This document shows positions 1 through 64,000 of a stretch of 64,000 nucleotides of DNA, piece by piece (positions within the stretch are counted from its first letter, which is position 1; every line of letters starts with the position of its first letter). Below the pieces are notes generated by a model, which searched no databases, was not told the DNA's origin, and saw only the letters and a program-made list of their open reading frames with translations. The position numbers were made by a program, and so were the translations under genes. The stretch comes from Escherichia phage RB16. The stretch lies in the sequence record NC_014467.1; one strand, given 5' to 3'.

Positions 1-909
1 TTAGTAATGACTGAACCCTGCGGTTACATCAGTCATCACCTGATAACGGCATACACGCATTTTGGCGTTGTCGTAATCTACGGGAATAGCTACCACATCG
101 CGAGGATTTACCTTAACCTGAATCACTCGCCCACGTCCACCACCATAGTGAGGGAGATACGATTTTGCGGCAACATGCAGACCGCATGAACAGGTTTTGT
201 GTTTGTCTTCGTCTACCTGGTTGCGAGGCATTTTGACGATAGCGCCAGGGCTGTTATCGAACTTGCCTGTTGCCATATCCTTATAGTCTTCGCTAACGCG
301 TTTCCATGCGTAGAAATCACCGTCATCAGCTAATTCGATATCGTTATGCACCAGGAAGCCATAAAGCTGATACACAGCATCACGGGACGGGTTTTGCATC
401 AACTTTTCGAAGAAGTTGACCAGATGTTCGTATGGGCGTTCGTTGTACATTTCACGAACAATACGCTGCGTGATCCCGCTGTCAAACACGACATCTTTAT
501 ACATGACTTTGTGACCGATGATCTTGATATTGCCTTTGCTGAACACCTTCAACGCCTGTTTGGTATTCAACAGCGCGGCTACACCTTCAATATCACCTTT
601 AGTCAGAAGAACATGCGCCTTTTCAAAGTTCGGATGGTTTGAATCAGCGGTGATAATCTCACCGTTTCGCACCAGAGTAATGAATGATTCAGAACCAATC
701 ATCTTAGAACCCGTATCCGTTTTCGGTAGCGGTTTCTGTTCTTCGTGTGCATATTTCGCGTGTTGTTCGGTAATAACGCGCCCGATTGTTCGGACGCTTA
801 CACCAAATTGTTTAGCCAGTGCGGTTTTGTTTGCGCTGGTTAGAAAGCCCTCATAGACTGCTTTCTTTTGTACATCATCAAGGATCTTAACAGTTCTCAT
901 TATTTCCAC
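1..909 (-). CDS. rIIB: rIIB membrane-associated lysis-inhibition/exclusion protein
   Basis: 302 aa complete ORF; C-terminal region resembles T4 rIIB (NPS..AV..L..FLV.NDIE); lies directly downstream of rIIA as in T4. Confidence 0.8.
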   Translation of the reverse strand: MEIMRTVKILDDVQKKAVYEGFLTSANKTALAKQFGVSVRTIGRVITEQHAKYAHEEQKPLPKTDTGSKMIGSESFITLVRNGEIITADSNHPNFEKAHVLLTKGDIEGVAALLNTKQALKVFSKGNIKIIGHKVMYKDVVFDSGITQRIVREMYNERPYEHLVNFFEKLMQNPSRDAVYQLYGFLVHNDIELADDGDFYAWKRVSEDYKDMATGKFDNSPGAIVKMPRNQVDEDKHKTCSCGLHVAAKSYLPHYGGGRGRVIQVKVNPRDVVAIPVDYDNAKMRVCRYQVMTDVTAGFSHY

Positions 910-3149
910 CGTATTAATTTTACCATATCATCAGTCATCGCTTTATCTTCCAGAATATACCGGATTTGATAGCCATCACTGTTTCTCAGGATTCGAGCAA
1001 TTAACGGATTGCGTTTAGCGAAAATCTCATATTGTTCGTCAACGCGTTCAATCATTGCATGTTCCATTTCTTCATGTCGGGCCTGTGCCACACGAATAGA
1101 CGGGTTCTTTGCTTCTGTCGTTTCACCGTCTTCTGTAGTCTGCATCAACACTTTACCATCAAGCGTGTTCAGAATGTTATAACGACGCGAATCATAACGG
1201 TTTTTAACCATGCGATCAAGGCTAATACCCAAATTTTCGTATAGTTCTTTAACGGAACCACGATACTTTTTCGAAACAAAAGCCGGATACCAGTTAGGTT
1301 TCATTTCTTTTGCAGTCTTGCAGAACAATTCAGCAAGGAACGTATCAAGACAAATCATTCTGCTGTCTGGGATCTTATTCCATAACGAATTACGGAGTGT
1401 ATACACCACACGAACACCAGAGATTTCCATCACAGTAGCCAGGTTATTCATGATGCTTGACATCGAGAAGTTATTCGACTCACTCAACGAACTGTAATCA
1501 TCAACACCATACAGACGCAATGCGTATGCAGATTCGAGGTTTACAAACTCCGCTTTCGTGAGGAACAAATCTTCTTTGTTCAAATCGCCATTGATCCCGA
1601 CCGTGTAACGGTATGCTGTCGGCGTTTTCGGACGCGGTTCAGAATCTTTATCGATTGTTTCGCGTGTTGCTCTCCAGCGACGGCGATCCTCAGTATAAAC
1701 TTCCAGTTCTTCCGTCATTTCACTGGTTTTCAGATAAACGATTTCAGATTCATCATAGTAACCGTTTTTGATGAAGTTCTGTAAATTATCCTGGTTTCTG
1801 TTCGGATCGTATTCAACAAAGTTCATACGGTCAGTTTTGTGAAGCATACAGTACCCGATAGCATACGCACGTACAGACTTCGCGTTGTTATCGTTCTGTA
1901 ACAGATACAGGTTTCTTTGCTTCCACGGGTGCAACATACGCGTAATATCCTGGCGGCGCATGGTTTCTGATTTAAACGTTACCCAACGACAACCGGAACC
2001 TGTACGCTCAAAGCTGCAATCTTTCCCGTCATACGTGTTCGCCCAGTATCCCCAGATTTGCATATTCGTAATCAGGTCTTTACTGTTGAAGTGCATCACC
2101 AGATCCGAAAGCGTAATATTACCAACTCTGAATTTCTTATCGCGGGTAACGAATGATTGCAGCATAGTAGGAAGATTCTGATACCAGATCACCTTTTCAC
2201 GCGTCGTTTTCAGTTTCGCAAAGTCTTCCGTCAGTTCAGAATAGTAACATTCGTTAATACCTTTCAGGCGATCCAGAATAGCTTGCTTGGTGATTTTATC
2301 CAGACTTAGTTCTTCACGGGACGGCATGAAGTCCAGAGTACCCAGGGGGAAATCCAGAATGTAAGCATAATCGCTGTTCTGATAACAATAGAACAGTGAA
2401 TCCCTGAACATATCCAAATCGATCGGATAGCAGATATTACCCATACGAGCGAACAGGCCAGAATAATGTTTTGACTTATAACGGATGATCCCGCGATTAT
2501 TTGCTTCTGTCGGTTGCCAGTTGATATCCAGTTGAACACCAATAAAGCGAGGACGAATAGTTGTAAACGCTTCGTAAACACGAGCGGCTTCACGTTCCCA
2601 TTCTGGGATATCTTCGACGTTAACCGGAACTGTTACCTGAACGCCGTTAGGTTCATCAGTTTCTACAGCATACAGCGGGTCAATGTACGGTTCGCCGTCT
2701 TCATTGAGGTAAGCAGTATAACCGCGCTTCATGCCGTCCTGAATTGATTCTACTGTGAATGTTGAGGTGTAGCAGAACGGGGATTTGCTACCCAGCCCCA
2801 GCGCCCCGATCAGGTCGTCGGTGTCGGTTTTGGTTGATTCGAAATAAACGGTGAATACTTCGTTCACCATGTAATCACTCAGGCCAGTACCGTAATCACG
2901 AACGATGAAACGAGGATCGAGAACGGTCGGTAACTGAACGTCAAAGCGATCCATGTTACCCGCTACGATATGACCATCAATCGCGTTACAAGAAATCTCA
3001 CGAATGATTGCGCGGATCTTGTATTTGTAGATTGTGGATGAAAGGATTTTGAACGCTTTCTTACCTGCTCTCATTCCAAAAGCTCTACGGCTTCCAGACT
3101 CGATACCTACACGATGGACTGTGCTTGCTTGGCTTTCGCGTAACTTCAT
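900..3149 (-). CDS. rIIA: rIIA protein (GHKL-type ATPase-like N-terminus)
   Basis: 749 aa ORF (T4 rIIA is 725 aa); N-terminal ATPase-like motifs; overlaps rIIB start by 10 nt. Confidence 0.8.
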   Translation of the reverse strand: MKLRESQASTVHRVGIESGSRRAFGMRAGKKAFKILSSTIYKYKIRAIIREISCNAIDGHIVAGNMDRFDVQLPTVLDPRFIVRDYGTGLSDYMVNEVFTVYFESTKTDTDDLIGALGLGSKSPFCYTSTFTVESIQDGMKRGYTAYLNEDGEPYIDPLYAVETDEPNGVQVTVPVNVEDIPEWEREAARVYEAFTTIRPRFIGVQLDINWQPTEANNRGIIRYKSKHYSGLFARMGNICYPIDLDMFRDSLFYCYQNSDYAYILDFPLGTLDFMPSREELSLDKITKQAILDRLKGINECYYSELTEDFAKLKTTREKVIWYQNLPTMLQSFVTRDKKFRVGNITLSDLVMHFNSKDLITNMQIWGYWANTYDGKDCSFERTGSGCRWVTFKSETMRRQDITRMLHPWKQRNLYLLQNDNNAKSVRAYAIGYCMLHKTDRMNFVEYDPNRNQDNLQNFIKNGYYDESEIVYLKTSEMTEELEVYTEDRRRWRATRETIDKDSEPRPKTPTAYRYTVGINGDLNKEDLFLTKAEFVNLESAYALRLYGVDDYSSLSESNNFSMSSIMNNLATVMEISGVRVVYTLRNSLWNKIPDSRMICLDTFLAELFCKTAKEMKPNWYPAFVSKKYRGSVKELYENLGISLDRMVKNRYDSRRYNILNTLDGKVLMQTTEDGETTEAKNPSIRVAQARHEEMEHAMIERVDEQYEIFAKRNPLIARILRNSDGYQIRYILEDKAMTDDMVKLIRWK

Positions 3150-3159
3150 TGTTTATATC

Positions 3160-3393
3160 TCACTTGTTGAAAATAATGTTTTCGCATGAATATTTTGTCG
3201 GTTTCTTGTCGATACCGTATTCAAGCGGTGTACACATACGATCCATATAATCGTAAATTTCTTGTTTGCGTTTTTCGTCCTTTTTCATTTCAAGGATACC
3301 AAAAACGATAGCAGTCACAAAACACATAGCGATAGTTGAAAGAATAACGATAGCTACGTATTTTGATGTGTTTGGTGCGCTGCATGGTCTCAT
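3160..3393 (-). CDS. small membrane protein (rIIA.1 position)
   Basis: 77 aa; hydrophobic segment YVAIVILSTIAMCFVTAIVFGIL; tightly packed upstream of rIIA. Confidence 0.45.
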   Translation of the reverse strand: MRPCSAPNTSKYVAIVILSTIAMCFVTAIVFGILEMKKDEKRKQEIYDYMDRMCTPLEYGIDKKPTKYSCENIIFNK

Positions 3394-3932
3394 TGTAACA
3401 CCTTCGCAAATTCCTGTGAAGTCAGTTTACGGGCAACTAAACGCCCTTTTGTTGATGCTTTATGGCCTACCATATACATCGTGGAAATGTTGCGTTTTCC
3501 TGATTGGATTTCATTATACATCTTTTCCGGCATGGTTGATTGATAAACTTCACCGTTTGATGTTTTCAGGAACATAGCATAAACATGGTCATCTTTCTTT
3601 TCGATGATTTCTTTTTCACGAACACGAACCTTAGACGATGTTGGTTTAGCACCCAATTCAATAGCCTTTCTTTGCCATACAGGTCCGTGTCCAGCACCAT
3701 AACCAACAAGGGCATGTGCGATTTCGTGCATAAGAGTATCCAAAATACAATCGTAGGTATCTTCTTCAACATGTTTCCGGCGTAACTGGATCTCTCTTTT
3801 GGAGTAACTGCAACAACCCAGAGTACGCTTGAAACGTCCGTTGATTTTGAAAGACCAATGAGATAAGCCATGCTTCGCCATGATGCTTTTGGCCCAAATG
3901 GTTATTTCCATATCGCTACGAGTTTTGAACAT
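3390..3932 (-). CDS. SprT-like zinc metalloprotease domain protein
   Basis: 180 aa; HEIAH (HExxH) motif with SprT-like N-terminal region; 4-nt overlap with downstream gene. Confidence 0.6.
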   Translation of the reverse strand: MFKTRSDMEITIWAKSIMAKHGLSHWSFKINGRFKRTLGCCSYSKREIQLRRKHVEEDTYDCILDTLMHEIAHALVGYGAGHGPVWQRKAIELGAKPTSSKVRVREKEIIEKKDDHVYAMFLKTSNGEVYQSTMPEKMYNEIQSGKRNISTMYMVGHKASTKGRLVARKLTSQEFAKVLQ

Positions 3933-3959
3933 TTTATATCCTCCCCAATCAGTGAGGAC

Positions 3960-3988
3960 ACTATAACAAAAAGCCTCCCGCGATGCAA
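3960..3988 (-). promoter_or_regulatory. sigma70-like promoter embedded in stem-loop (PeSL-like): -35 TTGCAT, 17-bp spacer, -10 TATAGT
   Basis: Read on minus strand; the -35 lies inside hairpin AGCCTC...GAGGCT followed by TTTTTGT; upstream of the SprT-like gene. Confidence 0.45.
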
Positions 3989-4004
3989 GAGGCTTTTTGT
4001 AAAT

Positions 4005-5294
4005 TTATTTCAATTTCTTCGAAAGTTCTTTCAAATCATTGAGATATTCAGTTTTCGGGGTCGTTTCTTCCCAGTATTTCAGTTGCTTACGCAGTTCATT
4101 CGCTTCGTCTTCCAGCTTTTGACGTTCATCCGTGGTTAAATGGTAGATGTTCATCGCAACCAGGATTTCGGCGTGGTTCTCGCAACCCGCCCACGTAGAG
4201 ACAAGTTTAACCGCTTCGCTGCGACTAAGCCCCTTCAATGCGTCAGGCTGTGCGATCATCTGGTCGATGAAGTCAACCTTCGCCAGCGCTTTATCTAACG
4301 CTTCCTTAGTCTCCTGGATGCGTTTATCAATACGCTGTTGGTAAACACCAATACGGATATCAACGAAGTCTTTCAGCAACGTTTCAGGCCGCTCGTATGA
4401 ATGCAGTTTCCCGTTAAAGATAACGTTGATGTTCGGGTTTGAGTTCTCAATCAATCCGAAATCTTTCAGGATCTTCTCACGGGTAAGCCCGTTTGCGTAC
4501 TCACGTTTCAGGGTGATTTCGTAGCGGAAATCTTCTTTCGATAGATCCTTATAGCTTACGATATACCCTTTCTCTTCCAGCTTATCCAGAATAGAAATAT
4601 ATTTCACGCGATCATACTTGACCGGAATCTCTGTGATCACCAGTTTGGTTTTACCCTGGAGTTCGTACTTGCCGTACATCGTACCGTTTTCAATGTCACC
4701 TTTGAAATGCGGGTATTTCAGATCCAGCGTGAAATCTTTCCCGTTCAGGTAACTAACGCATCCATTCAGAACCGATACCGGATCATGTGGTGGAATGTTG
4801 GTAGCGTATGCTTTCGCGATCCCGCTGAACCCGTTAACCAATACCATCGGAATGATAGGCAGATAATAGGCAGGCGGTACGTGTTCAGGGTCTTCATGCG
4901 GAAGAGTTAAATCTTCGTCCATGTAGATAGCCTTGAACAGCGGAGACAGCTTACATTTGATGTAACGCGGTGCGCCTGGCTTCTTAACCAGACGGGAACC
5001 AAAGAACCCATCACGTTCGAAAAGCGGGATGTTGTTGCACCAGTGCGCCGCCATGAGAGACAACGCTTCTTCAACGGATGTTTCCCCGTGGTGATAACCA
5101 TACATAGCAACACCGCCAGCGATAGAGGCTACTTTCTGGAAGCCTGTACCGCCTTTTGCAGCGGAATGTATGAAGAAACGGTGAACGGGTTTGAACCCGT
5201 CTACCAGGTGCGGGATCGCACGAGAATAAATTGTGTAAAGGGCAAACGTAAGCCCTTCAACCTGCACAACGTCTTTAATACTTCGTTCCATCAA
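4005..5294 (-). CDS. 52: DNA topoisomerase II medium subunit (GyrA-like, gp52)
   Basis: 429 aa; GyrA N-terminal-like sequence; size matches T4 gp52 (442 aa); adjacent to gp39. Confidence 0.8.
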   Translation of the reverse strand: MMERSIKDVVQVEGLTFALYTIYSRAIPHLVDGFKPVHRFFIHSAAKGGTGFQKVASIAGGVAMYGYHHGETSVEEALSLMAAHWCNNIPLFERDGFFGSRLVKKPGAPRYIKCKLSPLFKAIYMDEDLTLPHEDPEHVPPAYYLPIIPMVLVNGFSGIAKAYATNIPPHDPVSVLNGCVSYLNGKDFTLDLKYPHFKGDIENGTMYGKYELQGKTKLVITEIPVKYDRVKYISILDKLEEKGYIVSYKDLSKEDFRYEITLKREYANGLTREKILKDFGLIENSNPNINVIFNGKLHSYERPETLLKDFVDIRIGVYQQRIDKRIQETKEALDKALAKVDFIDQMIAQPDALKGLSRSEAVKLVSTWAGCENHAEILVAMNIYHLTTDERQKLEDEANELRKQLKYWEETTPKTEYLNDLKELSKKLK

Positions 5295-7192
5295 TCAACC
5301 CTTGAAAATCTATGTTTTCCGTTTACCCAGTCTTTACGCGGATCGGAATCATCACCGAAACACAGTTCCAGAACGTCTTTGTATTCGTCGCCCAGTACGA
5401 TTGTATCGTATTTCAACTGGTCGCCCAACACCCGATCGTAATCTTCTTTACGCAAAGAACCCAGCCCTTTGATGTATCGTGCCTCTTTCGCTTTATCACG
5501 GAAAGGCGTGAAATCGTCCAGAGAGTAGAACCATTTTTCTTCACGTCCGACTTTCGCAATGATAATCGGTGTGCGAATATACCGGATCTTTTTCTTCGCG
5601 AACAACTCAGGCCAACGGCTAAAGAATGCAATTAACAGGGTGAGAATATCGCCCCCGTCAACGTCAGCATCCACCATGATCCCGATGTTGTCGTAAGTCA
5701 TTTCGGACGAGTCGCCTGGATGGAGATTCAGGATCGCCATTAACTCGAATAATTCTTTGTTTTTGAGAATGTCGGAATTGCTCATTCCCCAGGTGTTCAA
5801 CGGTTTGCCACGTAGCGGAAACGCGCCTTGTGTCTCTTCGTTTCTGCACTCGATAAACTGCCCCACAGCGGAATCACCTTCCGTCAGAAACAAAGTGGTT
5901 TCTACTCCATCGGTATCAATTCCTGATGCTGGAACATGTTTTGCAACCTTCGCCTTTTTCGCTTTCTTTTTCGCTTTCGTAATGGCTGCTGCTTCTGCTG
6001 CCTGTTTGCGAATCAAAGCGGACTCGATGATCGGAGTGATTATTTCAGAAGTATCCATAATCTGTTTCGCGATCTTCTTGTAGTTCAGTCCGGCGTGGTT
6101 GTTGAACTCCCCAGCAGTGTTTGTCAGTTTTTCTTTCGTCTGACTATCAAAAGCTGGTGCATTGAAGTTATGCAAAAACACGACCAAAGTCAAACATTCT
6201 TTTACACGGGCTTTCGGGATCTCGATAGCGTGTTTCTTCTTGATCATCGGTTCCAGTTCGGTATAGATACCATCGATCATGCAATCGACGTGTACACCAC
6301 CGTTTTTTGTGTCCAGACCGTTGACAAATGATTTCTGTTTGAACCCGTCTTCTGTGCTTGCCAGGATGAAACTGATTTTGTTGTTTGTCTGAACAATCGT
6401 TTTCTCTCCGTACATCGCACCATACATCGCGAATTTATTCGGGAGAACTTCATTGTTGTACGTAAATTTAACCGAAGGGAATGCCACTGCAAGCGCCATA
6501 AGGCGATCTTTGATGACTTCCTTTGTTTCTTCGTCGATACCATCCACACCGAAAATTGAGAAATCAGGGGTAAACTTAACAGTAGTTCCCTGTTCTTTCG
6601 TCGGGCTGGTTCGGTAATCCATATTCTGTGCGCCGTCAGTACAGTTGATCGTGACTTTGCGCTTACCGTTGGATGTCTCACCGATAAAGATTGAACTGTA
6701 ACAGTTAGTCAGGAAAGAACCTACACCGTTCATCCCCATTGTTACGCGGTTTTCATCATCGAAGTTTGAACCTGATTTTGCCATAGTCCAGGCTGCAACA
6801 GGTTTAGGGACAATTTTCCCTTCCGGCGTTCTCACGTCATCTTGTGGAATACCGCGCCCGTTATCTGAGATTGTCACCAAATTATGATCAATCTTCACTT
6901 CGATTTTGTTCGCGAATTTAAAATCTGTACGGATCGCTTCATCGATAGAGTTATCGAGGATTTCGTTGATGATTTTCACCAGACCTTCGACGTATTCCAC
7001 TTTGCGGAACTTACCCTGAATGAAGCGTTCGTGTGCTTCTCGGTTCACTGAACCCACATACATGTTAGGACGTTTGCGAATGTGATCGCGATCACTTAGG
7101 CAGAATGATTCATCGACTTCCACGCCTTTTGGCGTTTCCGGTACTTTCTGCGGTTCTTCTTCGTCCATTAAGAAATCTAAACTCATATTCAC
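5291..7192 (-). CDS. 39: DNA topoisomerase II large subunit (GyrB-like, gp39 with gp60 portion fused)
   Basis: 633 aa; GHKL ATPase motifs (ILDNSIDEA, DNGRGIP), TOPRIM region; length equals T4 gp39+gp60. Confidence 0.85.
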   Translation of the reverse strand: MNMSLDFLMDEEEPQKVPETPKGVEVDESFCLSDRDHIRKRPNMYVGSVNREAHERFIQGKFRKVEYVEGLVKIINEILDNSIDEAIRTDFKFANKIEVKIDHNLVTISDNGRGIPQDDVRTPEGKIVPKPVAAWTMAKSGSNFDDENRVTMGMNGVGSFLTNCYSSIFIGETSNGKRKVTINCTDGAQNMDYRTSPTKEQGTTVKFTPDFSIFGVDGIDEETKEVIKDRLMALAVAFPSVKFTYNNEVLPNKFAMYGAMYGEKTIVQTNNKISFILASTEDGFKQKSFVNGLDTKNGGVHVDCMIDGIYTELEPMIKKKHAIEIPKARVKECLTLVVFLHNFNAPAFDSQTKEKLTNTAGEFNNHAGLNYKKIAKQIMDTSEIITPIIESALIRKQAAEAAAITKAKKKAKKAKVAKHVPASGIDTDGVETTLFLTEGDSAVGQFIECRNEETQGAFPLRGKPLNTWGMSNSDILKNKELFELMAILNLHPGDSSEMTYDNIGIMVDADVDGGDILTLLIAFFSRWPELFAKKKIRYIRTPIIIAKVGREEKWFYSLDDFTPFRDKAKEARYIKGLGSLRKEDYDRVLGDQLKYDTIVLGDEYKDVLELCFGDDSDPRKDWVNGKHRFSRVD

Positions 7193-7230
7193 CTCTTTGT
7201 TAGTTCAGTCATTATATAGGGTTCTATGAA

Positions 7231-7251
7231 AAAGAAAACCCCTTTCGGGGT
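7231..7251 (-). terminator. intrinsic terminator hairpin (minus-strand sense AACCCC-GAAA-GGGGTT + U-run)
   Basis: GC stem with GNRA loop on the sense strand followed by TTTTCTTTTT; immediately after the stop of 7252..7461. Confidence 0.5.
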
Positions 7252-7461
7252 TTAAGCATCTTTGATTTTTTGAAGAATGGGTATCAGTTCTTCAACTTGC
7301 ATTCGCGTTAACGCGATCTCAAAACCGTATTGGTTAATTCGAGTGATTTGCGACACCGATTCTGAATCAAATTCAACAATCAGTTTGTCGCAATATTCTT
7401 GCGGTTGAAACCCATCAGCATACCCGTAATCGTCGGGTATGGTTTCGTTTATTTTAGACAT
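7252..7461 (-). CDS. hypothetical protein
   Basis: ORF with RBS AAGGTGG before the second Met of the track ORF; start overlaps the stop of the upstream zinc-ribbon ORF. Confidence 0.4.
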   Translation of the reverse strand: MSKINETIPDDYGYADGFQPQEYCDKLIVEFDSESVSQITRINQYGFEIALTRMQVEELIPILQKIKDA

Positions 7462-7615
7462 AGGGAAAGCCACCTTTTACCATTTGGGGCTTATCAACTG
7501 TTCGATGTGCTTCGCCCCCGCATTCACAGTCCTTTGGTGCATCGCGGGTCGCAATGCTGGACATTTTCGGGAACTCTTTTTCACACTTTTTGCATTTATA
7601 GGTATAAGTCGGCAT
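7454..7615 (-). CDS. small zinc-ribbon protein (CxxC-x18-CxC), 53 aa
   Basis: Not in ORF track (<60 aa); hand-translated MPTYTYKCKKCEKEFPKMSSIATRDAPKDCECGGEAHRTVDKPQMVKGGFPYV; TAATG overlap with upstream stop and 8-nt overlap with downstream start. Confidence 0.45.
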   Translation of the reverse strand: MPTYTYKCKKCEKEFPKMSSIATRDAPKDCECGGEAHRTVDKPQMVKGGFPYV

Positions 7616-8052
7616 TAATAGATCTCTTTTAAACTCAACATATCAATAAGATTAGCTCTACGCATATCAAACACACATTGTGATTTACCTGCATACAACC
7701 GATCAACTTCATATACCATACAAACGAAACCACAATTGTGTAAGCGTTCGCGTTCGTATTTGTTAAACCATTTTGACAGTTTAGGCAATGAAGCAAATCC
7801 GAAATGAAATCCGTCGAAACCGCCACCATTAAGACTACGAGAAAGTCGCAGATCTTCCCAAGGGGCCGGATGTCGGTCGTCGTCAATGGATACACAAGGA
7901 CGAGGATTAATATAAAATTGTTCTAACCATTTTAACGTTTTGTTGTTTATTACTTGCGTTACGTATGGCCCGATATTGCGAGTCCATTGCGTTTTTCCAC
8001 AATTCTGATCACGAATAACAGAAACGTTCAATTCAACACGGTAGACTAACAT
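7615..8052 (-). CDS. hypothetical protein
   Basis: 145 aa ORF in tightly packed minus-strand operon; no recognisable motif. Confidence 0.45.
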   Translation of the reverse strand: MLVYRVELNVSVIRDQNCGKTQWTRNIGPYVTQVINNKTLKWLEQFYINPRPCVSIDDDRHPAPWEDLRLSRSLNGGGFDGFHFGFASLPKLSKWFNKYERERLHNCGFVCMVYEVDRLYAGKSQCVFDMRRANLIDMLSLKEIY

Positions 8053-8072
8053 TATATAATCCTCACAATTGA

Positions 8073-8711
8073 TTAACTACAGGTATCGTACCACTTCTGT
8101 AGTTTCTTCGCAACAAGTTTATTCACTACTTGCGCGATTTCGTGCGTTCCGTGGGTTGCGTTCAGTTCCAGGTTGATGACATCCAGAGCACACAGGATCA
8201 CATCAACGCTTTCCTCTACGATGTTACCGCCTCGCTGGGGCTGAATGATACATTCAGACACTTCCCCAACTTCTGCCGCCATGTGATGCACTACGTCGCT
8301 TTTGTGGCGTTTCTTAACCCGGTGCGCAACCTTAAAGAAGTCATCCAGCACAACAGAGGTTGATTCACGCGGGGCGACCTCGCCTCCTGCATTTGCTTCT
8401 TCCAGAATTTTTCTGAATAGTTCCGGGACAACCACATCGTTTCTTGTCGCTTCTGCTTCTTCGCGTGTTGCGATGTATACCGGATTAAACAGGGTTTTCA
8501 GCGTGTCAAACGTAACCGGACACGGGATGCCCTCAAGATAAACTGAGTTCAGCATTACAATGCTGATTTTACGCGGCGCGTTGAAGTCCATCGGATTCTT
8601 GCGCAATGCTTCATAGATACGACGAACCGGATCGGTCGGTTTGCACGTTTGCACAACCGCCAAGAAAATTGATTTTGGGGCGTACATGTCGCCTACTTTA
8701 TACTTGCTCAT
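8073..8711 (-). CDS. hypothetical protein, possible MazG-like all-alpha NTP pyrophosphohydrolase fold
   Basis: Start placed at MSKYKVGD (TAATG coupling with upstream stop); C-terminal acidic pattern AEVGEVSE...EESVDVILCALDVINLE is MazG/HisE-like; weak. Confidence 0.3.
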   Translation of the reverse strand: MSKYKVGDMYAPKSIFLAVVQTCKPTDPVRRIYEALRKNPMDFNAPRKISIVMLNSVYLEGIPCPVTFDTLKTLFNPVYIATREEAEATRNDVVVPELFRKILEEANAGGEVAPRESTSVVLDDFFKVAHRVKKRHKSDVVHHMAAEVGEVSECIIQPQRGGNIVEESVDVILCALDVINLELNATHGTHEIAQVVNKLVAKKLQKWYDTCS

Positions 8712-8982
8712 TAACAATGCCTTTATAGTAACCAAAAATAAAACAGTTCACGGTCGGGCGTTCACCAGGGAAATGAACACATTGCATGATGCGTTCTGCC
8801 ATTAAAACATCGTCAAGATAAACACACGTTGTTTCTTCGTTATAATGGCTGTCATATGATGTACGCTTAACCATGCCAGGCAAACCAGCAATGTGCATGA
8901 ATTTGGCGTTGCTGCACGGCTTTCCTGGCTTATCGTCGTAACATAACACTACATTCGTTTTGCTGTTCTTTGGTCTGCTCAT
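8698..8982 (-). CDS. hypothetical protein
   Basis: 94 aa; ATGA start/stop coupling with upstream gene. Confidence 0.4.
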   Translation of the reverse strand: MSRPKNSKTNVVLCYDDKPGKPCSNAKFMHIAGLPGMVKRTSYDSHYNEETTCVYLDDVLMAERIMQCVHFPGERPTVNCFIFGYYKGIVNEQV

Positions 8983-9569
8983 TTGTTTACAACCTCATTA
9001 TATGTTTTCAAATTCCATTCATGCACTTCCGGCACTTTGGAGTAATGATCCAGAAAGATTAACTGGACTTGCATAACGGTAGCACGATCCATATTGAAAA
9101 GGAAGCGCTGCGGGGAAGAAATGCAAAGATAATCATCTGTTGCTCCCCTGCTGGCGCTAAACTCTTTTGTTTCTCCACCGTCGAATTTAGCATAAACCTT
9201 TGTGTAAAAGTACGGGGCGAAAAGATTACGCTTTTCGTCGTCAGTAATCGCGCTAAAACAGGCGCTGGCGAGTTTTCCGCTACCTTCCCTTGTGATGGTG
9301 AAGGTTGTTCCCTTCGTGCGTCCCAAGACGTTCACAACGCGTTCTGTGACATCACCGAAAGCGTTCGTATAATTAACAGTTTCGACAAATCCGTGATCGC
9401 GCCTTTCCTGCAACATCTTTTCATGTTGGGCTATTGAATCTTGTTCAGCGGCGTGTTCAGCTGCTTGATAAACTGCTTTATTCGGATCTCTTGATTGCCA
9501 TGCGAAGAAAAACACTCCAGCGGCTATCAGTCCAAAAATTGCAAATCGTGCGGTTCCTGATAGTTTCAT
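8979..9569 (-). CDS. membrane-anchored hypothetical protein
   Basis: Start placed at MKLSGTARFAIFGLIAAGVFFFA (N-terminal TM/signal anchor); the longer 298-aa track ORF overlaps a separate upstream gene. Confidence 0.45.
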   Translation of the reverse strand: MKLSGTARFAIFGLIAAGVFFFAWQSRDPNKAVYQAAEHAAEQDSIAQHEKMLQERRDHGFVETVNYTNAFGDVTERVVNVLGRTKGTTFTITREGSGKLASACFSAITDDEKRNLFAPYFYTKVYAKFDGGETKEFSASRGATDDYLCISSPQRFLFNMDRATVMQVQLIFLDHYSKVPEVHEWNLKTYNEVVNK

Positions 9570-9603
9570 TTTCTTTTCCAGAAAGGGGCCGAAGCCCCTT
9601 AGT

Positions 9604-18615: not shown

Positions 18616-18822
18616 TTATCGGGTACTTTTTACAACCCATCGAGAGAATGCAGGAAATACACCTACAACAGCAACGGTAATCACCACCCATACAGCGATT
18701 TTACCCACAGTCAATAGAATCAGCGGAGAGAATACCCACCACCAGGAAGCAGTAGCCATAAGGCCAACTTGTGCGAGTTTTAAACCCAACAGGATCAGAA
18801 ATACAACGGATAAAATTTTCAC
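18616..18822 (-). CDS. small membrane protein (GTG start)
   Basis: 68 aa, highly hydrophobic; GGGGCCGTAGCCCC hairpin immediately upstream. Confidence 0.4.
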   Translation of the reverse strand: MKILSVVFLILLGLKLAQVGLMATASWWWVFSPLILLTVGKIAVWVVITVAVVGVFPAFSRWVVKSTR

Positions 18823-18850
18823 AGTTTACCTTTAGGGGGCCGTAGCCCCG

Positions 18851-20287
18851 TTAAAATTCAATGTTCATAGATTTTGCGGCTTCGGCTAACTTACTTCTGT
18901 TACCCTCTGCCTGTTTTACCATAGCGCCTTGTGCTTCTTCAACAGTTTTCGGCATCTGACGACCTTTATAATCAGATTTAAACCCGATATCGCTGTTGTC
19001 GGTATCCATCCAGCGCTGATTTCCCTTACGTACTTCAAGTTTGAAATGGTTGAAATGATTCTTGTCACCATAACGAGACTTGATTTGCTTAAACACCTGC
19101 AAGCCCTGATCGGCTAGTTCATCCGTTTCAATCACCGCTAACATAAAGTCGGCAGTAGCTGGCAAACCAGCAGACTCCGCAACATCACCCATGCTAATAT
19201 CAGAAGCATCCCACGCTGCACGGGTTGTCTGTGCGCCAGTCCACATTACTGTATTAGTTTCGACAGCTAAACCGCGAAGTTCTTCGGCAATCGCTTTAAC
19301 CAGAATGTATGTGTTTTCAGCACCACGCACACGGGTAGAAGCACAGATCCCCAGGTAATCGATAATGATTACATCAGGAACAAAGTTCTTCTTCAATTTA
19401 AGCTCTTTAATCAGCGCTTTGAAGTGGTTTGCGTTTGCCCCTGCTGTTGGGTACTGCTTAACGATTAAACGCCCGACCTTAGTCTGTTTGAGGCGTTCCA
19501 TGCGGTTTTTATAGTCCGCATAGGTGATATTACCATTGTCGATATCATCAAGCGATACATCAAGTAAATTCGCATCAATACGTTTAGAACAAACATGTTC
19601 AGCCATTTCCATGCTGATGTAGAGAACGTTTTTACCTGATTGCAGATAATCAGCGGCAAGAGAACACAGCCCTAATGATTTACCAACGTTAACACCAGCC
19701 ATAAGGATGTTCAATGTTCCTCGTTCCGCACCGCCTTTTGTAATGGCGTTCAGGATCGGGATATTGAAAGGGATCTTCATCGCTTTGGACTGGTAAAGCA
19801 TCCAGCGTTTTTCGTAGTCTTCGAAGTAATCATGACCGACCGAACTATCGAAGCTAATCGCCAACGCCTCAGCCATAATATCAGGGATAGCCCCAACATC
19901 AGGGATTTTGTTGTTGCGTTCGCCAGCAGGTTTTTCCGCGTTTGCCTGGATCTCGATTGCGCGTGACAGGGCGCGATACATCGCTTTGTCTTTGCAATAC
20001 GTTTCCGTTTCCTTCATCAACCAATCTAAATCTTCCGGTGCATTTTTCATGCTGCGGATCATCTTCTTGGTGTCTTCGTAAACTACATCGCTAAGACTCC
20101 GTTTTTCAAGAGCAACCTCTAACGCTGTCTGTGAAGGAATGCTGTTGAATTCCTGTACGTGCTTGTCCATCAGATCATAAAGGACTTGCGCGTTACCTTC
20201 GAAATAGTCGCGTTTTAAATGGGGCCATGCCTGAACAAAATACGTGCCATTAAAAACCAGATTTGAAAATATTGTTTCGACGATCAT
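18851..20287 (-). CDS. 41: replicative DNA helicase (gp41, DnaB-like)
   Basis: 478 aa; Walker A GVNVGKS; size and order match T4 gp41. Confidence 0.9.
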   Translation of the reverse strand: MIVETIFSNLVFNGTYFVQAWPHLKRDYFEGNAQVLYDLMDKHVQEFNSIPSQTALEVALEKRSLSDVVYEDTKKMIRSMKNAPEDLDWLMKETETYCKDKAMYRALSRAIEIQANAEKPAGERNNKIPDVGAIPDIMAEALAISFDSSVGHDYFEDYEKRWMLYQSKAMKIPFNIPILNAITKGGAERGTLNILMAGVNVGKSLGLCSLAADYLQSGKNVLYISMEMAEHVCSKRIDANLLDVSLDDIDNGNITYADYKNRMERLKQTKVGRLIVKQYPTAGANANHFKALIKELKLKKNFVPDVIIIDYLGICASTRVRGAENTYILVKAIAEELRGLAVETNTVMWTGAQTTRAAWDASDISMGDVAESAGLPATADFMLAVIETDELADQGLQVFKQIKSRYGDKNHFNHFKLEVRKGNQRWMDTDNSDIGFKSDYKGRQMPKTVEEAQGAMVKQAEGNRSKLAEAAKSMNIEF

Positions 20288-20296
20288 TATTACCTC

Positions 20297-20602
20297 TTAA
20301 ACCAGATTGGCGAACATTTGAAAGAAATTGTACAGCTTTACTTTCAATGCCGCCCATAAGGTCTTTTCAGGCTTTGGGAGATTTGGCGCTATCTGTGCGT
20401 AAATTGCATCATGCACCAATGGGATCAGTGCTTCTTTGTTTTCATCCGGCGTACTGAATTCAACTTTTAAACCGTTGTCCCAGTAAACCTTATGAATGTA
20501 TACTAAATGCGCAACATCATTTTCATCGTTGATCAGAAGTTCTTGAATAACGTCCTGCATTGCTTCATCGAGAATGTTTTGTGTTTTTTGTTCAATGTCC
20601 AT
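20297..20602 (-). CDS. hypothetical protein
   Basis: 101 aa ORF between gp41 and uvsX. Confidence 0.4.
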   Translation of the reverse strand: MDIEQKTQNILDEAMQDVIQELLINDENDVAHLVYIHKVYWDNGLKVEFSTPDENKEALIPLVHDAIYAQIAPNLPKPEKTLWAALKVKLYNFFQMFANLV

Positions 20603-20640
20603 GATTCACCTGTTAAGGGGGCAAAAGCCCCCAGTTATTA

Positions 20641-21786
20641 TTACTCTTCCATCAGATCTACATCATCGGGAATATCATCATCGAAATCAACTTTATTTGA
20701 TTCGACAACATCATCAGAATAAAGATCTTCGAGTGCTGCACCATCAGTGATTTCTTTATCAGGAATCCGGTATTTGTCCTGAATAGCGTCGATGAACGGC
20801 TGATGTTTAAACAGAGGTTTCCAGAACTCGATGCAGTTGGTTTCTGCTTCGCGCCATTTCTTTTCTTCCAGTTCCAGTTCACCCGTTTCCGTGTTCAGGA
20901 ACGCACGACCACGCCAGCCTTTAGTTGGAGTCTGAACGAAGTTCATTTCCATAGCCAGATCCAGAAGACCAGAGAACATACTGATACCACCCTCATACGT
21001 AACATGAAGAGGGAATTTCGATTTTTCTTTCACGAAACGAGATTTCTCAACGTTCATAATGAAGTCATAACCGACAACCTCAGTACCTTCTTTCACCTGC
21101 TGTTTGCCCAGGATAATAGCAGTATCAGCGGAGTACATCAAACCCGTACCACCTGAAATGACCTTCTTGCTGTACATTTCTTGCGTGTCGTAAGTGTGGC
21201 AGATACACACCATCGGGATATCAATGTCAGCCAGGTAAGGCGTTACCATACGGAACATACCTTTCAGGGCTTTGGCTCGCGTCATATCCTGTTTGTCGTT
21301 GTCTTCCAGAGCGTCTTTAAGCTCTTTCTTACTCGCGGTGTTGCCTACAGAGTCCACGAAAATGATCACTTTGTCGCCGCGTTCAAGCGCGTCAAGCTGG
21401 CTTACAACATCATTACGAAGTTGTTCAACTGTCGTGATACGAGTATACACAACACGATCCGGGTCAACGCCCATTGATTTCAGATAGGACTTAGTAACGC
21501 CTTTCTCTGAATCATAGAACAGACATACAGCGTCCTCATTCGCTTTGAGATACGCCGCAACTGCAACCAGTCCCAGATTCGATTTGAAGTGTTTCGACGG
21601 ACCAGCGATCAGCGTTAAGCCGGAGGTAAGGCCACCATCAAAAGCACCAGATAGAACGAGGTTCAAGATTGGTACACGGGTTCGGGTTTTGGTGATGTTA
21701 TTAAAAACATCGCTTTCAGACAGAATTGACGCAGATTGACTATTCGAATTTTTGATCAGTTTTTTCAGGAGTGCTTTATTAGACAT
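20641..21786 (-). CDS. uvsX: UvsX recombinase (RecA-like)
   Basis: 381 aa; RecA-fold Walker A GPSKHFKS; acidic C-terminus; T4 UvsX is 391 aa. Confidence 0.9.
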   Translation of the reverse strand: MSNKALLKKLIKNSNSQSASILSESDVFNNITKTRTRVPILNLVLSGAFDGGLTSGLTLIAGPSKHFKSNLGLVAVAAYLKANEDAVCLFYDSEKGVTKSYLKSMGVDPDRVVYTRITTVEQLRNDVVSQLDALERGDKVIIFVDSVGNTASKKELKDALEDNDKQDMTRAKALKGMFRMVTPYLADIDIPMVCICHTYDTQEMYSKKVISGGTGLMYSADTAIILGKQQVKEGTEVVGYDFIMNVEKSRFVKEKSKFPLHVTYEGGISMFSGLLDLAMEMNFVQTPTKGWRGRAFLNTETGELELEEKKWREAETNCIEFWKPLFKHQPFIDAIQDKYRIPDKEITDGAALEDLYSDDVVESNKVDFDDDIPDDVDLMEE

Positions 21787-21865
21787 TTATTTTTCCGGTT
21801 TATATACACGCATAATATTTTCCTCACAAGTTTATATAAAAGGGGCATTTCTGCCCCATCAGGTC

Positions 21866-24571
21866 TTACCAGTCATCACCGAACAAAGTATTCAGGGATG
21901 CGCGTTTTTCGTAATCAATTTTACATGCTTCCGTGATGTTTTGCAATGGACTGATTACATGTTTTTCAAATAATCCGTTGTAGTCAACCCATTTGAGAAT
22001 ATCACTTTCAATCTCAACAGGTAAACGGCTACCGGATTGCCATGCGATACAATCAGCTTGCCACGGGTTTTTATCACGCAACGGCAGAACCATAACCTTT
22101 TCACCTTCCATAATCTGAGTGACTCCAGGAATCCCCTTCGTATGGCGGTTAAAGAACAGTACGCCTTTAATGTGGTTTGGTGTGCCTTTAATCGGGTATC
22201 CCATACCATCATTATATTTCGTGATGTTGTTTGCCGATGATACACCAGCAATCTCGCGATAGTCAAGCGCCTTATACTCTTCCTCAAAAACTTTGAAGGA
22301 TTCGTGTAATGACTCTTCACCTTCTTGCAGGATGCGACGGATCGCCTCTTTCAAGAATTTTTTAACCGCTGTTGGTGTACTGCTTCGCTGGGTTTCCATT
22401 CCCATGATTTTTAATTTAGGCTTCTCGTAGCGGGTTCCTTCGGAGTCCCACACGTTAGCCGCATAACGTTTCTTCGCAGTCCAGAAACTACCCAACCCTT
22501 TCGAACCCAACGGAGGGCCGGAAATGATTTCACGATCCATGAACATCAAGTGTTCTACGTTGTTCATGTATTCGCACAGTTCGCGATAGCCCTTATCAAT
22601 GATAGGTTCCATGCGCTCACGACTGAATTTATCCAGGAAATCAACCCAGTGATTGTTGTCTCTGAACTTGCTTTCGCCGCCCACTTTCTCGATCACGTTA
22701 TCCATACATACATAGATTGAATCCGTGTCGCAGTAGCGAACGTAAGCGTAATCCGTGGTGTTGCACAACTGGTTCAGATATTCGTTAACCTTGCGCTCAA
22801 TCCACTGGATAGCCAATTGACCGAACATGGTGATCGCGCTGGCGTTTCGAATATCAAAGTACCGGAAGTGTTCGTTACCCAACGCACCATAAAGGGAGTT
22901 GATACTGATCTTACGGTTAAGCTGTGCGGTGTTCGCCTGTGCGATTTTCTTCTCACAAACTTTCTTCACGGCTTTAAGCATTTGCTTAGTCAGCGTTTTA
23001 AGAACCGCTTTCGATTCATCACTGAAATCAGTATAGAAATCGAAATCAGGATCAATCATCTGGTTATGCGCATCCGTCAGGTGTTCGAGTTCATGTTTGA
23101 TTAATTCAAGATTTCTCTCACCCGCCATCATTCGTTTTTTCCACATCTTACGCTGATCGAATACTTTCTTGATCTCGACTGGGATCACGCCTTTAACGTC
23201 ACGCCGGAACATCCACCCGTTAGGAGAGCAGCTAAATTCATCGCTAGGACGTGGAGCGGTCTTATTGATGTATTCGTGCATAGGACGCACCGCAAAGCTG
23301 TTAGCGATTGTCTCAGGGCTTATATTCACCTGTCTGATGATAGACGGGTACAGACTGGTTAAGTCGAACGATACAATGTATTTGTATGGAGCAACAACCG
23401 GATCTTTAACATACGCACCATCATAAGGCGTTTTAGTGTGGCGTTTGTTTTCTGGGATTACAATCTTATCTTCTCGCAAAGAGTTATATATGATTGCGTC
23501 CCACGTTTTCAACGGCGACATTACACCAGGGAAGTTGATCTTCGCATAGTACGCCACAGACAGAACCAGTTCGATGAAGTTACGCTTACCATCAATATCA
23601 AGTACGCGGATTACGTCAACGATGTTGTACGTGATGTATTTCTGGTGATCCGCTTGACGCAGTTCAGACAGAGAACCTTCGTAATCAACTTTGCTCTTAC
23701 CTGTTTCATATTCAGCGATCGCGCCCAGTCCGTAAGACGGTTGCGGGGTGAAACTGAACTTCTTATACAGATCCATGCCGTCCATCTGAGAAACGCCATA
23801 AATCTCATATCCCAGTTGTTCGTTCCCGTACTGGTCGGTCGTTGTCTTCGCTGTCACCTTACCGAACGGGCTAAAATGACGAACCACGTTTTGCCCGAAA
23901 ATATTCAGGTAACGTGTGATGATGTATGCGATATCGAATTTGTTTGAGTTCCAGCCCGTAACAATAACAGGTGTGCGCTCTTTCCAGTCTTTGATGTACG
24001 CAGACAGCAACGATTTTTCAGTTGAGAATGAACGATATACAACCTTTTTCAAATCCTCTTCACTGATTTCATTTTCAGTGTCAACCTTTGAGGCTACCCA
24101 CTCGTCTAAACCACCCTCGACCAGATCATACACAAAGAACTTATCTTCAACGCTGTCATAGTGGGTGATTGCGTCGATAGCATATTTTGCTTCGCGTGGA
24201 TCAGGGAATTCAGGCGCGGTAACTTCGATATCGAGTGAAGCGATACGGATTCTTTCGCGGTTATAGTCGATCTCAGTTCGATAGGTGTCTGAAATGTACG
24301 CAAGGCGATAGTCATCCATCCCCAGAGCTTCCATCCCTACATCCTTCATTCGCTGCATCCAGCTTTTAGCATCCTTAATGCTATCAAACTTTTTCTTAAT
24401 GCACGTCTTACCGTAGATGTCTTTGTATGGCGAGTCTACACCCGCCATAGCGTGTTGATACATCGTTGGTTCATATTTTGTTTTGCGAACTTGTTCGCGT
24501 CCCTCAGAGTCAATGAAGCGCTCATAGATATGATCGCCCATTTGCTCAACTGATAGATAAAATTCAGTCAT
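21866..24571 (-). CDS. 43: DNA polymerase (gp43, family B)
   Basis: 901 aa; N-terminus MTEFYLSVEQMGDHIYERFID parallels T4 gp43; exonuclease and polymerase motifs (YCDTDS); no intein or intron gap. Confidence 0.9.
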   Translation of the reverse strand: MTEFYLSVEQMGDHIYERFIDSEGREQVRKTKYEPTMYQHAMAGVDSPYKDIYGKTCIKKKFDSIKDAKSWMQRMKDVGMEALGMDDYRLAYISDTYRTEIDYNRERIRIASLDIEVTAPEFPDPREAKYAIDAITHYDSVEDKFFVYDLVEGGLDEWVASKVDTENEISEEDLKKVVYRSFSTEKSLLSAYIKDWKERTPVIVTGWNSNKFDIAYIITRYLNIFGQNVVRHFSPFGKVTAKTTTDQYGNEQLGYEIYGVSQMDGMDLYKKFSFTPQPSYGLGAIAEYETGKSKVDYEGSLSELRQADHQKYITYNIVDVIRVLDIDGKRNFIELVLSVAYYAKINFPGVMSPLKTWDAIIYNSLREDKIVIPENKRHTKTPYDGAYVKDPVVAPYKYIVSFDLTSLYPSIIRQVNISPETIANSFAVRPMHEYINKTAPRPSDEFSCSPNGWMFRRDVKGVIPVEIKKVFDQRKMWKKRMMAGERNLELIKHELEHLTDAHNQMIDPDFDFYTDFSDESKAVLKTLTKQMLKAVKKVCEKKIAQANTAQLNRKISINSLYGALGNEHFRYFDIRNASAITMFGQLAIQWIERKVNEYLNQLCNTTDYAYVRYCDTDSIYVCMDNVIEKVGGESKFRDNNHWVDFLDKFSRERMEPIIDKGYRELCEYMNNVEHLMFMDREIISGPPLGSKGLGSFWTAKKRYAANVWDSEGTRYEKPKLKIMGMETQRSSTPTAVKKFLKEAIRRILQEGEESLHESFKVFEEEYKALDYREIAGVSSANNITKYNDGMGYPIKGTPNHIKGVLFFNRHTKGIPGVTQIMEGEKVMVLPLRDKNPWQADCIAWQSGSRLPVEIESDILKWVDYNGLFEKHVISPLQNITEACKIDYEKRASLNTLFGDDW

Positions 24572-24884
24572 TACGTTTTTCTTTCTCCGCGTTTAATCGT
24601 ATCAGAAATGATACACCAGCCAGCTTGATCAGATCAAGTGAACGCTGTGCAGAATCACGAAGGGTTTTATGTCCTTCAATCGAATTCAACTGATTTACCA
24701 GCAGTGTATATTCATTCATGATACGTTTATAGAAATTGGGGAAGTAGTTCTGTGCGTAATTATAGGTACGCAGATCAGAGAGATTGCAAGTCAGAGACAG
24801 ATCGATTTCGTCGCGGTGCAGACGGATAATCAAATGGTCGTCTGTTTTGAGAGATTTAAGAATTTCTTCAATACTAATTTTCAT
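24564..24884 (-). CDS. hypothetical protein
   Basis: 106 aa ORF between regA and gp43. Confidence 0.4.
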   Translation of the reverse strand: MKISIEEILKSLKTDDHLIIRLHRDEIDLSLTCNLSDLRTYNYAQNYFPNFYKRIMNEYTLLVNQLNSIEGHKTLRDSAQRSLDLIKLAGVSFLIRLNAEKEKRND

Positions 24885-24913
24885 AATTTAGTCCTCACAA
24901 TTGGTGTACAACC

Positions 24914-24942
24914 AATATAACAAAGCCCTTGCAGAAATGCAA
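24914..24942 (-). promoter_or_regulatory. PeSL-like promoter: -35 TTGCAT inside hairpin AGCCCTTGCA/TGCAAGGGCT, 17-bp spacer, -10 TATATT
   Basis: Same architecture as other copies; located after the regA stop. Confidence 0.5.
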
Positions 24943-24953
24943 GGGCTTTTTGA

Positions 24954-25322
24954 TTAATGTCCGATCCGGTACTTGTATTTCAAAGTCCATTCGGCTTTTT
25001 GTGCGTGGGTCAGTACGCGGAAGTTATTCTCTTCAGAGAATTTCAGATCCGGCGTAAGGATTTCGATCATTCCCCACTCTTCCAGAAGTCGCGCAATGTT
25101 GTTGCGGCGTAATTCGTCGTCTTCGGTCATGTCAACCTGGCGACCGTCCAGCCTCAAAAGTTCTTTGAAGTGTACGATAAAATAGCGCCCTTGCTTCTGT
25201 AAGATGTGGCAAGACTGCCACAGCATTTTCTTTTTATTGTTTGCGATCCCGATACGGGTTAGCGTTTCGCGAATTTTTAAAAAACTGTCGTCGCTGGACA
25301 GTTTGATTTCGAGCATGTTCAT
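24954..25322 (-). CDS. regA: translational repressor RegA
   Basis: 122 aa; close match to remembered T4 RegA (LTRIGIANNKKKMLWQSCHILQKQGRYFIVHFKELLRLDGRQV). Confidence 0.85.
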   Translation of the reverse strand: MNMLEIKLSSDDSFLKIRETLTRIGIANNKKKMLWQSCHILQKQGRYFIVHFKELLRLDGRQVDMTEDDELRRNNIARLLEEWGMIEILTPDLKFSEENNFRVLTHAQKAEWTLKYKYRIGH

Positions 25323-25325
25323 ATA

Positions 25326-25898
25326 TCACCATTTCTTTATTAATTGTTCAACCTTTTTCTGGTCGGTTTTATTTTTCACAACATCAGCCAACACAGATAT
25401 AGCAACTTTCATATTTTTCCGCTTCCACTCGTCCAGTTTTTCAAGCTGTTTGAGTTCTTCGTAATATTCCATTGCGATACGTGTATTTACGCCATACCGT
25501 TTTTGGAGAACATGAAGGATAACTTTAATTTCGTTATCTTCGGTGAGTTTAGCCCACGCCCCGAACCGCTTACCTTTGCGCACCGTATGCAGGTAATAAT
25601 CAAAGTGCGCCTGGTCAGGTAAACCGGAACCGATCATATTCATTGTGTATGCAGGGATCAGCGTTTCGATATGCTGGCTCATTGCATTGTCAATGAAATA
25701 CTTGTCGTATGAATCAAGGCCAGAAATACGCAATGGTTTCTTTCCTGTATTCAATTCTTCGAGAACCATAAACAAGGTGTTTTCCTTGTCTTTGGTGTAC
25801 TCTTTCACAAGCCCTTCGATCTTGTCCCAGTCTTTAGAACGCCAGGCCGCTTCATGTTCGTTCAGTTCTTCTTCATCGAGAAAAGCAGCCAATGACAT
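25326..25898 (-). CDS. 62: clamp loader small subunit (gp62)
   Basis: 190 aa; position between gp44 and regA; size matches T4 gp62. Confidence 0.75.
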   Translation of the reverse strand: MSLAAFLDEEELNEHEAAWRSKDWDKIEGLVKEYTKDKENTLFMVLEELNTGKKPLRISGLDSYDKYFIDNAMSQHIETLIPAYTMNMIGSGLPDQAHFDYYLHTVRKGKRFGAWAKLTEDNEIKVILHVLQKRYGVNTRIAMEYYEELKQLEKLDEWKRKNMKVAISVLADVVKNKTDQKKVEQLIKKW

Positions 25899-25899
25899 T

Positions 25900-26898
25900 T
25901 TAAGCCTCCCACGCGAGGGTAAGCATTAACCCCATGAACAGATATTGCAGGTGAATTTCTTTGTTCACTGCCAGCCCGTATTGTGCGTTGTTTTCGCCAA
26001 TTGCCTGAATCAATGCAACCTTAGATTCGTTGGTGACGATCGGGTATATAGCATCAAGCAGTTTAGACAGGAACGTTTCATACTCAGGCGCGTACTTGAT
26101 TGCTTCGGCTCGCAGTGCTTTGAAGTTCTTCGCTTTAAGCCCCTCAATCACTGGTGTGATGTCCGAACCAACAATCTCACTCAAGATACCCGCATCAATT
26201 TTACCGCGCTTAGAATAGAACCCAAGAGCTTTTACGATGGATCGTGCATCAGGGTAGTGCTTCTTAACGAACGCCGCGATCACCTGCTGGTCATATTCGA
26301 TTCCTTCGATTTCGAGGATACCGAAACAACGCTTGATCATCTGCTTCATCAGTTCAATTCGTTCTTCCTTCGACGGGGAACCGAACTTAACCGGAGGGCA
26401 ACGAGACAACAGCGCCGGATGAATACCATTGATATTGTTTGCGGTGACGATAACGGTTACGTTCTTGCTGTATGCTTCGATAAAGCTACGCATGTGTTTC
26501 TGTGCTTCTGCCATGCCAGGGCGATCGAATTCGTCAATCAGGATAATTTTGCCGCCTTTCTTCTGAGTCATCGAAGAGGCGAAACGATCCATTTCGTTAC
26601 GGATGAAGTTCACACCACAATCTGAACCGTTGACAAACATCACTTCTGCGTCAACTTCATTACCCAGAACCAGCGCCAGTGTTGTTTTACCCGTACCAGG
26701 GGAATCAGAAACCAGAGTCATGTTATCAATGCGACCGGACTTGATAAACCCGCGCATCGTTTCTTTATCAGCAGCAGGGAGAATACATTCATCAATCGTT
26801 GTCGGGCGATAGCGTTGATCCCATGCGAATTCATCGGGAGATTGGGAGATTTTGCCGTATTTGGTGTCAATCAGTTGTACGTTTTCACTAAGTTCCAT
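25900..26898 (-). CDS. 44: clamp loader large subunit (gp44, AAA+ ATPase)
   Basis: 332 aa; Walker A SPGTGKTT; Walker B ILIDEFD. Confidence 0.85.
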   Translation of the reverse strand: MELSENVQLIDTKYGKISQSPDEFAWDQRYRPTTIDECILPAADKETMRGFIKSGRIDNMTLVSDSPGTGKTTLALVLGNEVDAEVMFVNGSDCGVNFIRNEMDRFASSMTQKKGGKIILIDEFDRPGMAEAQKHMRSFIEAYSKNVTVIVTANNINGIHPALLSRCPPVKFGSPSKEERIELMKQMIKRCFGILEIEGIEYDQQVIAAFVKKHYPDARSIVKALGFYSKRGKIDAGILSEIVGSDITPVIEGLKAKNFKALRAEAIKYAPEYETFLSKLLDAIYPIVTNESKVALIQAIGENNAQYGLAVNKEIHLQYLFMGLMLTLAWEA

Positions 26899-26958
26899 AA
26901 TATACCTTCAAATGTTATCAAAAAGGGGCCGTAGCCCCTTCGTTACCGATTGTTTATC

Positions 26959-27630
26959 TTACTTGAACTGGCTGGTTGCTTCAAGTACAACCACGTAAGC
27001 CACGCCGTTTTCGGAAGAGAATTTAGCCGCGCCTTGTGCAGAGATTTCAACTTTGTAATCGCTGTTGATGAACTGCATGTTATCAATCTTCATATCGAAG
27101 TTGAACACGTTATCACCTTCGTAATCGCCAACTTCTACAGAGAAGGTTGACTGGCTTTCTTTGCTTTTCGCAGTGATTACCAGTTTGCCGTTGATTGGTT
27201 CGACGGACAGGTCGGTCAGTTTCATCATGCGTGATGCTTTGATCAGTTTTTCAAAGTCGCTTGCGCTAATCTGGAACACCAGATCCGCAACTGGCATCTG
27301 CAAGCGTTTTTTCGGCTTGACGATTGTTGTTGGGTCGCATGAACGGTCAACGATCTTCATTTTGTCGCCGCGAATGATGATTTCGCCAGTAGACAGATCG
27401 TGAGTTACTTCGGCATCAGCGCCGACGATGTTCAGCATACTAAGGAATGAGTTCAGATCATAGATACCGACATCTTCATCAATCACATCAGGAATTTCAG
27501 CTTCCGCGTAAACTACGCTGTTGATGGTTTTCGTCATGATGAACGAACCTTTGGTCAACATGATTGATGGGTTGATCTGAGAGAAGTTTTTCAGGATATC
27601 GATAGTTTGTTTTGAGAATTTCATATTCAA
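26959..27630 (-). CDS. 45: sliding clamp (gp45)
   Basis: 223 aa; resembles T4 gp45 along its length. Confidence 0.85.
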   Translation of the reverse strand: MNMKFSKQTIDILKNFSQINPSIMLTKGSFIMTKTINSVVYAEAEIPDVIDEDVGIYDLNSFLSMLNIVGADAEVTHDLSTGEIIIRGDKMKIVDRSCDPTTIVKPKKRLQMPVADLVFQISASDFEKLIKASRMMKLTDLSVEPINGKLVITAKSKESQSTFSVEVGDYEGDNVFNFDMKIDNMQFINSDYKVEISAQGAAKFSSENGVAYVVVLEATSQFK

Positions 27631-27644
27631 CCTATAGTTTTCAA

Positions 27645-27929
27645 TTAGGCAAAAGTGCCGTTAATCAGGGAGTTTACAACGATTTGCGCCGCAGTGTCAA
27701 AAATCTTTTTGTGTTCTGCGTCGTTCAGTTTTTTGCCGGAGTTGTGTGCGTCTGCAACCACTTTTTCGCGTACTTCGATCACAGCTTCATCAATTCGTTT
27801 ATAATGCTCGAAGCGTTCAGCTTGAGGCATTGCACGAAACATTTCTTTGATGTTATCTGGGGTTTTGCTTACCCATGATTTGCGAACGTTGTTCAGGTGC
27901 GCAACGTATACATTTTGTTCTAAATTCAT
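27645..27929 (-). CDS. hypothetical protein
   Basis: 94 aa ORF between gp32 and gp45. Confidence 0.4.
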   Translation of the reverse strand: MNLEQNVYVAHLNNVRKSWVSKTPDNIKEMFRAMPQAERFEHYKRIDEAVIEVREKVVADAHNSGKKLNDAEHKKIFDTAAQIVVNSLINGTFA

Positions 27930-27974
27930 ATCTACCTCAAACTTTCAAATTGGGGGCTTACGCCCCCGTAAGCA

Positions 27975-28958
27975 TTACAGATCCAGCAGTTTATCCAGGT
28001 CGTCATCACCTGAACCTTCGTTCAGATCAAACGGCGGGGTATCATCTTCCGGTACGCTTCCGCCTACGTTCAGTTGACTTACGCCACCAGATTCTTTAGC
28101 ACCTTTGGACTGGTTGCTATTATCGAAGTTTTTCAGATCGTTGTCAAATGAATTCAGTTCAGAATCCAGATCAGCACCAGCGCTTGCGCCAGCACCCAGA
28201 GCAGCACCGCCACCGAATACTTTAGTGAAACGTGCGGTCAGTTCAGCAGCAGGTTTAAACTGGTCTGGTGCAGTAATCGGACGGAGATCACTCATACCTT
28301 CGAAAATCGCTTTCTGAACGGCTTCTTCGTCGATACCTTTAATCGGGCCAGGTACGCCGAATGTGCTGTCGTCATAGTTAGGCCATTCGCCTACTTTCTT
28401 CGCTTTCAGAGTGAAGTTAGCACCACCGAACGGACACGTTACAGCAATACCAGGTTCATCCAGATCAGGGTTGCCAGCGATGGTTGCGGTGATTTTGTCC
28501 ATGATCTTCTTACCGAAGCGGAACTTAAACACTTTACCTTCATTTTCCGGTGCGCCAGGATCTTTGATTACCAGGATGTTAGCCCAGAACGATTGTTTAC
28601 GTCCGATTTGTCCCAGCAGTTTATCGGCTTCACCGCCTTTATTTGCTTTCGCTTTTTCGAACAGGTCGTTGTCAGAAATATACTGACATACCGGACAACC
28701 ATCGTAATCGCCGTGAGTAGACGGGCAGTTTTCGATATACCACTGATTTTGTTTTTTGAATGAATGGCTAACGATACGCACGAACGCCAGTTCATCATCG
28801 GAGCGGTTAGGCAGGAAACGAATCACAGCGGAACCGTTTTTCTGTGCATCCAGAGTGAGTTTCCACTCTTTTTCATCTTTCTGGAAGCCGGAAGAACCTT
28901 TCAGGGCTGCAACTTGTTCTTGTAATTTGGTCGGGTCTTGACGTTTAAAAAATGACAT
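27975..28958 (-). CDS. 32: single-stranded DNA-binding protein (gp32)
   Basis: 327 aa; zinc-site region STHGDYDGCPVCQY and KVFKFRFGKKI match T4 gp32; acidic C-terminal tail. Confidence 0.85.
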   Translation of the reverse strand: MSFFKRQDPTKLQEQVAALKGSSGFQKDEKEWKLTLDAQKNGSAVIRFLPNRSDDELAFVRIVSHSFKKQNQWYIENCPSTHGDYDGCPVCQYISDNDLFEKAKANKGGEADKLLGQIGRKQSFWANILVIKDPGAPENEGKVFKFRFGKKIMDKITATIAGNPDLDEPGIAVTCPFGGANFTLKAKKVGEWPNYDDSTFGVPGPIKGIDEEAVQKAIFEGMSDLRPITAPDQFKPAAELTARFTKVFGGGAALGAGASAGADLDSELNSFDNDLKNFDNSNQSKGAKESGGVSQLNVGGSVPEDDTPPFDLNEGSGDDDLDKLLDL

Positions 28959-28961
28959 GGA

Positions 28962-29627
28962 TTATTTCTCGTTTAGTTTAGTTAAGGTTTGTTTCATTAA
29001 ATTTCGGTATTTTACGATTTCTTCGTCACTGATTTCTACTAATTTTCTGTATGCGTTTAGTTTTTTGCTAAATTCATTCCAGACGAAATCCGTTGCGATT
29101 TCATCGTGTTTATTTATGATGTCTAAAAATGAGTCGAGAATCAAGAATGATTCGTAAGAAATCACTCCAGACTGAACGAGTTTACTGATATAAGAAGTGG
29201 ATGATTTTACGCTATACTGAAACACCGTTGAGAGGGGAATACCTTTCATGCGGGAAAATTCATACAGGTTTTTTACATCGTCCACGAAAATATTATCAAT
29301 TCGTCGCAACTTACCAATGTATTGACGATAAAACACGATCGTATCTTCGTCTATATCCCCAACCCAAAAGTCGGGGTTAGCCACCATGTTGCAGAGTAGT
29401 ATAAGGTAAATTTCCTTGAAAGTAAACCTTTCGGCTAACTTTGTGAAAAAATACCTATCTTTTCTCTTTTGGAACGCTTGTTCAGTGATCTTTATTTCCC
29501 ATTTGTACTTGATCGCGTCATACCTTCCCGCAAAGTGATTTTTCATCACCAGATACAGTTTGTATACCGCAATCGGTTTCAAACGGGAATTAGCGTCTGA
29601 ACTTCCAAACGGGGTTTTAAATTTCAC
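28962..29627 (-). CDS. 59: helicase loader (gp59)
   Basis: 221 aa; resembles T4 gp59 (VYKLYLVMKNH, YFFTKL, LDSFLDIINKHDE). Confidence 0.8.
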   Translation of the reverse strand: MKFKTPFGSSDANSRLKPIAVYKLYLVMKNHFAGRYDAIKYKWEIKITEQAFQKRKDRYFFTKLAERFTFKEIYLILLCNMVANPDFWVGDIDEDTIVFYRQYIGKLRRIDNIFVDDVKNLYEFSRMKGIPLSTVFQYSVKSSTSYISKLVQSGVISYESFLILDSFLDIINKHDEIATDFVWNEFSKKLNAYRKLVEISDEEIVKYRNLMKQTLTKLNEK

Positions 29628-29875
29628 ATGAAATCATCCAGAGTTTGCGTTGTTGTGTGGTCTTTAGCCACAGAAGGACGCAACAAATTATTTTTGATTG
29701 CTTCATCGCTAATCTTGTCAATGATAGCTTTCGGAACAGTTTTATTCAACATGGAATAGTCGATACTATTTTCATCCATCCACTGTAACGTTGCTTCCAT
29801 GTAGGTTGCCCCTTCTGAGGCAACCAGATTTTCGATGTACAAGCCTACTTCGGTTTTATTTCCGATTTCGCTCAT
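29624..29875 (-). CDS. 33: late transcription co-activator (gp33)
   Basis: 83 aa; motifs YMEAT..W..EN and LLRPSV shared with T4 gp33. Confidence 0.65.
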   Translation of the reverse strand: MSEIGNKTEVGLYIENLVASEGATYMEATLQWMDENSIDYSMLNKTVPKAIIDKISDEAIKNNLLRPSVAKDHTTTQTLDDFM

Positions 29876-29876
29876 T

Positions 29877-30140
29877 TTACGCCTTATCGATCACATCGTA
29901 AAGTTCGATCAGTTCGTTGTTTTGTTCTTCGAACTCGGTACGCGCCTGGTTGTGATACAGGTTGAACAGCTTGCTAAACGTTTTACCGTCGATGCCGTAG
30001 TCAGTTTTCGCTTTGGATTTGATATCTTTCAACGTACCCTGATGGATCTCGATCTGGGTTTTCACGTTGGACGCTTCTTTGATCATGTCTTTGATTGCTT
30101 TTGCAATTTCAGGGTTTTCTTGCAGTAATTCAATGCTCAT
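29877..30140 (-). CDS. dsbA: double-stranded DNA-binding protein DsbA
   Basis: 87 aa; resembles T4 DsbA (IKEA.NV..QI..H..TLKDIK..AKT..G.DGK.F.KL). Confidence 0.65.
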   Translation of the reverse strand: MSIELLQENPEIAKAIKDMIKEASNVKTQIEIHQGTLKDIKSKAKTDYGIDGKTFSKLFNLYHNQARTEFEEQNNELIELYDVIDKA

Positions 30141-30148
30141 TTGTTACC

Positions 30149-31084
30149 TCAAAAGTCACTTAATTTTTCAAACATACGGACAAGTTTGTTTTCCATGAAG
30201 TATTTCTCCATTTTAGCCTTGTTGCCCGATTTCGGATTATTGTACGCCTTTTCGATTTCATCTGCAACATCTTTTGGAATAAAATCGAAATCACGTAGTT
30301 CTTCGTTTTCCCTGTACCTTGCGGCCCACTCAGGGGTCATATGGACAGTAGGGTCGTCCGCATCCAGCCACAATTCCAGTTCATTAGCGCGGATTTGCGG
30401 GGCGCGTTCACCTTCAACTTTCGTAACAATATAGTCGTTTCTCATTTTAATACAAGCGATACTATCTTTTTTATCGCCCTTAATGATCTTCATACGTAAA
30501 TCATTACGAGGTGTACCGTATTTCGGCGTAACCCATTTCTTTTGGGTAGGCGACCATTGTCGAACACCCTGATATTTTTGCAGCGCGGTAAAGTCACTAT
30601 CCGCTGATACAATCAGGACTCGCTTACCTTGCGCTACTGCGTTTTTCGTAACGACACCGATAATATCATCGGCTTCTGCGAAGTCAACCCTCAAACCTTT
30701 GTACGGAAGATTCTCGCGGATCTCGTCGTAGGTCGGATGAAGGAAACCGTTCAAAAAATCCCAGTCCCATTCGGATTCCGCGTGTTCCATTTGTCGTTTC
30801 TTTTTGTAGTACCAGGCTTTACTTCTTCGCCAATACTTGTTATCATCAAAGGCCAAGACAATTTCTGGGTACTCACCTTTGAATTTAACCACGTTGTACC
30901 TGATTGTGTCAAGAACAATGTGACGAATAATTTGTTGATTGATGTCTTTCTGGTCTTTCGGCTTGAAGTTGTTCATCAACGTTGCTACCGAAAGGTTTGA
31001 AATATCTATACACATCACATCAACAGGATCATCTTCATTGCTCATTAAACTGTTCAGATTGAACATTGAAGCAAATGAACTCAT
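30149..31084 (-). CDS. rnh: RNase H (FEN-1-like 5'-3' exonuclease)
   Basis: Start placed at MSSFASMF (RBS GAGG); motifs YWRR, EADD, SSDGDF-like, KGDKKD match T4 RNase H. Confidence 0.8.
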   Translation of the reverse strand: MSSFASMFNLNSLMSNEDDPVDVMCIDISNLSVATLMNNFKPKDQKDINQQIIRHIVLDTIRYNVVKFKGEYPEIVLAFDDNKYWRRSKAWYYKKKRQMEHAESEWDWDFLNGFLHPTYDEIRENLPYKGLRVDFAEADDIIGVVTKNAVAQGKRVLIVSADSDFTALQKYQGVRQWSPTQKKWVTPKYGTPRNDLRMKIIKGDKKDSIACIKMRNDYIVTKVEGERAPQIRANELELWLDADDPTVHMTPEWAARYRENEELRDFDFIPKDVADEIEKAYNNPKSGNKAKMEKYFMENKLVRMFEKLSDF

Positions 31085-31406
31085 TTCAATACCTCGTTGT
31101 TGTTGAATGAAGCTGATTATAGTGATCACTTTTTCAAAGTCAATAGATCATTTCAAGATTCTGAGCGAAGCGAAGGACACGAACGAAGTGAGTGTCTAAC
31201 TACATAACTACACTTTTAAATTTTTATATTTTATATATAGAGAAAAATGTAGTTTTTGGTATGTTTTTTAACCAATCTTACCTATCCGTTTCGCTTCGCT
31301 CACGGAAACGCTTCGCGTTGATTTTATTAAATAATATAGATTGGAAGTAGGTTTGAAACCTGTAATTCCATCAGCTATAATGAATGTATTCAATTTGGAG
31401 AATATA

Positions 31407-31922
31407 ATGACTACTAAGATTTATGCAGATAATGATAAGCTGTATCCGGTTATGTGTAAGTGGAAACAGCAGATCCGTGAAACTGGAGATCGCAAAATGC
31501 CTGATGACCTGGGTATTGCAATCATGAACATCGCTCACGGTTTGGCCCGTCGATACAACTTCAACCGTTATTCCGAAGATTGGAAAATGGATATGATCGA
31601 TGATGGTATTTCCGCTACGATTTCCGGTTTACACAACTTTGATGAAACCAAATATACAAACGTTTATGGGTATATCAATAAGGCTTGCTGGCAAGCGTTT
31701 GTAACCCGCATTCTCTACGAAAAGAAAGAGAACGCGAAGAAATACAAATACTTCCTGGAACACGTTTACGATAGTGACGATGCTGATATGACTTCGATAG
31801 CTGATGAAACTTTCATTCAGGATATTCATGATAAATTAAATCAGTATGAAGAGTCCGCGAAAAAACCGAAGGATAAAATCGAGGTTGTGGACGAATCGCC
31901 AACTTTGGAAATGTTTCTATGA
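31407..31922 (+). CDS. 55: late-transcription sigma factor (gp55)
   Basis: Start placed at MTTKIYADND (RBS GGAG); KGLHNFDETKY and DETFIQDI.DK..YEES match T4 gp55. Confidence 0.8.
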   Translation: MTTKIYADNDKLYPVMCKWKQQIRETGDRKMPDDLGIAIMNIAHGLARRYNFNRYSEDWKMDMIDDGISATISGLHNFDETKYTNVYGYINKACWQAFVTRILYEKKENAKKYKYFLEHVYDSDDADMTSIADETFIQDIHDKLNQYEESAKKPKDKIEVVDESPTLEMFL

Positions 31923-32146
31923 AAATTAAAATTGACCTGAACAAAATTTTAGCAGACGCTGAAAACGAAATTGATCTGCTTCCGTACCTCGTGAAATTAG
32001 AGTTGCAGAACGTAGGGGTTCCGGTTATTATCGACCCTACTGATGTACGAGATCCAGACTTTGCTATAGAAAGCGGACGACTGGACTATGTAATAAATGC
32101 CGAAACAATGATCATGGAGATCACTTACTATGACCGAGCAGCATGA
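31919..32146 (+). CDS. hypothetical protein
   Basis: 75 aa; 4-nt overlap coupling with gp55. Confidence 0.4.
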   Translation: MKIKIDLNKILADAENEIDLLPYLVKLELQNVGVPVIIDPTDVRDPDFAIESGRLDYVINAETMIMEITYYDRAA

Positions 32147-32477
32147 AGTATTAGACGAAGTGGCGCACGAGAAAACAGCAACAGAACTTCGTGAAGAAGA
32201 ACTGGAATCCCTGAAAGGTACGCGTGTTGAACAGGAAGCGCTAAGCAAAGCACAGAAGTATATGCGAAAGAACCGCGCTGAATGGAAACGACTTCACAAA
32301 CACGCAGAAAATGCCCTGTTTGATGGTAACAAAGCACAGTATGTGTACGCTATCAAAAAGATGCGTGATATGCTTAAACAGCCATACAACGATGAACTGA
32401 TTGAAACGATGTGGATCACTTCAAATCAACAGCTTAAAGATCTATTCGTAATGGCTTCCGAAAAATACGGCAAATAA
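32130..32477 (+). CDS. hypothetical protein
   Basis: 115 aa; followed by terminator hairpin AACCCCTTCGGGGGTT. Confidence 0.45.
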   Translation: MTEQHEVLDEVAHEKTATELREEELESLKGTRVEQEALSKAQKYMRKNRAEWKRLHKHAENALFDGNKAQYVYAIKKMRDMLKQPYNDELIETMWITSNQQLKDLFVMASEKYGK

Positions 32478-32503
32478 ACCCCTTCGGGGGTTTTGAGGTA
32501 TAT

Positions 32504-33523
32504 ATGAATTATGTGTTAATTGGCGATACACATGCAGGTCTTCGCCAGGATAACCCCTGGAACGAAGATAACCTGTATGAAGTATTCAAACAGATAGTAG
32601 CGTATTGCAAAGAACATGGGATCACTCGCGGTTTCCATGCGGGTGATTTCTTTGATGTTCGAAAAGCAACCACGCAGACAACGATGAATTTCGTTCGTGA
32701 AAAGCTGGTTCCTCTTCTGACTGAGGCTGGGATCGTTATCGATACTTTGGTTGGCAACCACGATTGCCAATTTAAAGACAAAATCCGGCCCAACGCGCCG
32801 CGCGAGATACTCAGTCAGTATGAATGCTTTAATGTCATCGACGAACCGACCACAGTCGATTTAGGCGGTGGAAAATCGATTGACCTGATCCCGTGGATTT
32901 GTCAGGAAAACAGTCATAGGATTTTCGAGTTTATCAAACAGTCAAAATCAAATTTCTGTCTGGGACACTTCGAACTTTCTGGTTACTATTTCTACAAAAA
33001 CAGTAAAGCGGATCACGGGCTTGAACCGGACTTCTTGAAAAAGTATGAACGCGTTTACTCTGGACACTATCACCATGCAAACGAAGGTGATAACGTGTTT
33101 TACATCGGTACACCGCTTACTATGAGCGCCAACGATGAAGACGAAACACGCGGGTTTTATGTGTTCACTGGTACGCCTGAATTAACGTTCATCGCTAACC
33201 CTGTCTGTCATCATCGCCGGATTTCATACCCAGCGCAGAAAGATGTTGATCTTGAACAATTCCGTAACTGTGCGGTACGTCTGATCGTCAGTGAGGTTGA
33301 TTCAAACCTTGCCAAGTTCCAAACCAAAATTGAAGAAATCGCCTACGAAATCAGTATCATTGACAACGTGAAAACTGATTCTGATGTGGATACCGATTTC
33401 GAAATTAAAACGGTTCGTGGGCTTATGGGTGAGTATGTCGCAAACATGCAGATCACCGATGACGAAAAAGAAGACGTTAATCGTATGATTAGCGAACTTT
33501 ACGCCGAGGTGTCTGGTGCATAG
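32504..33523 (+). CDS. 47: recombination endonuclease subunit (gp47, Mre11/SbcD-like)
   Basis: 339 aa; phosphoesterase motifs GDTHAG, GNHD, GHYHH. Confidence 0.85.
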   Translation: MNYVLIGDTHAGLRQDNPWNEDNLYEVFKQIVAYCKEHGITRGFHAGDFFDVRKATTQTTMNFVREKLVPLLTEAGIVIDTLVGNHDCQFKDKIRPNAPREILSQYECFNVIDEPTTVDLGGGKSIDLIPWICQENSHRIFEFIKQSKSNFCLGHFELSGYYFYKNSKADHGLEPDFLKKYERVYSGHYHHANEGDNVFYIGTPLTMSANDEDETRGFYVFTGTPELTFIANPVCHHRRISYPAQKDVDLEQFRNCAVRLIVSEVDSNLAKFQTKIEEIAYEISIIDNVKTDSDVDTDFEIKTVRGLMGEYVANMQITDDEKEDVNRMISELYAEVSGA

Positions 33524-33797
33524 CAGATATGAAAAATATTTCGGTGAGAACCCCCGATATTCTCACCTGTTGCGTATGCTGGGAATGAAACATATCATTG
33601 CCACTTCTGACGAAGCAGGGGAAACCAGCGCAGTTTGTTTGACCATCATGAAGGGTGCATGGCATTCATCACGAACATGGTCAATCTTCATGCTTGATAC
33701 ACTGGACGACGATACGCTATCATATACTATTGATTCATCGGTTGTTCAATTGATCACTGAATTATGTGAACGGATTTTAAATGAAACTAAAAACTAA
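33516..33797 (+). CDS. hypothetical protein (GTG start)
   Basis: 93 aa track ORF beginning on GTG; may be a remnant next to the homing endonuclease insertion. Confidence 0.25.
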   Translation: MHSRYEKYFGENPRYSHLLRMLGMKHIIATSDEAGETSAVCLTIMKGAWHSSRTWSIFMLDTLDDDTLSYTIDSSVVQLITELCERILNETKN

Positions 33798-34311
33798 ATC
33801 ACATGGAGGTGGAAACCGAACAATTGATGATGAAATTTCTTCAATAAATGAACTACTTCCTATGTTGGATGTTGATGTTGTATTAGGAAAGATATACTGG
33901 AAAAACTCACCTCGTAAGAGCGTCCCTGCTGGAACTGAAGCAGGGAGTAAGACAAAACATGGTTACGTTGCTATCGGGTATAAAAAGACGTATTATAGAC
34001 GACATCGAATAATATTTTACGTCGCTAATGGTTATCTTCCTCTCGTAGTAGATCACAAACACGGTGTTGAATCTGGTGATGGAATAGATAACCTGCAAGA
34101 CATCACGCAACAACAAAACTCCGTTAAAATGAGAATGAGTAGAAGGAATTCTTCTGGGTTTAGAGGGGTTTCCTTTCACCAAAAATCAGGAAAATGGCAA
34201 TCATGTATTGTGTATAATAGAAAAACAATATATCTTGGTTTGTATGAAACACCAGAACTTGCACATAGTGCATATACAGACAAGCGAAAAGAATTATTTG
34301 GTGAAATATGA
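33781..34311 (+). CDS. HNH-AP2 homing endonuclease (Mob-like)
   Basis: 176 aa; HNH_3-type core YLPLVVDHKHGVESGDGIDNL and AP2-type DNA-binding region GVSFHQKSGKWQSCI...YLGLYETPELAHSAY; inserted between gp47 and gp46. Confidence 0.7.
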   Translation: MKLKTKSHGGGNRTIDDEISSINELLPMLDVDVVLGKIYWKNSPRKSVPAGTEAGSKTKHGYVAIGYKKTYYRRHRIIFYVANGYLPLVVDHKHGVESGDGIDNLQDITQQQNSVKMRMSRRNSSGFRGVSFHQKSGKWQSCIVYNRKTIYLGLYETPELAHSAYTDKRKELFGEI

Positions 34312-36005
34312 AATTAAATTTCCGTAAAATTAAGTATCAAAACATCTTATCAGTGGGTAATACCCCGATCGAACTTGAATTCGATACTGCAAAGAAAACC
34401 CTGATCACGGGTAAAAATGGTGGTGGTAAATCCACACTGATCGAAGCGTTGACGTATGCTCTTTTTGGTAAATCATTTCGTGATTTAAAAGTCGGGCAAC
34501 TGGTAAACAGTGTCAACAAAAAGAAATGTCTGGTTGAACTGGATATTGAATACGGGAAAGATTCGTACAAAGTCGTTCGCGGACAAAAGCCGAAAGTATT
34601 CGAGATCTGGAAAAACGGTGATAAGTTAGCAGAAGATTCAGCAGCGGGTGATTATCAATCTCAGCTTGAATCCATGCTCAATATTAACCTGGTTGGATTC
34701 AAACAGGTAATCGTGTTGGGTACTGCTGGCTATACTCCATTCATGGAACTGAAAACACCGGATCGCCGTAAACTGGTTGAAGACCTGTTGTCGCTATCGG
34801 TTATCAGTGAAATGGATAAGCTGAACAAATCATATGTCCGTGGTGTTAATCAGCAGTTGGATACCCTGTCAATGCAGGTTAACCACATCCAGCAGCAGAT
34901 CGCTACACACCAGCGCTTCATTGATGAACAGCGAGCTAAAGCGAACCAGAACAACGCACGATACAAAGAGATCTACGATAGCCACGTTGAAACCGCTAAG
35001 AACATCAAAGCACAGCTTATGCAGTTGCAAGCGGAGATCGCAGAAACGGTGATCACTGGTGCAGACCGAACGGAAGATATAAACAAACTCCGTGATGGCT
35101 ATACGCGCCTCTCTATGACTGTAGAACAGTTTAAAAAGCTGGAAGTGATGTATCAGAAAGGTGGTGAGTGTCCGGCCTGTAAACAGGCGATTAAGCCCAC
35201 TCCTGAACGCATGGAAGAGATCGCAAACAACATCAAAGCGGGTACGCAACGATTAACGCTGATCAAAACCAAACAGGACGAGTTGCAAGGCATTATGAAC
35301 GAGTTGCTTCAACAGCAACGCGCACTGAATGCTATGAAAACGAAATACGAAGCCCTGAAAGGTACGCTGCAAAATGAAGTTGCCAACGCTAAACGCGCAC
35401 AAGCGATCATGGAACAGGCAAGCGCGGAAGTTGTTATTGATGAAGAACCTGTTAAGCAGTTACAACAACAGGAAGCAGATCTGAACGATAAACGTCAAGG
35501 ATATGTGAAAGAAAAATATATCCGTGGTATCGTTACAGATATGTTAAAAGATTCTGGTGTAAAAGCCAGCATCGTAAAACGTTATATCCCGTACTTCAAC
35601 AAGCAGATCGCATACTATCTGGATCTGTTGGGCGCTGACTACCAGTTCACTTTAGATGATGAATTCAACGAATCAATCAAATCACTGGGGCGCGATGATT
35701 TTAGTTACGCATCATTTAGCCAGGGTGAACGCGCACGAATCAACCTTGCGTTGCTTATGACCTGGCGTGATGTAACAAGTAAAGTTTCTGGTGTTGATTT
35801 ATCGCTTCTGGTACTAGATGAAATCTTTGATGGTGCAATGGATAAAGAAGGTGGATTTGCAGTCAGAGCATTACTGGATGATATTGAAGGTAATGTTATT
35901 GTAATCAGTCATCAGGATTTAGATCCACAAGAATTTCATCGACATATTGTTATGTCTAAAGTAGGGAGATTCACCAAATGCAAGATAGTAAACAATGATT
36001 ACTAA
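34308..36005 (+). CDS. 46: recombination endonuclease subunit (gp46, Rad50/SbcC-like ATPase)
   Basis: 565 aa; Walker A GKNGGGKST; coiled coil with zinc hook CPACK; Walker B/D-loop LLVLDE. Confidence 0.85.
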   Translation: MKLNFRKIKYQNILSVGNTPIELEFDTAKKTLITGKNGGGKSTLIEALTYALFGKSFRDLKVGQLVNSVNKKKCLVELDIEYGKDSYKVVRGQKPKVFEIWKNGDKLAEDSAAGDYQSQLESMLNINLVGFKQVIVLGTAGYTPFMELKTPDRRKLVEDLLSLSVISEMDKLNKSYVRGVNQQLDTLSMQVNHIQQQIATHQRFIDEQRAKANQNNARYKEIYDSHVETAKNIKAQLMQLQAEIAETVITGADRTEDINKLRDGYTRLSMTVEQFKKLEVMYQKGGECPACKQAIKPTPERMEEIANNIKAGTQRLTLIKTKQDELQGIMNELLQQQRALNAMKTKYEALKGTLQNEVANAKRAQAIMEQASAEVVIDEEPVKQLQQQEADLNDKRQGYVKEKYIRGIVTDMLKDSGVKASIVKRYIPYFNKQIAYYLDLLGADYQFTLDDEFNESIKSLGRDDFSYASFSQGERARINLALLMTWRDVTSKVSGVDLSLLVLDEIFDGAMDKEGGFAVRALLDDIEGNVIVISHQDLDPQEFHRHIVMSKVGRFTKCKIVNNDY

Positions 36006-36570
36006 AAACTGGGACGACGAATTTCAAGCCGAGATTCGTCGTCGGTTTTACCATGTAAACGGGGTTTTGTATCACAAGACGGAGAGTAAACAAACTGCTT
36101 TTTCTCCGGCGGGATACTATTTCAAACCTGGTGATATGGTGAAATGTCACAAAACTAGGAAAAAGACTCCATATTTACAGATTTGTATGCGATATGAAGG
36201 GAAGTCTAACTATCTATACGTACATAGGGTTGTGTGGTTTCTTGAATATGGGTATCAGGTTGATACGATCGACCATATCGATCTAAATCCTTTAAATAAT
36301 GATCCATCGAATCTTAGAGAAGCAAGCACACAGCAGAACCATTACAACAAAAATGGAAAACCTAACACTTCCTCCACTTACAAGGGTGTATCATGGGATA
36401 AATCAACTTGCAAATGGAAAGTGGGTATTCAGCATAATAAGAAAAAGATTCATTTAGGATATTTTGATGATGAAGTCGAAGCGGCTAAGGCATACGATGC
36501 AAAGGCAATTGAAATTGGTGGACAATATGCGAGGTTAAACTTCCATGATTATGTTAGAACGAGAATTTGA
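35995..36570 (+). CDS. HNH-AP2 homing endonuclease (Mob-like)
   Basis: 191 aa; HRVVW...IDHIDLNPLNNDPSNLR HNH_3 motif and AP2-like KGVSWDKSTCKWKVGI...LGYFDDEVEAAKAY. Confidence 0.7.
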   Translation: MITKNWDDEFQAEIRRRFYHVNGVLYHKTESKQTAFSPAGYYFKPGDMVKCHKTRKKTPYLQICMRYEGKSNYLYVHRVVWFLEYGYQVDTIDHIDLNPLNNDPSNLREASTQQNHYNKNGKPNTSSTYKGVSWDKSTCKWKVGIQHNKKKIHLGYFDDEVEAAKAYDAKAIEIGGQYARLNFHDYVRTRI

Positions 36571-36742
36571 ATTGATGACCTCTCCAGAAGCGGAGAGGTT
36601 TTATCTTCATAACGAACTGTTGGAAGAAAAACACGTTGTCTCTATGGAAGATGTCAAAGAAGCCTTTAAAGACAATCAGTTAGAGCTAACGCGAATACTG
36701 AATAATAAATCGTCTATGTGGTTTCTCGAAAAAATCTATTGA
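36545..36742 (+). CDS. hypothetical small protein
   Basis: 65 aa ORF overlapping the end of the endonuclease gene; weak. Confidence 0.25.
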   Translation: MIMLEREFELMTSPEAERFYLHNELLEEKHVVSMEDVKEAFKDNQLELTRILNNKSSMWFLEKIY

Positions 36743-36767
36743 CATCAGAACATAAATACCTTAAAGT

Positions 36768-36800
36768 TGCCCGTGTACTGAGATGCACGGGCTTTTATTT
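36768..36800 (+). terminator. rho-independent terminator (GCCCGTG...CACGGGC + TTTTATTTT)
   Basis: Perfect 7-bp GC stem followed by T-run. Confidence 0.6.
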
Positions 36801-36813
36801 TGAGGAACGGAAA

Positions 36814-38511
36814 ATGATTAACGAAAAAATGACACACCGCGAAGCGTTGGAAATCTTAGGGGCCACGGGTACTGAATCCAAAGCTGAAATGTCCAAACTC
36901 TTCAAACGTGCTTCTCTGCGTAATCACCCCGATCGTGGTGGTAGCACAGAACTCATGCAAAAAATTAACCAGGCATATGACGTAGTAACGAGAACAAACA
37001 GTTCTGGTGAAACTATGATGGATATGCGAGCGCGTCACGCAGCGAATAAAAAAGCGTGGGAAGAAAAACTGGATGCGTATTTTGTTGTTGCTAAGAACTA
37101 TTTCAGCACGAAATTTAACGCACAGGAATTCGCTGAATACTTCACCAAATACACCGGACAGCCGACGACCTTCACACAGGTAGTCAAGAAAGATACAATT
37201 TCCGTATCTGCTGTGTTCCGTTTCACTTCTGGTGATGCTCACTTTGATTTCGCTTTCTACTGCAAGCCAGAAGAAGGTAAAGGTTTGATGTCTCCTGATG
37301 CAAGCGCATTGGGTAGTGTTTCTGTCAATACTCTGGTACTGGTTGGAACCAAAAAACATAAAATGGCAAGCCGTGAATATCAATGGGGCAAAAACCCAGA
37401 TAAGATCACACCGGAAAGCCTGTTCCCGTCCAAGAAACTTGCATCAATTTTCAGCCCGACACAAAAGAACCTCAAGTTCAAACGTGCTGACTATATGACT
37501 TCTTTCCGCAAGCACTTAGACGCAGAAATCAGCGGCAATGATATCTATGTTCCTGTAGGCGACCTGAAAGTTCGTTTCTATCGTCATGTAATGATGCGTA
37601 AAGGTGCGTATGTGTTTAGTGCGGTATACGACCCAGCGGTAAGTAAATTCCGTTCTGCTGCAAACCTTCGCGGTACTATGTTTGAAGACGAAGACGGCGC
37701 ATGTTTGGATATGATTATCGACACTTTCAAAGAAATGCAGAAAGCAAAACCGAACGTTAACGGTATTGTCAGTATCATTGACAAGATGAACGCAGAATTC
37801 GCAGCGGGACACCGTTCAGCATCTTTCGTCAAACGTATGGCACAGCAAGCAGCAGCACCGAAGCCGGAAGAAAAGCCGAAACGCACTGTTAACCGTATCA
37901 GCAAAGATGATTATTTCAACGCATTGAAACAAGCGGGTGCAACATTCCGTAGCAACTACGGTGAGTTTGATAACGGCGCTGGATTGACGTTCCACTTCAA
38001 ACGCGAGATCAGCAACCGTAAAGGCTTCTGGAGTTTCAGCAGTTTTAATTTCATGCACTCCGGTCAAAGTCATGTTGAATGGTTGAAAGATATCGACATT
38101 GACGAAGACAGCAAAGGTGCAAGTATCGGTCTGATGGTTGATACTCTGAAACAGTTGCGTGGTGTTGCTGATTGGTATACTGCAAGAAAGATCCTGGAAG
38201 CGATGCGCGATAACTTCAAAGCTGGTAAGTTCTCCGCACCACACGTTAAGAAAGAAGCCGAACAGAAACGCACTGAGGCGCAAGCTAAGGACGAGTTAGG
38301 CGCACAGCCTACCAAACCCCAGGGAGCGAAGAAAGAAGCCCCAGCAGTTGATAAGGCTCACGAGGCACAGATGGATCGTGAGAAGTCACAGATGAATGCA
38401 ACCATTCGTTCTATGCTCTCTGCCCTGGTTAAAGCCGGACGCAAAGACACGCCGGAAGAAATTAAAAAAGCAGTCGATGAAGCAATCGCTCTTTGGCGCT
38501 TGAAACACTAA
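36814..38511 (+). CDS. J-domain (DnaJ-like) protein, about 566 aa
   Basis: Start placed at MINEKMTHREALEILG (RBS GAGGAA); canonical J-domain with HPD motif (LRNHPDRGGSTELMQKINQAYDVV); the remaining ~490 aa have no recognised domain. Confidence 0.6.
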   Translation: MINEKMTHREALEILGATGTESKAEMSKLFKRASLRNHPDRGGSTELMQKINQAYDVVTRTNSSGETMMDMRARHAANKKAWEEKLDAYFVVAKNYFSTKFNAQEFAEYFTKYTGQPTTFTQVVKKDTISVSAVFRFTSGDAHFDFAFYCKPEEGKGLMSPDASALGSVSVNTLVLVGTKKHKMASREYQWGKNPDKITPESLFPSKKLASIFSPTQKNLKFKRADYMTSFRKHLDAEISGNDIYVPVGDLKVRFYRHVMMRKGAYVFSAVYDPAVSKFRSAANLRGTMFEDEDGACLDMIIDTFKEMQKAKPNVNGIVSIIDKMNAEFAAGHRSASFVKRMAQQAAAPKPEEKPKRTVNRISKDDYFNALKQAGATFRSNYGEFDNGAGLTFHFKREISNRKGFWSFSSFNFMHSGQSHVEWLKDIDIDEDSKGASIGLMVDTLKQLRGVADWYTARKILEAMRDNFKAGKFSAPHVKKEAEQKRTEAQAKDELGAQPTKPQGAKKEAPAVDKAHEAQMDREKSQMNATIRSMLSALVKAGRKDTPEEIKKAVDEAIALWRLKH

Positions 38512-38527
38512 CTGGTTATGCTATAAT
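38500..38527 (+). promoter_or_regulatory. sigma70-like promoter with extended -10: TTGAAA, 16-bp spacer, TGcTATAAT, overlapping the terminator hairpin 38528-38557
   Basis: Near-consensus hexamers; hairpin GGGAACTG...CAGTTCCC + TTTTTT directly downstream. Confidence 0.5.
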
Positions 38528-38568
38528 GGGAACTGTTGAAAAGCAGTTCCCTTTTTTATGAGGTGAGT

Positions 38569-38796
38569 ATGATTATTCAGGTATCGGTTCAGGGCAATAC
38601 CCTGACAGTAACAAATTCCATTATGACCGCTATGGCTGCATGTCGTGATCATGTCATGTCAAACCCTCCGGTAACGGAAATTCTGGAAATTGATGTATGG
38701 GAAGATGGTGTGATCGAAGAATCCTTTGGTTTCACTCCGTTAGAGGAAGATTTACGCAAAATGGAACAATGGCTATGGCAAACTGTACCCCAATGA
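38569..38796 (+). CDS. hypothetical protein
   Basis: Start placed at MIIQVSVQ (RBS GAGGTGAG). Confidence 0.4.
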   Translation: MIIQVSVQGNTLTVTNSIMTAMAACRDHVMSNPPVTEILEIDVWEDGVIEESFGFTPLEEDLRKMEQWLWQTVPQ

Positions 38797-39050
38797 AACT
38801 ACCAAAACACACAACCCTGTTAACCCGCGAAAAACTTCATTCTGTTGAATGGAGTCCGTTAGATGTGATGGTGTTCGATCTGGAATCCAAAATCATTAAC
38901 GCTCATGTTAACGGATTGAGTATCTTTTCTGTTGAATTTGAAAAGATTCGCGGGTACAATGAAGCCTGTAAAGACAAATTGCGCGTCATGGTTGAAGCTA
39001 TGGGCTACATCGTGACTATTGAAGACAACAAAATGTGGATCGCGCTATGA
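38793..39050 (+). CDS. hypothetical protein
   Basis: Start placed at MKLPKHTT; ATGA coupling on both sides. Confidence 0.4.
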   Translation: MKLPKHTTLLTREKLHSVEWSPLDVMVFDLESKIINAHVNGLSIFSVEFEKIRGYNEACKDKLRVMVEAMGYIVTIEDNKMWIAL

Positions 39051-39628
39051 GCAAAGTAAAAGCAGTTTTCGCCGTTGGTCATGATATGTACGAAGTGGAC
39101 TATGCTTTCGGTTATGAACAGGGTTTGCCGTGGGGCCACTGCAAAGAGGATTTGCAGAACTTCAAAGCAGAAACCGCAAATAGCGTCCTGATCATGGGTG
39201 CGAACACTTTTACTTCTCTGCCTGGTAAATTGCCAGGGCGAGTGCATTGCGTTCTGTCTGCGTCCGGTCAACGTCTGGTAACGAAGAACGGGAATACCGC
39301 TGATTACATCATCCACGGCGGCGGGTTGTCTGCTGCAATCGACGTGATGAAAGCAACGCATCCAGATAGTGATGTGTGTATCATTGGCGGTAAGGGGTTG
39401 CTTCTGGAAGCAATCAATAATAAACTGGTTGATGAAGTGGTTGTGACCCACATTTACGGACATCATGCATATAATGCACCCGCGTTTAAACGTGATGTTT
39501 CGTTCACTGTTCCTGAATTCTGCGAAGCGGTTCTGAAATATGAACTGACCGATTTCAAAATTCAACAGATCGAATCAAACGAACGCGTCAGAAAAATTAT
39601 CGTCGATCGACATACGAAAAAGGCATAA
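39047..39628 (+). CDS. frd: dihydrofolate reductase
   Basis: DHFR motifs (LPW, GxxTF); sits before td as in T4. Confidence 0.8.
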   Translation: MSKVKAVFAVGHDMYEVDYAFGYEQGLPWGHCKEDLQNFKAETANSVLIMGANTFTSLPGKLPGRVHCVLSASGQRLVTKNGNTADYIIHGGGLSAAIDVMKATHPDSDVCIIGGKGLLLEAINNKLVDEVVVTHIYGHHAYNAPAFKRDVSFTVPEFCEAVLKYELTDFKIQQIESNERVRKIIVDRHTKKA

Positions 39629-39629
39629 A

Positions 39630-40484
39630 ATGAAACAATATCTTGATATCGTCAACACCGTTCTAACACACGGTACTGAATCAACCGATCGTACTGGTGT
39701 TGGTACATTGCGCATCTTCGGGATGCAAGCACGTTGGAACCTCGCAGAAGGTTTCCCAGCGACTACCAGCAAACAGCTATTCTTCAAACCGTGTAAGCAT
39801 GAATTACAATGGTTCCTCGAAGGTTCTACCAACGTGGAAACACTGCGTAAAATGACGTGGGGTGAAGATAGCGATAAGCGGACGATCTGGGACGATAACT
39901 ACGAAAATCAGGCTAAAGCGCTGGGTTATACGCATGGTTATCTGGGACCGATCTACGGGCATCAATGGCGCTCATTTGGTGCGGAAGGTTCATTCAGTGG
40001 TGTTGACCAGATTGCTCGAATCGTCAAAGAACTGAAAGAAAAACCAGACGATCGCGGGATCATCGTTTCCGCCTGGAACCCTGTTGATCTTGATGATATG
40101 GCTTTGCGTCCGTGTCACTGTTTCTTCCAGTTCGTCGTAATCAACGGTAAACTGTCTCTACAGTGGTATCAGCGTTCAGTTGATGTCTTCTTAGGGTTGC
40201 CGTTCAATATCGCCTCCTACGCTCTCCTGACGCATATTATCGCTGATATTTGCGGGTATGAAGTGGGTGATCTGGTTTGGACTGGTGGCGATGTCCATAT
40301 CTACAAAAACGCAGTAGAACAAGCGAAAGAGTTGTTGAAGCCGGAACGCGCACCGCTTCCACTTCCGACCCTTTATATGCCGAAGGTAAATAGCTTACTT
40401 GATTTGGATCAAGAATTCTTTGACTCCATCCATTTGAAAGACTATAATCACCACGGCTCGCTAAAAGCAGCTATGGCAGTATAA
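39630..40484 (+). CDS. td: thymidylate synthase
   Basis: 284 aa; ThyA motifs (RIFGMQARW, catalytic-Cys region LRPCHCFFQF); uninterrupted. Confidence 0.9.
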   Translation: MKQYLDIVNTVLTHGTESTDRTGVGTLRIFGMQARWNLAEGFPATTSKQLFFKPCKHELQWFLEGSTNVETLRKMTWGEDSDKRTIWDDNYENQAKALGYTHGYLGPIYGHQWRSFGAEGSFSGVDQIARIVKELKEKPDDRGIIVSAWNPVDLDDMALRPCHCFFQFVVINGKLSLQWYQRSVDVFLGLPFNIASYALLTHIIADICGYEVGDLVWTGGDVHIYKNAVEQAKELLKPERAPLPLPTLYMPKVNSLLDLDQEFFDSIHLKDYNHHGSLKAAMAV

Positions 40485-40524
40485 ACAAAGGGGGCGAAAG
40501 CCCCTTTCTTAACAAGGTAAGATA

Positions 40525-42777
40525 ATGAGTGATATTAAAACAGTAGTAAAATCTTCTGGCGTAAGTCAGACATTTGAAAAAGAAAAACTGTTCAAAGTCC
40601 TTAATTGGGCGAGTGCTGGAAAGAATATTGATGTTAACGCATTCCTTGAAAATGTTGTTGACCTGCTTCGTGATGGTATGACTACCAAACAGATCCAGGC
40701 TGTAGCAATCAAGTATGCAGCGGATCGAATCTCCGTTAAAGAACCTGACTGGCAGTATGTAGCGGCTAACCTCGAAATGTTCGCCCTTCGTAAAACCGTT
40801 TACGGGCAGTTTGACCCGATCCCGTTCTACGAACACATCACTAAGCTGGTTGAGGCAGGAAAATACGATAAAGAAATCCTGACCAAATGGACTAAATCCG
40901 ATATCGAATATTTCGAAGAGAATATTAATCACGATAAAGATTTTGAATTCTCTTATGCTGGCGTTCAACAGTTGATCGGGAAATATCTGTTGCAGGATCG
41001 CACCAACGGCGATATCTACGAAACACCACAGTATGCATTCATGCTGATTGCGATGTGTTTACACCAGGATGAACCGCGCACCCTGTCGGCGTTTAATCAT
41101 GTGGTTGACTTCTATAACGCAATTTCGGATCGTAAACTGTCATTACCTACGCCTATTATGGCGGGTGTGCGTACTCCTACGCGTCAGTTCTCCAGTTGTG
41201 TTGTAATCGAATCTGGTGATTCTCTGGGTTCTCTGAACGCTGTTACGTCCGCGATCGTGAAATATATCTCTCAACGTGCGGGTATCGGTGTCAACGCCGG
41301 ACACATTCGCGCTATGGGTTCAAAAATCCGTGGTGGTGAAGCAGTCCATACAGGCGTTATCCCGTTCTGGAAACACATTCAGACGGCGGTTAAATCTTGT
41401 TCCCAGGGTGGCGTTCGTGGTGGTGCAGCAACCCTGTATTATCCGATCTGGCATCTTGAAGTTGAAAACCTGCTGGTTCTGAAAAATAACCGTGGCGTTG
41501 AAGAAAACCGTATTCGTCACCTGGACTATGGCGTACAGCTTAACGATTTGATGTATAAGCGTTTAATCAATAACGATTACATCACTCTGTTCAGCCCTGA
41601 CGTTGCGAATGATCGCCTCTATGACGCGTTCTATCAAGCGGATCAGACTGAGTTTGAAGAACTCTATACCAGTCTGGAAAAAGACCCAGCGGTACGCAAG
41701 AAACGTATTAAAGCGGTAGATCTGTTCCAGTTGCTTGTTCAGGAACGCGCACAGACCGGACGCAAATACATTTTCAACAGTCACCATGTAAACCAGCAGG
41801 GTAGTTTCTCTGTTCCGATTCGTATGTCGAACCTGTGCTGTGAAATCGCGATCCCAACTTCACCGCTGGATGATGATGATAAACTGGCTGGCGAAATTGG
41901 ACTGTGTACGCTTATGGCGATCGTTCTCGATAATGCCGATATAAGCGAATTCCCAGCCCTTACACGCATCGCAGTACGCGCACTGGATAACTTGCTGGAT
42001 TACCAGAACTACCCTGTTGCGGCGGCTCTGAAAGCCAAACAGCGTCGTTCTCTGGGTGTGGGTATCACCAACTATGCATCATGGCTGGCAAGCAACTATT
42101 GCGACTACTCCGAAGCATACGCCGGAAACGTTCATGAGTTGATGGAAGCGTTTCAATTTAACCTGCTGGTTGCCTCTATGGAACTCGCACAGGAACGCGG
42201 TGCATGTGGACTGTTCCACGAAACGAAATATGCACAAGGGCTGTTGCCTATTGACTGGTACTGCAAAAACGTTGATGAACTGGCATCACCTGTGTATAAC
42301 TGCGACTGGGAATGGTTACGCGGTGAAATCAAAAAACATGGCTTGCGTAACTCAACACTTTCTGCTTTAATGCCTTGTGAAAGTAGCTCACAGGTGAGTA
42401 ACTCAACCAACGGGATCGAACCTCCACGCGGCCCTGTGAGTGTGAAATCTTCTAAGGAAGGTTCATTCAATCAGGTAGTACCGAACCAGAATAATCAGAT
42501 TGACTTCTATGATTATCTCTGGACAATGGCAAAACGCGGAAATAAAGGTTATCTGGCTCACGTAGCGGTTATGCAGAAGTTTGTTGATCAGGCTATCTCT
42601 GCAAACACCAACTATGATCCGGCTAACTTCCCAGATGGTAAAGTGAAATCTGAAATCATCCTTGAAGATCTGCTGTATGCAAACTATTTCGGCATCAAAA
42701 CGCTGTACTACCACAACACCCGCGACGGTGCAGGTGAGGAAGAAGCGGAAGATTCATGTGAGGGATGCAAAATTTAA
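40525..42777 (+). CDS. nrdA: ribonucleoside-diphosphate reductase large subunit (class Ia)
   Basis: 750 aa; N-terminal ATP-cone; catalytic region NLCCEI; C-terminal Cys pair CEGCK. Confidence 0.9.
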   Translation: MSDIKTVVKSSGVSQTFEKEKLFKVLNWASAGKNIDVNAFLENVVDLLRDGMTTKQIQAVAIKYAADRISVKEPDWQYVAANLEMFALRKTVYGQFDPIPFYEHITKLVEAGKYDKEILTKWTKSDIEYFEENINHDKDFEFSYAGVQQLIGKYLLQDRTNGDIYETPQYAFMLIAMCLHQDEPRTLSAFNHVVDFYNAISDRKLSLPTPIMAGVRTPTRQFSSCVVIESGDSLGSLNAVTSAIVKYISQRAGIGVNAGHIRAMGSKIRGGEAVHTGVIPFWKHIQTAVKSCSQGGVRGGAATLYYPIWHLEVENLLVLKNNRGVEENRIRHLDYGVQLNDLMYKRLINNDYITLFSPDVANDRLYDAFYQADQTEFEELYTSLEKDPAVRKKRIKAVDLFQLLVQERAQTGRKYIFNSHHVNQQGSFSVPIRMSNLCCEIAIPTSPLDDDDKLAGEIGLCTLMAIVLDNADISEFPALTRIAVRALDNLLDYQNYPVAAALKAKQRRSLGVGITNYASWLASNYCDYSEAYAGNVHELMEAFQFNLLVASMELAQERGACGLFHETKYAQGLLPIDWYCKNVDELASPVYNCDWEWLRGEIKKHGLRNSTLSALMPCESSSQVSNSTNGIEPPRGPVSVKSSKEGSFNQVVPNQNNQIDFYDYLWTMAKRGNKGYLAHVAVMQKFVDQAISANTNYDPANFPDGKVKSEIILEDLLYANYFGIKTLYYHNTRDGAGEEEAEDSCEGCKI

Positions 42778-42806
42778 CGGAGAAGCCCCGAAAGGGGCTT
42801 TTTGAT

Positions 42807-43295
42807 ATGATAACACAATCGCGATTGAAAGAATTATTGACGTATGACAAAGAAACTGGTATTTTTCACTGGAAAGTAAAACTGAATAACAACCATGACA
42901 TAACAAAACCTGCTGGCGTTGTGTATGATGGATATGTTAGGATACAGGTAGACGGTAAAAAATATCGAGCGCACCGATTAGCGTGGTTGTATGTATATGG
43001 CTATATGCCAGAACTTATCGACCACAAAAACGGAATAACTACCGATAATTGGATAGATAATTTGCGGATTGCTTCATGCACTCAAAATCAATACAACAGC
43101 AAGATTCGAAAAGATAACACGTCTGGAATCAAAGGCGTTTCTTTTCATAAAAGAACTGGAAAATGGCAAGCAAAATGCCGTGTTGATGGAATAGTTCATT
43201 ATTTGGGATTATTCCACACAACAACCGAAGCCGAATCCGCTGTAATTGCGTTTCGACATAAACACCATCAAGAATATAGTAACGACGGGAAATAA
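42807..43295 (+). CDS. mobE: HNH-AP2 homing endonuclease between nrdA and nrdB (MobE position)
   Basis: HNH_3 motif HRLAW...IDHKNGITTDNWIDNLR and AP2-like GVSFHKRTGKWQAKC; T4 also carries mobE between nrdA and nrdB. Confidence 0.7.
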   Translation: MITQSRLKELLTYDKETGIFHWKVKLNNNHDITKPAGVVYDGYVRIQVDGKKYRAHRLAWLYVYGYMPELIDHKNGITTDNWIDNLRIASCTQNQYNSKIRKDNTSGIKGVSFHKRTGKWQAKCRVDGIVHYLGLFHTTTEAESAVIAFRHKHHQEYSNDGK

Positions 43296-43296
43296 T

Positions 43297-44472
43297 ATGC
43301 TTACAGTAATGAATACAAACCCAGATCACAAACACTTAGAACAGCCTATGTTCTTTGGCGAAGATACTGGGGTTGCGCGATACGAAGAACAAAAGCATCG
43401 TGTGTTTGAAAATCTTACGGAAAAACAGTTATCCTTCTTTTGGCGTCCAGAAGAAATTGACTTATCGATCGACCGTATGCAGTACGCGAAAATGCCGGAA
43501 CACGAAAAAATCATTTTCGATTCGAACCTGCAATATCAAACCCTGTTGGATACCATTCAGGGGCGCGGCCCTAACCTGGCTTTCCTCCCTATCGCTTCCG
43601 ATGTCTCGATGGAAACGTGGATCGAAACATGGGCGTTCAGTGAAACAATCCATAGCCGCAGTTATACGCACATTCAGCGCAACCTACACATCGACCCGTC
43701 AAAAGAGTTCGATAAAATTCTGCGCAACGAAGCGATCATGAAACGTTCGGCTTCCATGACAAAATACTACGATGACCTGATCGCAGAATGTCACGAACTG
43801 AAAAACATTGTGCTCAAAATCGAAATGTTAACGTCCCACGGATACCCAGACGAATCGATCGCAGAGTACGAAAAGAAACGCAAAGAGCAAATGCGTAAAT
43901 GTAAGATTGCTCTGTACCTGTGTATGCACGCTGTCAACGCTCTGGAAGCGATCCGCTTCTACGTGTCGTTTACCTTCACGTTCAACTTTGCCGAACAAGG
44001 TAAGATGGAAGGTAACGCGAAGATCATGCGTCTGATTGCCCGTGATGAAGCACTTCATCAGAAAGGTACTCAAAGCAAGATCCGACTCTGGCAAATGGGT
44101 AAAGACGACCCAGAAATGGCAGAAATCGCATTCCAGTATGAAGAGGAAGCGACACAGATTTTCCTTGAAGTATACGAACAGGAAAAAGAATGGGCTGAAC
44201 ACCTGTTCTCTATCGGTGACGTAGACGGCGTATCCCTGAAAAGTACGATCGCCTATATCGAACACCTGACGGATCAGCGTATGCGAGCGGTTGGCCTACA
44301 GTCTCCATTTAAACCTTCACCGAACCCGTATCCGTGGATGAATAAATGGTTGAAGTCAGACAACGTACAGGTAGCCCCGCAAGAGGTAGAAGTAAGTTCT
44401 TACCTGGTTGGCAACCTTAACACTGAGATCAGCGACGAAGCCTATGCAAAATGGCGACAAAAATACGCGTAA
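43297..44472 (+). CDS. nrdB: ribonucleoside-diphosphate reductase small subunit
   Basis: Start placed at MLTVMNTNPD; di-iron ligand helices (E...H, EALH) present; uninterrupted. Confidence 0.85.
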   Translation: MLTVMNTNPDHKHLEQPMFFGEDTGVARYEEQKHRVFENLTEKQLSFFWRPEEIDLSIDRMQYAKMPEHEKIIFDSNLQYQTLLDTIQGRGPNLAFLPIASDVSMETWIETWAFSETIHSRSYTHIQRNLHIDPSKEFDKILRNEAIMKRSASMTKYYDDLIAECHELKNIVLKIEMLTSHGYPDESIAEYEKKRKEQMRKCKIALYLCMHAVNALEAIRFYVSFTFTFNFAEQGKMEGNAKIMRLIARDEALHQKGTQSKIRLWQMGKDDPEMAEIAFQYEEEATQIFLEVYEQEKEWAEHLFSIGDVDGVSLKSTIAYIEHLTDQRMRAVGLQSPFKPSPNPYPWMNKWLKSDNVQVAPQEVEVSSYLVGNLNTEISDEAYAKWRQKYA

Positions 44473-44481
44473 GGACATAAC

Positions 44482-45039
44482 ATGATTGATGCGATTCCCG
44501 TTTATACGGGAGTCCATCACAATCTATACGCATACCTGGCGGGTTGTGTTGATTGTGATGGATGGATTAGTGAAAAAGGAAAGAATGGTTATCTGGTTGG
44601 GCTTACACAGCATATTCAACTATGGGATGATATGGTTAGCATTCAATCTGATTTGATTAACGATGGTGTTGATGCAAAATTATATGAAAGAACCAGTAGA
44701 ACAGGATTAGGTAATACGTTGATGTGCAACCTAATTATTCAAAAATCATCGGATCTCTTGATTCTGTTACCGAGAATCATTCCATACCTTCGATTTAAAA
44801 AGCAAAAAGCAGTTGACGCATATTTTAATTTGTGTAAACATTCAGATCTTAATGCAAGTTCATCCGATAATGATATGAAAGGAAGTAAACGAAAGTATTG
44901 GAAGCCGGAAGAAATATCCGAACTAATTCGTTTACATTCGGAGGGTTACAACAACCCAGCGATAGGGATTAAAATGAATCGTTCTACCGATTCAATAAGT
45001 CATAAGTTGCATCGGTTGGGTATCATGAGAAACGAATGA
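44482..45039 (+). CDS. LAGLIDADG-like endonuclease with C-terminal helix-turn-helix
   Basis: 185 aa; motif YLAGCVDCDGWIS fits LAGxxDxDG near the N-terminus; C-terminal sigma-region-4-like HTH. Confidence 0.5.
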   Translation: MIDAIPVYTGVHHNLYAYLAGCVDCDGWISEKGKNGYLVGLTQHIQLWDDMVSIQSDLINDGVDAKLYERTSRTGLGNTLMCNLIIQKSSDLLILLPRIIPYLRFKKQKAVDAYFNLCKHSDLNASSSDNDMKGSKRKYWKPEEISELIRLHSEGYNNPAIGIKMNRSTDSISHKLHRLGIMRNE

Positions 45040-45446
45040 TGGAATCGAAAGTTTATAGAATGTCTCTTGACAAATGCGGTCGAATAGACCGCAGTTTTAT
45101 CAAGTGTGGTGAGTTAAGAAATTGCGTTTACTGTATTGAAATCGACGGCGTGATCGTGTATGTTGGTAAAGCAAAAGACATGTGGAAGCGATTAGATACG
45201 TACAGGAATTCAAAATACTGGAGGGAAGCAAACCCCAGCAACATTTTGAAAACCGCACGTCTGGAAATGGCAATCAAAAAACGTAAGCGTGTGAATCTCA
45301 TTGTGACAACACACGACGAAAACACATATCATAATTTTGAAATAAACATGATCCGAAAAATTAATCCTGAATGGAATAAACAGCACTATGACAAAGCTAA
45401 CCAAAAACCAGAAAACACTCTTCAACCAATTAATGAAGTTGTGTAA
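45036..45446 (+). CDS. denA: endonuclease II (DenA, GIY-YIG family)
   Basis: 136 aa (same as T4 EndoII); VYVGKAKDMWKRLDTYR and C-terminal INPEWNKQH resemble T4 DenA. Confidence 0.7.
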   Translation: MMESKVYRMSLDKCGRIDRSFIKCGELRNCVYCIEIDGVIVYVGKAKDMWKRLDTYRNSKYWREANPSNILKTARLEMAIKKRKRVNLIVTTHDENTYHNFEINMIRKINPEWNKQHYDKANQKPENTLQPINEVV

Positions 45447-46545
45447 CGAAACCGAATGCTTTTACTTTATTGACCAAAAAACCGTAATGCAAACCCACGT
45501 TCGCATTTTCAACTATCGTATGGCAAGTTACAGCGATTGGTTGAAACCTGGTGCGCTGGAGTGTCGCGGTATTATGTTTGCGATGGATGGAGACACCCCC
45601 GTAAAACTCGTCAGCCGTCCTATGGAGAAGTTTTTCAACTATGCTGAGGTAAAGGCATGGGAAGCACTTAAAGAGGCTCCTGTGACGATTGGCGACACCG
45701 TAGTTGATGTGATGATCAAAGAAGATGGTTCCTTAATCTCAACCTTCTGCGATTCCGGCTATCTGGGCGTTAAATCTAAAGCGTCAGTTCAGTCTGAACA
45801 GGCTATGGATGCTATGAGCGTGATCCAATCTAACCGCGCATTGTTCGATCGCCTGACCGAACTGGTGGTTGATGGGTTCACCGTTAACATGGAATACGTC
45901 GCACCGACTAACCGCATTGTAATTGGTTATCAAGACCCCGCTGTTGTGATCCTGAACATCCGTAATAACGACACGGGCGAATACGTCGATTATCAGGACA
46001 TCTTCGCAGATAGTGTATTACGTCCGTTCCTTGTTGAGCGTGAGAAAATCGAAGTCACCGATCTGGATGCATTCATTACCGAAGCCTACACGAAAGAAGG
46101 TTTTGAGGGTTACGTAATCAAAACTGATAAAGGGTTCGTGAAAGCGAAAACTAACTGGTACGTAAACCTACACCGCACGAAAGATAGCATCAACAATAAT
46201 AAGGATCTGTTCTTAAATATTGTTGAAAATACCGTCGATGACCTGAAACAAATGTTCCTCGATGATATGTACGCACTCAAGAAAATTGACGCATTCGAAA
46301 CGTTATTCCTTGATAGTCTGAATCGTCTGACTGCAAAAGCATTCCAGTCAATCGAAGACACGAAAGGCAAATCACGCAAAGATTACGCGATCGCCCTGAG
46401 TTCTGACTTAACCCCTGACGGTCGTATCATCTTCGGGCCTATGATGCGTTATTTTGATGATACCGATAAGCAAAAGCTGGTCGATAACATCGTTGCATTA
46501 ATGGCGAAGAACTACGAACAGTTTATACCGGAAGAATATAAATGA
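45388..46545 (+). CDS. rnlA: RNA ligase 1
   Basis: 385 aa; strong resemblance to T4 Rnl1 (YSDWLKPGALECRGIMF.MDG, VAPTNRIV, EGYV, KIDAFET, FIPEEY). Confidence 0.85.
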   Translation: MTKLTKNQKTLFNQLMKLCNETECFYFIDQKTVMQTHVRIFNYRMASYSDWLKPGALECRGIMFAMDGDTPVKLVSRPMEKFFNYAEVKAWEALKEAPVTIGDTVVDVMIKEDGSLISTFCDSGYLGVKSKASVQSEQAMDAMSVIQSNRALFDRLTELVVDGFTVNMEYVAPTNRIVIGYQDPAVVILNIRNNDTGEYVDYQDIFADSVLRPFLVEREKIEVTDLDAFITEAYTKEGFEGYVIKTDKGFVKAKTNWYVNLHRTKDSINNNKDLFLNIVENTVDDLKQMFLDDMYALKKIDAFETLFLDSLNRLTAKAFQSIEDTKGKSRKDYAIALSSDLTPDGRIIFGPMMRYFDDTDKQKLVDNIVALMAKNYEQFIPEEYK

Positions 46546-46868
46546 CATTACCCGCCTTTCCAAAGTTAACTTCTTTGGTGTGGCCTGTACTTGTTGCCCT
46601 GTCTCTGGCAGGGCTTTTGTACATGACAATCACGCTGAAAAGTGAAAACGATCAATTGGCTAAAGATATCAAAGAGTTACGCGATGATGTCAAAAAAGTC
46701 AAAGAGACAAACAACACCAATACGGTGATCTACGTCGAACAAAAAGCGAAGGATCAGCAGTTGGTCAAGGATGCCGGACGTAAAGACCTGCTGTTCAAGA
46801 AACCAGGACTGATCGAAATCAAGATCAATAAATCCTTCGAAGAGTATATGAGAGATTTCGAAAAATGA
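46542..46868 (+). CDS. i-spanin (inner-membrane spanin subunit)
   Basis: 108 aa; N-terminal TM followed by charged coiled-coil region; directly upstream of lipoprotein ORF. Confidence 0.5.
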   Translation: MTLPAFPKLTSLVWPVLVALSLAGLLYMTITLKSENDQLAKDIKELRDDVKKVKETNNTNTVIYVEQKAKDQQLVKDAGRKDLLFKKPGLIEIKINKSFEEYMRDFEK

Positions 46869-47191
46869 AAATAACGACATTAGCCCTTGTTCTGGGCGTT
46901 CTGTTGGTCGGGTGTGCTGAGAAGCCCCCTGAAAAGATTTTGCCGACTTTACCCGCTAAGGTAAACCCTGTTGATGTGAAATGGAAAGTAATAGCGGAAG
47001 TAAGGGAAATCGACGGGAAGAAATATCTCGTTATGCCGTTTGACGGCAACCCATACGTTGCGCTATCATATCCAGACTCATTGATTTTTCGTAGCTGGAT
47101 GAATGACGTTAAGCGACAGAAAGATCAAACCGATAATATCCTATGTGCCGTGGGATATTCTGAAAAATGTAAATTGAGAGATTCTAAATGA
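46865..47191 (+). CDS. o-spanin (outer-membrane lipoprotein spanin subunit)
   Basis: 108 aa; signal peptide with lipobox LLVGC; 4-nt coupling with i-spanin. Confidence 0.55.
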   Translation: MKITTLALVLGVLLVGCAEKPPEKILPTLPAKVNPVDVKWKVIAEVREIDGKKYLVMPFDGNPYVALSYPDSLIFRSWMNDVKRQKDQTDNILCAVGYSEKCKLRDSK

Positions 47192-48075
47192 ACTTGTTTA
47201 TTACTGTAGGCGTACCAGGTAGCGGGAAAACTACATGGGCGAAAGAAAAAGCGCGTCAACTGGGGAACACTCTGACTGTTTCCCGTGACGATATCCGTCG
47301 AACCCTTTATTGTGCTGGCGGTGATCTAACTGGCTACCGCTTCACCGAAGAGAAAGAAAAACTGGTAACTCAGATGCAAACCAATATTGTTCTTAGTGCT
47401 CTGGGGCATGGAAAGAACGTTATTGTACACAATACGCATCTTAAACCAGGCGACCATATCTTCTGGAAAGAACTCGCGAAAGGAACAGGCGCGGAGTTGC
47501 ATTTCGAATACTTTGATGTTGATATCGTCGAACTGCTGAAGCGCAACCATAAACGCGGTGTAAATGCTTTGCCTGTCTCCCGTGTATGGGAAATGTTTAC
47601 ACAGTATCGTAAATTGCGTGGTTGGGTTCCGGCTATACAGTACGCAGATCCAAACAAACCAAAATGCGTTATCTTCGACGTTGACGGAACGTTAACCAAA
47701 GTTGGACAGCGTAGCCCGTATGACTTCACGAAGGTAATCGACGATCCTGCTAACCCTCCGGTTCAGGAACTGTTCAGGATGTATAAAGCCGCTGGTTATG
47801 CCTGTGTTGTTGTATCGGGGCGTGAGGGTACTGTACAGTGCGCACATGATACCGCTGCAAGCCTGATCGGGTATGATGTTGACCTGAGTGATGGTATTTT
47901 CATGCGTGAAGAAGGTGATCACCGTCACGATTTTCACGTAAAAGAGCAAATACTTGTTGAAAAGATTCTCGATAAGTATTATCCTGTTCTTGCAGTGGAC
48001 GACCGAGACACCCCTACCGGAATGTGGCGAATGAACGGTATCCCATGTTTCCAGGTTGATTACGGCGACTTCTAA
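47188..48075 (+). CDS. pseT: polynucleotide 5'-kinase/3'-phosphatase
   Basis: 295 aa; kinase P-loop GVPGSGKTT and HAD phosphatase motif VIFDVDGTL, with C-terminal DDR. Confidence 0.85.
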   Translation: MNLFITVGVPGSGKTTWAKEKARQLGNTLTVSRDDIRRTLYCAGGDLTGYRFTEEKEKLVTQMQTNIVLSALGHGKNVIVHNTHLKPGDHIFWKELAKGTGAELHFEYFDVDIVELLKRNHKRGVNALPVSRVWEMFTQYRKLRGWVPAIQYADPNKPKCVIFDVDGTLTKVGQRSPYDFTKVIDDPANPPVQELFRMYKAAGYACVVVSGREGTVQCAHDTAASLIGYDVDLSDGIFMREEGDHRHDFHVKEQILVEKILDKYYPVLAVDDRDTPTGMWRMNGIPCFQVDYGDF

Positions 48076-48081
48076 AAACAG

Positions 48082-48109
48082 TTGACAGTGATTGCTGGTA
48101 TGATAAGAT
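48082..48109 (+). promoter_or_regulatory. sigma70-like promoter: TTGACA, 16-bp spacer, TGaTAAGAT
   Basis: Consensus -35 and extended -10 upstream of 48135 ORF. Confidence 0.4.
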
Positions 48110-48134
48110 ACCCGCACACAAAAGGAGATATATT

Positions 48135-48401
48135 ATGATCGAACGTGAAAATGTAAATGTAATGGTTGAACTGGGTGATCGTGTTAATGTTGATAATCCG
48201 GTTGATTTACAACTGAAACTGAACCAGTTAGGCCAGCGTCTTGTTGATCGGCTTCCTGCTGGTTACAACGTGAAACTTGTCCGTGACGGTCAGTTCTCCT
48301 TCCTGCTGGGGATTATTAGTCAACGTGGTATCGTTGAACAACAGTTCGGAATCCAATGGAATCCGGTTTCTAAATTCGTAACGTGGGCTGGTGTATTATG
48401 A
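48135..48401 (+). CDS. hypothetical protein
   Basis: 88 aa; RBS AAGGAG. Confidence 0.45.
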   Translation: MIERENVNVMVELGDRVNVDNPVDLQLKLNQLGQRLVDRLPAGYNVKLVRDGQFSFLLGIISQRGIVEQQFGIQWNPVSKFVTWAGVL

Positions 48402-48649
48402 ACGAAGCTAAAAAGATCCATCAAGCATGGTTGTTGATGGATACCCGAATGGTTCGATATGGTTGTGTTTTTGGTTTGGTTGACAACGATCCGAAATTGG
48501 ATATTGTAACAAGTCCGGTTGTTGAATACGAAATTCCTAGTGATAATTCGTATGTGATCGTGAAAACTCGTTCTGGTAGTACATATCATATTGTCGAACC
48601 AGACAACAATTTTCTGAAAGACCTTCTGAAATACATGGGCGACCGATGA
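48398..48649 (+). CDS. hypothetical protein
   Basis: Start placed at MNEAKKIH (ATGA coupling). Confidence 0.4.
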   Translation: MNEAKKIHQAWLLMDTRMVRYGCVFGLVDNDPKLDIVTSPVVEYEIPSDNSYVIVKTRSGSTYHIVEPDNNFLKDLLKYMGDR

Positions 48650-49170
48650 AATTACTTCATATGATCCGCGCCATACAACACAGCCAGGGTTCTCGATGTA
48701 TATCGACCCGTGTTGGTGCGGTTATTGTAATGAATGGGCGCGTGGTGTCCCAGGGTTCGAATAATACGGTTGATTCTGATTGTCGTTGTGCTGATCATAA
48801 CGAGCACATGCTGAATGATGAAGGTAAGCTGAAAGCTGTTCACCGTCCAGAACATTCAGCATGGTCGAACGACAACGAGATCCACGCCGAAATGAAAGCG
48901 TTGCTAAGTGCTCATACTAATGGTATCATGCTTAACAACGCAGAGTTGTACACAACCGCTTCACCGTGTCCGAATTGTGCAAAACACATCGAATGGTATG
49001 TTGCGATTGGTGCAATAACTGCTGTATACTACCTCGATAAATACGATCGTGGTAATGACGAATGGATTTCACGTTTGCAAAAATATGGTTGCAGAGTGGA
49101 ACAAATTAAACGGGAAGAGTTGGAACCTCATATCAACTTTTCTAATTTAGTGTTTAACAACAATGAGTAA
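48646..49170 (+). CDS. cd: dCMP deaminase
   Basis: 174 aa; zinc-binding deaminase motifs HAEMKAL and PCPNCA. Confidence 0.8.
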   Translation: MKLLHMIRAIQHSQGSRCISTRVGAVIVMNGRVVSQGSNNTVDSDCRCADHNEHMLNDEGKLKAVHRPEHSAWSNDNEIHAEMKALLSAHTNGIMLNNAELYTTASPCPNCAKHIEWYVAIGAITAVYYLDKYDRGNDEWISRLQKYGCRVEQIKREELEPHINFSNLVFNNNE

Positions 49171-49174
49171 CAAA

Positions 49175-49519
49175 ATGTCTGAATTGAAAGTAAAAGCATC
49201 TTTTGAATACGTGATTATCGAAGCAACTGCTCGACCGCAGGGTTCCGAAATCGTATCATCAACTGGCATTGTAGTAGGTGTGCGTCAACACGGGGAACAA
49301 CCGTATTTTGGTAAAGTTGTTTCTGTAGGGCCGGAAGTACCGGAAGAAAACGCAAAAGCCCTGCTGGGTAAAATGGTTCCGCTTCCACATGCTCAAATGG
49401 CGAATGTTCCAGATCCAGACCTGGTTGCTGGCTACATTTCCGAAAAAGAAGCAAAAGAGAAAGAAACGAAATACGTTTCCGCACATTACAAAGCAATCCA
49501 GGCAATCTACGAGATCTAA
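49175..49519 (+). CDS. 31: co-chaperonin (gp31, GroES-like)
   Basis: Start placed at MSELKVKA; C-terminal VSAHYKAIQAIYEI resembles T4 gp31 C-terminus; follows cd as in T4. Confidence 0.65.
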   Translation: MSELKVKASFEYVIIEATARPQGSEIVSSTGIVVGVRQHGEQPYFGKVVSVGPEVPEENAKALLGKMVPLPHAQMANVPDPDLVAGYISEKEAKEKETKYVSAHYKAIQAIYEI

Positions 49520-49521
49520 AA

Positions 49522-49773
49522 ATGGCTAAATCAATTCAAGCAATTATCGCTGATACCGTCAGCAAATCCAAAAAGCTGTTCGACAAAGGCGAAATTCTGG
49601 AAGCCCCAGCGCGTATTGACGTAATGACAGCAATGATCATTGATGCGCATCAGGGTAAACTTAAATCCCGTACCGATGAAGTCATGGCGTACATCGTCCA
49701 GTTCGAAGACGTATGTAAGTACGCGAAAGATGTTGATCCGCTGGTTCGCGAAATCTATCGCAAACAGTTCTAA
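49522..49773 (+). CDS. rIII: rIII-like lysis-inhibition accessory protein (by position and size)
   Basis: 83 aa (T4 rIII is 82 aa) directly after gene 31 as in T4; sequence similarity not verified. Confidence 0.4.
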   Translation: MAKSIQAIIADTVSKSKKLFDKGEILEAPARIDVMTAMIIDAHQGKLKSRTDEVMAYIVQFEDVCKYAKDVDPLVREIYRKQF

Positions 49774-49780
49774 AAATTCC

Positions 49781-49857
49781 GGCCCTTTAGCTTAATTGGT
49801 TAGAGCGGGTGACTCATAATCGCGCGGTTGCTGGTTCGAATCCAGCAGGGGCCACCA
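49781..49857 (+). tRNA. tRNA with anticodon CAU (Met, or Ile if lysidine-modified)
   Basis: Hand-folded cloverleaf: acceptor GGCCCTT/AGGGGCC, T-loop GGTTCGAATCC, anticodon loop CTCATAA, 3' CCA encoded. Confidence 0.75.
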
Positions 49858-49862
49858 AATAC

Positions 49863-49938
49863 GCAGGTGTAGTTCAATTGGTAGAATATCTGGTTTCCAT
49901 CCAGATTGTTGAGGGTTCGAGTCCCTTCACCTGCTCCA
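49863..49938 (+). tRNA. tRNA-Gly (anticodon UCC)
   Basis: Acceptor GCAGGTG/CACCTGC, T-loop GGTTCGAGTCC, anticodon loop TTTCCAT, 3' CCA encoded. Confidence 0.75.
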
Positions 49939-50087
49939 ATTCGGGTGCGTAGCGCAATGCCGTTAAATGGTTCGGAATATGCAACCTTATCGTATGCGAT
50001 AGGCTCTGTTGGTATCCGGTAATAGGTTCCCCGGAATGCGGGGTGAAGTAAAGAAACTTCCAGCCCACAAATTTAAAAGAGAAAAAT

Positions 50088-50510
50088 ATGAAAGGTCTTC
50101 AAAAGCTGTTTGATTTAACCCCACAAATTCGCGAAATCACTACCTCTGGTAAAAGCGACAATGAAATCAATAATGCATTGATGAAGTTTTTCACCGAAGA
50201 AATTGATGATTTCGAAACTCTGTTCCGTCACGCGTTAGAAGCGTATTCCGTGAACGGGTTCTTTGCATCACCACAGGTGAACAGCAAGAAACAATGCCAT
50301 CGTCGATTCTTCGACTGGTCGATCGTAAACGTGGTTCGCCGTACTGACATCGAACCAACAAATCACCAGTTGATGTCTGTTGATTCTGCTGTGTTTATCA
50401 TCCAGTATCTTATCAGCGGCGGTTTCAAATCGAACGATATTCCGTTCACAAATGAAGCTCTTATGGAAGAGTTTGCAGAAGCCCATAAGTACATCAAAGC
50501 AATTCGTTAA
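50088..50510 (+). CDS. hypothetical protein
   Basis: 140 aa; RBS GAGAAA; followed by terminator. Confidence 0.45.
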   Translation: MKGLQKLFDLTPQIREITTSGKSDNEINNALMKFFTEEIDDFETLFRHALEAYSVNGFFASPQVNSKKQCHRRFFDWSIVNVVRRTDIEPTNHQLMSVDSAVFIIQYLISGGFKSNDIPFTNEALMEEFAEAHKYIKAIR

Positions 50511-50515
50511 TCATC

Positions 50516-50541
50516 AGGCTATCTTCGGATAGCCTTTTTTC
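50516..50541 (+). terminator. rho-independent terminator (AGGCTATC-TTCG-GATAGCCT + TTTTTT)
   Basis: 8-bp stem, UUCG tetraloop, T-run. Confidence 0.6.
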
Positions 50542-50552
50542 TGGAGAAGCAC

Positions 50553-51122
50553 ATGCGCTTTTTAAAATACGCAAGCTGGCTTGTACTGGTTCCACTGGAT
50601 ATTCTTTCTGGTGTTCTGGCTATTCTGCTGGCTCCTTTCGTGGTTCCGTTCTATAGTGAAGAAACCGGACACTTACCTAAAGGGTTCCGTTGGATGGAAA
50701 CATTCGATAACCCGATCGATGGTGATGGTGGACATATCCGGCGTTGGGCTAACATCCGGTATCACTTAGGCGCTCTGGGTGTGTATACGCAACGTGTAGG
50801 CTGGTTGTGGCGTAACAAGGCGTACAACTTCGCTTATCACGTCTTAGGGCGTGAAGCACAATCAGACTTCGCCTGGAAGGGCAACCCGAAAACAGAAGGT
50901 GGTTCCGATCCATCACGTCACGGTTATCTGTTGATGTGGAATGATTCGGCATGGGGGCTTTATGTCTTCAAACCGTGGCTTAAAGTCGGAAAGGTTCAGT
51001 TCTGCTTACGCGTGTATTGCGGGTGGAAACTGAAACAGGAAGTAACTGACCCGAACGGGCTGGATCGTGCAATGCTGGCGTTCCATATCAACCCGTTGCG
51101 TTATTATGTCGTAGAAAGGTAA
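50553..51122 (+). CDS. membrane protein, unknown function
   Basis: 189 aa; N-terminal TM helices ([25 protein letters not shown]). Confidence 0.5.
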
Positions 51123-51126
51123 TACA

Positions 51127-51489
51127 ATGAAAGCATATCAGATTTTAGAAGGTTTACACACTGGCACAATCTACATGGAAGAAGGTAATGATGTTCGTGT
51201 GGTGGTATCCAAAACCCTCGAAATGGATTCAGTGATCGGTAAAGCTCGCGTTGCTCCATTCGCAAAACGTGAAGTCGATATTGAATTTCAACCCACTGTT
51301 AAAGTGGAAGGTGGACAACACTTAAACGTAAACGTGTTGCGCCGCGAAACTCTGGAAGATGCTGTGAAGCATCCAGAAAAATACCCACAGTTAACGATCC
51401 GTGTGTCCGGCTATGCAGTGCGTTTCAATTCACTGACTCCTGAACAACAGCGCGACGTTATCGCCCGAACCTTTACAGAGAGTCTATAA
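51127..51489 (+). CDS. autonomous glycyl-radical cofactor (GrcA/YfiD-like)
   Basis: 120 aa; C-terminal ~65 aa carry the glycyl-radical motif [25 protein letters not shown] and appear near-identical to enterobacterial GrcA/pyruvate formate-lyase C-terminus. Confidence 0.8.
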
Positions 51490-51770
51490 TGGCGATTGAA
51501 GACGTACAGGGCTATAAGCCCCATTCAAAAGAAAAGATCGACAAAGTAAACCGCATCAAGGCCGCTGAAATTGCCCTGGGCGAAATCTTCAAAGAACTGG
51601 ATGAAGAGTATTCAAGCGATTACGCGGTATCAGATACCGATTCATTCACCACAGAAGAACTCGATGCGATGCTTGAACGTGTCCATCAAATCCAACTGGC
51701 GAAAGACCGACTGAAAGAAGCCTCTATGTGGGCGTGTCGTGCGGTGTTCCAGCCAGAAGAAAAGTATTAA
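51489..51770 (+). CDS. hypothetical protein
   Basis: 93 aa; ATGG coupling with upstream gene; followed by terminator. Confidence 0.45.
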   Translation: MAIEDVQGYKPHSKEKIDKVNRIKAAEIALGEIFKELDEEYSSDYAVSDTDSFTTEELDAMLERVHQIQLAKDRLKEASMWACRAVFQPEEKY

Positions 51771-51774
51771 AATC

Positions 51775-51808
51775 CAGCCGTTGCCGAAAGGTAGCGGCTT
51801 TTTTCGTT
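51775..51808 (+). terminator. rho-independent terminator (10-bp stem with G-U wobbles, GAAA loop, U-run)
   Basis: AGCCGTTGCC-GAAA-GGTAGCGGCT followed by TTTTTTCGTTTTT. Confidence 0.55.
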
Positions 51809-51825
51809 TTTATGCAAAATAATGC

Positions 51826-51854
51826 TTGCACTGAATCAGGCTTTCTTGTATCTT
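51826..51854 (+). promoter_or_regulatory. sigma70-like promoter: -35 TTGCAC (within aATGCTTGCAc), 17-bp spacer, -10 TATCTT
   Basis: Shares the aATGCTTGCA -35 context with promoters at 9966-9994 and 56209-56238. Confidence 0.4.
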
Positions 51855-51895
51855 TAACCACGTAGGCAAGACAACTTAACTTTGAGGATGACATT

Positions 51896-52189
51896 ATGAA
51901 AACTTACAACATGAAAGACCTGGTTTGCTTCAAAACTCGCCGTGAAGCCCGTGCGTATGTTTTGGCGGCTGGTAAGAATACCTCTGCTGTAATCGACCTG
52001 GGTACTGATAAAGAGGTTGGTGCTCGTTGGGCTGCTGTTGTGGTTATCGCTGCTCCTGTGACTCCTGTTAAAACTCTGGTTCTGGGTGCGCGTAAAGCCG
52101 AAACTCTGAAAACCAGCACTTGCGGGGCGGGTGGTGTTCATAATGTTACGGTCATTCGAAAAAGATCTTTTAATCGAGTCGGTGTATGA
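51896..52189 (+). CDS. hypothetical protein
   Basis: 97 aa; RBS GAGGA; overlapping minus-strand ORFs judged spurious. Confidence 0.4.
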   Translation: MKTYNMKDLVCFKTRREARAYVLAAGKNTSAVIDLGTDKEVGARWAAVVVIAAPVTPVKTLVLGARKAETLKTSTCGAGGVHNVTVIRKRSFNRVGV

Positions 52190-52279
52190 AGGTATACGGG
52201 GAAAACAGAAAGAACAATCTCCGAAGAGATTGATGTAATCAATGAATTTCTATGTAGACCATACGTTAAGAGAGTTATT

Positions 52280-52720
52280 ATGAATATTGGTAGTGGTGAT
52301 TCATACCCATCATGCGCATTGAGCAACTTCGCCCCGCATCCGTTTACGTTTGACGGGGTAGAATGTGCATCAATGGAGGGCTTTTTACAAAGTCTGAAAT
52401 TCAGCAATCCAGATATGCAAGCGCATGTGTGTACGCTGGTTGGTAAAGCCGCCAAGTTCAAAGGCAAGAAAAAGAAATGGTATCGCGATCAGACCCTATA
52501 CTGGAAGGGTATGCCGATTCACCGTGAATCAGAAGCATATCAAATTCTGATTGAAAACGCATATAATGCGTTATTCCTTAATGAAGGGTTTCGCCGTGCG
52601 CTGGCAGCAACCGGAAAAAGTACCTTGACACATTCAATGGGAAAGAATAAGATGAATGAAACGGTACTCACTGAACGTGAGTTTGTCCGAAATTTAACCC
52701 GATTGAGAGATCTGTTATGA
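52280..52720 (+). CDS. NADAR (YbiA-like) domain protein
   Basis: 146 aa; motif LSNFAPHPFTFDGVECASMEGFLQSLKF fits the NADAR N-terminal signature; FRRALAATG...LTHS fits the C-terminal part. Confidence 0.55.
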   Translation: MNIGSGDSYPSCALSNFAPHPFTFDGVECASMEGFLQSLKFSNPDMQAHVCTLVGKAAKFKGKKKKWYRDQTLYWKGMPIHRESEAYQILIENAYNALFLNEGFRRALAATGKSTLTHSMGKNKMNETVLTEREFVRNLTRLRDLL

Positions 52721-52995
52721 TAGGTTATAAAGATTATGATGAAAGAGTAGAATGCGCGTTCCTGTTCAAAGGCGCGATTAACCCGTTGGCATTACTCCAC
52801 GCACAGGGCGCTTTGAGTTCTACCCTGATTATGGGTGTTATCTACAAAGCGGGTGTGTATTACGTCACCATCGGCGCGAACAACATTAACGTGATCAACA
52901 GCTACGTTGAAAAATGTAAGCTGAAAGATATCGTGTTCGATAAAGTCGAAATGGATGTTCCTGGCTTCGACGCTGTTTATATGTACAAGGGTTGA
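52717..52995 (+). CDS. hypothetical protein
   Basis: 92 aa; 4-nt coupling. Confidence 0.4.
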   Translation: MIGYKDYDERVECAFLFKGAINPLALLHAQGALSSTLIMGVIYKAGVYYVTIGANNINVINSYVEKCKLKDIVFDKVEMDVPGFDAVYMYKG

Positions 52996-53219
52996 TGATG
53001 GGTTACGTGGTTTATTTCGATTGTTCGGATCTTGATCCGTTCGTTCTGCAACAGGCAAAGAAATATCATCAAGATATCACTGGTATCAGTGTCACGAACG
53101 ATGATATGCTGTGTATCGAATTTGATTATTATCGTACATTTGAGCGTGACAAATTCCTTGCGGATATTGAAGCGTTTAAGAGTACCCTTTTCTTTGATCG
53201 TTATGAGGTTAAATCTTGA
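52992..53219 (+). CDS. hypothetical protein
   Basis: 75 aa; 4-nt coupling. Confidence 0.4.
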   Translation: MMMGYVVYFDCSDLDPFVLQQAKKYHQDITGISVTNDDMLCIEFDYYRTFERDKFLADIEAFKSTLFFDRYEVKS

Positions 53220-53821
53220 AACCAGTTATTCTTACCGACATTGACGGGATCGCCGTAAAATGGCAGTCGGGGTTGCCGTTCTTTTTGTCTAAACACAACA
53301 TGCCGACCGATATCGCGCTGGATATGGTTACGGATGAAAAGTTCCGCGATATGACCGAAATCTTCGGGTGTGATCACCAACTGGCGAAAATTCTCATGGA
53401 AGAATACAACAACAGTTCGTTTATTCGCTATCTAAGCGCGTATGACGATGCGTTGATTGTGATCAACCGTCTGAAAGCAAAGTATGATTTCGTGGCTGTC
53501 ACGGCGCTGGGAACTACTCCTACGGCAAGCCTGAACCGTATTGCGAACCTGAACACGCTGTTCCCTTCTGCATTCAAAGAGGTTTGTGTTGTCGGTCACG
53601 GCGAAACGAAAGTACATCGTTACCTGGAAGCCAAAGCAAAATATGGCGATCGTTTAGTATGTTTCATTGATGACCTTGCAGTAAACTTGAATGAGTGTCA
53701 TAACGTCATCAGTCAGTTGCCGTTATTCCATATGTTGCGTGGCGAACGTAGTGAACCGAGTGTACCTCATACTAAAGTGAATAACTGGCATGAAATTGAA
53801 AAAGCAATTGAGAACTCTTGA
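53216..53821 (+). CDS. HAD-superfamily hydrolase, putative 5'(3')-deoxyribonucleotidase
   Basis: 201 aa; N-terminal DxDG motif (ILTDIDGI) and late DD motif (VCFIDDLAVN). Confidence 0.5.
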   Translation: MKPVILTDIDGIAVKWQSGLPFFLSKHNMPTDIALDMVTDEKFRDMTEIFGCDHQLAKILMEEYNNSSFIRYLSAYDDALIVINRLKAKYDFVAVTALGTTPTASLNRIANLNTLFPSAFKEVCVVGHGETKVHRYLEAKAKYGDRLVCFIDDLAVNLNECHNVISQLPLFHMLRGERSEPSVPHTKVNNWHEIEKAIENS

Positions 53822-54341
53822 TGAAGAAACGCAAGGTATAGAAAACCTACTACAATGTATTCGAGTAGAACCAGAAACCGGAAAATGTTTCTGGTTGGAA
53901 AAGAGAAGTAATAAAATTCCTGCTGGAAGTGAAGCAGGTTCTTTTCATAAATCAAGTGGATATACGCGAATAAAATTCGAAAATGCGATGTACATCCGGT
54001 CAAGGGTGATATTTTATTACGTTAATGGTTATCTTCCAGTGATGGTTGACCATGTTCACGGTGTTGAATGCGGTGATATGATTTCTAATCTAAGGGAGTC
54101 CAATCAGGTAACAAATCAACAAAACCGCACACGGAATAAAAATAATACCGTTGGGTTTAAGGGCGTGTCATTCAACAAGAAATCGCAAAAATATAGCGCC
54201 AAAATCACTTTACATGGAGTGACTAAGTGGTTAGGATTTTATGATTCTGCCGAGGAAGCAAGTGAAGCATATAAGGCCAAAGCACTCGTTTCCTTTACAC
54301 ATAATGAAAGGTACTTAAATGATCTTACAGATTCTGAATGA
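53790..54341 (+). CDS. HNH-AP2 homing endonuclease (Mob-like)
   Basis: 183 aa; YLPVMVDHVHGVECGDMISNL and GVSFNKKSQKYSAKI...WLGFYDSAEEASEAY; paralog of 33781..34311; inserted upstream of DNA ligase. Confidence 0.7.
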   Translation: MKLKKQLRTLDEETQGIENLLQCIRVEPETGKCFWLEKRSNKIPAGSEAGSFHKSSGYTRIKFENAMYIRSRVIFYYVNGYLPVMVDHVHGVECGDMISNLRESNQVTNQQNRTRNKNNTVGFKGVSFNKKSQKYSAKITLHGVTKWLGFYDSAEEASEAYKAKALVSFTHNERYLNDLTDSE

Positions 54342-55842
54342 ACTTGCTTCGACTCTGAAAACATCAGAGAAAGAAGCGATCCTTAAACGTAATGCAGGTA
54401 ATGACCTGCTGAAAGAGATTTTCCGCATTACGTACACGAAACAGATTATGTTTCACATCAAGAAGTTCCCGCAGGTTGACGGGAAGCCAGGCACAACACC
54501 GCTATCGAATGCTATCGCGGATTTAATGTCTGATCTGGCAACGCGGAAGTATACAGGCAATGCAGCCCGTGATCGTCTTCTGGATATCGTTTCATCGGTA
54601 AACGAAAACGACCGCGAAGTGTTACGCCGTATCATTAATCGCGATCTGGAATGTGGTGCTGGTACAACGTTACCGAACCGAGTATGGAAGAAACTCATTC
54701 CAGAACAGCCCCAGTGCCTCGCTACGCCGTTCAGTGAGAAAGCCTTAAAACGTATTCGCTTCCCTGCTTACTCTCAGCTTAAAGCCGATGGTGCGCGTTG
54801 TATGTCCGATCTGTTAGAAGACAAGATCCGCAAAGCATCCCGCGCGGGGAATGAGTATGAAGGTTTATTGAATCTGGACAAGGGTCTGAAAAAGATTCGT
54901 GAATATCTGGGTTATGATGTTGTACTTGATGGAGAACTGATTTATGTCCCTGCTGAAAAAACTGCTGTCGTTCCTTCAAACAGCGTTCCATTTAGTCTTG
55001 CTGGGTTTATGGGCGATGACGACGATTCTGTTTCTGACCTTGTGGCAGATGTTAGGCGGGAAGCTACCGAGAACGAGACACAAGCGGAAGCGAAACGCGA
55101 AGAGGGCAACGGGATTGTAAACAAATCCCTGAAAGGTACTATCAGCGACGAAGAACAGCGCAATATCGTTTATGTTGTCTGGGATATCGTACCGTATGAA
55201 GTATACTATGGTGATGCTCCGAGTGTTCAGCCATATTGCGATCGTTTCTCTATTCTGGAAGGTGCGCTGGCTGGCTCTGGTGTAACGTCAGTTAAGCTGA
55301 TCCCTTCTATCCTGGTGCAGAACTACGCGGAAGCGAAAAAGGATTACAACAATTACCGAAATGAAGGTAAAGAGGGTTCAATCCTGAAAAACGTTGATTT
55401 CAAATGGAAAGATTCACGCGTTGCGGATCAGGTGAAGTTGAAGAACAAAACCCCGATTGAACTGCGAATCATCGACGTGTACGAACACACCAAAGAAGCT
55501 CATAAGGTCGGAGGGTTCGTGGTTGAGGACTTATCAGGAGAAGCCAGAACAAACACAGGTTCCGGTCTGACTGATACGGACTACCGATACGATGAAGACG
55601 GTATTAACCGCGTGTACATCCCGTTAGAAGAACGTGGTGAACTGGATCGCGAATACATCATGGCGAACAAAGATGACTATATCGGCGCTATCGTCGAAAT
55701 GGAAGTTGACGGACTCCAGAAGTCTAAAACGCGTAAGAAGGGCGAACCTGAGTTCAGTTTCTTCTTGCCAATCATCAAGAAGATCCGACGCGATAAGACC
55801 GAACCGGATGATATTCACGTTATCTTCGCTGATCTGTTTTAA
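54319..55842 (+). CDS. 30: ATP-dependent DNA ligase (gp30)
   Basis: 507 aa; N-terminus MILQILNELAS parallels T4 ligase; adenylation motif KADGAR; motifs DGELIY and EG.ILK. Confidence 0.85.
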   Translation: MILQILNELASTLKTSEKEAILKRNAGNDLLKEIFRITYTKQIMFHIKKFPQVDGKPGTTPLSNAIADLMSDLATRKYTGNAARDRLLDIVSSVNENDREVLRRIINRDLECGAGTTLPNRVWKKLIPEQPQCLATPFSEKALKRIRFPAYSQLKADGARCMSDLLEDKIRKASRAGNEYEGLLNLDKGLKKIREYLGYDVVLDGELIYVPAEKTAVVPSNSVPFSLAGFMGDDDDSVSDLVADVRREATENETQAEAKREEGNGIVNKSLKGTISDEEQRNIVYVVWDIVPYEVYYGDAPSVQPYCDRFSILEGALAGSGVTSVKLIPSILVQNYAEAKKDYNNYRNEGKEGSILKNVDFKWKDSRVADQVKLKNKTPIELRIIDVYEHTKEAHKVGGFVVEDLSGEARTNTGSGLTDTDYRYDEDGINRVYIPLEERGELDREYIMANKDDYIGAIVEMEVDGLQKSKTRKKGEPEFSFFLPIIKKIRRDKTEPDDIHVIFADLF

Positions 55843-55860
55843 ATAGCACTTTTTGCTAAA

Positions 55861-55896
55861 AAGCCCCTTGCATGAGTAAGGGGCTTTTGTTATATT
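55861..55896 (+). promoter_or_regulatory. PeSL-like cassette: terminator hairpin AAGCCCCTT...AAGGGGCTT containing -35 TTGCAT, TTTTGT, -10 TATATT
   Basis: Part of 55841-55935, near-identical to 10641-10737 (reverse complement), including 5'UTR ACATCGAAACGAAACAGACAAAAGGAAC. Confidence 0.55.
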
Positions 55897-55933
55897 ACAA
55901 ACATCGAAACGAAACAGACAAAAGGAACATCCC

Positions 55934-56206
55934 ATGCAAATCACTAAAGAACTCGAAGGCAAAGTAATCGTTCTGGTAAATGAAGACCGTTTGGCACAAC
56001 TGGGTAACGGTGGTGAAAAACTGCCAGCGGACGCACTCGAAAGCCTTTCTAAAATGCGCGTGATGCGTGTTACTGACGGTTGGGTTACTTGTCTGCCTCT
56101 GAACGACGAAGACAAAGCCGTATACGATGCACAAGCGGATTCATGGGATATCGAAGTACCTCTGGTAAACATCGAAGTTGAAGAGTGCTACGAAATCGAA
56201 AAATAA
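55934..56206 (+). CDS. hypothetical protein
   Basis: 90 aa; RBS AAGGAAC; first gene downstream of PeSL cassette. Confidence 0.45.
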   Translation: MQITKELEGKVIVLVNEDRLAQLGNGGEKLPADALESLSKMRVMRVTDGWVTCLPLNDEDKAVYDAQADSWDIEVPLVNIEVEECYEIEK

Positions 56207-56208
56207 TG

Positions 56209-56238
56209 CTTGCTTCCTGGGTAATGTAGTGGTACATT
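56209..56238 (+). promoter_or_regulatory. sigma70-like promoter: -35 TTGCTT (aATGCTTGCtt), 18-bp spacer, -10 TACATT, within 10-bp perfect hairpin GGGTAATGTA...TACATTACCC
   Basis: Followed by 5'UTR ATATCGAAACGAAAGGAG shared with the PeSL copies. Confidence 0.4.
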
Positions 56239-56267
56239 ACCCATATCGAAACGAAAGGAGAAACATC

Positions 56268-56447
56268 ATGAAAATTATGCACACTGCAAATCAACTTCAA
56301 AACGGCAACTACGCTATCCACGATGCTATCGGTGCGCTGGTTGGGGTTTATCTTCATGGTATCAAACTCCTTGAAGTAAGTGGGAATACCTTTTATGGTG
56401 TTGAAAACATCGAAGCAGCGATGGAAATTATCGGTGACCTGAAATGA
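56268..56447 (+). CDS. hypothetical small protein
   Basis: 59 aa from MKIMHTANQ; RBS AAGGAG. Confidence 0.4.
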   Translation: MKIMHTANQLQNGNYAIHDAIGALVGVYLHGIKLLEVSGNTFYGVENIEAAMEIIGDLK

Positions 56448-56635
56448 GTAAGAAACTCGAAATATTCGAAACTATCAGCGAAGACCCTAATCATCGCTGG
56501 TGCTGTGCGAAAACTGGTTTTGATGCTGCATGGGGTGATACTCCAGAACAGGCGCGTAAAAACTGGGAACACCAACAATTGTTTTTTGCCTGTCGGGTTC
56601 CTACCAATTATGAGGGGAGTCAATTGTTAGCATGA
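56444..56635 (+). CDS. hypothetical protein
   Basis: 63 aa; 4-nt coupling. Confidence 0.4.
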   Translation: MSKKLEIFETISEDPNHRWCCAKTGFDAAWGDTPEQARKNWEHQQLFFACRVPTNYEGSQLLA

Positions 56636-56928
56636 AAAATAAAGAATATGACCCAATAGAAGTTAAAGAGCGGTTATCGGTAGCAAGAAGATTCCTTGAA
56701 TCTATCGACCCTGATAAACTTGGAAAATGCCCTGATACGATTTGCCTTAATTGTGGGCGATCCGTAATGGTTGGAAAGTGCTGTGATAATCAGAATATCG
56801 TTATCATGGACAGGAAAGAAGTTTCACCGGAAGTGTGGGATCGGATTCAAGAGATCATCAAAAACCCACCTGAACCGACGAAACGTTTACGCGAACTTAT
56901 GAGCAGGAAACCACGTTATGAAAAATGA
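56632..56928 (+). CDS. hypothetical protein with Cys-rich putative zinc-binding motif
   Basis: 98 aa; CPDTICLNCG...GKCCD. Confidence 0.4.
   Translation: MKNKEYDPIEVKERLSVARRFLESIDPDKLGKCPDTICLNCGRSVMVGKCCDNQNIVIMDRKEVSPEVWDRIQEIIKNPPEPTKRLRELMSRKPRYEK

Positions 56929-64000: not shown

Follow-up and report, generated by a model that had tools for sequence, protein, structure and literature searches.

The promoter-hairpin composites that recur at gene junctions in the 64,000-nucleotide stretch of Escherichia phage RB16 DNA analyzed here (NC_014467.1; hereafter the window) are very probably regulatory cassettes of the promoter-early stem-loop (PeSL) type, belonging to a T4-like phage of the RB43/RB16 group. 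Judged from their sequence, the reading of these composites as the intrinsic terminator of an upstream gene fused to the sigma70-type promoter of the next one is supported. The recurrence is real and goes beyond chance, and the architecture is that of the known PeSLs. It is seen in the anatomy of the sites, their enrichment over chance, their foldability, the conservation of the hairpin in orthologs, and the indel junctions that fall at cassette edges.

Over a 9-kb stretch, the window shares 96.8% identity with Escherichia phage Lw1 and about 91% with RB43, Miller, and CfP1, all four of which are classified in Pseudotevenvirus (Straboviridae). The minus strand carries the gene order rIIB-rIIA-...-52-39/60-...-dexA-dda-...-43-regA-...-32-...-rnh up to a strand switch at about 31.7 kb, beyond which gp55, 47, 46, frd, td, nrdAB, the ligase, and the baseplate genes lie on the plus strand. 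Since the genes from 1 to 31.6 kb are on the minus strand, the sites located there must be read on that strand. Two tRNAs and four HNH-AP2 ORFs are present in the window; two tRNAs and six HNH-AP2 genes are reported for RB16, and one tRNA for RB43 (Petrov et al., PMC2993671). Searches against Rfam recovered no family at the hairpins, and within the window matched only the two tRNAs. The cassette sites are all intergenic and share the orientation of the flanking genes, lying 2–20 nt past a stop codon, with 27–37 nt between the -10 element and an ATG that is preceded by a Shine-Dalgarno sequence. Many further GC hairpins without a promoter are scattered across the intergenic regions of the window.

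In five of these sites, the hairpin is nested within the promoter itself. Their parts, RNA folds, and RB43 counterparts (PMC1524935) are as follows:

3960..4000, minus strand: nested PeSL in the gap between gene 52 (topoisomerase) and a SprT-like ORF; hairpin with its A/U-tract extension at 3966-4000, -35 TTGCAT at 3983-3988, -10 TATAGT at 3960-3965, ATG 27 nt downstream; fold -22.9 kcal/mol, z -7.1; RB43 ortholog Pe:4005 with terminator 3977-3995.
10644..10734, minus strand: full 91-nt cassette comprising a stop codon, ATAGCACTTTTTGCTAAA, a nested PeSL, the leader ACACACATCGAAACGAAACAGACAAAAGGAAC, and ATG.
10681, minus strand, the nested PeSL within 10644-10734: hairpin 10689-10718, -35 TTGCAA at 10704-10709, -10 TATATT at 10681-10686; a weaker hairpin (-14.8 kcal/mol, z -2.5) with a loop of 10 nt; RB43 ortholog Pe:11463 with terminator 11434-54.
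11417..11452, minus strand: nested PeSL downstream of dexA; hairpin AAAACCCTTGCA-UUCG-TGCAAGGGTTTT at 11425-11452, -35 TTGCAT at 11440-11445, -10 TATTTT at 11417-11422; fold -17.2 kcal/mol, z -6.1; RB43 ortholog Pe:12201 with terminator 12170-12191.
24914..24949, minus strand: nested PeSL between regA and a small ORF that precedes the DNA polymerase gene 43; hairpin 24922-24949, -35 TTGCAT at 24937-24942, -10 TATATT at 24914-24919; fold -19.8 kcal/mol, z -6.2; RB43 ortholog Pe:26374 with terminator 26343-26364.
55843..55933, plus strand: second copy of the 91-nt cassette, downstream of the DNA ligase gene 30, with ATAGCACTTTTTGCTAAA, a nested PeSL, and the leader ACAAACATCGAAACGAAACAGACAAAAGGAAC.
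55868, plus strand, the nested PeSL within 55843-55933: hairpin 55859-55888, -35 TTGCAT at 55868-55873, -10 TATATT at 55891-55896; fold -21.1 kcal/mol, z -5.5; RB43 ortholog Pe:57694 with terminator 57704-57725.
From -35 start to -10 end, the nested sites span 3988-3960 (minus), 10709-10681 (minus), 11445-11417 (minus), 24942-24914 (minus), and 55868-55896 (plus).
U-tracts of the nested sites, in the same order: 3966-3972, 10687-10693, 11423-11428, 24920-24925, and 55885-55890.

Read on the coding strand, these five sites share one order of elements: a stop codon and an A-tract; a 5' arm, rich in GC, that leads straight into TTGCA(T/A); a loop, which has 10 nt at 10681 and 3–4 nt at the other four sites; a 3' arm situated in the 17-bp spacer; and then T3-5-G-T, TAnnnT, a leader of 27–37 nt, a Shine-Dalgarno sequence, and ATG. 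With the -10 hexamer numbered -12 to -7, the -35 hexamer occupies -35 to -30, the GC arm -39 to -36, the A-tract about -44 to -40, the 3' arm -29 to about -19, and the T-run with its TG -18 to -13. The original prediction had proposed that a single layout recurs at these junctions and at 9966; this stands for the five nested sites, which show the full design and are enriched over shuffled sequence, but not for 9966, where no hairpin folds (-1.2 kcal/mol, z +0.8). Its spacing of 17 bp between TTGCA(T/A) and TAnnnT holds at the five sites and at 9966 alike, as does, for the five, the placement of a hairpin and U-run 2–20 nt after the stop codon. TTGCA, which had been assigned to the 3' arm, actually forms the end of the 5' arm or lies in the loop of the transcribed strand; TGCAA is additionally found in the 3' arm only at the palindromic sites 11417 and 24914.

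We observed 14 instances of TTGCA-N17-TAnnnT in the window, with 3.0 ± 1.8 expected from 200 dinucleotide shuffles of it, and six instances with an overlapping hairpin, with 0.2 ± 0.4 expected. One might explain such recurrence by recent duplication of one sequence, or by chance, with no selected function, and the approximately 90% identity of the cassettes at 10644 and 55843 over 91 nt does fit a duplication. However, the five sites differ in stem, loop, and register and yet keep the promoter geometry and the hairpin, the shuffles yield only 0.2 sites, and the sites are conserved at orthologous positions in phages of five host genera (Escherichia, Citrobacter, Klebsiella, Enterobacter, and Cronobacter), which together make an origin by duplication or accident exceedingly improbable.

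The remaining sites combine the same kinds of parts in other ways (RB43 counterparts from PMC1524935):

9966..9994, minus strand: promoter only, AAATGC-TTGCAA-N17-TATATT, followed by the conserved leader ACACACATCGAAACGAA; RB43 ortholog Pe:10033.
10211..10284, minus strand: TAGCACTTTTTGCTAAA block, hairpin 10238-10262 around the -10 TATAGT (10244-10249, TGA before it), leader CATCGAAAC; hairpin -15.2 kcal/mol, z -4.2, no U-run.
18213..18281, minus strand: tandem arrangement of a terminator at 18257-18278 (AAAAGCCCCTTTCGGGGCTTTTTT), then TTGCAA-N17-TACCTT at 18213-18241, with TGA before the -10.
38500..38557, plus strand: promoter with TTGAAA at 38500-38505, N16, and TATAAT at 38522-38527 (TGC before it); RB43 counterpart, terminator 38851-38874.
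38528..38551, plus strand: hairpin of the 38500 site, directly after the -10, with a U-run (U6) at 38552-38557; predicted +1 within the 5' arm; fold -16.5 kcal/mol, z -6.5.
51776..51854, plus strand: tandem arrangement of a terminator hairpin at 51776-51799 (-17.9 kcal/mol) with a U-run (to 51804) and, 27 nt on, AATAATGC-TTGCAC-N17-TATCTT at 51826-51854.
56207..56267, plus strand: AATAATGC-TTGCTT (56210-56215)-N17-TACATT (56233-56238), leader CCCATATCGAAACGAAAGGAG; hairpin 56218-56243 over the spacer and -10, no U-run, -15.6 kcal/mol, z -4.3; RB43 ortholog Pe:58043, where the hairpin overlaps the -35 rather than, as in the window, the -10.

Across the window, the stem-loop thus lies over the -35 and spacer at five sites, over the -10 at two, just after the -10 at one, and upstream of the promoter at two. 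Three sites had been described earlier as variants of the nested layout; promoters and hairpins are indeed present there, but the hairpin is placed elsewhere and each follows a different sub-layout. At 38500, the promoter is TTGAAA-N16-TATAAT with the hairpin and U6 straight after the -10; at 51826, no hairpin folds inside the promoter (z +0.1), and the separate terminator lies 27 nt upstream; at 56209, TTGCTT-N17-TACATT has its hairpin over the -10 and lacks a U-run. The composites at 10211-10284 (minus; hairpin over the -10) and 18213-18281 (minus; terminator, then promoter) came to light only in the present analysis.

The promoter half of these composites is predicted to be of the sigma70 type from TTGCA(T/A)-N17-TAnnnT, in which the -10 comes close to the consensus, an A-tract (about -44 to -40), and the TGn motif. 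The T-run and TG at -18 to -13 place T-15 and G-14 such that they make an extended -10. Of TTGACA, the -35 hexamer TTGCAT retains only TTG, so that the promoter must owe its strength to the TGn and the -10. Early promoters of these phages are likewise A-rich at -40 to -44 (UP-like) and GT-rich before -12 (Nolan et al., 2006, PMC1524935).

A Mot box, (a/t)(a/t)(a/t)TGCTT(t/c)A, is centered at -30 and lies 11–13 bp from the -10. Its resemblance to AA(T/A)ATGCTTGC, which has a TGCTT core at three sites (9966, 51826, and 56209), raises the alternative that the composites are MotA/AsiA-type middle promoters with ATGCTTGCA as the Mot box, and stem-loop elements with Mot boxes (PmSLs) do exist in the vibriophage nt-1 (PMC4122927). 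The likeness to the middle promoters and PmSLs of T4, RB69, and nt-1 consists of TGCTT upstream of a TAnnnT -10 at these three window sites; in contrast to their 11–13 bp, however, the TGCTTGC box of the window is about 20 bp from the -10, and the nested sites have no TGCTT at all. Moreover, RB43 lacks both a motA ortholog and a middle-promoter consensus (PMC1524935), the ORFs beside gene 52, the place of motA in T4, match SprT-like and other families rather than MotA, and no MotA domain was detected in ten scanned ORFs of the 64-kb window, including the two beside gene 52. Regulation by MotA is therefore scarcely credible here. The assignment to sigma70 instead of MotA, already favored in the original prediction from the spacing of the TGCTT-like box, is supported by the reported lack of motA in RB43.

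On the terminator side, a GC stem, a short loop, and a 3' U-tract, the features of intrinsic terminators, occur together at the five nested sites, 38528-38557, 51776-51804, and 18257-18278; the hairpins at 10238-10262 and 56218-56243 have no U-run. The U-tracts contain three to five U's and are interrupted by G, and being so short and interrupted, they may allow only partial termination. This, the lack of a U-run in the hairpins of the 10211 and 56207 cassettes, and the many other promoterless intergenic GC hairpins would also suit a role mainly as stabilizers or processing sites of RNA 3' ends, or as weak attenuators, with the overlap with the promoter reflecting genome compaction. This view, which is compatible with the main explanation, strikes us as quite unlikely as the principal role. 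Against it, all five nested sites have the canonical terminator shape of A-tract, GC stem, and U-rich tail, with a 3–4 nt loop in four of the five; their RB43 orthologs receive a TransTerm score of 100 (PMC1524935); and an RB49 PeSL stem-loop equaled the rrnB T1 terminator in its reduction of lacZ expression (PMC2839356).

We favor the fused terminator-promoter and propose that it works as a single module, about 40 bp long, with a double role for almost all bases between roughly -44 and -7. The A-tract would serve as the UP-like region of the early promoter and as the pairing partner of the U-tract; the GC-rich 5' arm would continue into the -35 TTGCA, with the promoter spacer providing the 3' arm; and the U-tract UUUUGU would end in the TG of the extended -10. 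RNA polymerase arriving from upstream would transcribe the hairpin and U-tract and terminate, or be attenuated, within or just before the -10 (about -13 to -8). Host sigma70 holoenzyme, for its part, would bind the same DNA as a duplex and start about 7 nt past the -10, and the transcript so started, being devoid of the hairpin, would not be terminated. At 38500, the start predicted inside the 5' arm would leave the promoter's own RNA without the complete stem, which the read-through RNA would possess. The outcome would be insulated early transcription units, each separately driven, for small accessory genes, with the repeated cassettes offering short stretches of homology for gene gain and loss. 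We infer promoter and terminator activity at these sites from relatives and the literature, in which a search recovered no transcript maps (5'/3' ends) for this phage or genus. With respect to the earlier proposal that termination is coupled to re-initiation, the fusion of a terminator to a sigma70-type promoter is supported, but the coupling is seen here as juxtaposition, and a mechanistic hand-off would be a further step.

The spacer of a sigma70 promoter has no sequence requirement of its own. In the nested sites, it is complementary to the -35 together with its upstream flank. We aligned 21 distinct copies, drawn from the window itself, from Lw1, RB43, and Miller, and from related contigs in IMG/VR. 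Invariant or nearly so are TTGC, G-14, three T's in the run, and, within the -10, the T, the A, and the last T; the arms and loop vary. Relative to the fixed promoter boxes, the hairpin occurs in four registers. Given these registers and a nearly invariant main stem, we used a chimera-energy test in place of column covariation, which in a gapless single-register alignment of the 21 copies was not significant (two double-changed pairs, equaled in 58/500 shuffles). Native pairs of 5' and 3' halves fold at -18.3 kcal/mol, versus -15.7 for chimeras, a mean cost of 2.6 kcal/mol for swapped 3' halves that none of 5000 permutations equaled. At orthologous sites, stem sequences change and the hairpin persists, as at 3960, where GCCTCTTGC/GCGGGAGGC in the window corresponds to GCCCTTGC/GCAGGGGC in Lw1, with the hairpin kept in both. 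Of two pattern searches, an IMG/VR scan with TTGCA-N12-YTTTGTTATNNT proved too unspecific and served as a negative control (122 matches, most of them single chance ones in unrelated contigs with weak folds), and the pattern GGGGCNNNGCCCC had the wrong loop length and was uninformative.

PeSLs were defined in RB49 and phi1 as a succession of stop codon, AT-rich region, sigma70 promoter, stem-loop, Shine-Dalgarno sequence, and start codon, in five subclasses with the stem-loop between the boxes, over the -35, over the -10, upstream, or just downstream (Arbiol et al., 2010, PMC2839356). They showed promoter and terminator activity in lacZ fusions, and recombination between cassettes was proposed; the formation of mini-circles is reported for the RB49/phi1 elements only, and PeSL-like sequences near RB43 g43 are mentioned (PMC2839356). 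PeSLs were subsequently extended to T4/PST and KVP40/nt-1 (Comeau et al., 2014, PMC4122927). The sites in the window share with these elements the intergenic stop-to-start cassette, the AT-rich region, the sigma70-type -35/N17/-10, and the stem-loop (PMC2839356, PMC4122927). Published PeSLs are concentrated around small accessory ORFs and indels, a preference that the sites in the window may also have. The RB49 PeSLs that we retrieved show the same layouts, including the one in which the hairpin covers the -10, and their leader is similar (CCCATCAAGACAA versus CCCATATCGAAACGAA). However, the PeSLs of RB49/phi1 have near-perfect TTGACA/TATAAT boxes and internal stem-loops of the form Gn-loop-Cn that lack a U-tail, whereas the -35 of the RB43 group is TTGCA. 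Their canonical terminators are found 2–20 nt upstream of the promoter (11 cases, versus one inside), whereas 12 of 43 promoters in the RB43 group enclose, at a constant offset, an entire intrinsic terminator complete with A-tract and U-tract, and none has one upstream. The tandem terminator-early promoter junctions of T4, RB69, and 44RR resemble the window sites in the short-gap logic of ends and starts, the A-rich UP-like region, and the GT-rich stretch before the -10; in contrast, the terminators of RB69 and 44RR lie 2–22 nt upstream of the 51-nt promoter window and never inside it (PMC1524935).

This comparison of lineages re-analyzes the coordinates of early promoters and TransTerm terminators in the 2006 supplementary tables (PMC1524935):

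RB43: terminator fully inside the early promoter window in 12/43 (ending 28–31 nt from the window's 5' end); 2–22 nt upstream in 0.
RB49: fully inside in 1/51; 2–22 nt upstream in 11.
RB69: fully inside in 0/58; 2–22 nt upstream in 7.
44RR: fully inside in 0/36; 2–22 nt upstream in 12.

The nested form with a canonical terminator is, then, a habit of the RB43 group, and a subclass of the PeSLs rather than a new kind of element. For each of the five nested sites, the RB43 ortholog was predicted as an early promoter and, by TransTerm at a confidence of 100, also as a terminator (Nolan et al., 2006, PMC1524935), and since all five appear in both tables, this kind of element had already been described, and already predicted in this phage group. 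As far as we could find, the fixed nested register of the RB43/RB16 lineage is not spelled out in the literature. With the terminator nested in the promoter, a polymerase would be released on top of the next -10; such nesting could go beyond compaction and constitute a hand-off: after termination, a polymerase still on the DNA would be captured again by sigma70 at the promoter that overlaps the terminator.

The cassettes also mark points at which gene content differs among the relatives. In RB43 and Miller, denV is flanked by a nested PeSL on one side and by another promoter core on the other. The window has just one cassette at this place, with the junction inside the shared GTATATTAC.CACAT (-10/+1) sequence. 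The relatives have a small ORF of 166–170 bp whose end coincides with the TAGCACTTTTTGCTAAA edge of cassette 10211-10284, and in RB43 and Miller a 269-bp LysM ORF ends at the A-tract of 11417-11452; a 330-bp ORF (Lw1 and RB43) starts directly after the 38500 cassette, and a 353-bp segment specific to the window directly after the 56207 cassette. Overall, about 17–20 indels distinguish the window from Lw1, RB43, and Miller, and five of them end at cassette edges, an association that is strong under uniform placement (P = 1e-4) and marginal against a null of gene junctions (P = 0.03–0.13).

These junctions bear on the possibility that the cassettes are mainly recombination modules, acting in PeSL-mediated shuffling or through mini-circles, with regulation secondary. 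In 252 phage records, each genome contains five to eight copies of the 91-nt cassette; on either side of denV, RB43 and Miller repeat a -10/leader sequence of which the window has one copy, and four further indels end at cassette edges; and unrelated T1-like phages carry this cassette too, between flanking genes that are not homologous. On the other hand, the enrichment of indels at cassettes is marginal relative to gene junctions, and four other insertions specific to the window, the HNH-AP2 homing-endonuclease genes, are not cassette-linked. Further, promoter spacing and hairpin foldability are strictly conserved, which argues for a regulatory function under selection. We therefore consider a primarily recombinational role a serious but somewhat doubtful contender, and retain the reading of the cassettes as regulatory elements.

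The cassette shared with the T1-like siphoviruses is about 90 nt long and includes an invariant TAGCACTTTTTGYTAAA block that always lies 22 nt or 22+11 nt upstream of the -10. The Drexlerviridae version, seen in KOX1, haarsle, and vB_EcoS-2004V from three genera, has the same order of blocks (stop codon, ATAGCACTTTTTGYTAAA, GC hairpin, TTTTGYTATTAT, a CATCRAAACGA leader, and a Shine-Dalgarno sequence) and is 74–77% identical over 85–90 nt to the window cassettes 10644-10734 and 55843-55933 (75–77% over 88–90 nt as measured for vB_EcoS-2004V). It differs in having a hairpin shorter by 11 nt, no TTGCA -35 but only an extended -10, and one copy per genome; 572 records match this version. Its flanking genes showed no homology to genes of the window, and a literature search that included motif strings turned up no description of it. 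Among 5,426 E. coli genomes, none matched the cassette, which is thus not a host or prophage element. The sharing of the cassette between T4-like myoviruses and many T1-like siphoviruses, without the flanking genes, suggests a portable regulatory module with an extra partner, either RNA or protein. A TAGCAC-N5-TGYTAAA block, which occurs three times in the window, is invariant in 8/8 aligned copies; it is a candidate for an UP-like element (T-tract/A-tract) or for a small hairpin, in which a G-U pair would survive the C-to-T change. A sigma54 promoter at TAGCAC-N5-TGCTA was discarded by inspection, as it has AG instead of GG and a GC element 2 nt too close. That both ideas apply together, namely a fixed-register nesting in RB43/RB16 with a possible hand-off and a portable cross-family module with an extra partner, is speculative, and we would not expect it to hold.

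For phage biology at large, these observations add little to the papers on PeSLs; neither the nesting peculiar to this lineage nor the cassette shared across families amounts to a discovery, and both are small leads. Nevertheless, the nested sites offer a clean natural case of maximal overlap between terminator and promoter, useful as a compact insulator part, and denV and the other junctions are concrete illustrations of gene gain and loss at cassette edges. They are also of use in annotation: in phages of the RB43 group, which now includes many therapy candidates for Klebsiella, Enterobacter, Citrobacter, and Cronobacter, such sites are best labeled as early promoters in which a terminator is embedded, predicted to delimit short, insulated transcription units of accessory genes.

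Heading one type of the PeSL cassettes (promoter-early stem-loops, in which a terminator hairpin lies in or near a sigma70-type early promoter between co-oriented genes) is an invariant block, (A)TAGCACTTTTTG(C/T)TAAA, which the -10 element always follows after either 22 nt or 33 nt. Its occurrences in the window and at three loci of T1-like siphoviruses (Drexlerviridae) are:

10718-10734, minus strand: block, window
10271-10287, minus strand: block, window
55844-55860, plus strand: block, window
L129, 1499-1516: block, T1-like siphovirus
L130, 1203-1220: block, T1-like siphovirus
L131, 1203-1220: block, T1-like siphovirus

The combination of this block with the hairpin, the -10 and a CATCRAAACGA leader is common to the RB43-group myoviruses and many T1-like siphoviruses, and the genes flanking it are unrelated between the two groups. 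At four promoters of the window a leader motif, ATCGAAACGAA, starts about 7-8 nt downstream of the -10 (9949-9959 and 10664-10674 on the minus strand; 55903-55913 and 56245-56255 on the plus strand), these four copies comparing with 0.49 expected. The leaders bearing it are rich in A and, by prediction, lack structure; those of the RB49 PeSLs carry a similar motif, CATCAAGACAA.

The gain or loss of denV (endonuclease V) has its junction within the common -10/+1 sequence GTATATTAC.CACAT: the gene is flanked by two promoter cores in RB43 (10836-11474) and Miller (10702-11279), whereas the window (10673-10686) and the closely related Lw1 have a single cassette and no denV. Several indels outside the cassettes are explained by four ORFs of 176-191 aa combining HNH_3 and AP2 domains, putative homing endonucleases, whose segments are missing from Lw1 and/or RB43:

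33781-34311, plus strand: HNH_3 + AP2 ORF
35995-36570, plus strand: HNH_3 + AP2 ORF
42765-43295, plus strand: HNH_3 + AP2 ORF
53790-54341, plus strand: HNH_3 + AP2 ORF

The window also has adjacent plus-strand genes for tRNA Met (CAT; 49781-49857) and tRNA Gly (TCC; 49863-49938), where the RB43 annotation has only one tRNA; a total of two agrees with RB16.

Two hairpins of the window, 11425-11452 and 24922-24949, are palindromic, with TTGCA...TGCAA between A- and T-tracts, and look terminator-like on either strand. At such hairpins in RB43, early promoters were predicted on both strands in the 2006 tables (Pe:67321/67362, 85858/85900, 100879/100921 and 178604/178646; PMC1524935). Many other GC hairpins between genes of the window have no recognisable promoter (12727-12752, 18760-18850 and 26899-26958 on the minus strand; also 20603-20640, 27930-27974, 32478-32503, 40485-40524 and 62760-62786). 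GGGGCTACGGCCCC is found unchanged in three of these promoterless hairpins. A position immediately upstream of a Shine-Dalgarno sequence is frequent among them, and their probable role is that of simple terminators, attenuators or stabilisers of RNA.

The nested design, a strong hairpin that surrounds a TTGCA -35 and ends in a T-run immediately upstream of a TATAAT-like -10, was also found in IMG/VR contigs unrelated to T4-like phages (L025, L028/L098, L046, L080, with two copies, L017, and loci nearly identical to these). The design is therefore not limited to T4-like phages; the search pattern behind these matches itself favoured T-runs.

Follow-up and report, generated by a model that had tools for sequence, protein, structure and literature searches.

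The best described relative of the gene considered here is gene 39.2 of phage T4. In two papers that summarise work of Ang and Georgopoulos (2012), its 58-aa product, Gp39.2 (NwgI), is presented as a subtle GroES/GroEL modulator that shifts GroEL to an open state receptive to the cochaperonins of host or phage, and T4 with a 39.2 deletion is described as failing to grow on particular hosts with mutant groEL (PMC5153855; PMC4396842). The first of these sources reports that the modulation suppresses groEL or groES mutants in an allele-specific manner (PMC5153855), and supplement file 4 of a third paper classes 39.2 among the early transcripts of T4 (PMC9697503). The T4 reference record (NC_000866) annotates 39.2 as a product of 45 aa (5702..5839), because it departs from the T4 ‘wild’ sequence by one extra T and several substitutions. 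The ‘wild’ record (KJ477684) encodes the 58-aa 39.2 of the literature, and the gene is present there without annotation. A broader point of comparison is the FmdB family of zinc ribbons (TIGR02605/PF09723), many bacterial members of which, according to the TIGRFAM description, carry a long low-complexity C-terminal region.

We analysed a stretch of 64,000 nucleotides of Escherichia phage RB16 (NC_014467.1), hereafter the window, in which a homologue of 39.2 lies on the minus strand. The RB16 region is that of a Pseudotevenvirus. In a 2-kb stretch around the gene, identity to Escherichia phage Lw1 is 97.8%; RB43 could be aligned over 58% of this stretch, with 91% identity. Lw1 gp008 (Lw1_gp008, YP_008060532.1; 53 aa) is identical to its RB16 counterpart in both protein and DNA, whereas outside 39.2 the two phages diverge by about 2% over 2 kb. 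The product of RB43 gene 39.2 (ORF007c, YP_238983.1), also 53 aa, differs from that of RB16 by two substitutions, K9T and P16S. In Lw1 and RB43 the gene occupies the same position as in RB16, between a motB.2-like gene and a 69-aa gene and upstream of topoisomerase II. The first-pass annotation of this DNA had called the frame unannotated; this is true of an ORF track with a 60-aa cutoff, but the gene is annotated in Lw1, in RB43 and in many other records. It is already known rather than overlooked, as RB43 gene 39.2 and as Lw1_gp008 in public records.

The 53-codon ORF is present at exactly the coordinates proposed for it, on the minus strand, which the proposal had left unstated (Table 1). 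Its product is MPTYTYKCKKCEKEFPKMSSIATRDAPKDCECGGEAHRTVDKPQMVKGGFPYV. Read from this translation, the cysteines are laid out as C8-x2-C11-x18-C30-x-C32, and this is the CxxC-x18-CxC pattern that had been claimed. The claimed TAATG, a start overlapping the upstream stop, could be read directly from the sequence: the upstream TAA (7617..7615) and the ATG of the 39.2 homologue (7615..7613) have one base in common, and this ATG is preceded, at a distance of 8 nt, by a purine-rich AAAGAGA. At the other end the stop had been said to overlap the next start. The two genes do overlap, by 8 nt (ATGTCTAA), but the stop is not literally on the start codon; the ATG of the 69-aa gene, at 7461..7459, falls within the final 39.2 codons (CCC TAT GTC TAA). 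Judged from these gene overlaps, translational coupling with the neighbouring genes is plausible.

Table 1. Position and support of the features of the 39.2 locus, and of the gp31-type gene, in the RB16 window
Feature	Coordinates	Strand	Evidence
Gene 39.2 homologue, CDS, 53 aa plus stop	7454..7615	-	ORF call, profile matches, pN/pS
First Cys knuckle CKKC, codons 8-11	7583..7594	-	C8 and C11 invariant in 15 phage homologues
Second Cys knuckle CEC, codons 30-32; CxC variant of the usual CxxC	7520..7528	-	
C-terminal Gly-aromatic tail motif GGFPY, codons 48-52	7460..7474	-	sequence comparison; low model confidence
TAATG stop/start junction with upstream gene	7613..7617	-	direct sequence reading
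Upstream gene, 145 aa, motB.2-like, phrog_1106	7615..8052	-	
Downstream 69-aa gene, phrog_26912, sublineage-specific insertion	7252..7461	-	
Terminator-like hairpin AAACCCCGAAAGGGGTTT followed by a T run, before topoisomerase gene	7236..7253	-	
Topoisomerase II large subunit, single 633-aa ORF	5291..7192	-	
gp31-type GroEL cochaperonin homologue, 118 aa	49163..49519	+	tblastn with T4 gp31: 37% identity, E = 4e-16

The gene order in RB16 is motB.2-like gene, 39.2, 69-aa gene, terminator and 60plus39 topoisomerase, and the corresponding order in T4 is goF, 39.2, 39.1 and 39. The large subunit of the topoisomerase is annotated as a fused 60plus39 in RB43 and is split into genes 39 and 60 in T4. 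By annotated coordinates, the 1-nt TAATG junction is common to Lw1, RB43, GuL6, CfP1, leB, PMBT1 and PhiK2046, and is found even in phiTE. The downstream side is more variable. The hairpin that precedes the topoisomerase gene in RB16 directly follows 39.2 in CfP1, leB, PMBT1 and PhiK2046, where in CfP1 it is an annotated terminator, and in leB, PMBT1 and PhiK2046 39.2 stands immediately before the topoisomerase gene. Only RB16, Lw1, RB43 and GuL6 have the 69-aa gene, placed between 39.2 and the hairpin, and the C-terminus of the 39.2 product changes with it, from ...DGFPYNK where the 69-aa gene is lacking to ...GGFPYV where it is inserted. On this comparison of gene orders, the downstream overlap is not ancestral and is limited to the RB43/Lw1/GuL6 sublineage, which includes RB16. 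The 69-aa gene was also considered as a homologue of T4 39.1 and was rejected as such, no similarity having been found when the two were compared.

Two genes upstream of 39.2, at 8073..8735 on the minus strand, RB16 encodes a protein whose C-terminal domain is MazG-like (phrog_1247, E = 4e-13). In three unrelated phages, phiTE, CR3 and CR9, a MazG-like pyrophosphatase immediately precedes the 39.2 homologue, and the stop of the former overlaps the start of the latter. Linkage of 39.2 with MazG-like genes may be recurrent.

The RB16 protein shares 44% identity with the 58-aa T4 Gp39.2 over 52 aligned positions (pairwise E = 4e-12), and when the entire phage collection is searched with tblastn, T4-type phages are recovered at E = 5e-4. 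Both proteins have an MPxYxYKC start, four cysteines, an (E/T)RD motif and a Gly-Gly-Phe tail. They differ in the spacing of the cysteines, which is Cx4C...CxxC in T4 Gp39.2 and CxxC...CxC in RB16, and in the tail itself, which reads GGFYDLLKG in T4 and GGFPYV in RB16. Set against the V(H/N)GGFYD of the T4 group, the RB16 VKGGFPYV keeps the Gly-Gly-Phe and an aromatic residue but not the exact motif. The surroundings are likewise alike in part: in each phage the topoisomerase large-subunit gene lies downstream of 39.2 and a gp31 is encoded, whereas the flanking genes are goF and 39.1 in T4 and the motB.2-like gene and an unrelated 69-aa gene in RB16. From its sequence homology together with its place upstream of the topoisomerase II large-subunit gene, we assign the RB16 gene as the positional orthologue of T4 gene 39.2.

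Profile searches placed the protein in a family of zinc ribbons. It scores 40.2 bits on Pfam PF09723 (Zn_ribbon_8; curated cut-off 34.4, E = 3.4e-10) and 46 bits on NCBIfam TIGR02605 (FmdB family zinc ribbon; cut-off 31.3, E = 4e-12), a model on which T4 Gp39.2 scores 45.7 bits, and it is assigned to PHROG 1076. The protein opens with MPTYTYKC, which fits the domain start MPxYx(Y/F)xC at the initiator Met. As in the FmdB family (TIGR02605/PF09723) at large, MPxYxY begins at the initiator Met and two Cys pairs stand about 17-18 residues apart. The first of these pairs is a regular CxxC and the second the less common CxC; they are separated by 18 residues, compared with about 17 between the CxxC pairs of the family. 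Unlike many bacterial members, the RB16 protein has no long low-complexity C-terminal region. These profile scores place it within the FmdB zinc-ribbon family. On a soil metagenome contig, two Zn_ribbon_8 genes (86 and 76 aa) were seen in tandem at 1367..1867.

Conservation of the four cysteines in homologues had been put forward as a check on the proposed gene, and all four are kept in 15 phage homologues. Invariant among these are M1, P2, Y4, Y6, C8, C11, R24, C32 and P43. C30 is kept in all but one aligned row of the 15, and the exception is an alignment slip, the Bue1 homologue still having CKEC. Across 99 family members C8 never varies, and conservation of C11 is at least 90%. An exhaustive profile search returned 13,913 representative clusters at E <= 0.001, and the four-Cys pattern occurs in 143 of the best 152 representatives among them; 23 of these 143 carry CxC as their second pair, a recurrent variant if a minor one, and His replaces the second Cys of the first pair in at least 2 of the 9 representatives that lack the pattern. 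The spacing of the Cys pairs varies unusually for a single family, with CxC, CxxC or Cx4C in either pair. The conserved cysteines fit metal ligands on a zinc ribbon, and the protein would be expected to bind zinc.

AlphaFold2 models of the protein have three strands (residues 3-8, 14-18 and 35-39) at a pLDDT of about 70. The tail is modelled at a pLDDT of about 50 in both models, and in the first the values drop under 50 across residues 43-50. Fold comparison gave generic zinc ribbons as the closest neighbours, namely bL33, Rpb12/RpoP, RbpA and the MCM zinc module, and none of these matches is significant. A PDB sequence search returned only C2H2 fingers, through ‘YKCxxCxKxF’ knuckles; these matches are weak and were rejected as homology, being attributed to chance. 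No recognised DNA-binding domain other than the zinc ribbon was found in a domain profile search of the 53-aa protein. The Gly-aromatic tail is GGFPY in RB16, GGFYD in T4-type phages and GSGWY or SGFY in many bacterial members, and a similar motif occurs about 17 residues past the second Cys pair in 61 of the 152 best representatives.

The length of the ORF is by itself not above chance, as antisense ORFs of 59 aa (7439..7618, +) and 77 aa (7399..7632, +) span the same bases. We compared codons in the homologous DNA of Lw1, RB43, GuL6, CfP1, leB, PMBT1, JC221 and PhiK2046. Over the first 47 codons, variable columns among RB16 and these relatives fall 6, 6 and 37 times at codon positions 1, 2 and 3, and pairwise dN/dS of the 39.2 homologues ranges from 0.02 to 0.16 in the same set of related phages. 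Pooled pN/pS is 0.14 in the 39.2 frame, compared with 2.2-5.3 in four of the five other frames. The fifth, an antisense frame with a pN/pS of 0.26, has the same third-position phase and contains stop codons. Loss of the reading frame in related phages had been named as an outcome that would count against the gene; the 6/6/37 distribution and the low pN/pS indicate that the frame is kept. In tblastn searches, near-full-length matches (at least 80% of the query) to the 39.2 product were found in 481 phage records. The start MPxYx[YF] is present in 145 of the 152 best representatives (of 13,913 clusters), which fixes the start codon.

These results show that the 39.2 homologue is a real gene under purifying selection, since the frame is conserved in related phages, the profile scores are high and matches extend to 481 phage records. 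The view that a real gene had been missed by length filters is upheld by the same codon-phase conservation, profile scores and tblastn matches. The antisense ORFs of 59 and 77 aa were considered as the true gene and rejected, with pN/pS of 2.25-4.16; values above 2 mark them as spurious. A 60-aa ORF cut-off would therefore list the spurious 77-aa antisense ORF and hide the conserved 53-aa gene.

Action on GroEL is the most likely function of the protein in RB16, because T4 Gp39.2 (NwgI) is reported to shift GroEL. The RB43 homologue, which differs from the RB16 protein at only two residues, is reportedly active as well, as are those of RB69 and RB49, in work attributed to Ang and Georgopoulos. 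RB16 also encodes a gp31-type GroEL cochaperonin homologue (Table 1), and this gene directly follows a 174-aa ORF, the end of which it overlaps. The presence of such a homologue shows that RB16 relies on host GroEL, and we infer a link between the gp31 homologue and the 39.2 homologue. Taking homology and genome content together, the RB16 product is probably a zinc-ribbon protein that acts on GroEL, favouring cochaperonin binding and the folding of phage proteins.

The mechanism that we propose is as follows. The 39.2 homologue would form a four-Cys zinc ribbon (Cys8/11 and Cys30/32) with three short beta strands and a flexible Gly-aromatic tail. Its gene sits in a tightly packed minus-strand gene string, and the T4 counterpart is transcribed early. 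The protein would bind or otherwise act on the host GroEL chaperonin, and would bias it to the open form that accepts either GroES or the phage gp31-type cochaperonin. Such a bias could help phage proteins to fold, classically the major capsid protein, where the host GroEL is a poor match.

The alternative that survives best, although we regard it as unlikely, is that the protein is a zinc-ribbon adaptor for some other target, such as the adjacent topoisomerase II or a host factor distinct from GroEL, the effects on GroEL in T4 being indirect or lineage-specific. 39.2 is consistently found beside the topoisomerase large-subunit gene in T4-like phages, and the T4 record states that gene 31 ‘also affects topoisomerase’. 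This adjacency, however, mirrors a conserved gene order in T4-like genomes and does not necessarily reflect function, and in RB16 a terminator stands between 39.2 and the topoisomerase gene. The varied contexts of the gene elsewhere, for example after the MazG-like pyrophosphatase in phiTE, CR3 and CR9, would also suit an adaptor with another partner, but our literature search turned up no experiment that points to one.

Less probable still, and in our judgement distinctly doubtful, is the reading that this small zinc ribbon regulates transcription or binds nucleic acid. Lw1_gp008, RefSeq records and PHROG 1076 carry the label ‘FmdB-like transcriptional regulator’, but this label is inherited from the family name. 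Two proteins associated with RNA polymerase, Rpb12/RpoP and RbpA, are among the fold neighbours, as is the ribosomal bL33, all as non-significant matches that reflect only the generic shape of a zinc ribbon. The homologue in Erwinia phage Bue1 adjoins a gp33-like late transcription factor. Against these points, the experimental work on the 39.2 orthologous group found in our literature search, genetics and biochemistry alike, concerns T4 Gp39.2 and GroEL only, and the search turned up no member of the FmdB family for which DNA binding or regulation had been tested. The earlier suggestion of a regulatory or nucleic-acid-binding protein thus found no evidence in its favour, and the work on T4 Gp39.2 describes action on GroEL instead. 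The widespread regulator label is in conflict with the GroEL evidence found for the 39.2 group.

That the frame is a non-functional chance ORF which happens to contain Cys codons could draw on its length of only 53 codons and on spurious opposite-strand ORFs that are equally long or longer, but this is excluded by the conservation data, namely the strong codon-phase conservation, profile scores that exceed the curated cut-offs, full-length homologues in 481 phage records and the N-terminal MPxYx[YF] of nearly all the best family representatives.

Action on GroEL thus remains our preferred reading for RB16, and it can be carried further only as a long shot: the Gly-aromatic tail might itself engage GroEL, and proteins of the FmdB family might more generally be small modulators of chaperonins, not regulators. 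This extension rests on the T4 precedent and the shared motif and, if true, would reach across a family of 13,913 representative clusters. Closer at hand, the RB16 protein, which differs from RB43 Gp39.2 at two residues, would offer a second case in which the adjustment of chaperonins by phages is easy to test.

Follow-up and report, generated by a model that had tools for sequence, protein, structure and literature searches.

Two minus-strand genes flank a short gap at this locus. uvsX (20641..21786, minus strand) encodes a RecA-like recombinase of 381 aa, recognised by its match to T4 UvsX (56% identity, E 9e-129, over 21771..20764; tblastn) and by the Pfam domains RecA and T4_UVSX_C. Gene 43 (21866..24571, minus strand) encodes a DNA polymerase of 901 aa, in which residues 1-898 of T4 gp43 match 24571..21878 at 54% identity (tblastn) and Pfam recognises DNA_pol_B and DNA_pol_B_exo1. 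According to the list of open reading frames and the sequence itself, the gene 43 stop codon occupies 21866-21868 and the uvsX ATG stands at 21786, both on the minus strand, leaving an intergenic gap of 79 bp (21787..21865, minus strand) within the window, i.e. the whole 64-kb stretch of DNA that was analysed. Both the length of the gap and the lack of hydroxymethylase or glucosyltransferase genes between uvsX and gene 43 agree with the initial annotation. In the T4 record, uvsX lies at 22386-23561 and gene 43 at 27197-29893, and the 3,635 bp between them hold segA, beta-gt, 42, imm and imm.1; beta-gt, 42 and imm had been correctly placed in the T4 interval by that annotation, which had omitted segA and imm.1.

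The 79-bp length is common to Lw1, RB43, phi5 and KPN-11i, with nearly the same sequence. When a 901-bp query spanning the uvsX-43 junction was searched and records were counted at a coverage of at least 80%, 174 phage records matched the junction contiguously, Lw1 being 99.8% identical across it. In PTP25 and Earwig (Earwig_ER32), KP15-like Klebsiella phages that probably belong to Slopekvirus, uvsX is likewise followed by gene 43 after a short gap, but this measures 74 bp, and identity across the junction is about 77%. A recent deletion or an assembly artefact peculiar to the isolate, which would be another way to account for so compact a junction, is refuted by this conservation across records and retains practically no probability: nearly the same gap recurs in the four named phages, the sister group has its own 74-bp version, the 174 records are independent, and the signals in the gap (hairpin, promoter-like site, ribosome-binding region) are organised. 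Elsewhere, the interval holds a single 62-aa ORF in Krischvirus GEC-3S and thirteen ORFs in Acinetobacter phage 133, where it extends over ~4.6 kb and includes imm, arn.3 and a homing endonuclease. The uvsX-43 interval is a variable insertion spot among T4 relatives, present in its minimal form in Pseudotevenvirus.

Signals inside the uvsX–gene 43 gap

In minus-strand orientation, the sequence runs TAA GACCTGAT GGGGCA-GAAA-TGCCCC TTTTATATAAACTTGTGAGGAAAATATTATGCGTGTATATAAACCGGAAAAATAA ATG. A terminator scan and RNA folding both pointed to a terminator-like hairpin, GGGGCA-GAAA-TGCCCC followed by TTTT (21838..21857, minus strand), which begins 8 nt past the gene 43 stop codon, has a 6-bp stem with 5 GC pairs and a GAAA loop, and is included in the minimum-free-energy structure of the gap. 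The sequence features of an intrinsic terminator, namely a GC-rich stem, a short loop and a 3' U-run, are thereby all present downstream of gene 43. The KP15-like phages share a GC-rich tetraloop hairpin with a T-run at the same position, although theirs reads GGGGC-TTCG-GCCCC followed by TTT, the structure being kept while the sequence differs. The window contains about 14 hairpins of this kind, GC-rich with a tetraloop and a T-run, most of them intergenic.

A candidate sigma-70-like promoter for uvsX (21812..21840, minus strand) was found by consensus scan with 9/12 matches, comprising a -35 element TTTATA at 21840-21835, a 17-nt spacer and a -10 element TATTAT at 21817-21812. The match to the consensus is weak, and the 600-bp region scanned contains three such sites against 1.4 expected from shuffles; the KP15-like phages read TAGAAT at the -10 position. 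The leader ahead of uvsX, CGGAAAAAT(T)AAATG, is conserved without variation, KP15-like phages included.

Two further elements were considered and set aside. The gap contains two TATATAAAC motifs, whose reading as late promoters was rejected: TATAAATA is absent from the whole window, in which late genes have nTAAATA upstream (e.g. at 58420 on the minus strand and 58429 on the plus strand), and neither TATATAAAC motif is kept in the KP15-like phages. A second hairpin, which the two TATATA segments could form (fold z-score -3.0), is not claimed and is not conserved in the KP15-like phages.

Judged by its sequence, the gap would be a normal boundary between transcription units. The GNRA-tetraloop hairpin with its U-run may terminate the gene 43 transcript, at least partially, or stabilise its 3' end, and downstream of it a weak, early-type sigma-70-like promoter would precede the ribosome-binding region of uvsX.

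Gene order and genome identity

The departure from the T4 archetype reported in the initial annotation extends well beyond this junction, as T4-protein tblastn and Pfam searches both demonstrated. The topoisomerase II subunit gp52 (4005..5294, minus strand; 43% identity to T4 gp52, E 3e-107; Pfam DNA_topoisoIV) overlaps by 4 bp the ORF at 5291..7192 (minus strand), which encodes the large subunit of topoisomerase II as a single fused gp39+gp60 protein. Into this ORF T4 gp39 and gp60 map consecutively and in the same frame, as had been proposed (gp39 residues 9-473 at 7099..5705 and gp60 residues 28-159 at 5710..5321; tblastn), with the Pfam domains HATPase_c, DNA_gyraseB, Toprim and TOPRIM_C. 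The description of gp52 as lying directly beside both gp39 and rIIA holds for gp39; between rIIA (900..3149) and gp52 there are two small ORFs, one at 3160..3393 and a SprT-like one at 3390..3932.

A similar adjustment applies to the 32-59-33-dsbA-rnh module (27975..31129, minus strand), which is joined to gene 45 (26959..27630, minus strand) as described, with rpbA (27645..27929, minus strand; Pfam Phage_RpbA) in between. The entire series from gene 45 to rnh (26959..31129, minus strand), identified by T4-protein tblastn and the Phage_RpbA domain, has the same order in the Lw1 annotation. On the other strand, frd (39035..39628, plus strand; Pfam DHFR_1) is followed by td (39630..40484, plus strand), and nrdB lies at 43246..44472 (plus strand). 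The latter two are free of introns, in keeping with the initial annotation: Pfam Thymidylat_synt is matched over positions 1-266 of 266 and Ribonuc_red_sm over positions 7-281 of 281, each in a single ORF, and the Rfam matches in the window at gathering thresholds are limited to two tRNAs, with no group I intron among them.

Taken as a whole, the map comprises a leftward replication cluster (52, 39+60, ..., 56, 61, ..., 41, 40, uvsX, 43, regA, 62, 44, 45, rpbA, 32, 59, 33, dsbA, rnh) and a block inverted to the other strand (55, 47, 46, 45.2, frd, td, nrdA, nrdB, denA, rnlA, pseT, cd, 31). Gene order and strands, as determined by T4-protein tblastn, equal those annotated in Lw1 and RB43, which is the RB43-type topology. 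Among five T4-like genomes, RB43 alone showed a significant break in synteny, and Nolan et al. found neither motA nor middle promoters in it (PMC1524935); most replication genes of RB16 and RB43 are gathered in one sector (Petrov et al., 2010; PMC2993671). T4 shares core proteins at 38-61% identity and the local orders 41-40-uvsX and 43-regA-62-44-45-rpbA; unlike the window, it has mobA interposed between separate gp39 and gp60 genes, gene 52 at a distance of ~165 kb from 39 along the linear record, the 32-59-33-dsbA-rnh module at 147-151 kb, introns in td and nrdB, and alpha-gt between 47 and 55.

Nucleotide comparison places the sequence in the same group. By megablast, positions 18000-26000 are 98.8% identical to Lw1 (Pseudotevenvirus lw1; KC801932.2 / NC_021344.2) and 88-89% identical to RB43, CfP1, Miller, IME-CF2 and members of the genus infecting Cronobacter, Enterobacter and Klebsiella. 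The window as a whole is collinear with Lw1 from rIIB at position 1, with an identity to it of 75-98.6% in a mosaic with several insertions or replacements, while between 33 and 46 kb the best records (GAP161 and others) reach ~90-91%. The nearest records belong to Pseudotevenvirus wherever a taxonomy line is given, and this similarity covers the 64-kb window. GC content is 43.46%, compared with 34-36% in two fetched stretches of T4, and thus visibly above T4, as had been judged by eye. The proposal of a non-T4 genus of T4-like phages was therefore correct, with Lw1, RB43, CfP1, Miller and GAP161 as the nearest records: the window covers the left 64 kb of a myovirus genome of RB43 type (Pseudotevenvirus), extending from rIIB to gene 26.

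Within the genus, the likeness to Lw1 includes the order of genes between rIIB and gene 26, the 79-bp uvsX-43 gap, the gp52/gp39+60 arrangement, gp56, a methyltransferase, intron-less td and nrdB, and a GC content of 43.5% in both, the value given in the Lw1 genome announcement (PMC3861415). Differences concern the region beyond ~38 kb, where identity falls to 75-91%, and gene content. The window has an extra tRNA-Gly, a LAGLIDADG-like/HTH ORF and four HNH+AP2 endonuclease-like ORFs that have no counterparts there in Lw1, and lacks mobE at the gene 46/45.2 site as well as Lw1_gp027. The four ORFs (33781..34311, 35995..36570, 42765..43295 and 53790..54341) match Pfam HNH_3 and AP2, the AP2 match being below the gathering cut-off in all four, and are candidates for the AP2-HNH endonucleases typical of RB43 and RB16; Lw1 was published as devoid of AP2 endonucleases. 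Such genes, together with clustered replication genes, broken T4 synteny, gene 56, the 79-bp uvsX-43 gap and the lack of gene 42, glucosyltransferases and motA, are the traits shared with RB43 and RB16 (PMC1524935; PMC2993671), although a nucleotide identity of ~89% between RB43 and the window sets the two apart as different species.

The T-even hydroxymethylcytosine genes

The complete Lw1 genome (176,227 bp) was assembled, and both it and the window were searched by tblastn with T4 proteins, the glucosyltransferase queries being T4 alpha-gt and beta-gt. Aside from the td paralogue, dCMP hydroxymethylase (gene 42) was not found in the window or in complete Lw1; T4 gp42 matches td alone, at 23% identity (E 1e-5 for the window, 3e-6 for Lw1). 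In the same two sequences, beta-gt, alpha-gt, imm and imm.1 gave nothing better than E 0.4, and alc, denB, arn, motA and asiA gave nothing at E <= 0.01. Window and complete Lw1 are accordingly without gene 42, alpha-gt, beta-gt, alc, denB, motA and asiA, as is characteristic of Pseudotevenvirus, and of the T-even glucosyl-hydroxymethylcytosine system both lack gene 42, alpha-/beta-gt and alc/denB/arn. Pseudotevenvirus is likewise described as lacking HmC transferase and endonuclease IV in a 2025 analysis (PMC12115623). Across all phage records, tblastn with T4 gp42 matched 977 records, with organism names given for the top matches; gene 42 alleles are listed for T-even phages, JS98, RB69, CC31, Acinetobacter phages and some Aeromonas phages, and not for RB43/RB16 (PMC2993671, Table 4).

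The positions at which T4 carries some of these genes can be located in the window. Besides the uvsX-43 gap, two further T4 syntenic sites are empty, bringing them to three. Between an a-gt.4 homologue (32130..32477, plus strand; tblastn) and gp47 (32504..33523, plus strand; tblastn) only 26 bp remain (32478..32503, plus strand), where T4 has a-gt.3, a-gt.2, mobB, a-gt and 47.1. At the third site, rnlA (45388..46545, plus strand; tblastn) and pseT.3 (46542..46868, plus strand; tblastn), which in T4 are separated by alc, overlap by 4 bp (46542..46545, plus strand). Gene 42, the two glucosyltransferases (alpha and beta), alc, denB and arn, which make up the T-even hydroxymethylcytosine apparatus, thus appear to be absent, and the T4 neighbours of the missing genes abut one another directly.

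Gene 42 and the glucosyltransferase genes might have been relocated or re-acquired outside the 64 kb of the window. The mosaic relationship with Lw1 and the insertions without Lw1 counterparts, which make gene content differ between close relatives, lend this some credence. It is nevertheless extremely unlikely, as the complete Lw1 genome contains none of these genes, none have been reported for RB43, RB16 or the genus (PMC2993671; PMC12115623), and alc, whose distribution follows that of gene 42 in published surveys (PMC2993671), is missing at its syntenic site. The search for gene 42 and glucosyltransferases beyond the window, which the initial annotation had recommended, was run on complete Lw1 and returned only td as a match to gp42. 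That annotation had also held that homologues of gene 42 and gt elsewhere, with the gene order of a well-described genus, would make the arrangement unremarkable there; Pseudotevenvirus does have this order, and no such homologues were found elsewhere. The non-T4 order and the missing T4 cytosine-modification genes are already known Pseudotevenvirus traits, ordinary for the genus.

Nucleotide supply, methylation and the state of cytosine

The window retains a homologue of gp56, an NTP pyrophosphohydrolase of the dCTPase/dUTPase type (14550..15083, minus strand), confirming that a gp56-like dCTPase is present. It is 46% identical to T4 gp56 over the full length (E 2e-53, residues 8-177 against 4-171; BLASTP), its acidic motifs align with those of T4 gp56 (IEDETREL/IDDEFREL and FELIDQWHF/FELVDIFHF), and it falls into phrog_173, NTP pyrophosphohydrolase (PHROGs); searches of Pfam, NCBIfam and PDB sequences gave no match, leaving PHROGs and the comparison with T4 gp56 as the informative sources. 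Gene 56 occurs in all T4 relatives surveyed except the giant phages (PMC2993671, Table 4), and because nearly all T4 relatives have it, its presence is not diagnostic for the T-even glucosyl-hmC system. The protein most likely acts as a dUTPase/dCTPase, which would remove dUTP and turn part of the dCTP/dCDP pool into dCMP. From there, Cd, the dCMP deaminase (48646..49170, plus strand; Pfam dCMP_cyt_deam_1, with the Lw1 equivalent annotated as Cd), and Td could convert dCMP to dTMP together with Frd, all three being encoded in the window. A supply of dTMP of this kind would suit a genome of 43.5% GC, more AT-rich than its host (roughly 50-57% GC), and is the role assigned to gene 56 in general by Petrov et al. 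(PMC2993671).

A DNA methyltransferase is encoded at 16840..17625 (minus strand; phrog_3820, E 7e-131; Pfam MTS), and the motif ISNPPFG in its translation, of the NPPF kind, makes it probably an N6-adenine enzyme. Outside the region equivalent to the window, Lw1 encodes a C-5 cytosine methylase, gp123 (PF00145, E 9e-93), and a Dam-class enzyme, gp245. Lw1 was grown on BL21(DE3), a dcm strain, and for that reason methylation of Dcm sites in its DNA probably comes from the phage C5 methylase. Dam and Dcm sites of Lw1 DNA are reported to be completely or partly methylated (PMC3861415).

The DNA of the phage most likely contains ordinary cytosine with site-specific methylation, given the lack of gene 42, alc and denB and the presence of a C5-cytosine methylase in Lw1. 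It would be built with ordinary dCTP and subsequently methylated at specific sites by phage methyltransferases, presumably the NPPF-type enzyme of the window and the Dam-type and C5-cytosine enzymes found in Lw1. The caution of the initial annotation that cytosine modification could not be decided from the window was fair for the window alone, and the Lw1 evidence narrows the question.

A case from a neighbouring group bears on how far the missing genes can be trusted. Krischvirus (the RB49 group; GEC-3S, SAP/TB34) resembles the present phage in being pseudo-T-even, without gene 42 or glucosyltransferases, and in having uvsX and 43 nearly adjacent (PMC12115623; PMC13390438); it differs by one small ORF between the two genes, by the remaining genome being largely syntenic with T4 (PMC1524935), and by one member with reported modified cytosines of unknown origin (PMC13390438). 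That member is SAP, in which a 2026 study described glucosylated derivatives of cytosine, with no known pathway behind them, in a genus without gene 42/gt homologues, while TB34, 99.96% identical to SAP, has canonical cytosine (PMC13390438). Owing to the SAP case, the missing T4 genes are strong evidence, not proof, of unmodified cytosine.

Cytosine could by analogy be hypermodified here through a pathway that has no relation to gp42 or the T4 glucosyltransferases, with the gp56 dCTPase taking part in the exclusion of dCTP. Retention of gp56 at full length with conserved motifs, the glucosylated cytosine of SAP without gene 42/gt homologues (PMC13390438) and the roughly one-half of the ORFs of the genus that have no known function (PMC3861415) would leave room for such a pathway, yet it is very unlikely on several counts. 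Methylation at Dam/Dcm sites is the only modification described for Lw1 DNA (PMC3861415), and the C5-cytosine methylase of Lw1 needs ordinary C as substrate; none of alc, denB and arn is present; plasmid DNA can be packaged by RB43 and transduced (PMC12115623); nearly every T4 relative has gene 56, with gene 42 or without it (PMC2993671); and TB34, so close to SAP, has canonical C (PMC13390438). For Pseudotevenvirus at large, there is similarly only a slim chance that cytosine is replaced or decorated by a non-homologous pathway in which the gp56 dCTPase homologue performs the first step; were this true, the empty gene 42/gt sites would be uninformative on DNA chemistry. The sequence is thus very probably that of an RB43-type genome with clustered replication genes and no T-even hmC apparatus, synthesised with ordinary dCTP and methylated at specific sites.

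The rearranged RB43-type map without hmC genes was described in 2006-2010 and is now found in well over a hundred genomes. A narrow question is posed by the role of a dCTPase-type enzyme in a phage that uses dC, and the 2026 Krischvirus report raises the further one of whether absence of gene 42 really means unmodified cytosine. For the RB43-type phages themselves, ordinary restriction enzymes and CRISPR nucleases can probably cut the DNA, and the phages' ability to transduce plasmids is relevant to the safety of phage therapy (PMC12115623).

Endonuclease-like ORFs

Four free-standing ORFs, which share paralogy at the DNA level and each combine an HNH_3 match with an AP2 match scoring below the Pfam gathering cut-off, look like homing endonucleases. 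Their sites lie between gp47 and gp46 (33781-34311, +), between gp46 and gp45.2 (35995-36570, +), between nrdA and nrdB (42765-43295, +) and upstream of the ligase gene (53790-54341, +). Escherichia phage Lw1, the closest relative, carries no such ORF at any of the four sites, and its published description is of a phage without AP2 endonucleases. The T4 nrdA-nrdB gap is also occupied, but by mobE, which is unrelated to the ORF found there in the window. A further mobile endonuclease may be encoded after nrdB, where a 185-aa ORF (44482-45039, +; phrog_16747) with weak LAGLIDADG_3 and HTH_38 matches is a candidate; it is missing from the corresponding place in Lw1.

An additional nuclease gene, for a homologue of DenA (endonuclease II, GIY-YIG/UvrC-like), is located at 45036-45446 (+), and has been kept although the phage DNA probably contains cytosine.

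Gene 43 and differences from related phages

The interval between regA and the DNA polymerase gene 43 contains a 106-aa ORF (24564-24884, -; phrog_7277) that overlaps the start of gene 43 by 8 nt, whereas T4 has a 79-bp non-coding spacer at this position, in which the gp43 translational operator lies. Given that this overlapping ORF replaces the T4 spacer, gene 43 in the window may be subject to translational coupling rather than operator control.

Other differences involve the RB43-type relatives. An intact SprT-like metallopeptidase ORF of 180 aa (3390-3932, -) matches a stretch of Lw1 annotated as two separate ORFs (gp003 and gp004). Primase gene 61 leads directly to the dCTPase/dUTPase-type gp56 homologue (junction at 15083-15146), whereas Lw1 has an additional 105-aa hypothetical gene, Lw1_gp027 (Lw1 15274-15591), between the two. 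The window encodes tRNA-Met(CAT) (49781-49857, +) and tRNA-Gly(TCC) (49863-49938, +); two tRNAs are reported for RB16, compared with only one each for Lw1 and RB43.

Repeats, strand switch and late promoters

The divergently oriented genes rnh (-) and 55 (+) are separated by an AT-rich region (about 31130-31340; about 39% GC) that coincides with both the cumulative GC skew minimum and the switch from the leftward to the rightward gene block.

A 115-nt inverted repeat, with arms 76% complementary and a core of ~90 nt nearly identical between copies, occurs at 10605-10719 and 55858-55972, and the two copies are oriented alike with respect to the transcription around them. Both include a hairpin (AAGCCCCTTGCA-loop-AGGGGCTTTT, the loops differing), an AT-rich promoter-like stretch and a common leader that bears a Shine-Dalgarno sequence, followed downstream by a small ORF (ATG at 10643, -, and 55934, +). 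The copies resemble the mobile promoter/stem-loop cassettes reported from RB49-type phages.

The T4 late-promoter octamer TATAAATA had no occurrence in the 64-kb window, against 2.4 expected by chance, while nTAAATA precedes the late, baseplate genes (e.g., at 58420, -, and at 58429, 60717, 61778 and 63415, +). The late-promoter consensus of this phage therefore appears relaxed at its first positions.

Follow-up and report, generated by a model that had tools for sequence, protein, structure and literature searches.

Bacteriophage T4 is the textbook example of a phage with multiple replication origins, and two of these origins depend on MotA, which is absent from most T4 relatives. The T4 origins do not share a motif. 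For oriF and oriG both a MotA-dependent promoter and an A+T-rich unwinding element are needed, and oriE, oriF and oriG lie near strand-switch and skew shifts (T4 replication review). Plasmids carrying an origin replicate during T4 infection, as described in the same review. Both a MotA orthologue and middle-promoter motifs are missing from RB43 (Nolan 2006), so that origins of the oriF and oriG type cannot operate in this phage. Furthermore, the extraordinarily stable d(GNA) mini-hairpin is found at the G4 primase origin, in RSF1010 ssiA (CCGAAGG) and in the hairpin promoters of phage N4 (2026 review).

The window analysed here is a stretch of 64,000 nucleotides of Escherichia phage RB16 (NC_014467.1), and it belongs to an RB43/RB16-type relative of T4 (Pseudotevenvirus). 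A gap of 322 bp (31086-31407) separates rnh on the minus strand from gene 55 on the plus strand (ATG at 31408), where the rnh start codon at 31085 was set by homology with the Lw1 and RB43 annotation. On the minus strand the gene order is 32-59-33-dsbA-rnh, and the plus strand continues with 55, two small ORFs, 47 and 46. Over the 4.5 kb surrounding the gap, identity is 97% to Escherichia phage Lw1 and 93% to RB43, two members of Pseudotevenvirus. The initial annotation had described the gap as the only long non-coding stretch of the window and as its strand-switch point. The first statement agrees with the annotation of the 97% identical Lw1, in which the next largest gap of the first 64 kb has about 180 bp. 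The second holds for the major switch, and smaller switches also exist at a mobE-like gene and at gp27.

Located in the gap is a composite element of about 160 bp (31159-31319), which sits between two outward sigma70-like promoters. From left to right it consists of two hairpins, two direct heptamers, an AT core of about 35 bp, an inverted heptamer, an asymmetric spacer and two hairpins on the opposite strand. Hairpin A (31159-31177, plus strand) reads TTCT-GA-GC-GAA-GC-GA-AGGA and is built of a Watson-Crick outer stem, tandem G.A/A.G pairs, two G-C pairs and a GAA triloop. It is followed by hairpin B (31175-31197, plus strand), which reads (G)GACAC-GA-AC-GAA-GT-GA-GTGTC(T). The AACTACA/TGTAGTT inverted repeat noted earlier was found together with an additional direct copy: AACTACA occurs twice in the iteron-like stretch 31198-31212 on the plus strand (31198-31204 and 31206-31212), its second occurrence being the left arm of the inner inverted repeat, and the inverted TGTAGTT lies at 31248-31254. 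The right arm of this inner repeat is ATGTAGTT (31247-31254, plus strand). Between the arms lies the AT-rich core that had been reported before, at about 31213-31247, with the sequence …TTATATTTTATATATAGAGAAAA… and nearly invariant across copies and lineages. The spacer TTTGGTATG-TTTTTTAACCAA… (31255-31285, plus strand) is conserved in an alignment of 26 copies and has no counterpart on the left side. The element is completed by hairpin C (31286-31305, minus strand), CCGT-GA-GC-GAA-GC-GA-A-ACGG, and hairpin D (31307-31319, minus strand), AACGC-GAA-GCGTT, which has a terminator-like score on the plus strand.

Some GenBank records contain small ORFs over the element, annotated as 'hypothetical protein'. 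The reading frame runs from ATG to TAG in RB16, lacks a start codon in other lineages and is not conserved, and we therefore do not regard these ORFs as genes. An Rfam scan returned only four hits at chance level (E of 1.2 or more), none of them over the element.

The 64-kb window contains no further copy of the element, and the other two copies of the RB16 genome are located outside of it. In Lw1 the repeated unit of about 155 bp is found between rnh and 55 (copy 1: 31672-31826), between gp3 and a 261-aa ORF beside genes 2, 4, 53 and 5 (copy 2: 100698-100854) and between gp24 and uvsY (copy 3: 135685-135827). The intergenic query matches three places in almost every related genome, and a 41-nt probe was found in 183 places in 62 phage records, which corresponds to three per complete genome. 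The three copies are syntenic in about 60 Pseudotevenvirus genomes. Conservation of the repeats in relatives had been named as a check in the initial annotation, and 63 phage records show this conservation. Three copies, again at these loci, are likewise found in two distant relatives, Pantoea phage Phynn and Yersinia phage JC221, in which the intergenic DNA is only ~70% identical. We considered a MITE or other transposable element and rejected it, since every genome examined has the element fixed at these three loci and no flanking duplication is visible. In Slopekvirus KP15 the three syntenic intergenic regions show no sequence homology to the element. These regions are 75-82% A+T, equally unstable and contain 5-10 GATC sites each, an analogy of composition only.

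The hairpins follow the motif 5'-stem-GA-NC-GNA-GN'-GA-stem'-3', which comprises a GNA triloop closed by C-G, two pairs of the Watson-Crick type, tandem G.A/A.G pairs (5'-YGAR-3' context) and an outer stem whose sequence is free. Complementarity (contiguous pairing) was found at 95 of the 148 flanking positions of 37 distinct hairpins, compared to 51±5 after permutation (0 of 5000 permutations). In the same 37 hairpins the middle loop base is A in 28, T in six, C in two and G in one, and the G and A on either side of it never change. The outer stem of hairpin A covaries across copies and lineages (TTCT/AGGA, TTCC/GGGA, AAAC/GTTT, AAAT/ATTT and AAT/ATT). Hairpin B has the compensatory variants ACAC/GTGT and TCAC/GTGA, its loop is GAA or GTA, and its inner A-T pair is replaced by C-G in Phynn (ACGAAGT to CCGAAGG). 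The stem CCGT/ACGG of hairpin C becomes CCGTC/GACGG in copy 2 and GTTCTA/TAGAAC in Phynn, and for hairpin D the stem AACGC/GCGTT is changed in a compensatory manner to AGCGC/GCGCT or CAACGC/GCGTTG. Some copies have Watson-Crick pairs in place of the G.A pairs, for example CCGACC-GAA-GGTCGG, TTCGC-GAA-GCGAA and ATGACC-TTC-GGTCAT. This pattern of loop and stem is the signature of the d(GNA) DNA mini-hairpins. The polarity of the hairpins is invariant. On the left side the GNA is on the plus strand and on the right side on the minus strand, in every copy and even where the hairpin sequence has been replaced, so on either side both hairpins have their GNA strand pointing 5'->3' to the centre.

The initial annotation had drawn attention to a 13-bp inverted repeat around the core. 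It is exact, with TGAGCGAAGCGAA at 31162-31174 inside hairpin A and TTCGCTTCGCTCA at 31290-31302 inside hairpin C, and taken alone it is borderline, as a perfect inverted repeat of at least 13 bp appeared in 48 of 1000 dinucleotide shuffles of the region. DNA folding of the full strand predicts the long-range pairing of the two 13-mers (z about -4.6). Hairpins A and C are one motif in opposite orientation and therefore automatically complementary, which is why whole-strand folding pairs them. JC221 copy 2 and Phynn copy 3 keep the local hairpins with unrelated left and right stems, the loop bases too differ between the sides, and the local pairing alone is conserved. The interpretation as a long-range inverted repeat flanking the core was thus abandoned, and we describe the two 13-mers as instances of one hairpin motif that pairs locally with itself.

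Across the whole Lw1 genome, hairpins of the tandem-G.A type are confined to the three elements, so that they are not general terminators. In distant phage contigs the double hairpin was also observed by itself, in front of genes and in their sense orientation, and the hairpin module may for this reason have a role of its own, at the RNA level or otherwise.

The inner arms belong to different types depending on the lineage, namely AACTACAY/ATGTAGTT, ATGTACTG/CAGTACAT, ATGTCTAC/GTAGACAT and ATGTCCAC/GTGGACAT. The inner stem has nine pairs, of which six are changed on both sides, and 92.6% of the alignment cells are paired. None of 500 shuffles reached the observed value and slid controls were 25-51% paired. 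Together with hairpins A to D, all five stems of the element thus covary. Conservation, threefold repetition and stem covariation establish the feature in the gap as genuine beyond chance. The heptamer itself occurs as AACTACA, ATGTAC, ATGTCTA or ATGTCCA in the different lineages. Every copy has two direct heptamers and one inverted heptamer around the AT core, and one type is shared by all three copies of a genome. Sharing of one type by all three copies points to concerted evolution and possibly also to recognition by a lineage-specific protein.

According to nearest-neighbour energies, no other 30-, 40- or 60-bp duplex in the 64-kb window is as unstable as the AT core. The three cores of Lw1 take ranks 1, 2 and 3 in instability across the 176-kb genome at all three window sizes, with 40-bp stabilities of -36.4, -36.5 and -38.6 kcal/mol, followed by -40.9 kcal/mol at rank 4. 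We also considered a promoter inside the core and rejected it, as no conserved match was found to a sigma70 promoter, the late promoter sequence TATAAATA or a Mot box. An exact TATAAATA is found only in Lw1 copy 2, on the minus strand.

All promoters described here are consensus matches. The divergent promoters that had been expected in the gap are represented by an outward sigma70-like match on each side of the element, both with 11 of 12 consensus positions. The promoter into rnh (TTGACT-16-TATAAT, 31116-31143, minus strand) lies outside the repeated unit and is kept in RB43, Phynn and JC221. The promoter into gene 55 (TTGAAA-17-TATAAT, 31353-31381, plus strand) flanks the element on the other side. 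At each of the three loci the element is followed by a rightward sigma70-like promoter (for copies 2 and 3, in Lw1), and at two loci it is preceded by a leftward one. In the consensus scans all strong predicted promoters point away from the core and none is located inside the element. At copy 3 a strong leftward promoter, TTGACC-17-TATAAT, abuts the element with only the 3' end of gp24 in this direction, and it is conserved in JC221. The distance from core to promoter ranges from 0 to about 120 bp. Direct reading of 31086-31407 revealed no TGCTT Mot box, which in T4 lies at -30 in the middle promoter of the minimal origin.

Copies 1 and 2 are located at the two cumulative GC-skew minima, which are also the two major divergent strand switches; skew is confounded with the direction of transcription. 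Each of the three loci is also next to genes that in T4 flank an origin. In the T4 record, oriF is at the 5' end of uvsY, oriG is in gene 34 at 2.2 kb from the rnh start, and oriE is in gene 5 at 3.4 kb from gene 3. Correspondingly, copy 3 directly adjoins the promoter of uvsY and copy 1 adjoins rnh, and the position of copy 2 is within the 1-3-2-4-53-5 block. The correspondence, drawn post hoc, is exact for uvsY only, and the other two are 2-5 kb off.

The complete element is also found outside of phages, with 80-85% identity over 94% coverage, in the 10.8-kb circular plasmid pTR_1_35, a Citrobacter freundii plasmid and the chromosomes of E. coli CX12 and CX08. Moreover, it is present in one GTDB contig, the only further mobile-element contig from a scan of genome collections that otherwise gave one unrelated GC-rich repeat, and in about 15 metagenome contigs, one of which is 5.36 Mb long. 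In nearly all copies on mobile elements, the element is positioned 205 bp downstream of a gene for an 'inovirus-type Gp2' protein of ~240 aa. This protein of the YagK/YfjJ family exceeds the curated cut-off for PF11726, falls slightly short of it for PF23343 (Rep ORF2/G2P) and contains an HYH motif. The backbone of the mobile elements comprises a large serine recombinase, a resolvase and variable cargo. Part of the cargo of pTR_1_35 matches the PADLOC defence model Ppl over its full length (1466 bits). In CX12 the mobile element is integrated beside a truncated malX.

Among the copies on mobile elements there are heptamers of types I, II and III, which are the same as those found in different lineages of the phages. 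The core of such a copy is either copy-1-like or copy-2-like, and halves of the two kinds are joined in chimeras, which together with the several heptamer types indicates repeated recombination with phages. Gp2 proteins that are 96% identical occur with different heptamer types, and the same type occurs with proteins that are only 78-86% identical. No Gp2 homologue was found in the phage by tblastn or with a profile HMM. The element was captured without the flanking promoters, and strong adjacent ones are absent from the mobile-element copies. This promoter-less capture, and a heptamer type which tracks the phage and not Gp2, suggest that the unit of about 160 bp is a self-contained, exchangeable cis-module. 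By its sequence relationships, it appears to be exploited by the mobile element with a specificity that follows the phage rather than the Rep-like protein.

We tentatively propose, with somewhat less than even confidence, that the element is an unwinding element which is activated by supercoiling or transcription and serves as a putative replication origin. The initial annotation had suggested an origin-like or regulator-binding structure. The calculated instability of the core, the three loci, the GC skew and the mobile-element capture agree with this circumstantially, and strand opening, a replication start at this site and the proteins acting there are what we infer from them. The element is most likely one of three origins of the RB43/RB16-type phages, which do not possess the MotA-dependent promoter-plus-DUE origins of T4. 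Since the promoters face away from the AT core, the R-loop mechanism of T4 oriF cannot be carried over unchanged. We regard an origin type not previously described for T4 relatives as the most economical reading. A literature search on RB43 origins and repeats, T4-like satellites and YagK/YfjJ returned no earlier description; its coverage was incomplete and a prior account may exist.

Early in infection, the strong outward promoters on both sides would pump negative supercoils into the DNA between them, and the AT core, as the weakest duplex of the genome, would melt. The covarying arms of 8-11 bp could then pair within each strand and thereby hold open an AT loop of ~31 nt. As the bubble spreads, the four C-GNA-G mini-hairpins with their tandem G.A pairs would extrude, on the strand running 5'->3' towards the centre, which would be the template for outward leading-strand synthesis. 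At the resulting stable open structure with its junctions between duplex and single strand, the helicase loader, helicase and primase might assemble, perhaps with guidance from a protein that binds the heptamer repeats and is specific to the lineage.

In favour of an origin we count the duplex instability of the core, the copy number, the hairpins, the inner repeat with its iteron-like heptamers, the GC skew and the T4 neighbourhoods, and further the absence of MotA, the copy 3 promoter without a gene ahead of it, the portability of the unit and the A+T-rich loci of KP15. Against it count the confounding of skew with strand switches, the inexact post hoc match to T4, the occurrence of the hairpin module alone and the absence of an identified initiator among the phage candidates looked at. 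These were the 261-aa ORF beside copy 2, for which no informative Pfam, PHROG or PDB match was found, and a Gp2 homologue.

The same sequences might control transcription. The heptamers and hairpins could bind a phage or host regulator or absorb supercoils, and in this way time or insulate the abutting early promoters (55, uvsY, the ORF beside gp3 and rnh). The promoters that follow the element at all three loci and precede it at two agree with this, and two direct heptamers with one inverted heptamer resemble protein-binding sites. Moreover, as RB43 is without MotA, some other device is needed to time genes of the T4 'middle' class (55, uvsY). However, the mobile elements keep the unit in the absence of strong adjacent promoters, the spacing between core and promoter is variable (0 to about 120 bp), and dozens of other early promoters do without the element. 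The strict polarity of the hairpins and the three weakest duplexes of the genome would also be left unexplained, and we consider a purely regulatory or insulating role unlikely, though worth keeping in view. A role in RNA, where the hairpins act in transcripts through processing, stability, termination or riboregulation, has little to recommend it in our judgement. The stems covary, hairpin D with its T-run scores as terminator-like, and distant phage contigs have the double hairpin immediately before genes, in the sense direction. On the other hand, the predicted promoters face away from the element with none inside it, and no Rfam family matches. The stable purine versions of the hairpins are on opposite strands on the left and right, so that no single transcript would carry all four. 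Furthermore, a C-GNA-G triloop with a free N is a DNA motif, and the restriction of the hairpins to three elements in Lw1 does not fit general terminators.

Iterons, a covarying stem and an invariant loop are the standard build of a HUH-Rep origin. The element could accordingly be a nick site or origin of the HUH (rolling-circle) type, a stem-loop with an invariant AT loop and iterons that is the target of Gp2, with the phage copies being nicked by Gp2 or by an unrecognised phage analogue. The spacing of 205 bp between the Gp2 gene and the element downstream of it, which recurs in nearly all copies on mobile elements, the match of Gp2 to PF11726, its near-cut-off match to PF23343 and its HYH motif point in this direction. 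Yet a Rep gene adjacent in the same replicon is found in the mobile element and not in the phage, where tblastn and profile searches detected no homologue of Gp2, and the heptamer type does not track the Gp2 sequence. Strict conservation at three loci in all phages argues for a site that serves the phage itself, and we consider a Gp2 target improbable. Satellites typically copy cis-sites of their helper, and a site for packaging, recombination or sensing would be just as compatible with its capture by a mobile element. A packaging-initiation site or recombination hot spot, copied by the mobile element for packaging or for recombination with the phage, would also account for chimeric mobile-element copies with several heptamer types. 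However, T4-type packaging is headful and does not require a site, three equally oriented copies per genome would be unusual for a pac site, and neither the instability of the core nor the polarity of the hairpins would be explained. We consider such a site highly improbable. None of these alternatives explains duplex instability, strand polarity and promoter-independent portability as well as a replication origin does.

If the element is an origin, its presence in bacteria allows a further reading, which is speculative and which we regard as rather unlikely. A widespread family of integrative elements of about 11 kb in enterobacteria, equipped with the serine recombinase, an HUH-type Gp2, the resolvase and cargo such as Ppl, would have captured the putative origin of RB43/RB16-type phages, would have re-matched their heptamers to circulating phages and would be amplified by the T4-like replisome during infection. 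As T4 origin plasmids replicate during infection, the capture of an origin would be a sensible strategy for a mobile element. Such elements might be packaged as concatemers. T4-like phages would then have their first satellites, or defence islands that are amplified by infection, as a natural counterpart of the laboratory 'T4 origin plasmid' system. The occurrence of integrative elements which carry defence genes and phage-matched variants of the element suggests that T4-like phages and mobile elements interact in a way that has gone unrecognised. In addition, a single element of ~160 bp with a clear and mutable anatomy makes the start of replication in T4 relatives without MotA directly testable, and an origin role would give the d(GNA) mini-hairpin a natural function in a double-stranded DNA phage.

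Several described systems share parts of this architecture. The PeSL cassettes of RB49 and phi1 are likewise repeated intergenic composites of sigma70 promoter and stem-loop in T4-type phages, and are recombination-prone. They differ in being present in about 50 copies per genome in hyperplastic regions, with G-tract/C-tract terminator stems and the promoter within the unit, whereas the element occupies three fixed core-genome loci with GNA mini-hairpins and promoters outside the repeated unit. We therefore rejected an assignment to the PeSL cassettes. The hairpin promoters of the phage N4 virion RNA polymerase and the G4-type primase origin also use extruded DNA hairpins with 3-nt loops of the GNA type as initiation signals. 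They require a dedicated enzyme, the N4 virion RNA polymerase, or the action of host DnaG on single-stranded DNA of the phage, and we know of neither arrangement in T4 relatives.

Within T4, oriE resembles the element in having short repeats in the region of baseplate genes and in relying on an early promoter instead of a middle one, and its gene block is the one in which copy 2 is found. Unlike the oriE iterons, the 7-nt repeats are intergenic and about 4-5 kb away, and no sequence similarity was noticed. With oriF (uvsY) and oriG (34) the element has in common a short cis-element (~100 bp in T4) with an A+T-rich unwinding element next to a promoter. It is also present several times per genome near strand-switch and skew shifts, with copy 3 at the uvsY promoter. 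In T4, the MotA-dependent middle promoter transcribes into the unwinding element and forms an R-loop, whereas the RB16-type promoters face outward. Of the features of oriF and oriG, the A+T-rich unwinding element was thus found, and a Mot box or middle promoter and an inward promoter were not. The T4 origins are without a motif, in contrast to the three RB16-type copies, which share about 155 bp and in which hairpins and heptamers flank the core.

The oriV of RSF1010 (IncQ) combines iterons, an A+T-rich region and inverted hairpins on complementary strands (ssiA, ssiB), and the ssiA mini-hairpin CCGAAGG is of the same C-GAA-G type. Short repeats beside an A+T-rich region and inverted hairpins on complementary strands, as in iteron/ssi origins, are likewise present in the element, where the hairpins are candidate priming signals. 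The iterons of RSF1010 have 20 bp and are bound by RepC, and priming relies on the dedicated primase RepB'; neither kind of protein was identified for the element. RSF1010 has two hairpins, whereas the element has four, with two direct heptamers and one inverted heptamer around its core. By this comparison, RSF1010 oriV appears to be the nearest architectural analogue of the element, and T4 oriF, oriG and oriE would be its nearest functional analogues.

In Escherichia phage RB16 and its relatives, the protein encoded beside copy 2 of the phage element (the gp3/ORF copy) is an obvious candidate for a factor acting on the element. In Escherichia phage Lw1 this is gp190 (261 aa, phrog_7322; L008, the Lw1 DNA, 932-1717). 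The protein is conserved, and a homologue adjoins copy 2 in all relatives and is also found in Klebsiella phage KP15. The gp190 gene, which lies in the midst of late structural genes, has a predicted early-type promoter directly to the right of copy 2.

The three syntenic intergenic regions of KP15, a Slopekvirus (L084 4783-5086, L082 562-930 and L083 634-937), showed no homology when compared with the phage element. These regions are 75-82% A+T, with 5-10 GATC sites apiece and arrays of promoter-like sites of the form TTGAYC-17-TATAAT, and one of the three contains the palindrome CTACAATGATCATTGTAG.

At copy 3 (gp24/uvsY) of Lw1 there is a strong leftward sigma70-like promoter matching the consensus, TTGACC-17-TATAAT (L008 35654-35682), with an equivalent in the RB16 copy (L025). 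This promoter adjoins the copy and faces the 3' end of gp24 in antisense orientation, where there is no gene for it to serve. Its similarity to the uvsY promoter, which reads rightward, means that the inverted symmetry reaches into the promoters.

Besides the phage copies, the element is common to a family of enterobacterial elements of about 11 kb, which are either integrative or plasmids, and it lies 205 bp 3' of Gp2 in nearly all copies. Members are the whole plasmid pTR_1_35 (MT833377; L090) and a stretch of the E. coli CX12 chromosome (L092 8665-20167), with further loci in L093, L095, L099, L100, L102, L108 and others. The backbone consists of a large serine recombinase, the HUH-like Gp2 (YagK/YfjJ family), a resolvase, and LprI-like and OB-fold genes. 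The cargo differs among members and in pTR_1_35 includes a full-length Ppl defence protein; in this plasmid hairpins A and B recur, as an incomplete second copy, after the phage element.

The double hairpin (GAGCGAAGCGA … CAC-GAACGNAGTGA-GTG) also stands alone in uncultured phage contigs, as a near letter-for-letter match, at L077 (= L097 4743-4785) and L119, and at other loci in L107, L112, L113, L116, L117, L026/L051, L027 and L106. It is in sense orientation in every case. One distant T4-like contig, with the order uvsW-ORF-55-47, carries it 50-90 bp upstream of a gp55-like gene, and in aquatic contigs another ORF is directly downstream. A GC-rich tandem repeat of about 68 bp in a Mycobacterium palustre contig (L094 90-330) shares the 17-mer CACGAACGTAGTGAGTG adjoining GAGCGAGCG motifs, a striking identity; this repeat is probably unrelated.

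Small ORFs run across the element (window 31107-31199 and 31192-31350; L087 42-188; L088 52-186), and in the GenBank records of some relatives a 'hypothetical protein' is annotated there; such ORFs are probably spurious calls in non-coding hairpin DNA. Between genes 47 and 46, where the window is ~540 bp longer than Lw1, a 176-aa ORF (33781-34311) looks, from the appearance of its sequence, like a putative HNH plus AP2-type homing endonuclease. RB16 has been reported to be rich in genes for AP2-type homing endonucleases, in agreement with this.

Follow-up and report, generated by a model that had tools for sequence, protein, structure and literature searches.

Four putative free-standing HNH-AP2 homing endonuclease genes at conserved-gene junctions of Escherichia phage RB16

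Four intact open reading frames, here called HEG1 to HEG4, lie on the + strand of the 64-kb window, the whole stretch of Escherichia phage RB16 DNA that was analysed, at the coordinates given for them in a preliminary description of this DNA. Each encoded protein is an exact full-length amino acid match to an annotated RB16 HNH(AP2) protein:

33781..34311, + strand: HEG1, 176 aa, with an N-terminal beta region, HNH_3 (aa 72-114) and AP2 (aa 125-174); RB16 HNH(AP2) 1, ADJ55358.1, UniProt Q4TZV2
35995..36570, + strand: HEG2, 191 aa, with HNH_3 (aa 75-116) and AP2 (aa 129-176); RB16 HNH(AP2) 2, ADJ55360.1, UniProt Q4TZV1
42807..43295, + strand: HEG3, 162 aa, with HNH_3 and AP2; RB16 HNH(AP2) 3, ADJ55368.1, UniProt Q4TZV0
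53790..54341, + strand: HEG4, 183 aa, inserted in the 3' end of a HAD-like gene; RB16 HNH(AP2) 4, ADJ55390.1, UniProt Q4TZU9

The four genes are real, ordinary and already annotated in RB16 as putative homing endonucleases, and are not new. Discussion of the HNH-AP2 class dates back to 2004-2010 and extends to a proposal that the plant AP2 domain descends from it. Magnani, Sjolander and Hake as well as Wuitschick and colleagues reportedly dealt with this homing endonuclease class in 2004, and Petrov and colleagues are said to have given, in J Mol Biol in 2006, what is probably the first description of the RB16 genes. The presence of the class in RB16, RB43 and RB49 was reported in 2006 and 2010 (PMC1524935, PMC2993671, PMC3861415), with a count of six such genes for RB16 (PMC2993671, Table 5). 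In the papers searched, none of the four proteins is the subject of a biochemical or genetic experiment. The genes have little significance as a discovery; the maps of the junctions, the islands of near identity and the estimates of selection presented here add descriptive detail and leave the annotation unchanged.

The four proteins are related to one another at 30-42% amino acid identity (BLASTP, pairwise E about 1e-12 to 1e-42), far beyond chance, and tblastn found exactly four copies, with no fifth, in the 64-kb window; the other mid-sized ORFs scanned there (10) encode SprT-like, exonuclease, methyltransferase, gp45, gp59, dCMP deaminase and similar proteins. At least two sub-lineages can be told apart, HEG1 with HEG4 versus HEG2, while HEG3 is nearest to Felixounavirus-type copies (~48%). 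All four match PHROG_99, 'HNH endonuclease' (E 1e-50 to 5e-68). In Pfam, where the curated cut-offs are 24.8 bits for HNH_3 and 33.3 bits for AP2, the HNH_3 scores of HEG1 to HEG4 are 29.7, 47.0, 47.6 and 19.2 bits, placing HEG1-3 above the cut-off and HEG4 below, yet HEG4 is a paralogue of HEG1 at E 2e-42 and matches PHROG_99 at 1.4e-51. The AP2 scores (28.8, 31.4, 20.0 and 21.9 bits) are all under the cut-off, with E values of 2e-7 to 8e-4. A profile built from the four proteins matches the AP2 domain of WRI1 (E 1.3e-8), TEM1 (3e-5) and ERF096 (1e-3) and also I-HmuI (1u3e, E 1.1e-5); a search of NCBIfam gave no matching model. Profile matches to both HNH and AP2 are thus at hand, and the two-domain build proposed in the preliminary description is borne out by Pfam, PHROG and structure-profile matches, as is its family of four free-standing paralogues at conserved-gene junctions by BLASTP, the profiles and the same-site distribution described below.

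The four paralogues, and likewise 10 aligned sequences, are without variation at D91, H92, N104 and N113 (HEG1 numbering), residues that align to D74, H75, N87 and N96 of I-HmuI, in the structure of which we take D-H to be the general base, one N to be structural and the other to be metal-binding. The catalytic and metal-binding residues of the HNH motif are present in all four proteins, and nuclease activity is predicted. With respect to the C-terminal domain, an AF2 model from the 10-sequence alignment reaches a mean pLDDT of 56.6, of which the HNH half is unreliable (pLDDT <50 over aa 37-102) and the AP2 part alone is interpreted (block-mean pLDDT 84-89 over aa 111-150). This part consists of strands 111-114, 119-126 and 129-136 and a helix 139-153, superposes on AtERF1 (1gcc) with an rmsd of 1.5 A over 52 columns, and has TEM1 and AtERF1 as top Foldseek matches (probability 1.00, with weak E values of 0.015-0.09). 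The C-terminal domain is of the AP2/ERF type, as judged from its similarity to solved AP2 domains and from its predicted fold of a three-stranded sheet plus helix.

Known HNH-AP2 proteins of RB49, RB43, Felix O1-like and Xanthomonas phages have the same architecture, HNH followed by one AP2 in a free-standing gene product of ~160-190 aa, and tblastn identifies homologues with <60% identity to the HEGs in 1,100-3,500 phage records. The nicking enzyme I-HmuI of Bacillus phage SPO1 (1U3E) is alike in its N-terminal beta region and HNH core (E 1.1e-5), but is intron-encoded and possesses a helical/HTH C-terminal DNA-binding part, whereas the RB16 HEGs are free-standing with an AP2 C-terminus; strand-specific nicking is a feature of I-HmuI that for the RB16 proteins can only be presumed. 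The C-terminal ~55 aa of the HEGs resemble plant AP2/ERF domains (AtERF1, 1GCC; WRI1, 7WQ5; TEM1, 7ET4; E 1e-8 to 2e-2), which are located in nuclease-less transcription factors, while in RB16 the domain is fused to HNH and presumably serves target recognition. T4 MobA-MobE fill the same niche, being free-standing HNH enzymes at nrd and replication junctions with intronless homing (PMC2988022, PMC2790892), and the nrdA/nrdB junction harbours mobE in T4 and HEG3 in RB16. Membership of the HEGs in the Mob family was considered and rejected, as HEG2 and a MobE-like protein of Lw1 compare at E 0.47 and the Pfam families differ, the Lw1 protein matching HNH PF01844 and zinc ribbons but neither HNH_3 nor AP2.

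Among 128-173 flank-matching records, HEG1, HEG2, HEG3 and HEG4 occur in 3, 21, 4 and 13, always at the same junction, and empty sites are found in RB43, Lw1, KPN-12i, PF-CE2 and Nando; rather than carrying the same ORFs at the same positions throughout, most relatives are without them. Compared with the empty alleles, the insert boundaries were located to a precision of between a few bases and about 10 nt. The neighbouring genes are intact with their ends alone rewritten, and each HEG is an ORF of its own between genes, outside an intron or intein. We consider it very likely that the four ORFs are paralogous free-standing HNH-AP2 homing endonuclease genes, selfish DNA at the junctions of conserved genes for replication, recombination and nucleotide metabolism.

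The surroundings of HEG1 are as follows:

32504..33523, + strand: gp47 recombination nuclease subunit, flank of HEG1, after the annotation of homologues in Lw1, RB43 and UPEC03
33516..33797, + strand: small ORF of 93 aa, RB43ORF054w homologue, without a Pfam match
34308..36005, + strand: gp46 recombination nuclease subunit, flank of HEG1 and HEG2
33545..34343, no strand assigned: HEG1 island of ~0.8 kb comprising a variant ORF054w-like allele, HEG1 and the first ~35 nt of gp46, a putative co-conversion tract

HEG1 is located between the ORF054w-like small ORF and gp46, overlapping the former by 17 nt and the latter by 4 nt (ATGA). That it splits a usually adjacent gp47/gp46 pair, as previously supposed, does not hold, since a 91-aa ORF (RB43ORF054w) is already positioned between the two genes in HEG-less RB43 and Lw1. 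The gene occupies the former gp46 start: the sequence of its MKL codons corresponds by homology to where gp46 begins in HEG-less alleles. At the right-hand end of the insert a new ATG restores the gp46 start and overlaps the HEG1 stop. Three records carry HEG1 at >=99% amino acid identity. Compared with UPEC03, HEG1 shows 0/531 nucleotide differences between flanks with a dS of 0.89 (gp47) and 1.06 (gp46), and identity over the island is 94-100% versus 80-90% outside (sliding window; alleles aligned to HEG-less Lw1 and RB43).

At HEG4 the features are:

53216..53821, + strand: HAD-like gene, flank of HEG4 (Miller annotation, junction analysis)
54319..55842, + strand: DNA ligase, gp30-like, flank of HEG4
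53570..54300, no strand assigned: HEG4 island of ~0.73 kb comprising the 3' third of the HAD-like gene and HEG4

The overlaps of HEG4 amount to 32 nt with the HAD-like gene and 23 nt with the ligase. In HEG4-positive alleles the C-terminus of the HAD-like protein is rewritten (...WHEIEKAIENS versus ...WFEIEEKLNDLTDSK), and the last residues of HEG4, LNDLTDSE, are the old HAD-like tail, which carries the overlapping ligase start (junctions compared with Nando). HEG4 differs in 2/552 nt from the copies of Slopekvirus R2_1 and of UPEC03, the R2_1 ligase being at a dS of 1.36. Island identity is 94-100% for R2_1 and 100% for Miller, outside of which it is 67-88% and 65-97%, respectively; a strongly diverged block, 53750-53800, lies within the island beside the insertion. 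With 12 records at >=98.9% amino acid identity plus one at 78%, the cassette is near-identical across Escherichia, Klebsiella, Citrobacter, Cronobacter and Enterobacter phages.

The common denominator of HEG1 and HEG4 is an island of near identity of about 0.73-0.8 kb that reaches about 220-240 bp upstream, which, with diverged flanks, is as expected for co-conversion in intronless homing. Comparison with relatives shows that at least these two genes moved between phages very recently. That the cassettes were exchanged laterally is proven by the two islands, a proof that does not extend to the encoded enzyme as the cause. The data offer a clear natural case of cassettes with a free-standing HEG crossing phage genera and hosts. 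That the four genes are stranded relics instead, inactive former HEGs with a patchiness due to independent losses from an ancestor with all four, seems very improbable. Gain and loss are inseparable in the HEG2 and HEG3 data, but loss is unable to yield the 0/531 and 2/552 nucleotide differences amid flanks with a dS of about 1; moreover, none of the four ORFs is disrupted, their catalytic residues are invariant, and dN/dS is 0.05-0.06 for HEG2 and HEG3.

A recent duplication within the RB16 genome as the origin of HEG1 and HEG4, suggested previously because the two begin identically, is scarcely credible. The MKLK start is indeed common to both; the second motif differs, reading VPAGTEAGS versus IPAGSEAGS and thus conforming to PAG(T/S)EAGS, and the two are mutually closest paralogues in the window. 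However, they share 42% amino acid identity, at the nucleotide level they match best over 69 nt, at 75%, and the MKL codons of HEG1 lie, as mentioned, on gp46-start sequence. In other phages, near-identical orthologues of each occupy the respective site, and a copy ~49% identical to HEG4 is found at a third site, the nrdB/denA junction, in GAP161, leE and PF-CE2. Cumulatively, the 42% identity, the own-site orthologues and the third-site copy indicate that HEG1 and HEG4 belong to an old, dispersed subfamily.

HEG2 follows gp46 and precedes one further gene:

36545..36742, + strand: gene 45.2 homologue (RB43 and Lw1 annotation; Pfam Gp45_2 at E 1.2e-3, below threshold)

The overlaps are 11 nt with gp46 and 26 nt with gene 45.2, and HEG2 stands in for the last ~23 nt of gp46 present in the empty RB43 allele, by which the C-terminal tail of gp46 is altered. 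Homologues at 73-87% amino acid identity occur in 21 records, of which 20 are Slopekvirus at the same site (86-87%). HEG2 is found at one site in two phage genera. In comparison with Matisse its dS is 1.53, like that of the flanks, and its dN/dS is 0.05 versus 0.087 for gp46. An identity island was not seen around HEG2, the divergence of which is in step with that of its flanks, hence there is no sign of current mobility. As the gene was kept at the gp46/45.2 junction throughout a divergence of RB16 from the Klebsiella Slopekviruses that reached saturation at synonymous sites, under purifying selection of gp46 strength, HEG2 may conceivably be an HNH-AP2 protein domesticated for the benefit of the phage and not a continual re-invader, although we hold this to be unlikely. 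If true, its role could be, for example, to exclude competing relatives, or its activity could be tied to the gp46/47 nuclease.

The broader proposition that one or more of the four genes, with HEG2 as the best candidate, are kept for phage benefit and not through homing, as an AP2-type DNA-binding regulator or as a nuclease that excludes the markers of co-infecting relatives or partners gp46/47, is quite improbable. It draws on the same saturation, low dN/dS and shared site without an island. On the other hand, HEG2 is still sporadic (21 records versus about 128-173 related ones) and lacking in RB43, Lw1 and UPEC03, in which the gp46/45.2 site is either empty or taken up by an unrelated MobE-like gene; the catalytic HNH residues are preserved; repeated homing cycles likewise maintain purifying selection; and marker exclusion is a by-product of homing and no alternative to it (PMC2988022).

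The fourth locus, that of HEG3, comprises:

40525..42777, + strand: nrdA, flank of HEG3
42785..42803, + strand: terminator-like hairpin 3' of nrdA, GCCCC-GAAA-GGGGC followed by T5 (from the sequence and an alignment with KPN-12i and RB43)
43297..44472, + strand: nrdB, flank of HEG3, starting at the ATG used in relatives

The hairpin is retained in HEG-bearing and HEG-less alleles, and the HEG3 ATG is located 3 nt past the T run; an alternative in-frame ATG at 42765 would give a 176-aa HEG3 reading through the nrdA terminator hairpin. Started at 42807, HEG3 overlaps neither neighbour, and the apparent overlap with nrdB is due to an upstream TTG, as the nrdB ATG of relatives is the equivalent of 43297. 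The overlap with neighbouring reading frames that had been ascribed to all four genes therefore applies to HEG1, HEG2 and HEG4 and not to HEG3. Boundaries of the insert were mapped against HEG-less KPN-12i, PF-CE2 and RB43. Copies at 98% amino acid identity are in four records representing two phages only, GAP161 and leE; dN/dS is 0.06, and the comparison with leE is uninformative on co-conversion because the flanks are also 95-100% identical. The 3' end of HEG3 may supply the ribosome-binding site for nrdB, as read by eye and unscored.

The inserts, as seen at HEG1, HEG3 and HEG4, are placed so that their neighbours stay expressed. From one relative to another, the gp46/45.2 and nrdB/denA junctions are occupied by endonuclease genes that are unrelated. 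Upon mixed infection with a HEG-less relative, binding would be through the AP2 domain and the N-terminal beta region, at a site of the HEG-less allele close to the junction; the HNH site, which is beta-beta-alpha-metal and I-HmuI-like (D-H...N...N), would introduce a nick or cut in that DNA, and recombination-dependent phage repair would copy the HEG together with adjacent donor sequence into the broken genome, which amounts to intronless homing with co-conversion. In this sequence of events we infer the nuclease activity, the nick versus the double-strand cut, the target sequences and the AP2 domain as DNA recogniser; free-standing HEG behaviour and nicking by Mob and I-HmuI enzymes have been described (PMC2988022, PMC2790892). 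The mapped empty alleles in RB43, Lw1, Nando and KPN-12i are possible substrates for a first enzyme assay of a phage HNH-AP2 protein.

With respect to expression signals, the T4 late promoter TATAAATA has 0 matches in the 64-kb window, and a scan for sigma-70-like promoters gave 31 sites versus 31.2 expected, no better than shuffles. The start of HEG1 repeats the gp46 start in 10/11 nt, a background frequency of 0.5% among 60 gene starts. A general rule that each HEG begins with a repeat of the downstream gene's start is not claimed, as significance is restricted to HEG1/gp46: HEG2 and gene 45.2 have four leading matches (about 2% background, marginal), and the repeats of HEG3 and HEG4, 7/11 nt at about 25% background, are not significant. 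'Start-codon capture' beside essential genes may be a general habit of the HNH-AP2 clade, a weaker point than the domestication of HEG2. On either side of the leE copy in the nrdB/denA slot, an 11/11-nt repeat was noticed by eye at the junction, unscored.

The four HNH-AP2 homing endonuclease genes, here HEG1 to HEG4, are by exact-sequence look-up identical to 'RB16 HNH(AP2) 1', '2', '3' and '4' of Escherichia phage RB16:

33781-34311, + strand: HEG1, intact ORF, 176 aa; RB16 HNH(AP2) 1, ADJ55358.1
35995-36570, + strand: HEG2, intact ORF, 191 aa; RB16 HNH(AP2) 2, ADJ55360.1
42807-43295, + strand: HEG3, intact ORF, 162 aa (176 aa from an in-frame ATG upstream at 42765); RB16 HNH(AP2) 3, ADJ55368.1
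53790-54341, + strand: HEG4, intact ORF, 183 aa; RB16 HNH(AP2) 4, ADJ55390.1

AP2-HNH mobile elements have been noted in RB43 and RB49 (Nolan et al., 2006; PMC1524935), the genomes of RB16 and RB43 have been described as rich in the HNH-AP2 class with six and three such homing endonuclease genes, respectively (Petrov et al., 2010; PMC2993671), and phages of the RB43 group carry 1-6 such genes each, with zero in Lw1 (Kushkina et al., 2013; PMC3861415). As both the class and the RB16 genes are thus present in the literature and annotation, HEG1-4 are a rediscovery of known genes. They are a real, well-formed feature, and the core interpretation of the preliminary description is correct.

The two-domain build assigned to the four intact ORFs is borne out by profile matches and paralogy. 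HNH_3 precedes AP2 in all four proteins (Pfam), with HNH_3 scores of 29.7, 47.0, 47.6 and 19.2 bits for HEG1 to HEG4 (cut-off 24.8), while the AP2 matches, at 20-31 bits, are sub-threshold in 4/4 (cut-off 33.3). All four match PHROG_99 'HNH endonuclease' (E 1e-50 to 5e-68) and are paralogs with 30-42% pairwise identity (E 1e-13 to 2e-42); a tblastn search across the whole window found just these four and no fifth copy. A recent duplication of HEG1 and HEG4, as had been proposed, finds no support in an amino acid identity of 42% and the absence of extended nucleotide similarity.

The N-terminal half of the four-protein profile matches the HNH homing endonuclease I-HmuI (1u3e; E 1.1e-5), and the equivalents of I-HmuI D74, H75, N87 and N96 are invariant in HEG1-4 and in a 10-sequence alignment; the histidine of the DH motif is H92 in HEG1. 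The profile also matches the AP2 domains of WRI1 (E 1.3e-8), TEM1 and ERF096. An AF2 model of HEG3 rests on a shallow alignment and is of poor overall quality (mean pLDDT 56.6); its C-terminal domain, of three strands and a helix, is modelled with confidence (block-mean pLDDT 84-89, aa 111-150) and fits onto AtERF1 with 1.5 A over 52 columns. Homology suggests an I-HmuI-like active site made up of the HNH motif and the beta region at the N-terminus, with the AP2 domain probably taking the place of the C-terminal DNA-binding module of I-HmuI.

The phage collection searched leaves out RB16 itself; its nearest records are Lw1 (~95%), followed by RB43 and Miller (~91%) and by Pseudotevenviruses of Enterobacter, Cronobacter and Klebsiella. 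Set against the 128-173 records that match the HEG-flanking genes, each HEG is sporadic among relatives at a constant site: HEG1 occurs with at least 99% amino acid identity in 3 records (phi5, UPEC03, EC-F1), HEG2 homologues in 20 Slopekvirus records (86-87%) and one more (73%), HEG3 in just two phages, GAP161 and leE (98%), and HEG4 in 12 records (at least 98.9%) and one further (78%). 

Such a patchy distribution could also derive from losses out of a HEG-carrying ancestor. The decisive observation for mobility is the contrast between HEG and flank within the same genome pairs, with HEG1 showing 0/531 nucleotide differences to UPEC03 against a dS of 0.89 for gp47 and 1.06 for gp46, and HEG4 showing 2/552 differences to the Klebsiella Slopekvirus R2_1 against a dS of 1.36 for the adjoining ligase. 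In sliding identity, islands of 94-100% at ~33545-34343 and ~53570-54300 rise from a background of 67-90%; each takes in 220-240 bp of sequence ahead of the HEG and stops sharply close to the 3' end of the gene. In allele alignments for HEG1 and HEG4, the HEG-positive phages have in common their own variant of the gene segment upstream. Ancestral loss cannot account for these islands. They are the pattern expected from intronless homing, where the break occurs some way off the HEG and the donor sequence in between is co-converted (PMC2988022). The cleavage target is predicted in the HEG-less version of the conserved neighbour gene; for HEG1 and HEG4 it would be situated either close to the left island ends (~33545-33600 and ~53570-53600) or in a diverged block at 53750-53800. 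The substitutions that mark HEG-positive alleles are candidate immunity changes. The comparisons show recent lateral cassette movement across phages of Escherichia, Klebsiella, Citrobacter, Cronobacter and Enterobacter and across two phage genera.

HEG2 departs from this pattern: it has diverged from its Matisse homologue like its flanks (dS 1.53), with a dN/dS of 0.05 versus 0.087 for gp46, and is a long-standing resident subject to purifying selection. HEG2 is the one gene of the four for which domestication is conceivable; since its distribution remains sporadic, the data can be explained without it. For HEG3, dN/dS versus leE is 0.06, and as the flanks are equally similar this comparison is silent on transfer.

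The boundaries of all four inserts were set by comparison with relatives having empty sites; RB43 is empty at gp47|gp46, gp46|45.2 and nrdA|nrdB, Lw1 at gp47|gp46, KPN-12i at nrdA|nrdB, and Nando between the HAD-like gene and the ligase. HEG1 had been thought to split an adjacent gp47/gp46 pair; in HEG-less RB43 and Lw1, a 91-aa ORF (RB43ORF054w) that follows gp47 and overlaps the gp46 GTG start already intervenes, so that the two genes are not adjacent even without a HEG. The window has HEG1 inserted between its RB43ORF054w-like ORF and gp46. The HEG1 start, ATGAAACTAAA, occupies the gp46-start sequence of empty alleles (GTGAAACTAAAC), and a second copy, ATGAAATTAAA, now serves as the gp46 start, overlapping the stop codon of HEG1 (ATGA). 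A repeat of 10/11 is rare among gene-start pairs of the window (0.5%), and it is significant there for HEG1 only. In leE (2980-3519), an HNH-AP2 gene fills the nrdB|denA slot between 11-nt direct repeats, ATAAAATGAAA (found by eye, unscored), which constitute the denA ribosome-binding site and start and resemble the start repeat of HEG1 and gp46 (33781, 34308). The resemblance suggests a HEG sub-lineage that may insert precisely where the next gene downstream has its start codon.

Where RB43 has the last ~23 nt of gp46, the window has HEG2; the gp46 tail consequently differs between alleles. The 3' end of HEG2 overlaps the start of gene 45.2. The gp46|45.2 junction (window 35972-36544) is empty in RB43 and holds, in Lw1 (3431-4203) and UPEC03, an oppositely oriented MobE-like HNH gene of 236 aa, which as a candidate relative of HEG2 proved unrelated (E 0.47). 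The junction is an insertion hotspot common to unrelated endonuclease genes.

A terminator-like hairpin follows nrdA at 42785-42803. HEG3 starts 3 nt past its T run and stops 1 nt short of the nrdB ATG (43297), where empty alleles have just ~13 nt, including the nrdB ribosome-binding site; mobE occupies the analogous nrdA|nrdB junction in T4 (PMC2988022). HEG4 is inserted within the 3' end of the HAD-like gene, the C-terminus of which is re-written in HEG4-positive alleles. The last residues of HEG4, LNDLTDSE, are the former tail of the HAD-like gene in frame and contain the overlapping ligase start. Just ahead of the insert, ~50 nt (53750-53800) differ strongly from empty alleles amid DNA that is 95-97% identical. 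Where the HAD-like gene begins, EC-F1 (820-1310; ~53219 in the window) has a ~490-bp insertion annotated as a 171-aa hypothetical ORF, which is absent from the window and Nando.

The T4 late-promoter consensus TATAAATA has 0 occurrences in the 64 kb window (chance expectation 2.4). Between nrdB and denA resides a fifth mobile-looking ORF, unrelated to the four (44482-45039, + strand, 185 aa). RB16p066 and RB43ORF066w have the identical sequence, and sub-threshold matches of the ORF are to LAGLIDADG_3 (E 1.4e-3) and HTH_38 (E 9e-5); an island of 100% identity to RB43 (~44450-45250; flanks 82-95%) spans it. The same slot is empty in KPN-12i; in leE (Pfam-checked), GAP161 and PF-CE2 (tblastn) it is filled by an HNH-AP2 gene ~49% identical to HEG4. 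Behind the ligase, itself ~51-87% identical to that of Slopekvirus R2_1, the stretch 55900-56650 shows 93-100% (mostly 99-100%) identity to this phage and, judged by sequence similarity, may be another exchanged cassette; R2_1 has an additional Pfam-negative ORF of 189 aa between the ligase and the equivalent stretch.

Follow-up and report, generated by a model that had tools for sequence, protein, structure and literature searches.

The window analyzed here, a stretch of 64,000 nucleotides of the Escherichia phage RB16 genome (NC_014467.1), carries between nrdB and denA a gene, ORF185, that is probably (a likelihood of roughly 65%) an intact, free-standing homing endonuclease gene. Its product would be an I-CreI-like LAGLIDADG enzyme with a single motif per chain, extended by a flexible linker and a GcrA/Myb-like helix-turn-helix (HTH) domain, and its likeliest target would be a small gene encoding a DUF4326 protein. 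The homing endonuclease interpretation is supported by the fold, the conserved active-site residues, purifying selection, the polymorphism of the junction among related phages, an 892-bp tract of perfect identity with phage RB43, and a recurrent association with DUF4326. The nuclease activity, the dimerization, the precise position of the cut, the function of the HTH domain and the direction of transfer proposed below are predictions drawn from these observations.

Gene organization at the nrdB-denA junction

The window derives from a phage of the genus Pseudotevenvirus, a T4 relative of the RB43/RB16/GAP161 type, and the 3.4 kb surrounding ORF185 are 91% identical to RB43 and 94% identical to GAP161. 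The upstream neighbor, nrdB, is 94.6–95.7% identical to its counterparts in KPN-12i and GAP161 and 89.5% identical to that of RB43. Downstream lies denA, which is followed by rnlA. As the original prediction held, denA encodes a GIY-YIG endonuclease II of 136 residues: its product matches T4 endonuclease II (PDB 2WSH, E = 1.7e-6), the UvrC GIY-YIG domain and PHROG 1111 ("endonuclease", 1.4e-43), and more weakly Pfam GIY-YIG (E = 0.011). The proposed translational coupling of ORF185 to denA is likewise matched by an ATGA overlap, an arrangement present also in RB43 and KP27. The coordinates of these and the other features are listed in Table 1.

ORF185 is 100% identical at the nucleotide level to RB43ORF066w, and its product matches PHROG 16747, a group of unknown function, over the full length (1.7e-113). 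The gene has a GC content of 36.9% and a GC3 of 31.7%, compared with 46% and about 50% (46–53%), respectively, for nrdA and nrdB. A convincing promoter was not found in the 9-nt nrdB-ORF185 spacer and therefore ORF185 is presumably co-transcribed with nrdB. An intron-encoded origin was rejected, because an Rfam scan of positions 42500–46800 (E ≤ 1) returned no match, and thus no group I intron; the reading frame occupies the space between the nrdB stop codon and the denA start codon.

Table 1 Features of the ORF185 locus (positions in the window).
Feature	Position	Strand	Remarks
nrdB	43297..44472	+	Left flank of the insertion
Perfect-identity tract with RB43, putative co-conversion tract	44425..45316	.	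892 bp, 100% identity, background about 89%; from mismatch map and per-gene identities
Shine-Dalgarno-like AAGGA	44471..44475	+	6 nt before the ORF185 ATG; overlaps the nrdB stop codon; read from the sequence
ORF185, predicted free-standing LAGLIDADG-HTH homing endonuclease gene	44482..45039	+	ATG start, 185 aa; RB43ORF066w; PHROG 16747
LAGLIDADG core domain	44518..44850	+	aa 13-123; alpha-beta-beta-alpha-beta-beta-alpha plus one extra helix
LAGLIDADG motif YLAGCVDCDGWIS	44533..44571	+	aa 18-30; predicted catalytic Asp26 codon 44557-44559
Gln43 codon, I-CreI Q47 equivalent	44608..44610	+	Invariant in 46 homologues; family TQ aligned with I-CreI T46-Q47 (hhalign)
Lys106 codon, I-CreI K98 equivalent	44797..44799	+	Invariant in 46 homologues; PYLRFK resembles I-CreI PFLKLK and I-MsoI PYLRIKK
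C-terminal three-helix HTH, GcrA/Myb-like	44887..45015	+	aa 136-178; linker before it (aa about 124-138) modelled with lower confidence
ATGA overlap of ORF185 stop and denA start	45036..45039	+	TGA 45037-45039, denA ATG 45036-45038
denA (endonuclease II, GIY-YIG)	45036..45446	+	136 aa; first 10-15 or so codons vary by junction type

Fold and active site of the ORF185 protein

The original prediction had noted a LAGLIDADG-type motif near the N-terminus, and the LAGCVDCDG core found there (residues 19–27) agrees with the canonical motif at six of nine positions, two of the three mismatches being conservative; each chain contains one such motif. Analysis of the single sequence with Pfam yielded LAGLIDADG_3 over residues 17–85 (E = 1.4e-3, 19.3 bits) and HTH_38 over residues 136–178 (E = 9e-5, 22.6 bits), both under the respective gathering cut-offs of 22.5 and 27. 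A word-indexed protein search retrieved only two homologues, and an exhaustive HMMER search of 1.84 billion representatives was needed to recover the family. This search gave 133 hits, about 50 of them full-length proteins of 172–205 residues with the same two-domain architecture. Alignment of 46 homologues, with a mean column identity of 30%, revealed the invariant residues A20, D26, G27, Q43, K106 and W140. Pfam assigned LAGLIDADG_1 to 24 of the 46 proteins (best E = 7e-8), LAGLIDADG_3 to 19, HTH_38 to 13, GcrA to six and Myb to five.

The profile of the 46 homologues aligned with I-CreI by hhalign with a probability of 96.7% (E = 3.9e-10), superimposing D26, Q43 and K106 on D20, Q47 and K98. 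The HMM alignments were ambiguous as to whether Q43 lies opposite I-CreI Q44 or Q47; the assignment to Q47 was settled by hhalign and by homologues with a hairpin of I-CreI length. When a five-sequence profile was compared with the PDB, the only LAGLIDADG entries found were I-MsoI, I-CreI and I-CvuI. On this evidence, the resemblance to the LAGLIDADG motif is not a coincidence.

The AlphaFold2 model of ORF185 (pLDDT 92.4) exhibits the alpha-beta-beta-alpha-beta-beta-alpha topology, with a helix at residues 13–26, strands at 27–32 and 36–44, a helix at 45–60, strands at 66–74 and 77–86, and helices at 89–102 and 107–123. The motif is located at the end of the first helix, with D26 corresponding by alignment to I-CreI D20. 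All of the top 50 Foldseek matches in the PDB are LAGLIDADG proteins, with the homodimeric enzymes I-CvuI, I-MsoI and I-CreI ranking first. Thus, ORF185 has the fold and the active-site residues of the LAGLIDADG superfamily, and would be expected to act as a nuclease.

The C-terminal part of the model comprises a linker of lower confidence followed by a three-helix bundle (residues 142–153, 158–164 and 169–178). This agrees with the C-terminal HTH of the original prediction; the suggested likeness to sigma region 4 was not specifically borne out, the closest structures being of the GcrA and Myb type. The C-terminal module also occurs in poly-HTH proteins that lack nuclease domains, and it is therefore a general Myb/GcrA-type HTH rather than one peculiar to nucleases.

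Dimerization was probed with a construct of two core domains joined by a 30-residue Gly/Ser tether, using an equivalent alignment of 24 homologues. The resulting model had a pTM of 0.83, a value to be read in light of the artificial construct, whose tether forces proximity, and of the training of AlphaFold on LAGLIDADG dimers. With the same proviso as to enforced proximity, its best matches spanning both halves were monomerised I-MsoI (E = 3.8e-12, TMq 0.60) and single-chain I-CreI (TMq 0.58–0.60). The model is consistent with a homodimer in which each chain would contribute one active site.

A LAGLIDADG domain fused to an HTH also invites comparison with WhiA, a bacterial regulator that descends from a LAGLIDADG endonuclease; its single chain contains two degenerate LAGLIDADG domains, and its catalytic residues are reportedly lost. 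ORF185 could by analogy be a domesticated DNA-binding protein that does not cut, either a WhiA-like LAGLIDADG-HTH regulator or a maturase-like factor. The C-terminal HTH is the only feature common to ORF185 and the WhiA/DUF199 proteins: ORF185 contains one domain rather than two degenerate ones devoid of catalytic residues, the equivalents of the catalytic residues (D26, Q43 and K106) are invariant in all 46 homologues, and the Pfam WhiA families were matched neither by ORF185 nor by the 46 homologues. Moreover, the gene is sporadic and missing from most close relatives, unlike a regulator that the phage needs. A domesticated function is consequently improbable.

Distribution, selection and mobility

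Among about 60 Pseudotevenvirus records, ORF185 is found only in RB43 (four records of one phage), and in Slopekvirus it occurs in six of more than 100 records, all of the KP27 group. The original prediction placed the gene as an insertion between nrdB and denA, and comparison of this junction among relatives bears out that placement, since four states were seen. The junction is occupied by ORF185 in RB43 and the six KP27-group records, by nothing except a 28-bp spacer in KPN-12i, by an HNH-AP2 endonuclease gene in GAP161, and by a DUF4326 gene encoding 103–109 residues in SemperBestia, KP15 and about 100 other Slopekviruses. Close relatives therefore differ in the presence or absence of ORF185 at a single locus. 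The N-terminus of the denA product varies with the junction: it reads MMESKVYRM in the window and RB43, MVNTTTKVYKM next to the empty and HNH-AP2 junctions, and MDDVTFGV... next to DUF4326. HNH-AP2 endonuclease genes are also encountered within the window itself.

Comparison of ORF185 with the copy in Klebsiella phage KP27 gave a dN/dS of 0.078, low and similar in the two domains, as expected of purifying selection. For the same pair of genomes dS is 0.69 for ORF185 and 1.89 for nrdB, which implies that the gene is younger than its host genomes and was transferred between genera.

Mobility is also suggested by comparison with RB43. In the window, nrdA and nrdB share 95–97% identity with GAP161 and KPN-12i and about 89% with RB43, whereas the 892-bp tract enclosing ORF185 is identical to RB43 at every position. 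The tract contains the last 48 nt of nrdB, the 9-nt spacer, the whole of ORF185 and the first 281 nt of the denA reading frame counted from 45036, and so reaches 57 nt to the left of ORF185 and 277 nt to the right of its stop codon. Its right edge is less sharp than its left, the window remaining closer to RB43 than to KPN-12i from 45317 to about 45740. Within the first 50 kb this is the longest perfect run shared with RB43, the runner-up measuring 619 bp. Such a pattern looks like homing with co-conversion of the flanks, although it represents one natural event and ordinary mosaic recombination could produce the same pattern.

Indeed, ORF185 might be a decaying or inactive endonuclease gene that now spreads only by ordinary homologous recombination, with the 892-bp tract a normal patch of the mosaic. 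Patches close to RB43 do occur where there is no endonuclease gene, namely the 619-bp perfect tract at 29413–30031 and a region of 97% identity at 36548–38563, and homing endonuclease genes often degenerate after fixation (PMC13405050). Against decay, every copy has the reading frame at its full length, the residues of the active site are preserved, and each of the two domains has a dN/dS of 0.08. Nor does recombination alone readily account for a tract that is the longest in 50 kb and centred on ORF185, or for a dS between genera that is far lower in ORF185 than in its flanks. An inactive gene is thus improbable, and the preferred reading of ORF185 as an intact homing endonuclease gene is retained below.

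DUF4326 as candidate target

The alternation of ORF185 with DUF4326 is clearest in the two Slopekviruses KP27 and KP15, whose flanks are more than 99% identical and which differ by a clean swap of one gene for the other between the nrdB stop codon and the denA ATG. Cassette-for-cassette replacement of DUF4326 by homologues was found in Slopekvirus, Pseudotevenvirus, Phapecoctavirus and Certrevirus. In Phapecoctavirus the homologue stands in place of tuntematon gp078 (DUF4326, E = 1e-21) and is carried by 13 of 71 records; in Certrevirus it stands in place of CR3_043 (DUF4326, E = 4e-22) and is carried by three of 25. The genes flanking these two loci are wholly unlike nrdB and denA. In five further contexts, all metagenomic (L010, comprising L010-12, and L013, L019, L022 and L024/L025), the homologue lies directly 3' of a DUF4326 gene and overlaps it. 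Altogether, DUF4326 is involved in nine of the 13 informative contexts of the family; the other four have no DUF4326 gene, and in one of these the homologue follows a PolA gene. DUF4326 genes occur in only 1302 of 50,697 phage records. By tblastn, the SemperBestia-type (leb-type) allele was found in 43 phage records at 90% identity or higher, and the Slopekvirus allele in about 125.

The metagenomic contexts also indicate where the insertion may have taken place. In L010 and L013 the C-terminal tail of the endonuclease is the displaced 3' end of DUF4326 with the usual C-x4-CHG spacing (C-SPQA-CHG... and C-KPWA-CHG...), and the DUF4326 gene upstream carries an atypical substitute end in which 11–13 residues separate CxC from CHG. 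The DUF4326 genes of L022 and L024/25 have this long spacer too, and the allele adjoining the endonuclease gene in L019 has near-normal spacing. Because of these displaced ends and long spacers, the sequences indicate that the element inserts at the Cys-x-Cys codons of DUF4326 and brings a substitute 3' end, which presumably can no longer be cut.

Within the DUF4326 gene of SemperBestia, the best pseudo-palindrome of 22 bp is GGTTAGGATGT|ACATGCAAACC, which has nine of 11 matching half-site pairs and is centred on the Cys-Thr-Cys codons. By a rough estimate, the chance of such a palindrome anywhere in this gene is about 0.04. In the equivalent region of the KP15-type gene, a manual count gave only five of 11 palindromic pairs. 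Neither the candidate palindromic site nor a DUF4326 gene is present in the window, where tblastn detected no DUF4326 remnants, the sole match being an 8-codon start that overlaps the 3' end of nrdB. Their absence would explain the self-immunity of genomes that carry ORF185. The asymmetry of the 892-bp tract, too, fits a model in which DUF4326 is cut close to its 3' end and both sides of the break are then resected to a roughly equal extent, as far as one event can be so read.

Two other sequences were considered as sites for a homodimer and rejected. An inverted repeat in denA (45075–45093, TGCGGTC-GAATA-GACCGCA) is found in ORF185-bearing genomes and is conserved across every denA allele, and its single-base centre is a misfit with a symmetric cut of 4-nt stagger. 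The empty junction of KPN-12i displays, by eye, only CAC...GTG ends and was unconvincing as a palindrome.

The target might nevertheless lie in the conserved flanks, for example in the 3' end of nrdB or the variable 5' end of denA, with ORF185 an active homing endonuclease and its alternation with DUF4326 the sign of a shared insertion hot spot. The free-standing T4 enzymes SegG and MobE do cut at a distance within neighboring genes (references in PMC2993671), the 5' end of denA varies by junction type, the tract of identity extends well into denA, and the same junction is found empty or with an HNH-AP2 occupant. This explanation is weakened by the entirely different flanks in Phapecoctavirus and Certrevirus, which leave DUF4326 as the sole element common to the four lineages and the five metagenomic contigs, and by the fusion of DUF4326 3' ends to the endonuclease in L010 and L013, which points to insertion within DUF4326 itself. 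A flank target is accordingly considered unlikely, and DUF4326 is probably what enzymes of the ORF185 family cut.

Proposed mechanism and significance

In the preferred reading, two copies of ORF185 would dimerize through their LAGLIDADG helices and so form two active sites, each with Asp26, Gln43 and Lys106. The beta-sheet saddle would read a core site of roughly 22 bp, and the two HTH tails would contact the flanking DNA. During mixed infection the enzyme would cut the allele of a co-infecting relative that lacks ORF185, its most likely target being the small DUF4326 (NrdA.1-like) gene found between nrdB and denA in most relatives, cut at or close to the Cys-x-Cys...Cys-His-Gly-Asp codons. 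Recombinational repair through the nrdB and denA homology of the donor would then copy ORF185 in and co-convert its flanks, a process of intronless homing. Carriers of ORF185 would be immune, since the whole DUF4326 gene is replaced.

A broader reading, for which the odds appear about even, is that ORF185 belongs to an undescribed LAGLIDADG-HTH family of about 50 clusters at 50% identity that has specialized on DUF4326/NrdA.1 across unrelated lineages. The family would operate in two modes, insertion at CxC with a recoded 3' end and, in large lytic phages, replacement of the whole gene, and the leb-type site would be GGTTAGGATGTACATGCAAACC. If so, its enzymes have followed their target through the T4-like Pseudotevenvirus and Slopekvirus, Phapecoctavirus, Certrevirus and uncultured phages, and the replacement mode would work as a natural gene drive, removing an accessory gene that possibly serves in counter-defence. 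According to a published proposal, DUF4326 is a rhodanese-phosphatase-like domain that acts on ADP-ribose derivatives in conflicts between virus and host (PMC9503650). The recurrent link with DUF4326 offers a concrete, testable target gene and site. It also suggests that a selfish endonuclease can strip an accessory, possibly anti-defence, gene from phage populations, which would bear on the turnover of accessory genes in therapeutic Klebsiella, Enterobacter and Cronobacter phages.

LAGLIDADG proteins are the classic meganucleases of organelles and archaea, and T4-type phages are known for GIY-YIG and HNH enzymes. A compact homodimeric LAGLIDADG enzyme with a tethered HTH and a fresh co-conversion tract would bring a further catalytic class into the T4-like mobilome, and an I-CreI-like core that comes with its own accessory DNA-binding module may be useful as a scaffold for enzyme engineering. 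No new principle is involved, and databases have contained the gene since 2005. As far as the searched literature shows, there is no earlier report of the association with DUF4326, of the natural co-conversion tract or of the predicted site.

Comparison with known systems

The closest relatives of the ORF185 core are I-CreI, I-MsoI and I-CvuI, homodimeric single-motif enzymes encoded in rRNA introns of green-algal chloroplasts. ORF185 does not share their intron-borne location, being free-standing and intergenic in a phage, and it has an additional C-terminal HTH of about 50 residues. Its beta1-beta2 hairpin is shorter, with 17 residues from the catalytic Asp to Gln compared with 27, the sequence identity is only 15–25%, and the putative target is not rDNA but a protein-coding accessory gene.

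The fungal mitochondrial LAGLIDADG genes of the I-OnuI/I-LtrI type lie in the rps3 coding region, where the 3' end is duplicated, and encode two-domain monomers of organelles. The L010 and L013 arrangements resemble these insertions in that the endonuclease is near the 3' end of a protein gene, a substitute end is supplied and the original end is displaced downstream. In the window, by contrast, the target gene would have been replaced outright, with no remnant.

Among phage enzymes, ORF185 resembles in its description gp14 of mycobacteriophage LittleE, an I-CreI-related protein of 177 residues and thus of the same size, with a C-terminal module of about 50 residues that is found also in HNH proteins (PMC3706429). 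LittleE gp14, however, is encoded in an intron of a capsid gene.

In its location and habits ORF185 is like the seg (GIY-YIG) and mob (HNH) genes of T4, such as SegF, SegG and MobE: it is intergenic between conserved genes, sporadic and joined to its neighbor by a short overlap, and its flanks appear co-converted (for the concept, see PMC2993671). It differs in its catalytic family and in that it appears to replace its target gene completely instead of sitting beside it. The original prediction that free-standing LAGLIDADG genes are uncommon in T4-type phages is consistent with the surveys cited here. Table 5 of the 2010 census of endonuclease genes in T4-related phages has no LAGLIDADG column, and RB43ORF066w is absent from it (PMC2993671). 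Stoddard (2014) places LAGLIDADG enzymes in organellar and archaeal genomes; for phage enzymes the description given is of an HNH, GIY-YIG or EDxHD domain to which modular DNA-binding domains are tethered (PMC3943268). RB43ORF066w, annotated as "hypothetical" in GenBank, did appear in a 2006 list of "putative mobile DNA elements" with a Pfam LAGLIDADG E-value of 0.15 (PMC1524935). Set beside these systems, ORF185 would be an I-CreI-type enzyme that has taken on the habits of phage homing endonucleases, in having an accessory DNA-binding domain tethered to its core and in being encoded by a free-standing gene outside any intron.

DUF4326 alleles and family variants

In DUF4326 alleles that adjoin a homologue of ORF185, the predicted LAGLIDADG-HTH homing endonuclease between nrdB and denA, the CxC and CHG motifs are set further apart than usual, by an enlarged spacer of 11-13 aa. 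The spacer measures 4 aa in alleles without a nearby endonuclease gene, and the single endonuclease-adjacent allele that lacks the expansion, in metagenomic context L019, has 5 aa. The enlarged spacer possibly represents a recoded, cleavage-resistant 3' end of this proposed target gene. The family also includes a target variant, P0036, whose gene lies directly 3' of, and overlaps, a PolA gene rather than DUF4326, and a domain-order variant, P0065 (181 aa), in which a GcrA-like HTH comes first and LAGLIDADG_1 forms the C-terminal part. Large poly-HTH proteins (P0004, 914 aa; P0037, 773 aa; P0043; P0044; and others) contain 3-11 copies in tandem of the HTH module found at the C-terminus of ORF185; one of these proteins also contains TFIIB repeats and a zinc ribbon.

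Coordinates of features in the window and in homologue-bearing records
Feature	Record	Coordinates	Strand	Location
DUF4326, enlarged spacer	L010	3149-3772
DUF4326, enlarged spacer	L013	1090-1467
DUF4326, enlarged spacer	L022	2-97
DUF4326, enlarged spacer	L024	154-444
P0036	L023	2001-2687
Variable denA start	window	45036-45080
Inverted repeat	window	45075-45093		denA 5' coding region
619-bp tract	window	29413-30031		gene 59/33/dsbA region
2-kb block	window	36548-38563		DnaJ-like ORF057w/ORF058w region
HNH_3 + AP2 ORF, 176 aa	window	33781-34311	+	one side of gene-46 homologue
HNH_3 + AP2 ORF, 191 aa	window	35995-36570	+	other side of gene-46 homologue
HNH_3 + AP2 free-standing homing endonuclease gene, 176 aa	window	42765-43295	+	between nrdA and nrdB

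The 5' region of denA

Codons 1 to 10-15 of denA, the endonuclease II gene, vary by nrdB-denA junction type when the window is compared with the sequence records L003, L002 and L004, the encoded N-termini being MMESKVYRM, MVNTTTKVYKM and MDDVTFGVIFPLRLG. Thus, each cassette carries its own denA start. A perfect 7-bp inverted repeat (TGCGGTC-GAATA-GACCGCA) is kept in all denA alleles, and the GCGG/CCGC within it is the endonuclease II recognition core according to a note in the record of phage KP15.

Mosaic patches and HNH-AP2 genes

Among the stretches that match phage RB43 perfectly, the second-longest spans 619 bp, and no endonuclease gene was noticed near it, which shows that mosaic patches can form without one. 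The 2-kb block shares 97% identity with RB43, where the background level is ~88%, and begins directly past the 191-aa HNH_3 + AP2 ORF. Both ORFs flanking the gene-46 homologue are insertions relative to RB43. The product of the third such gene, between nrdA and nrdB, matches the Pfam domains HNH_3 (1.2e-12) and AP2 (8e-4); GAP161_064 is 97% identical to it, and RB43, KPN-12i and SemperBestia have no counterpart. Its location corresponds to the position of mobE in T4.
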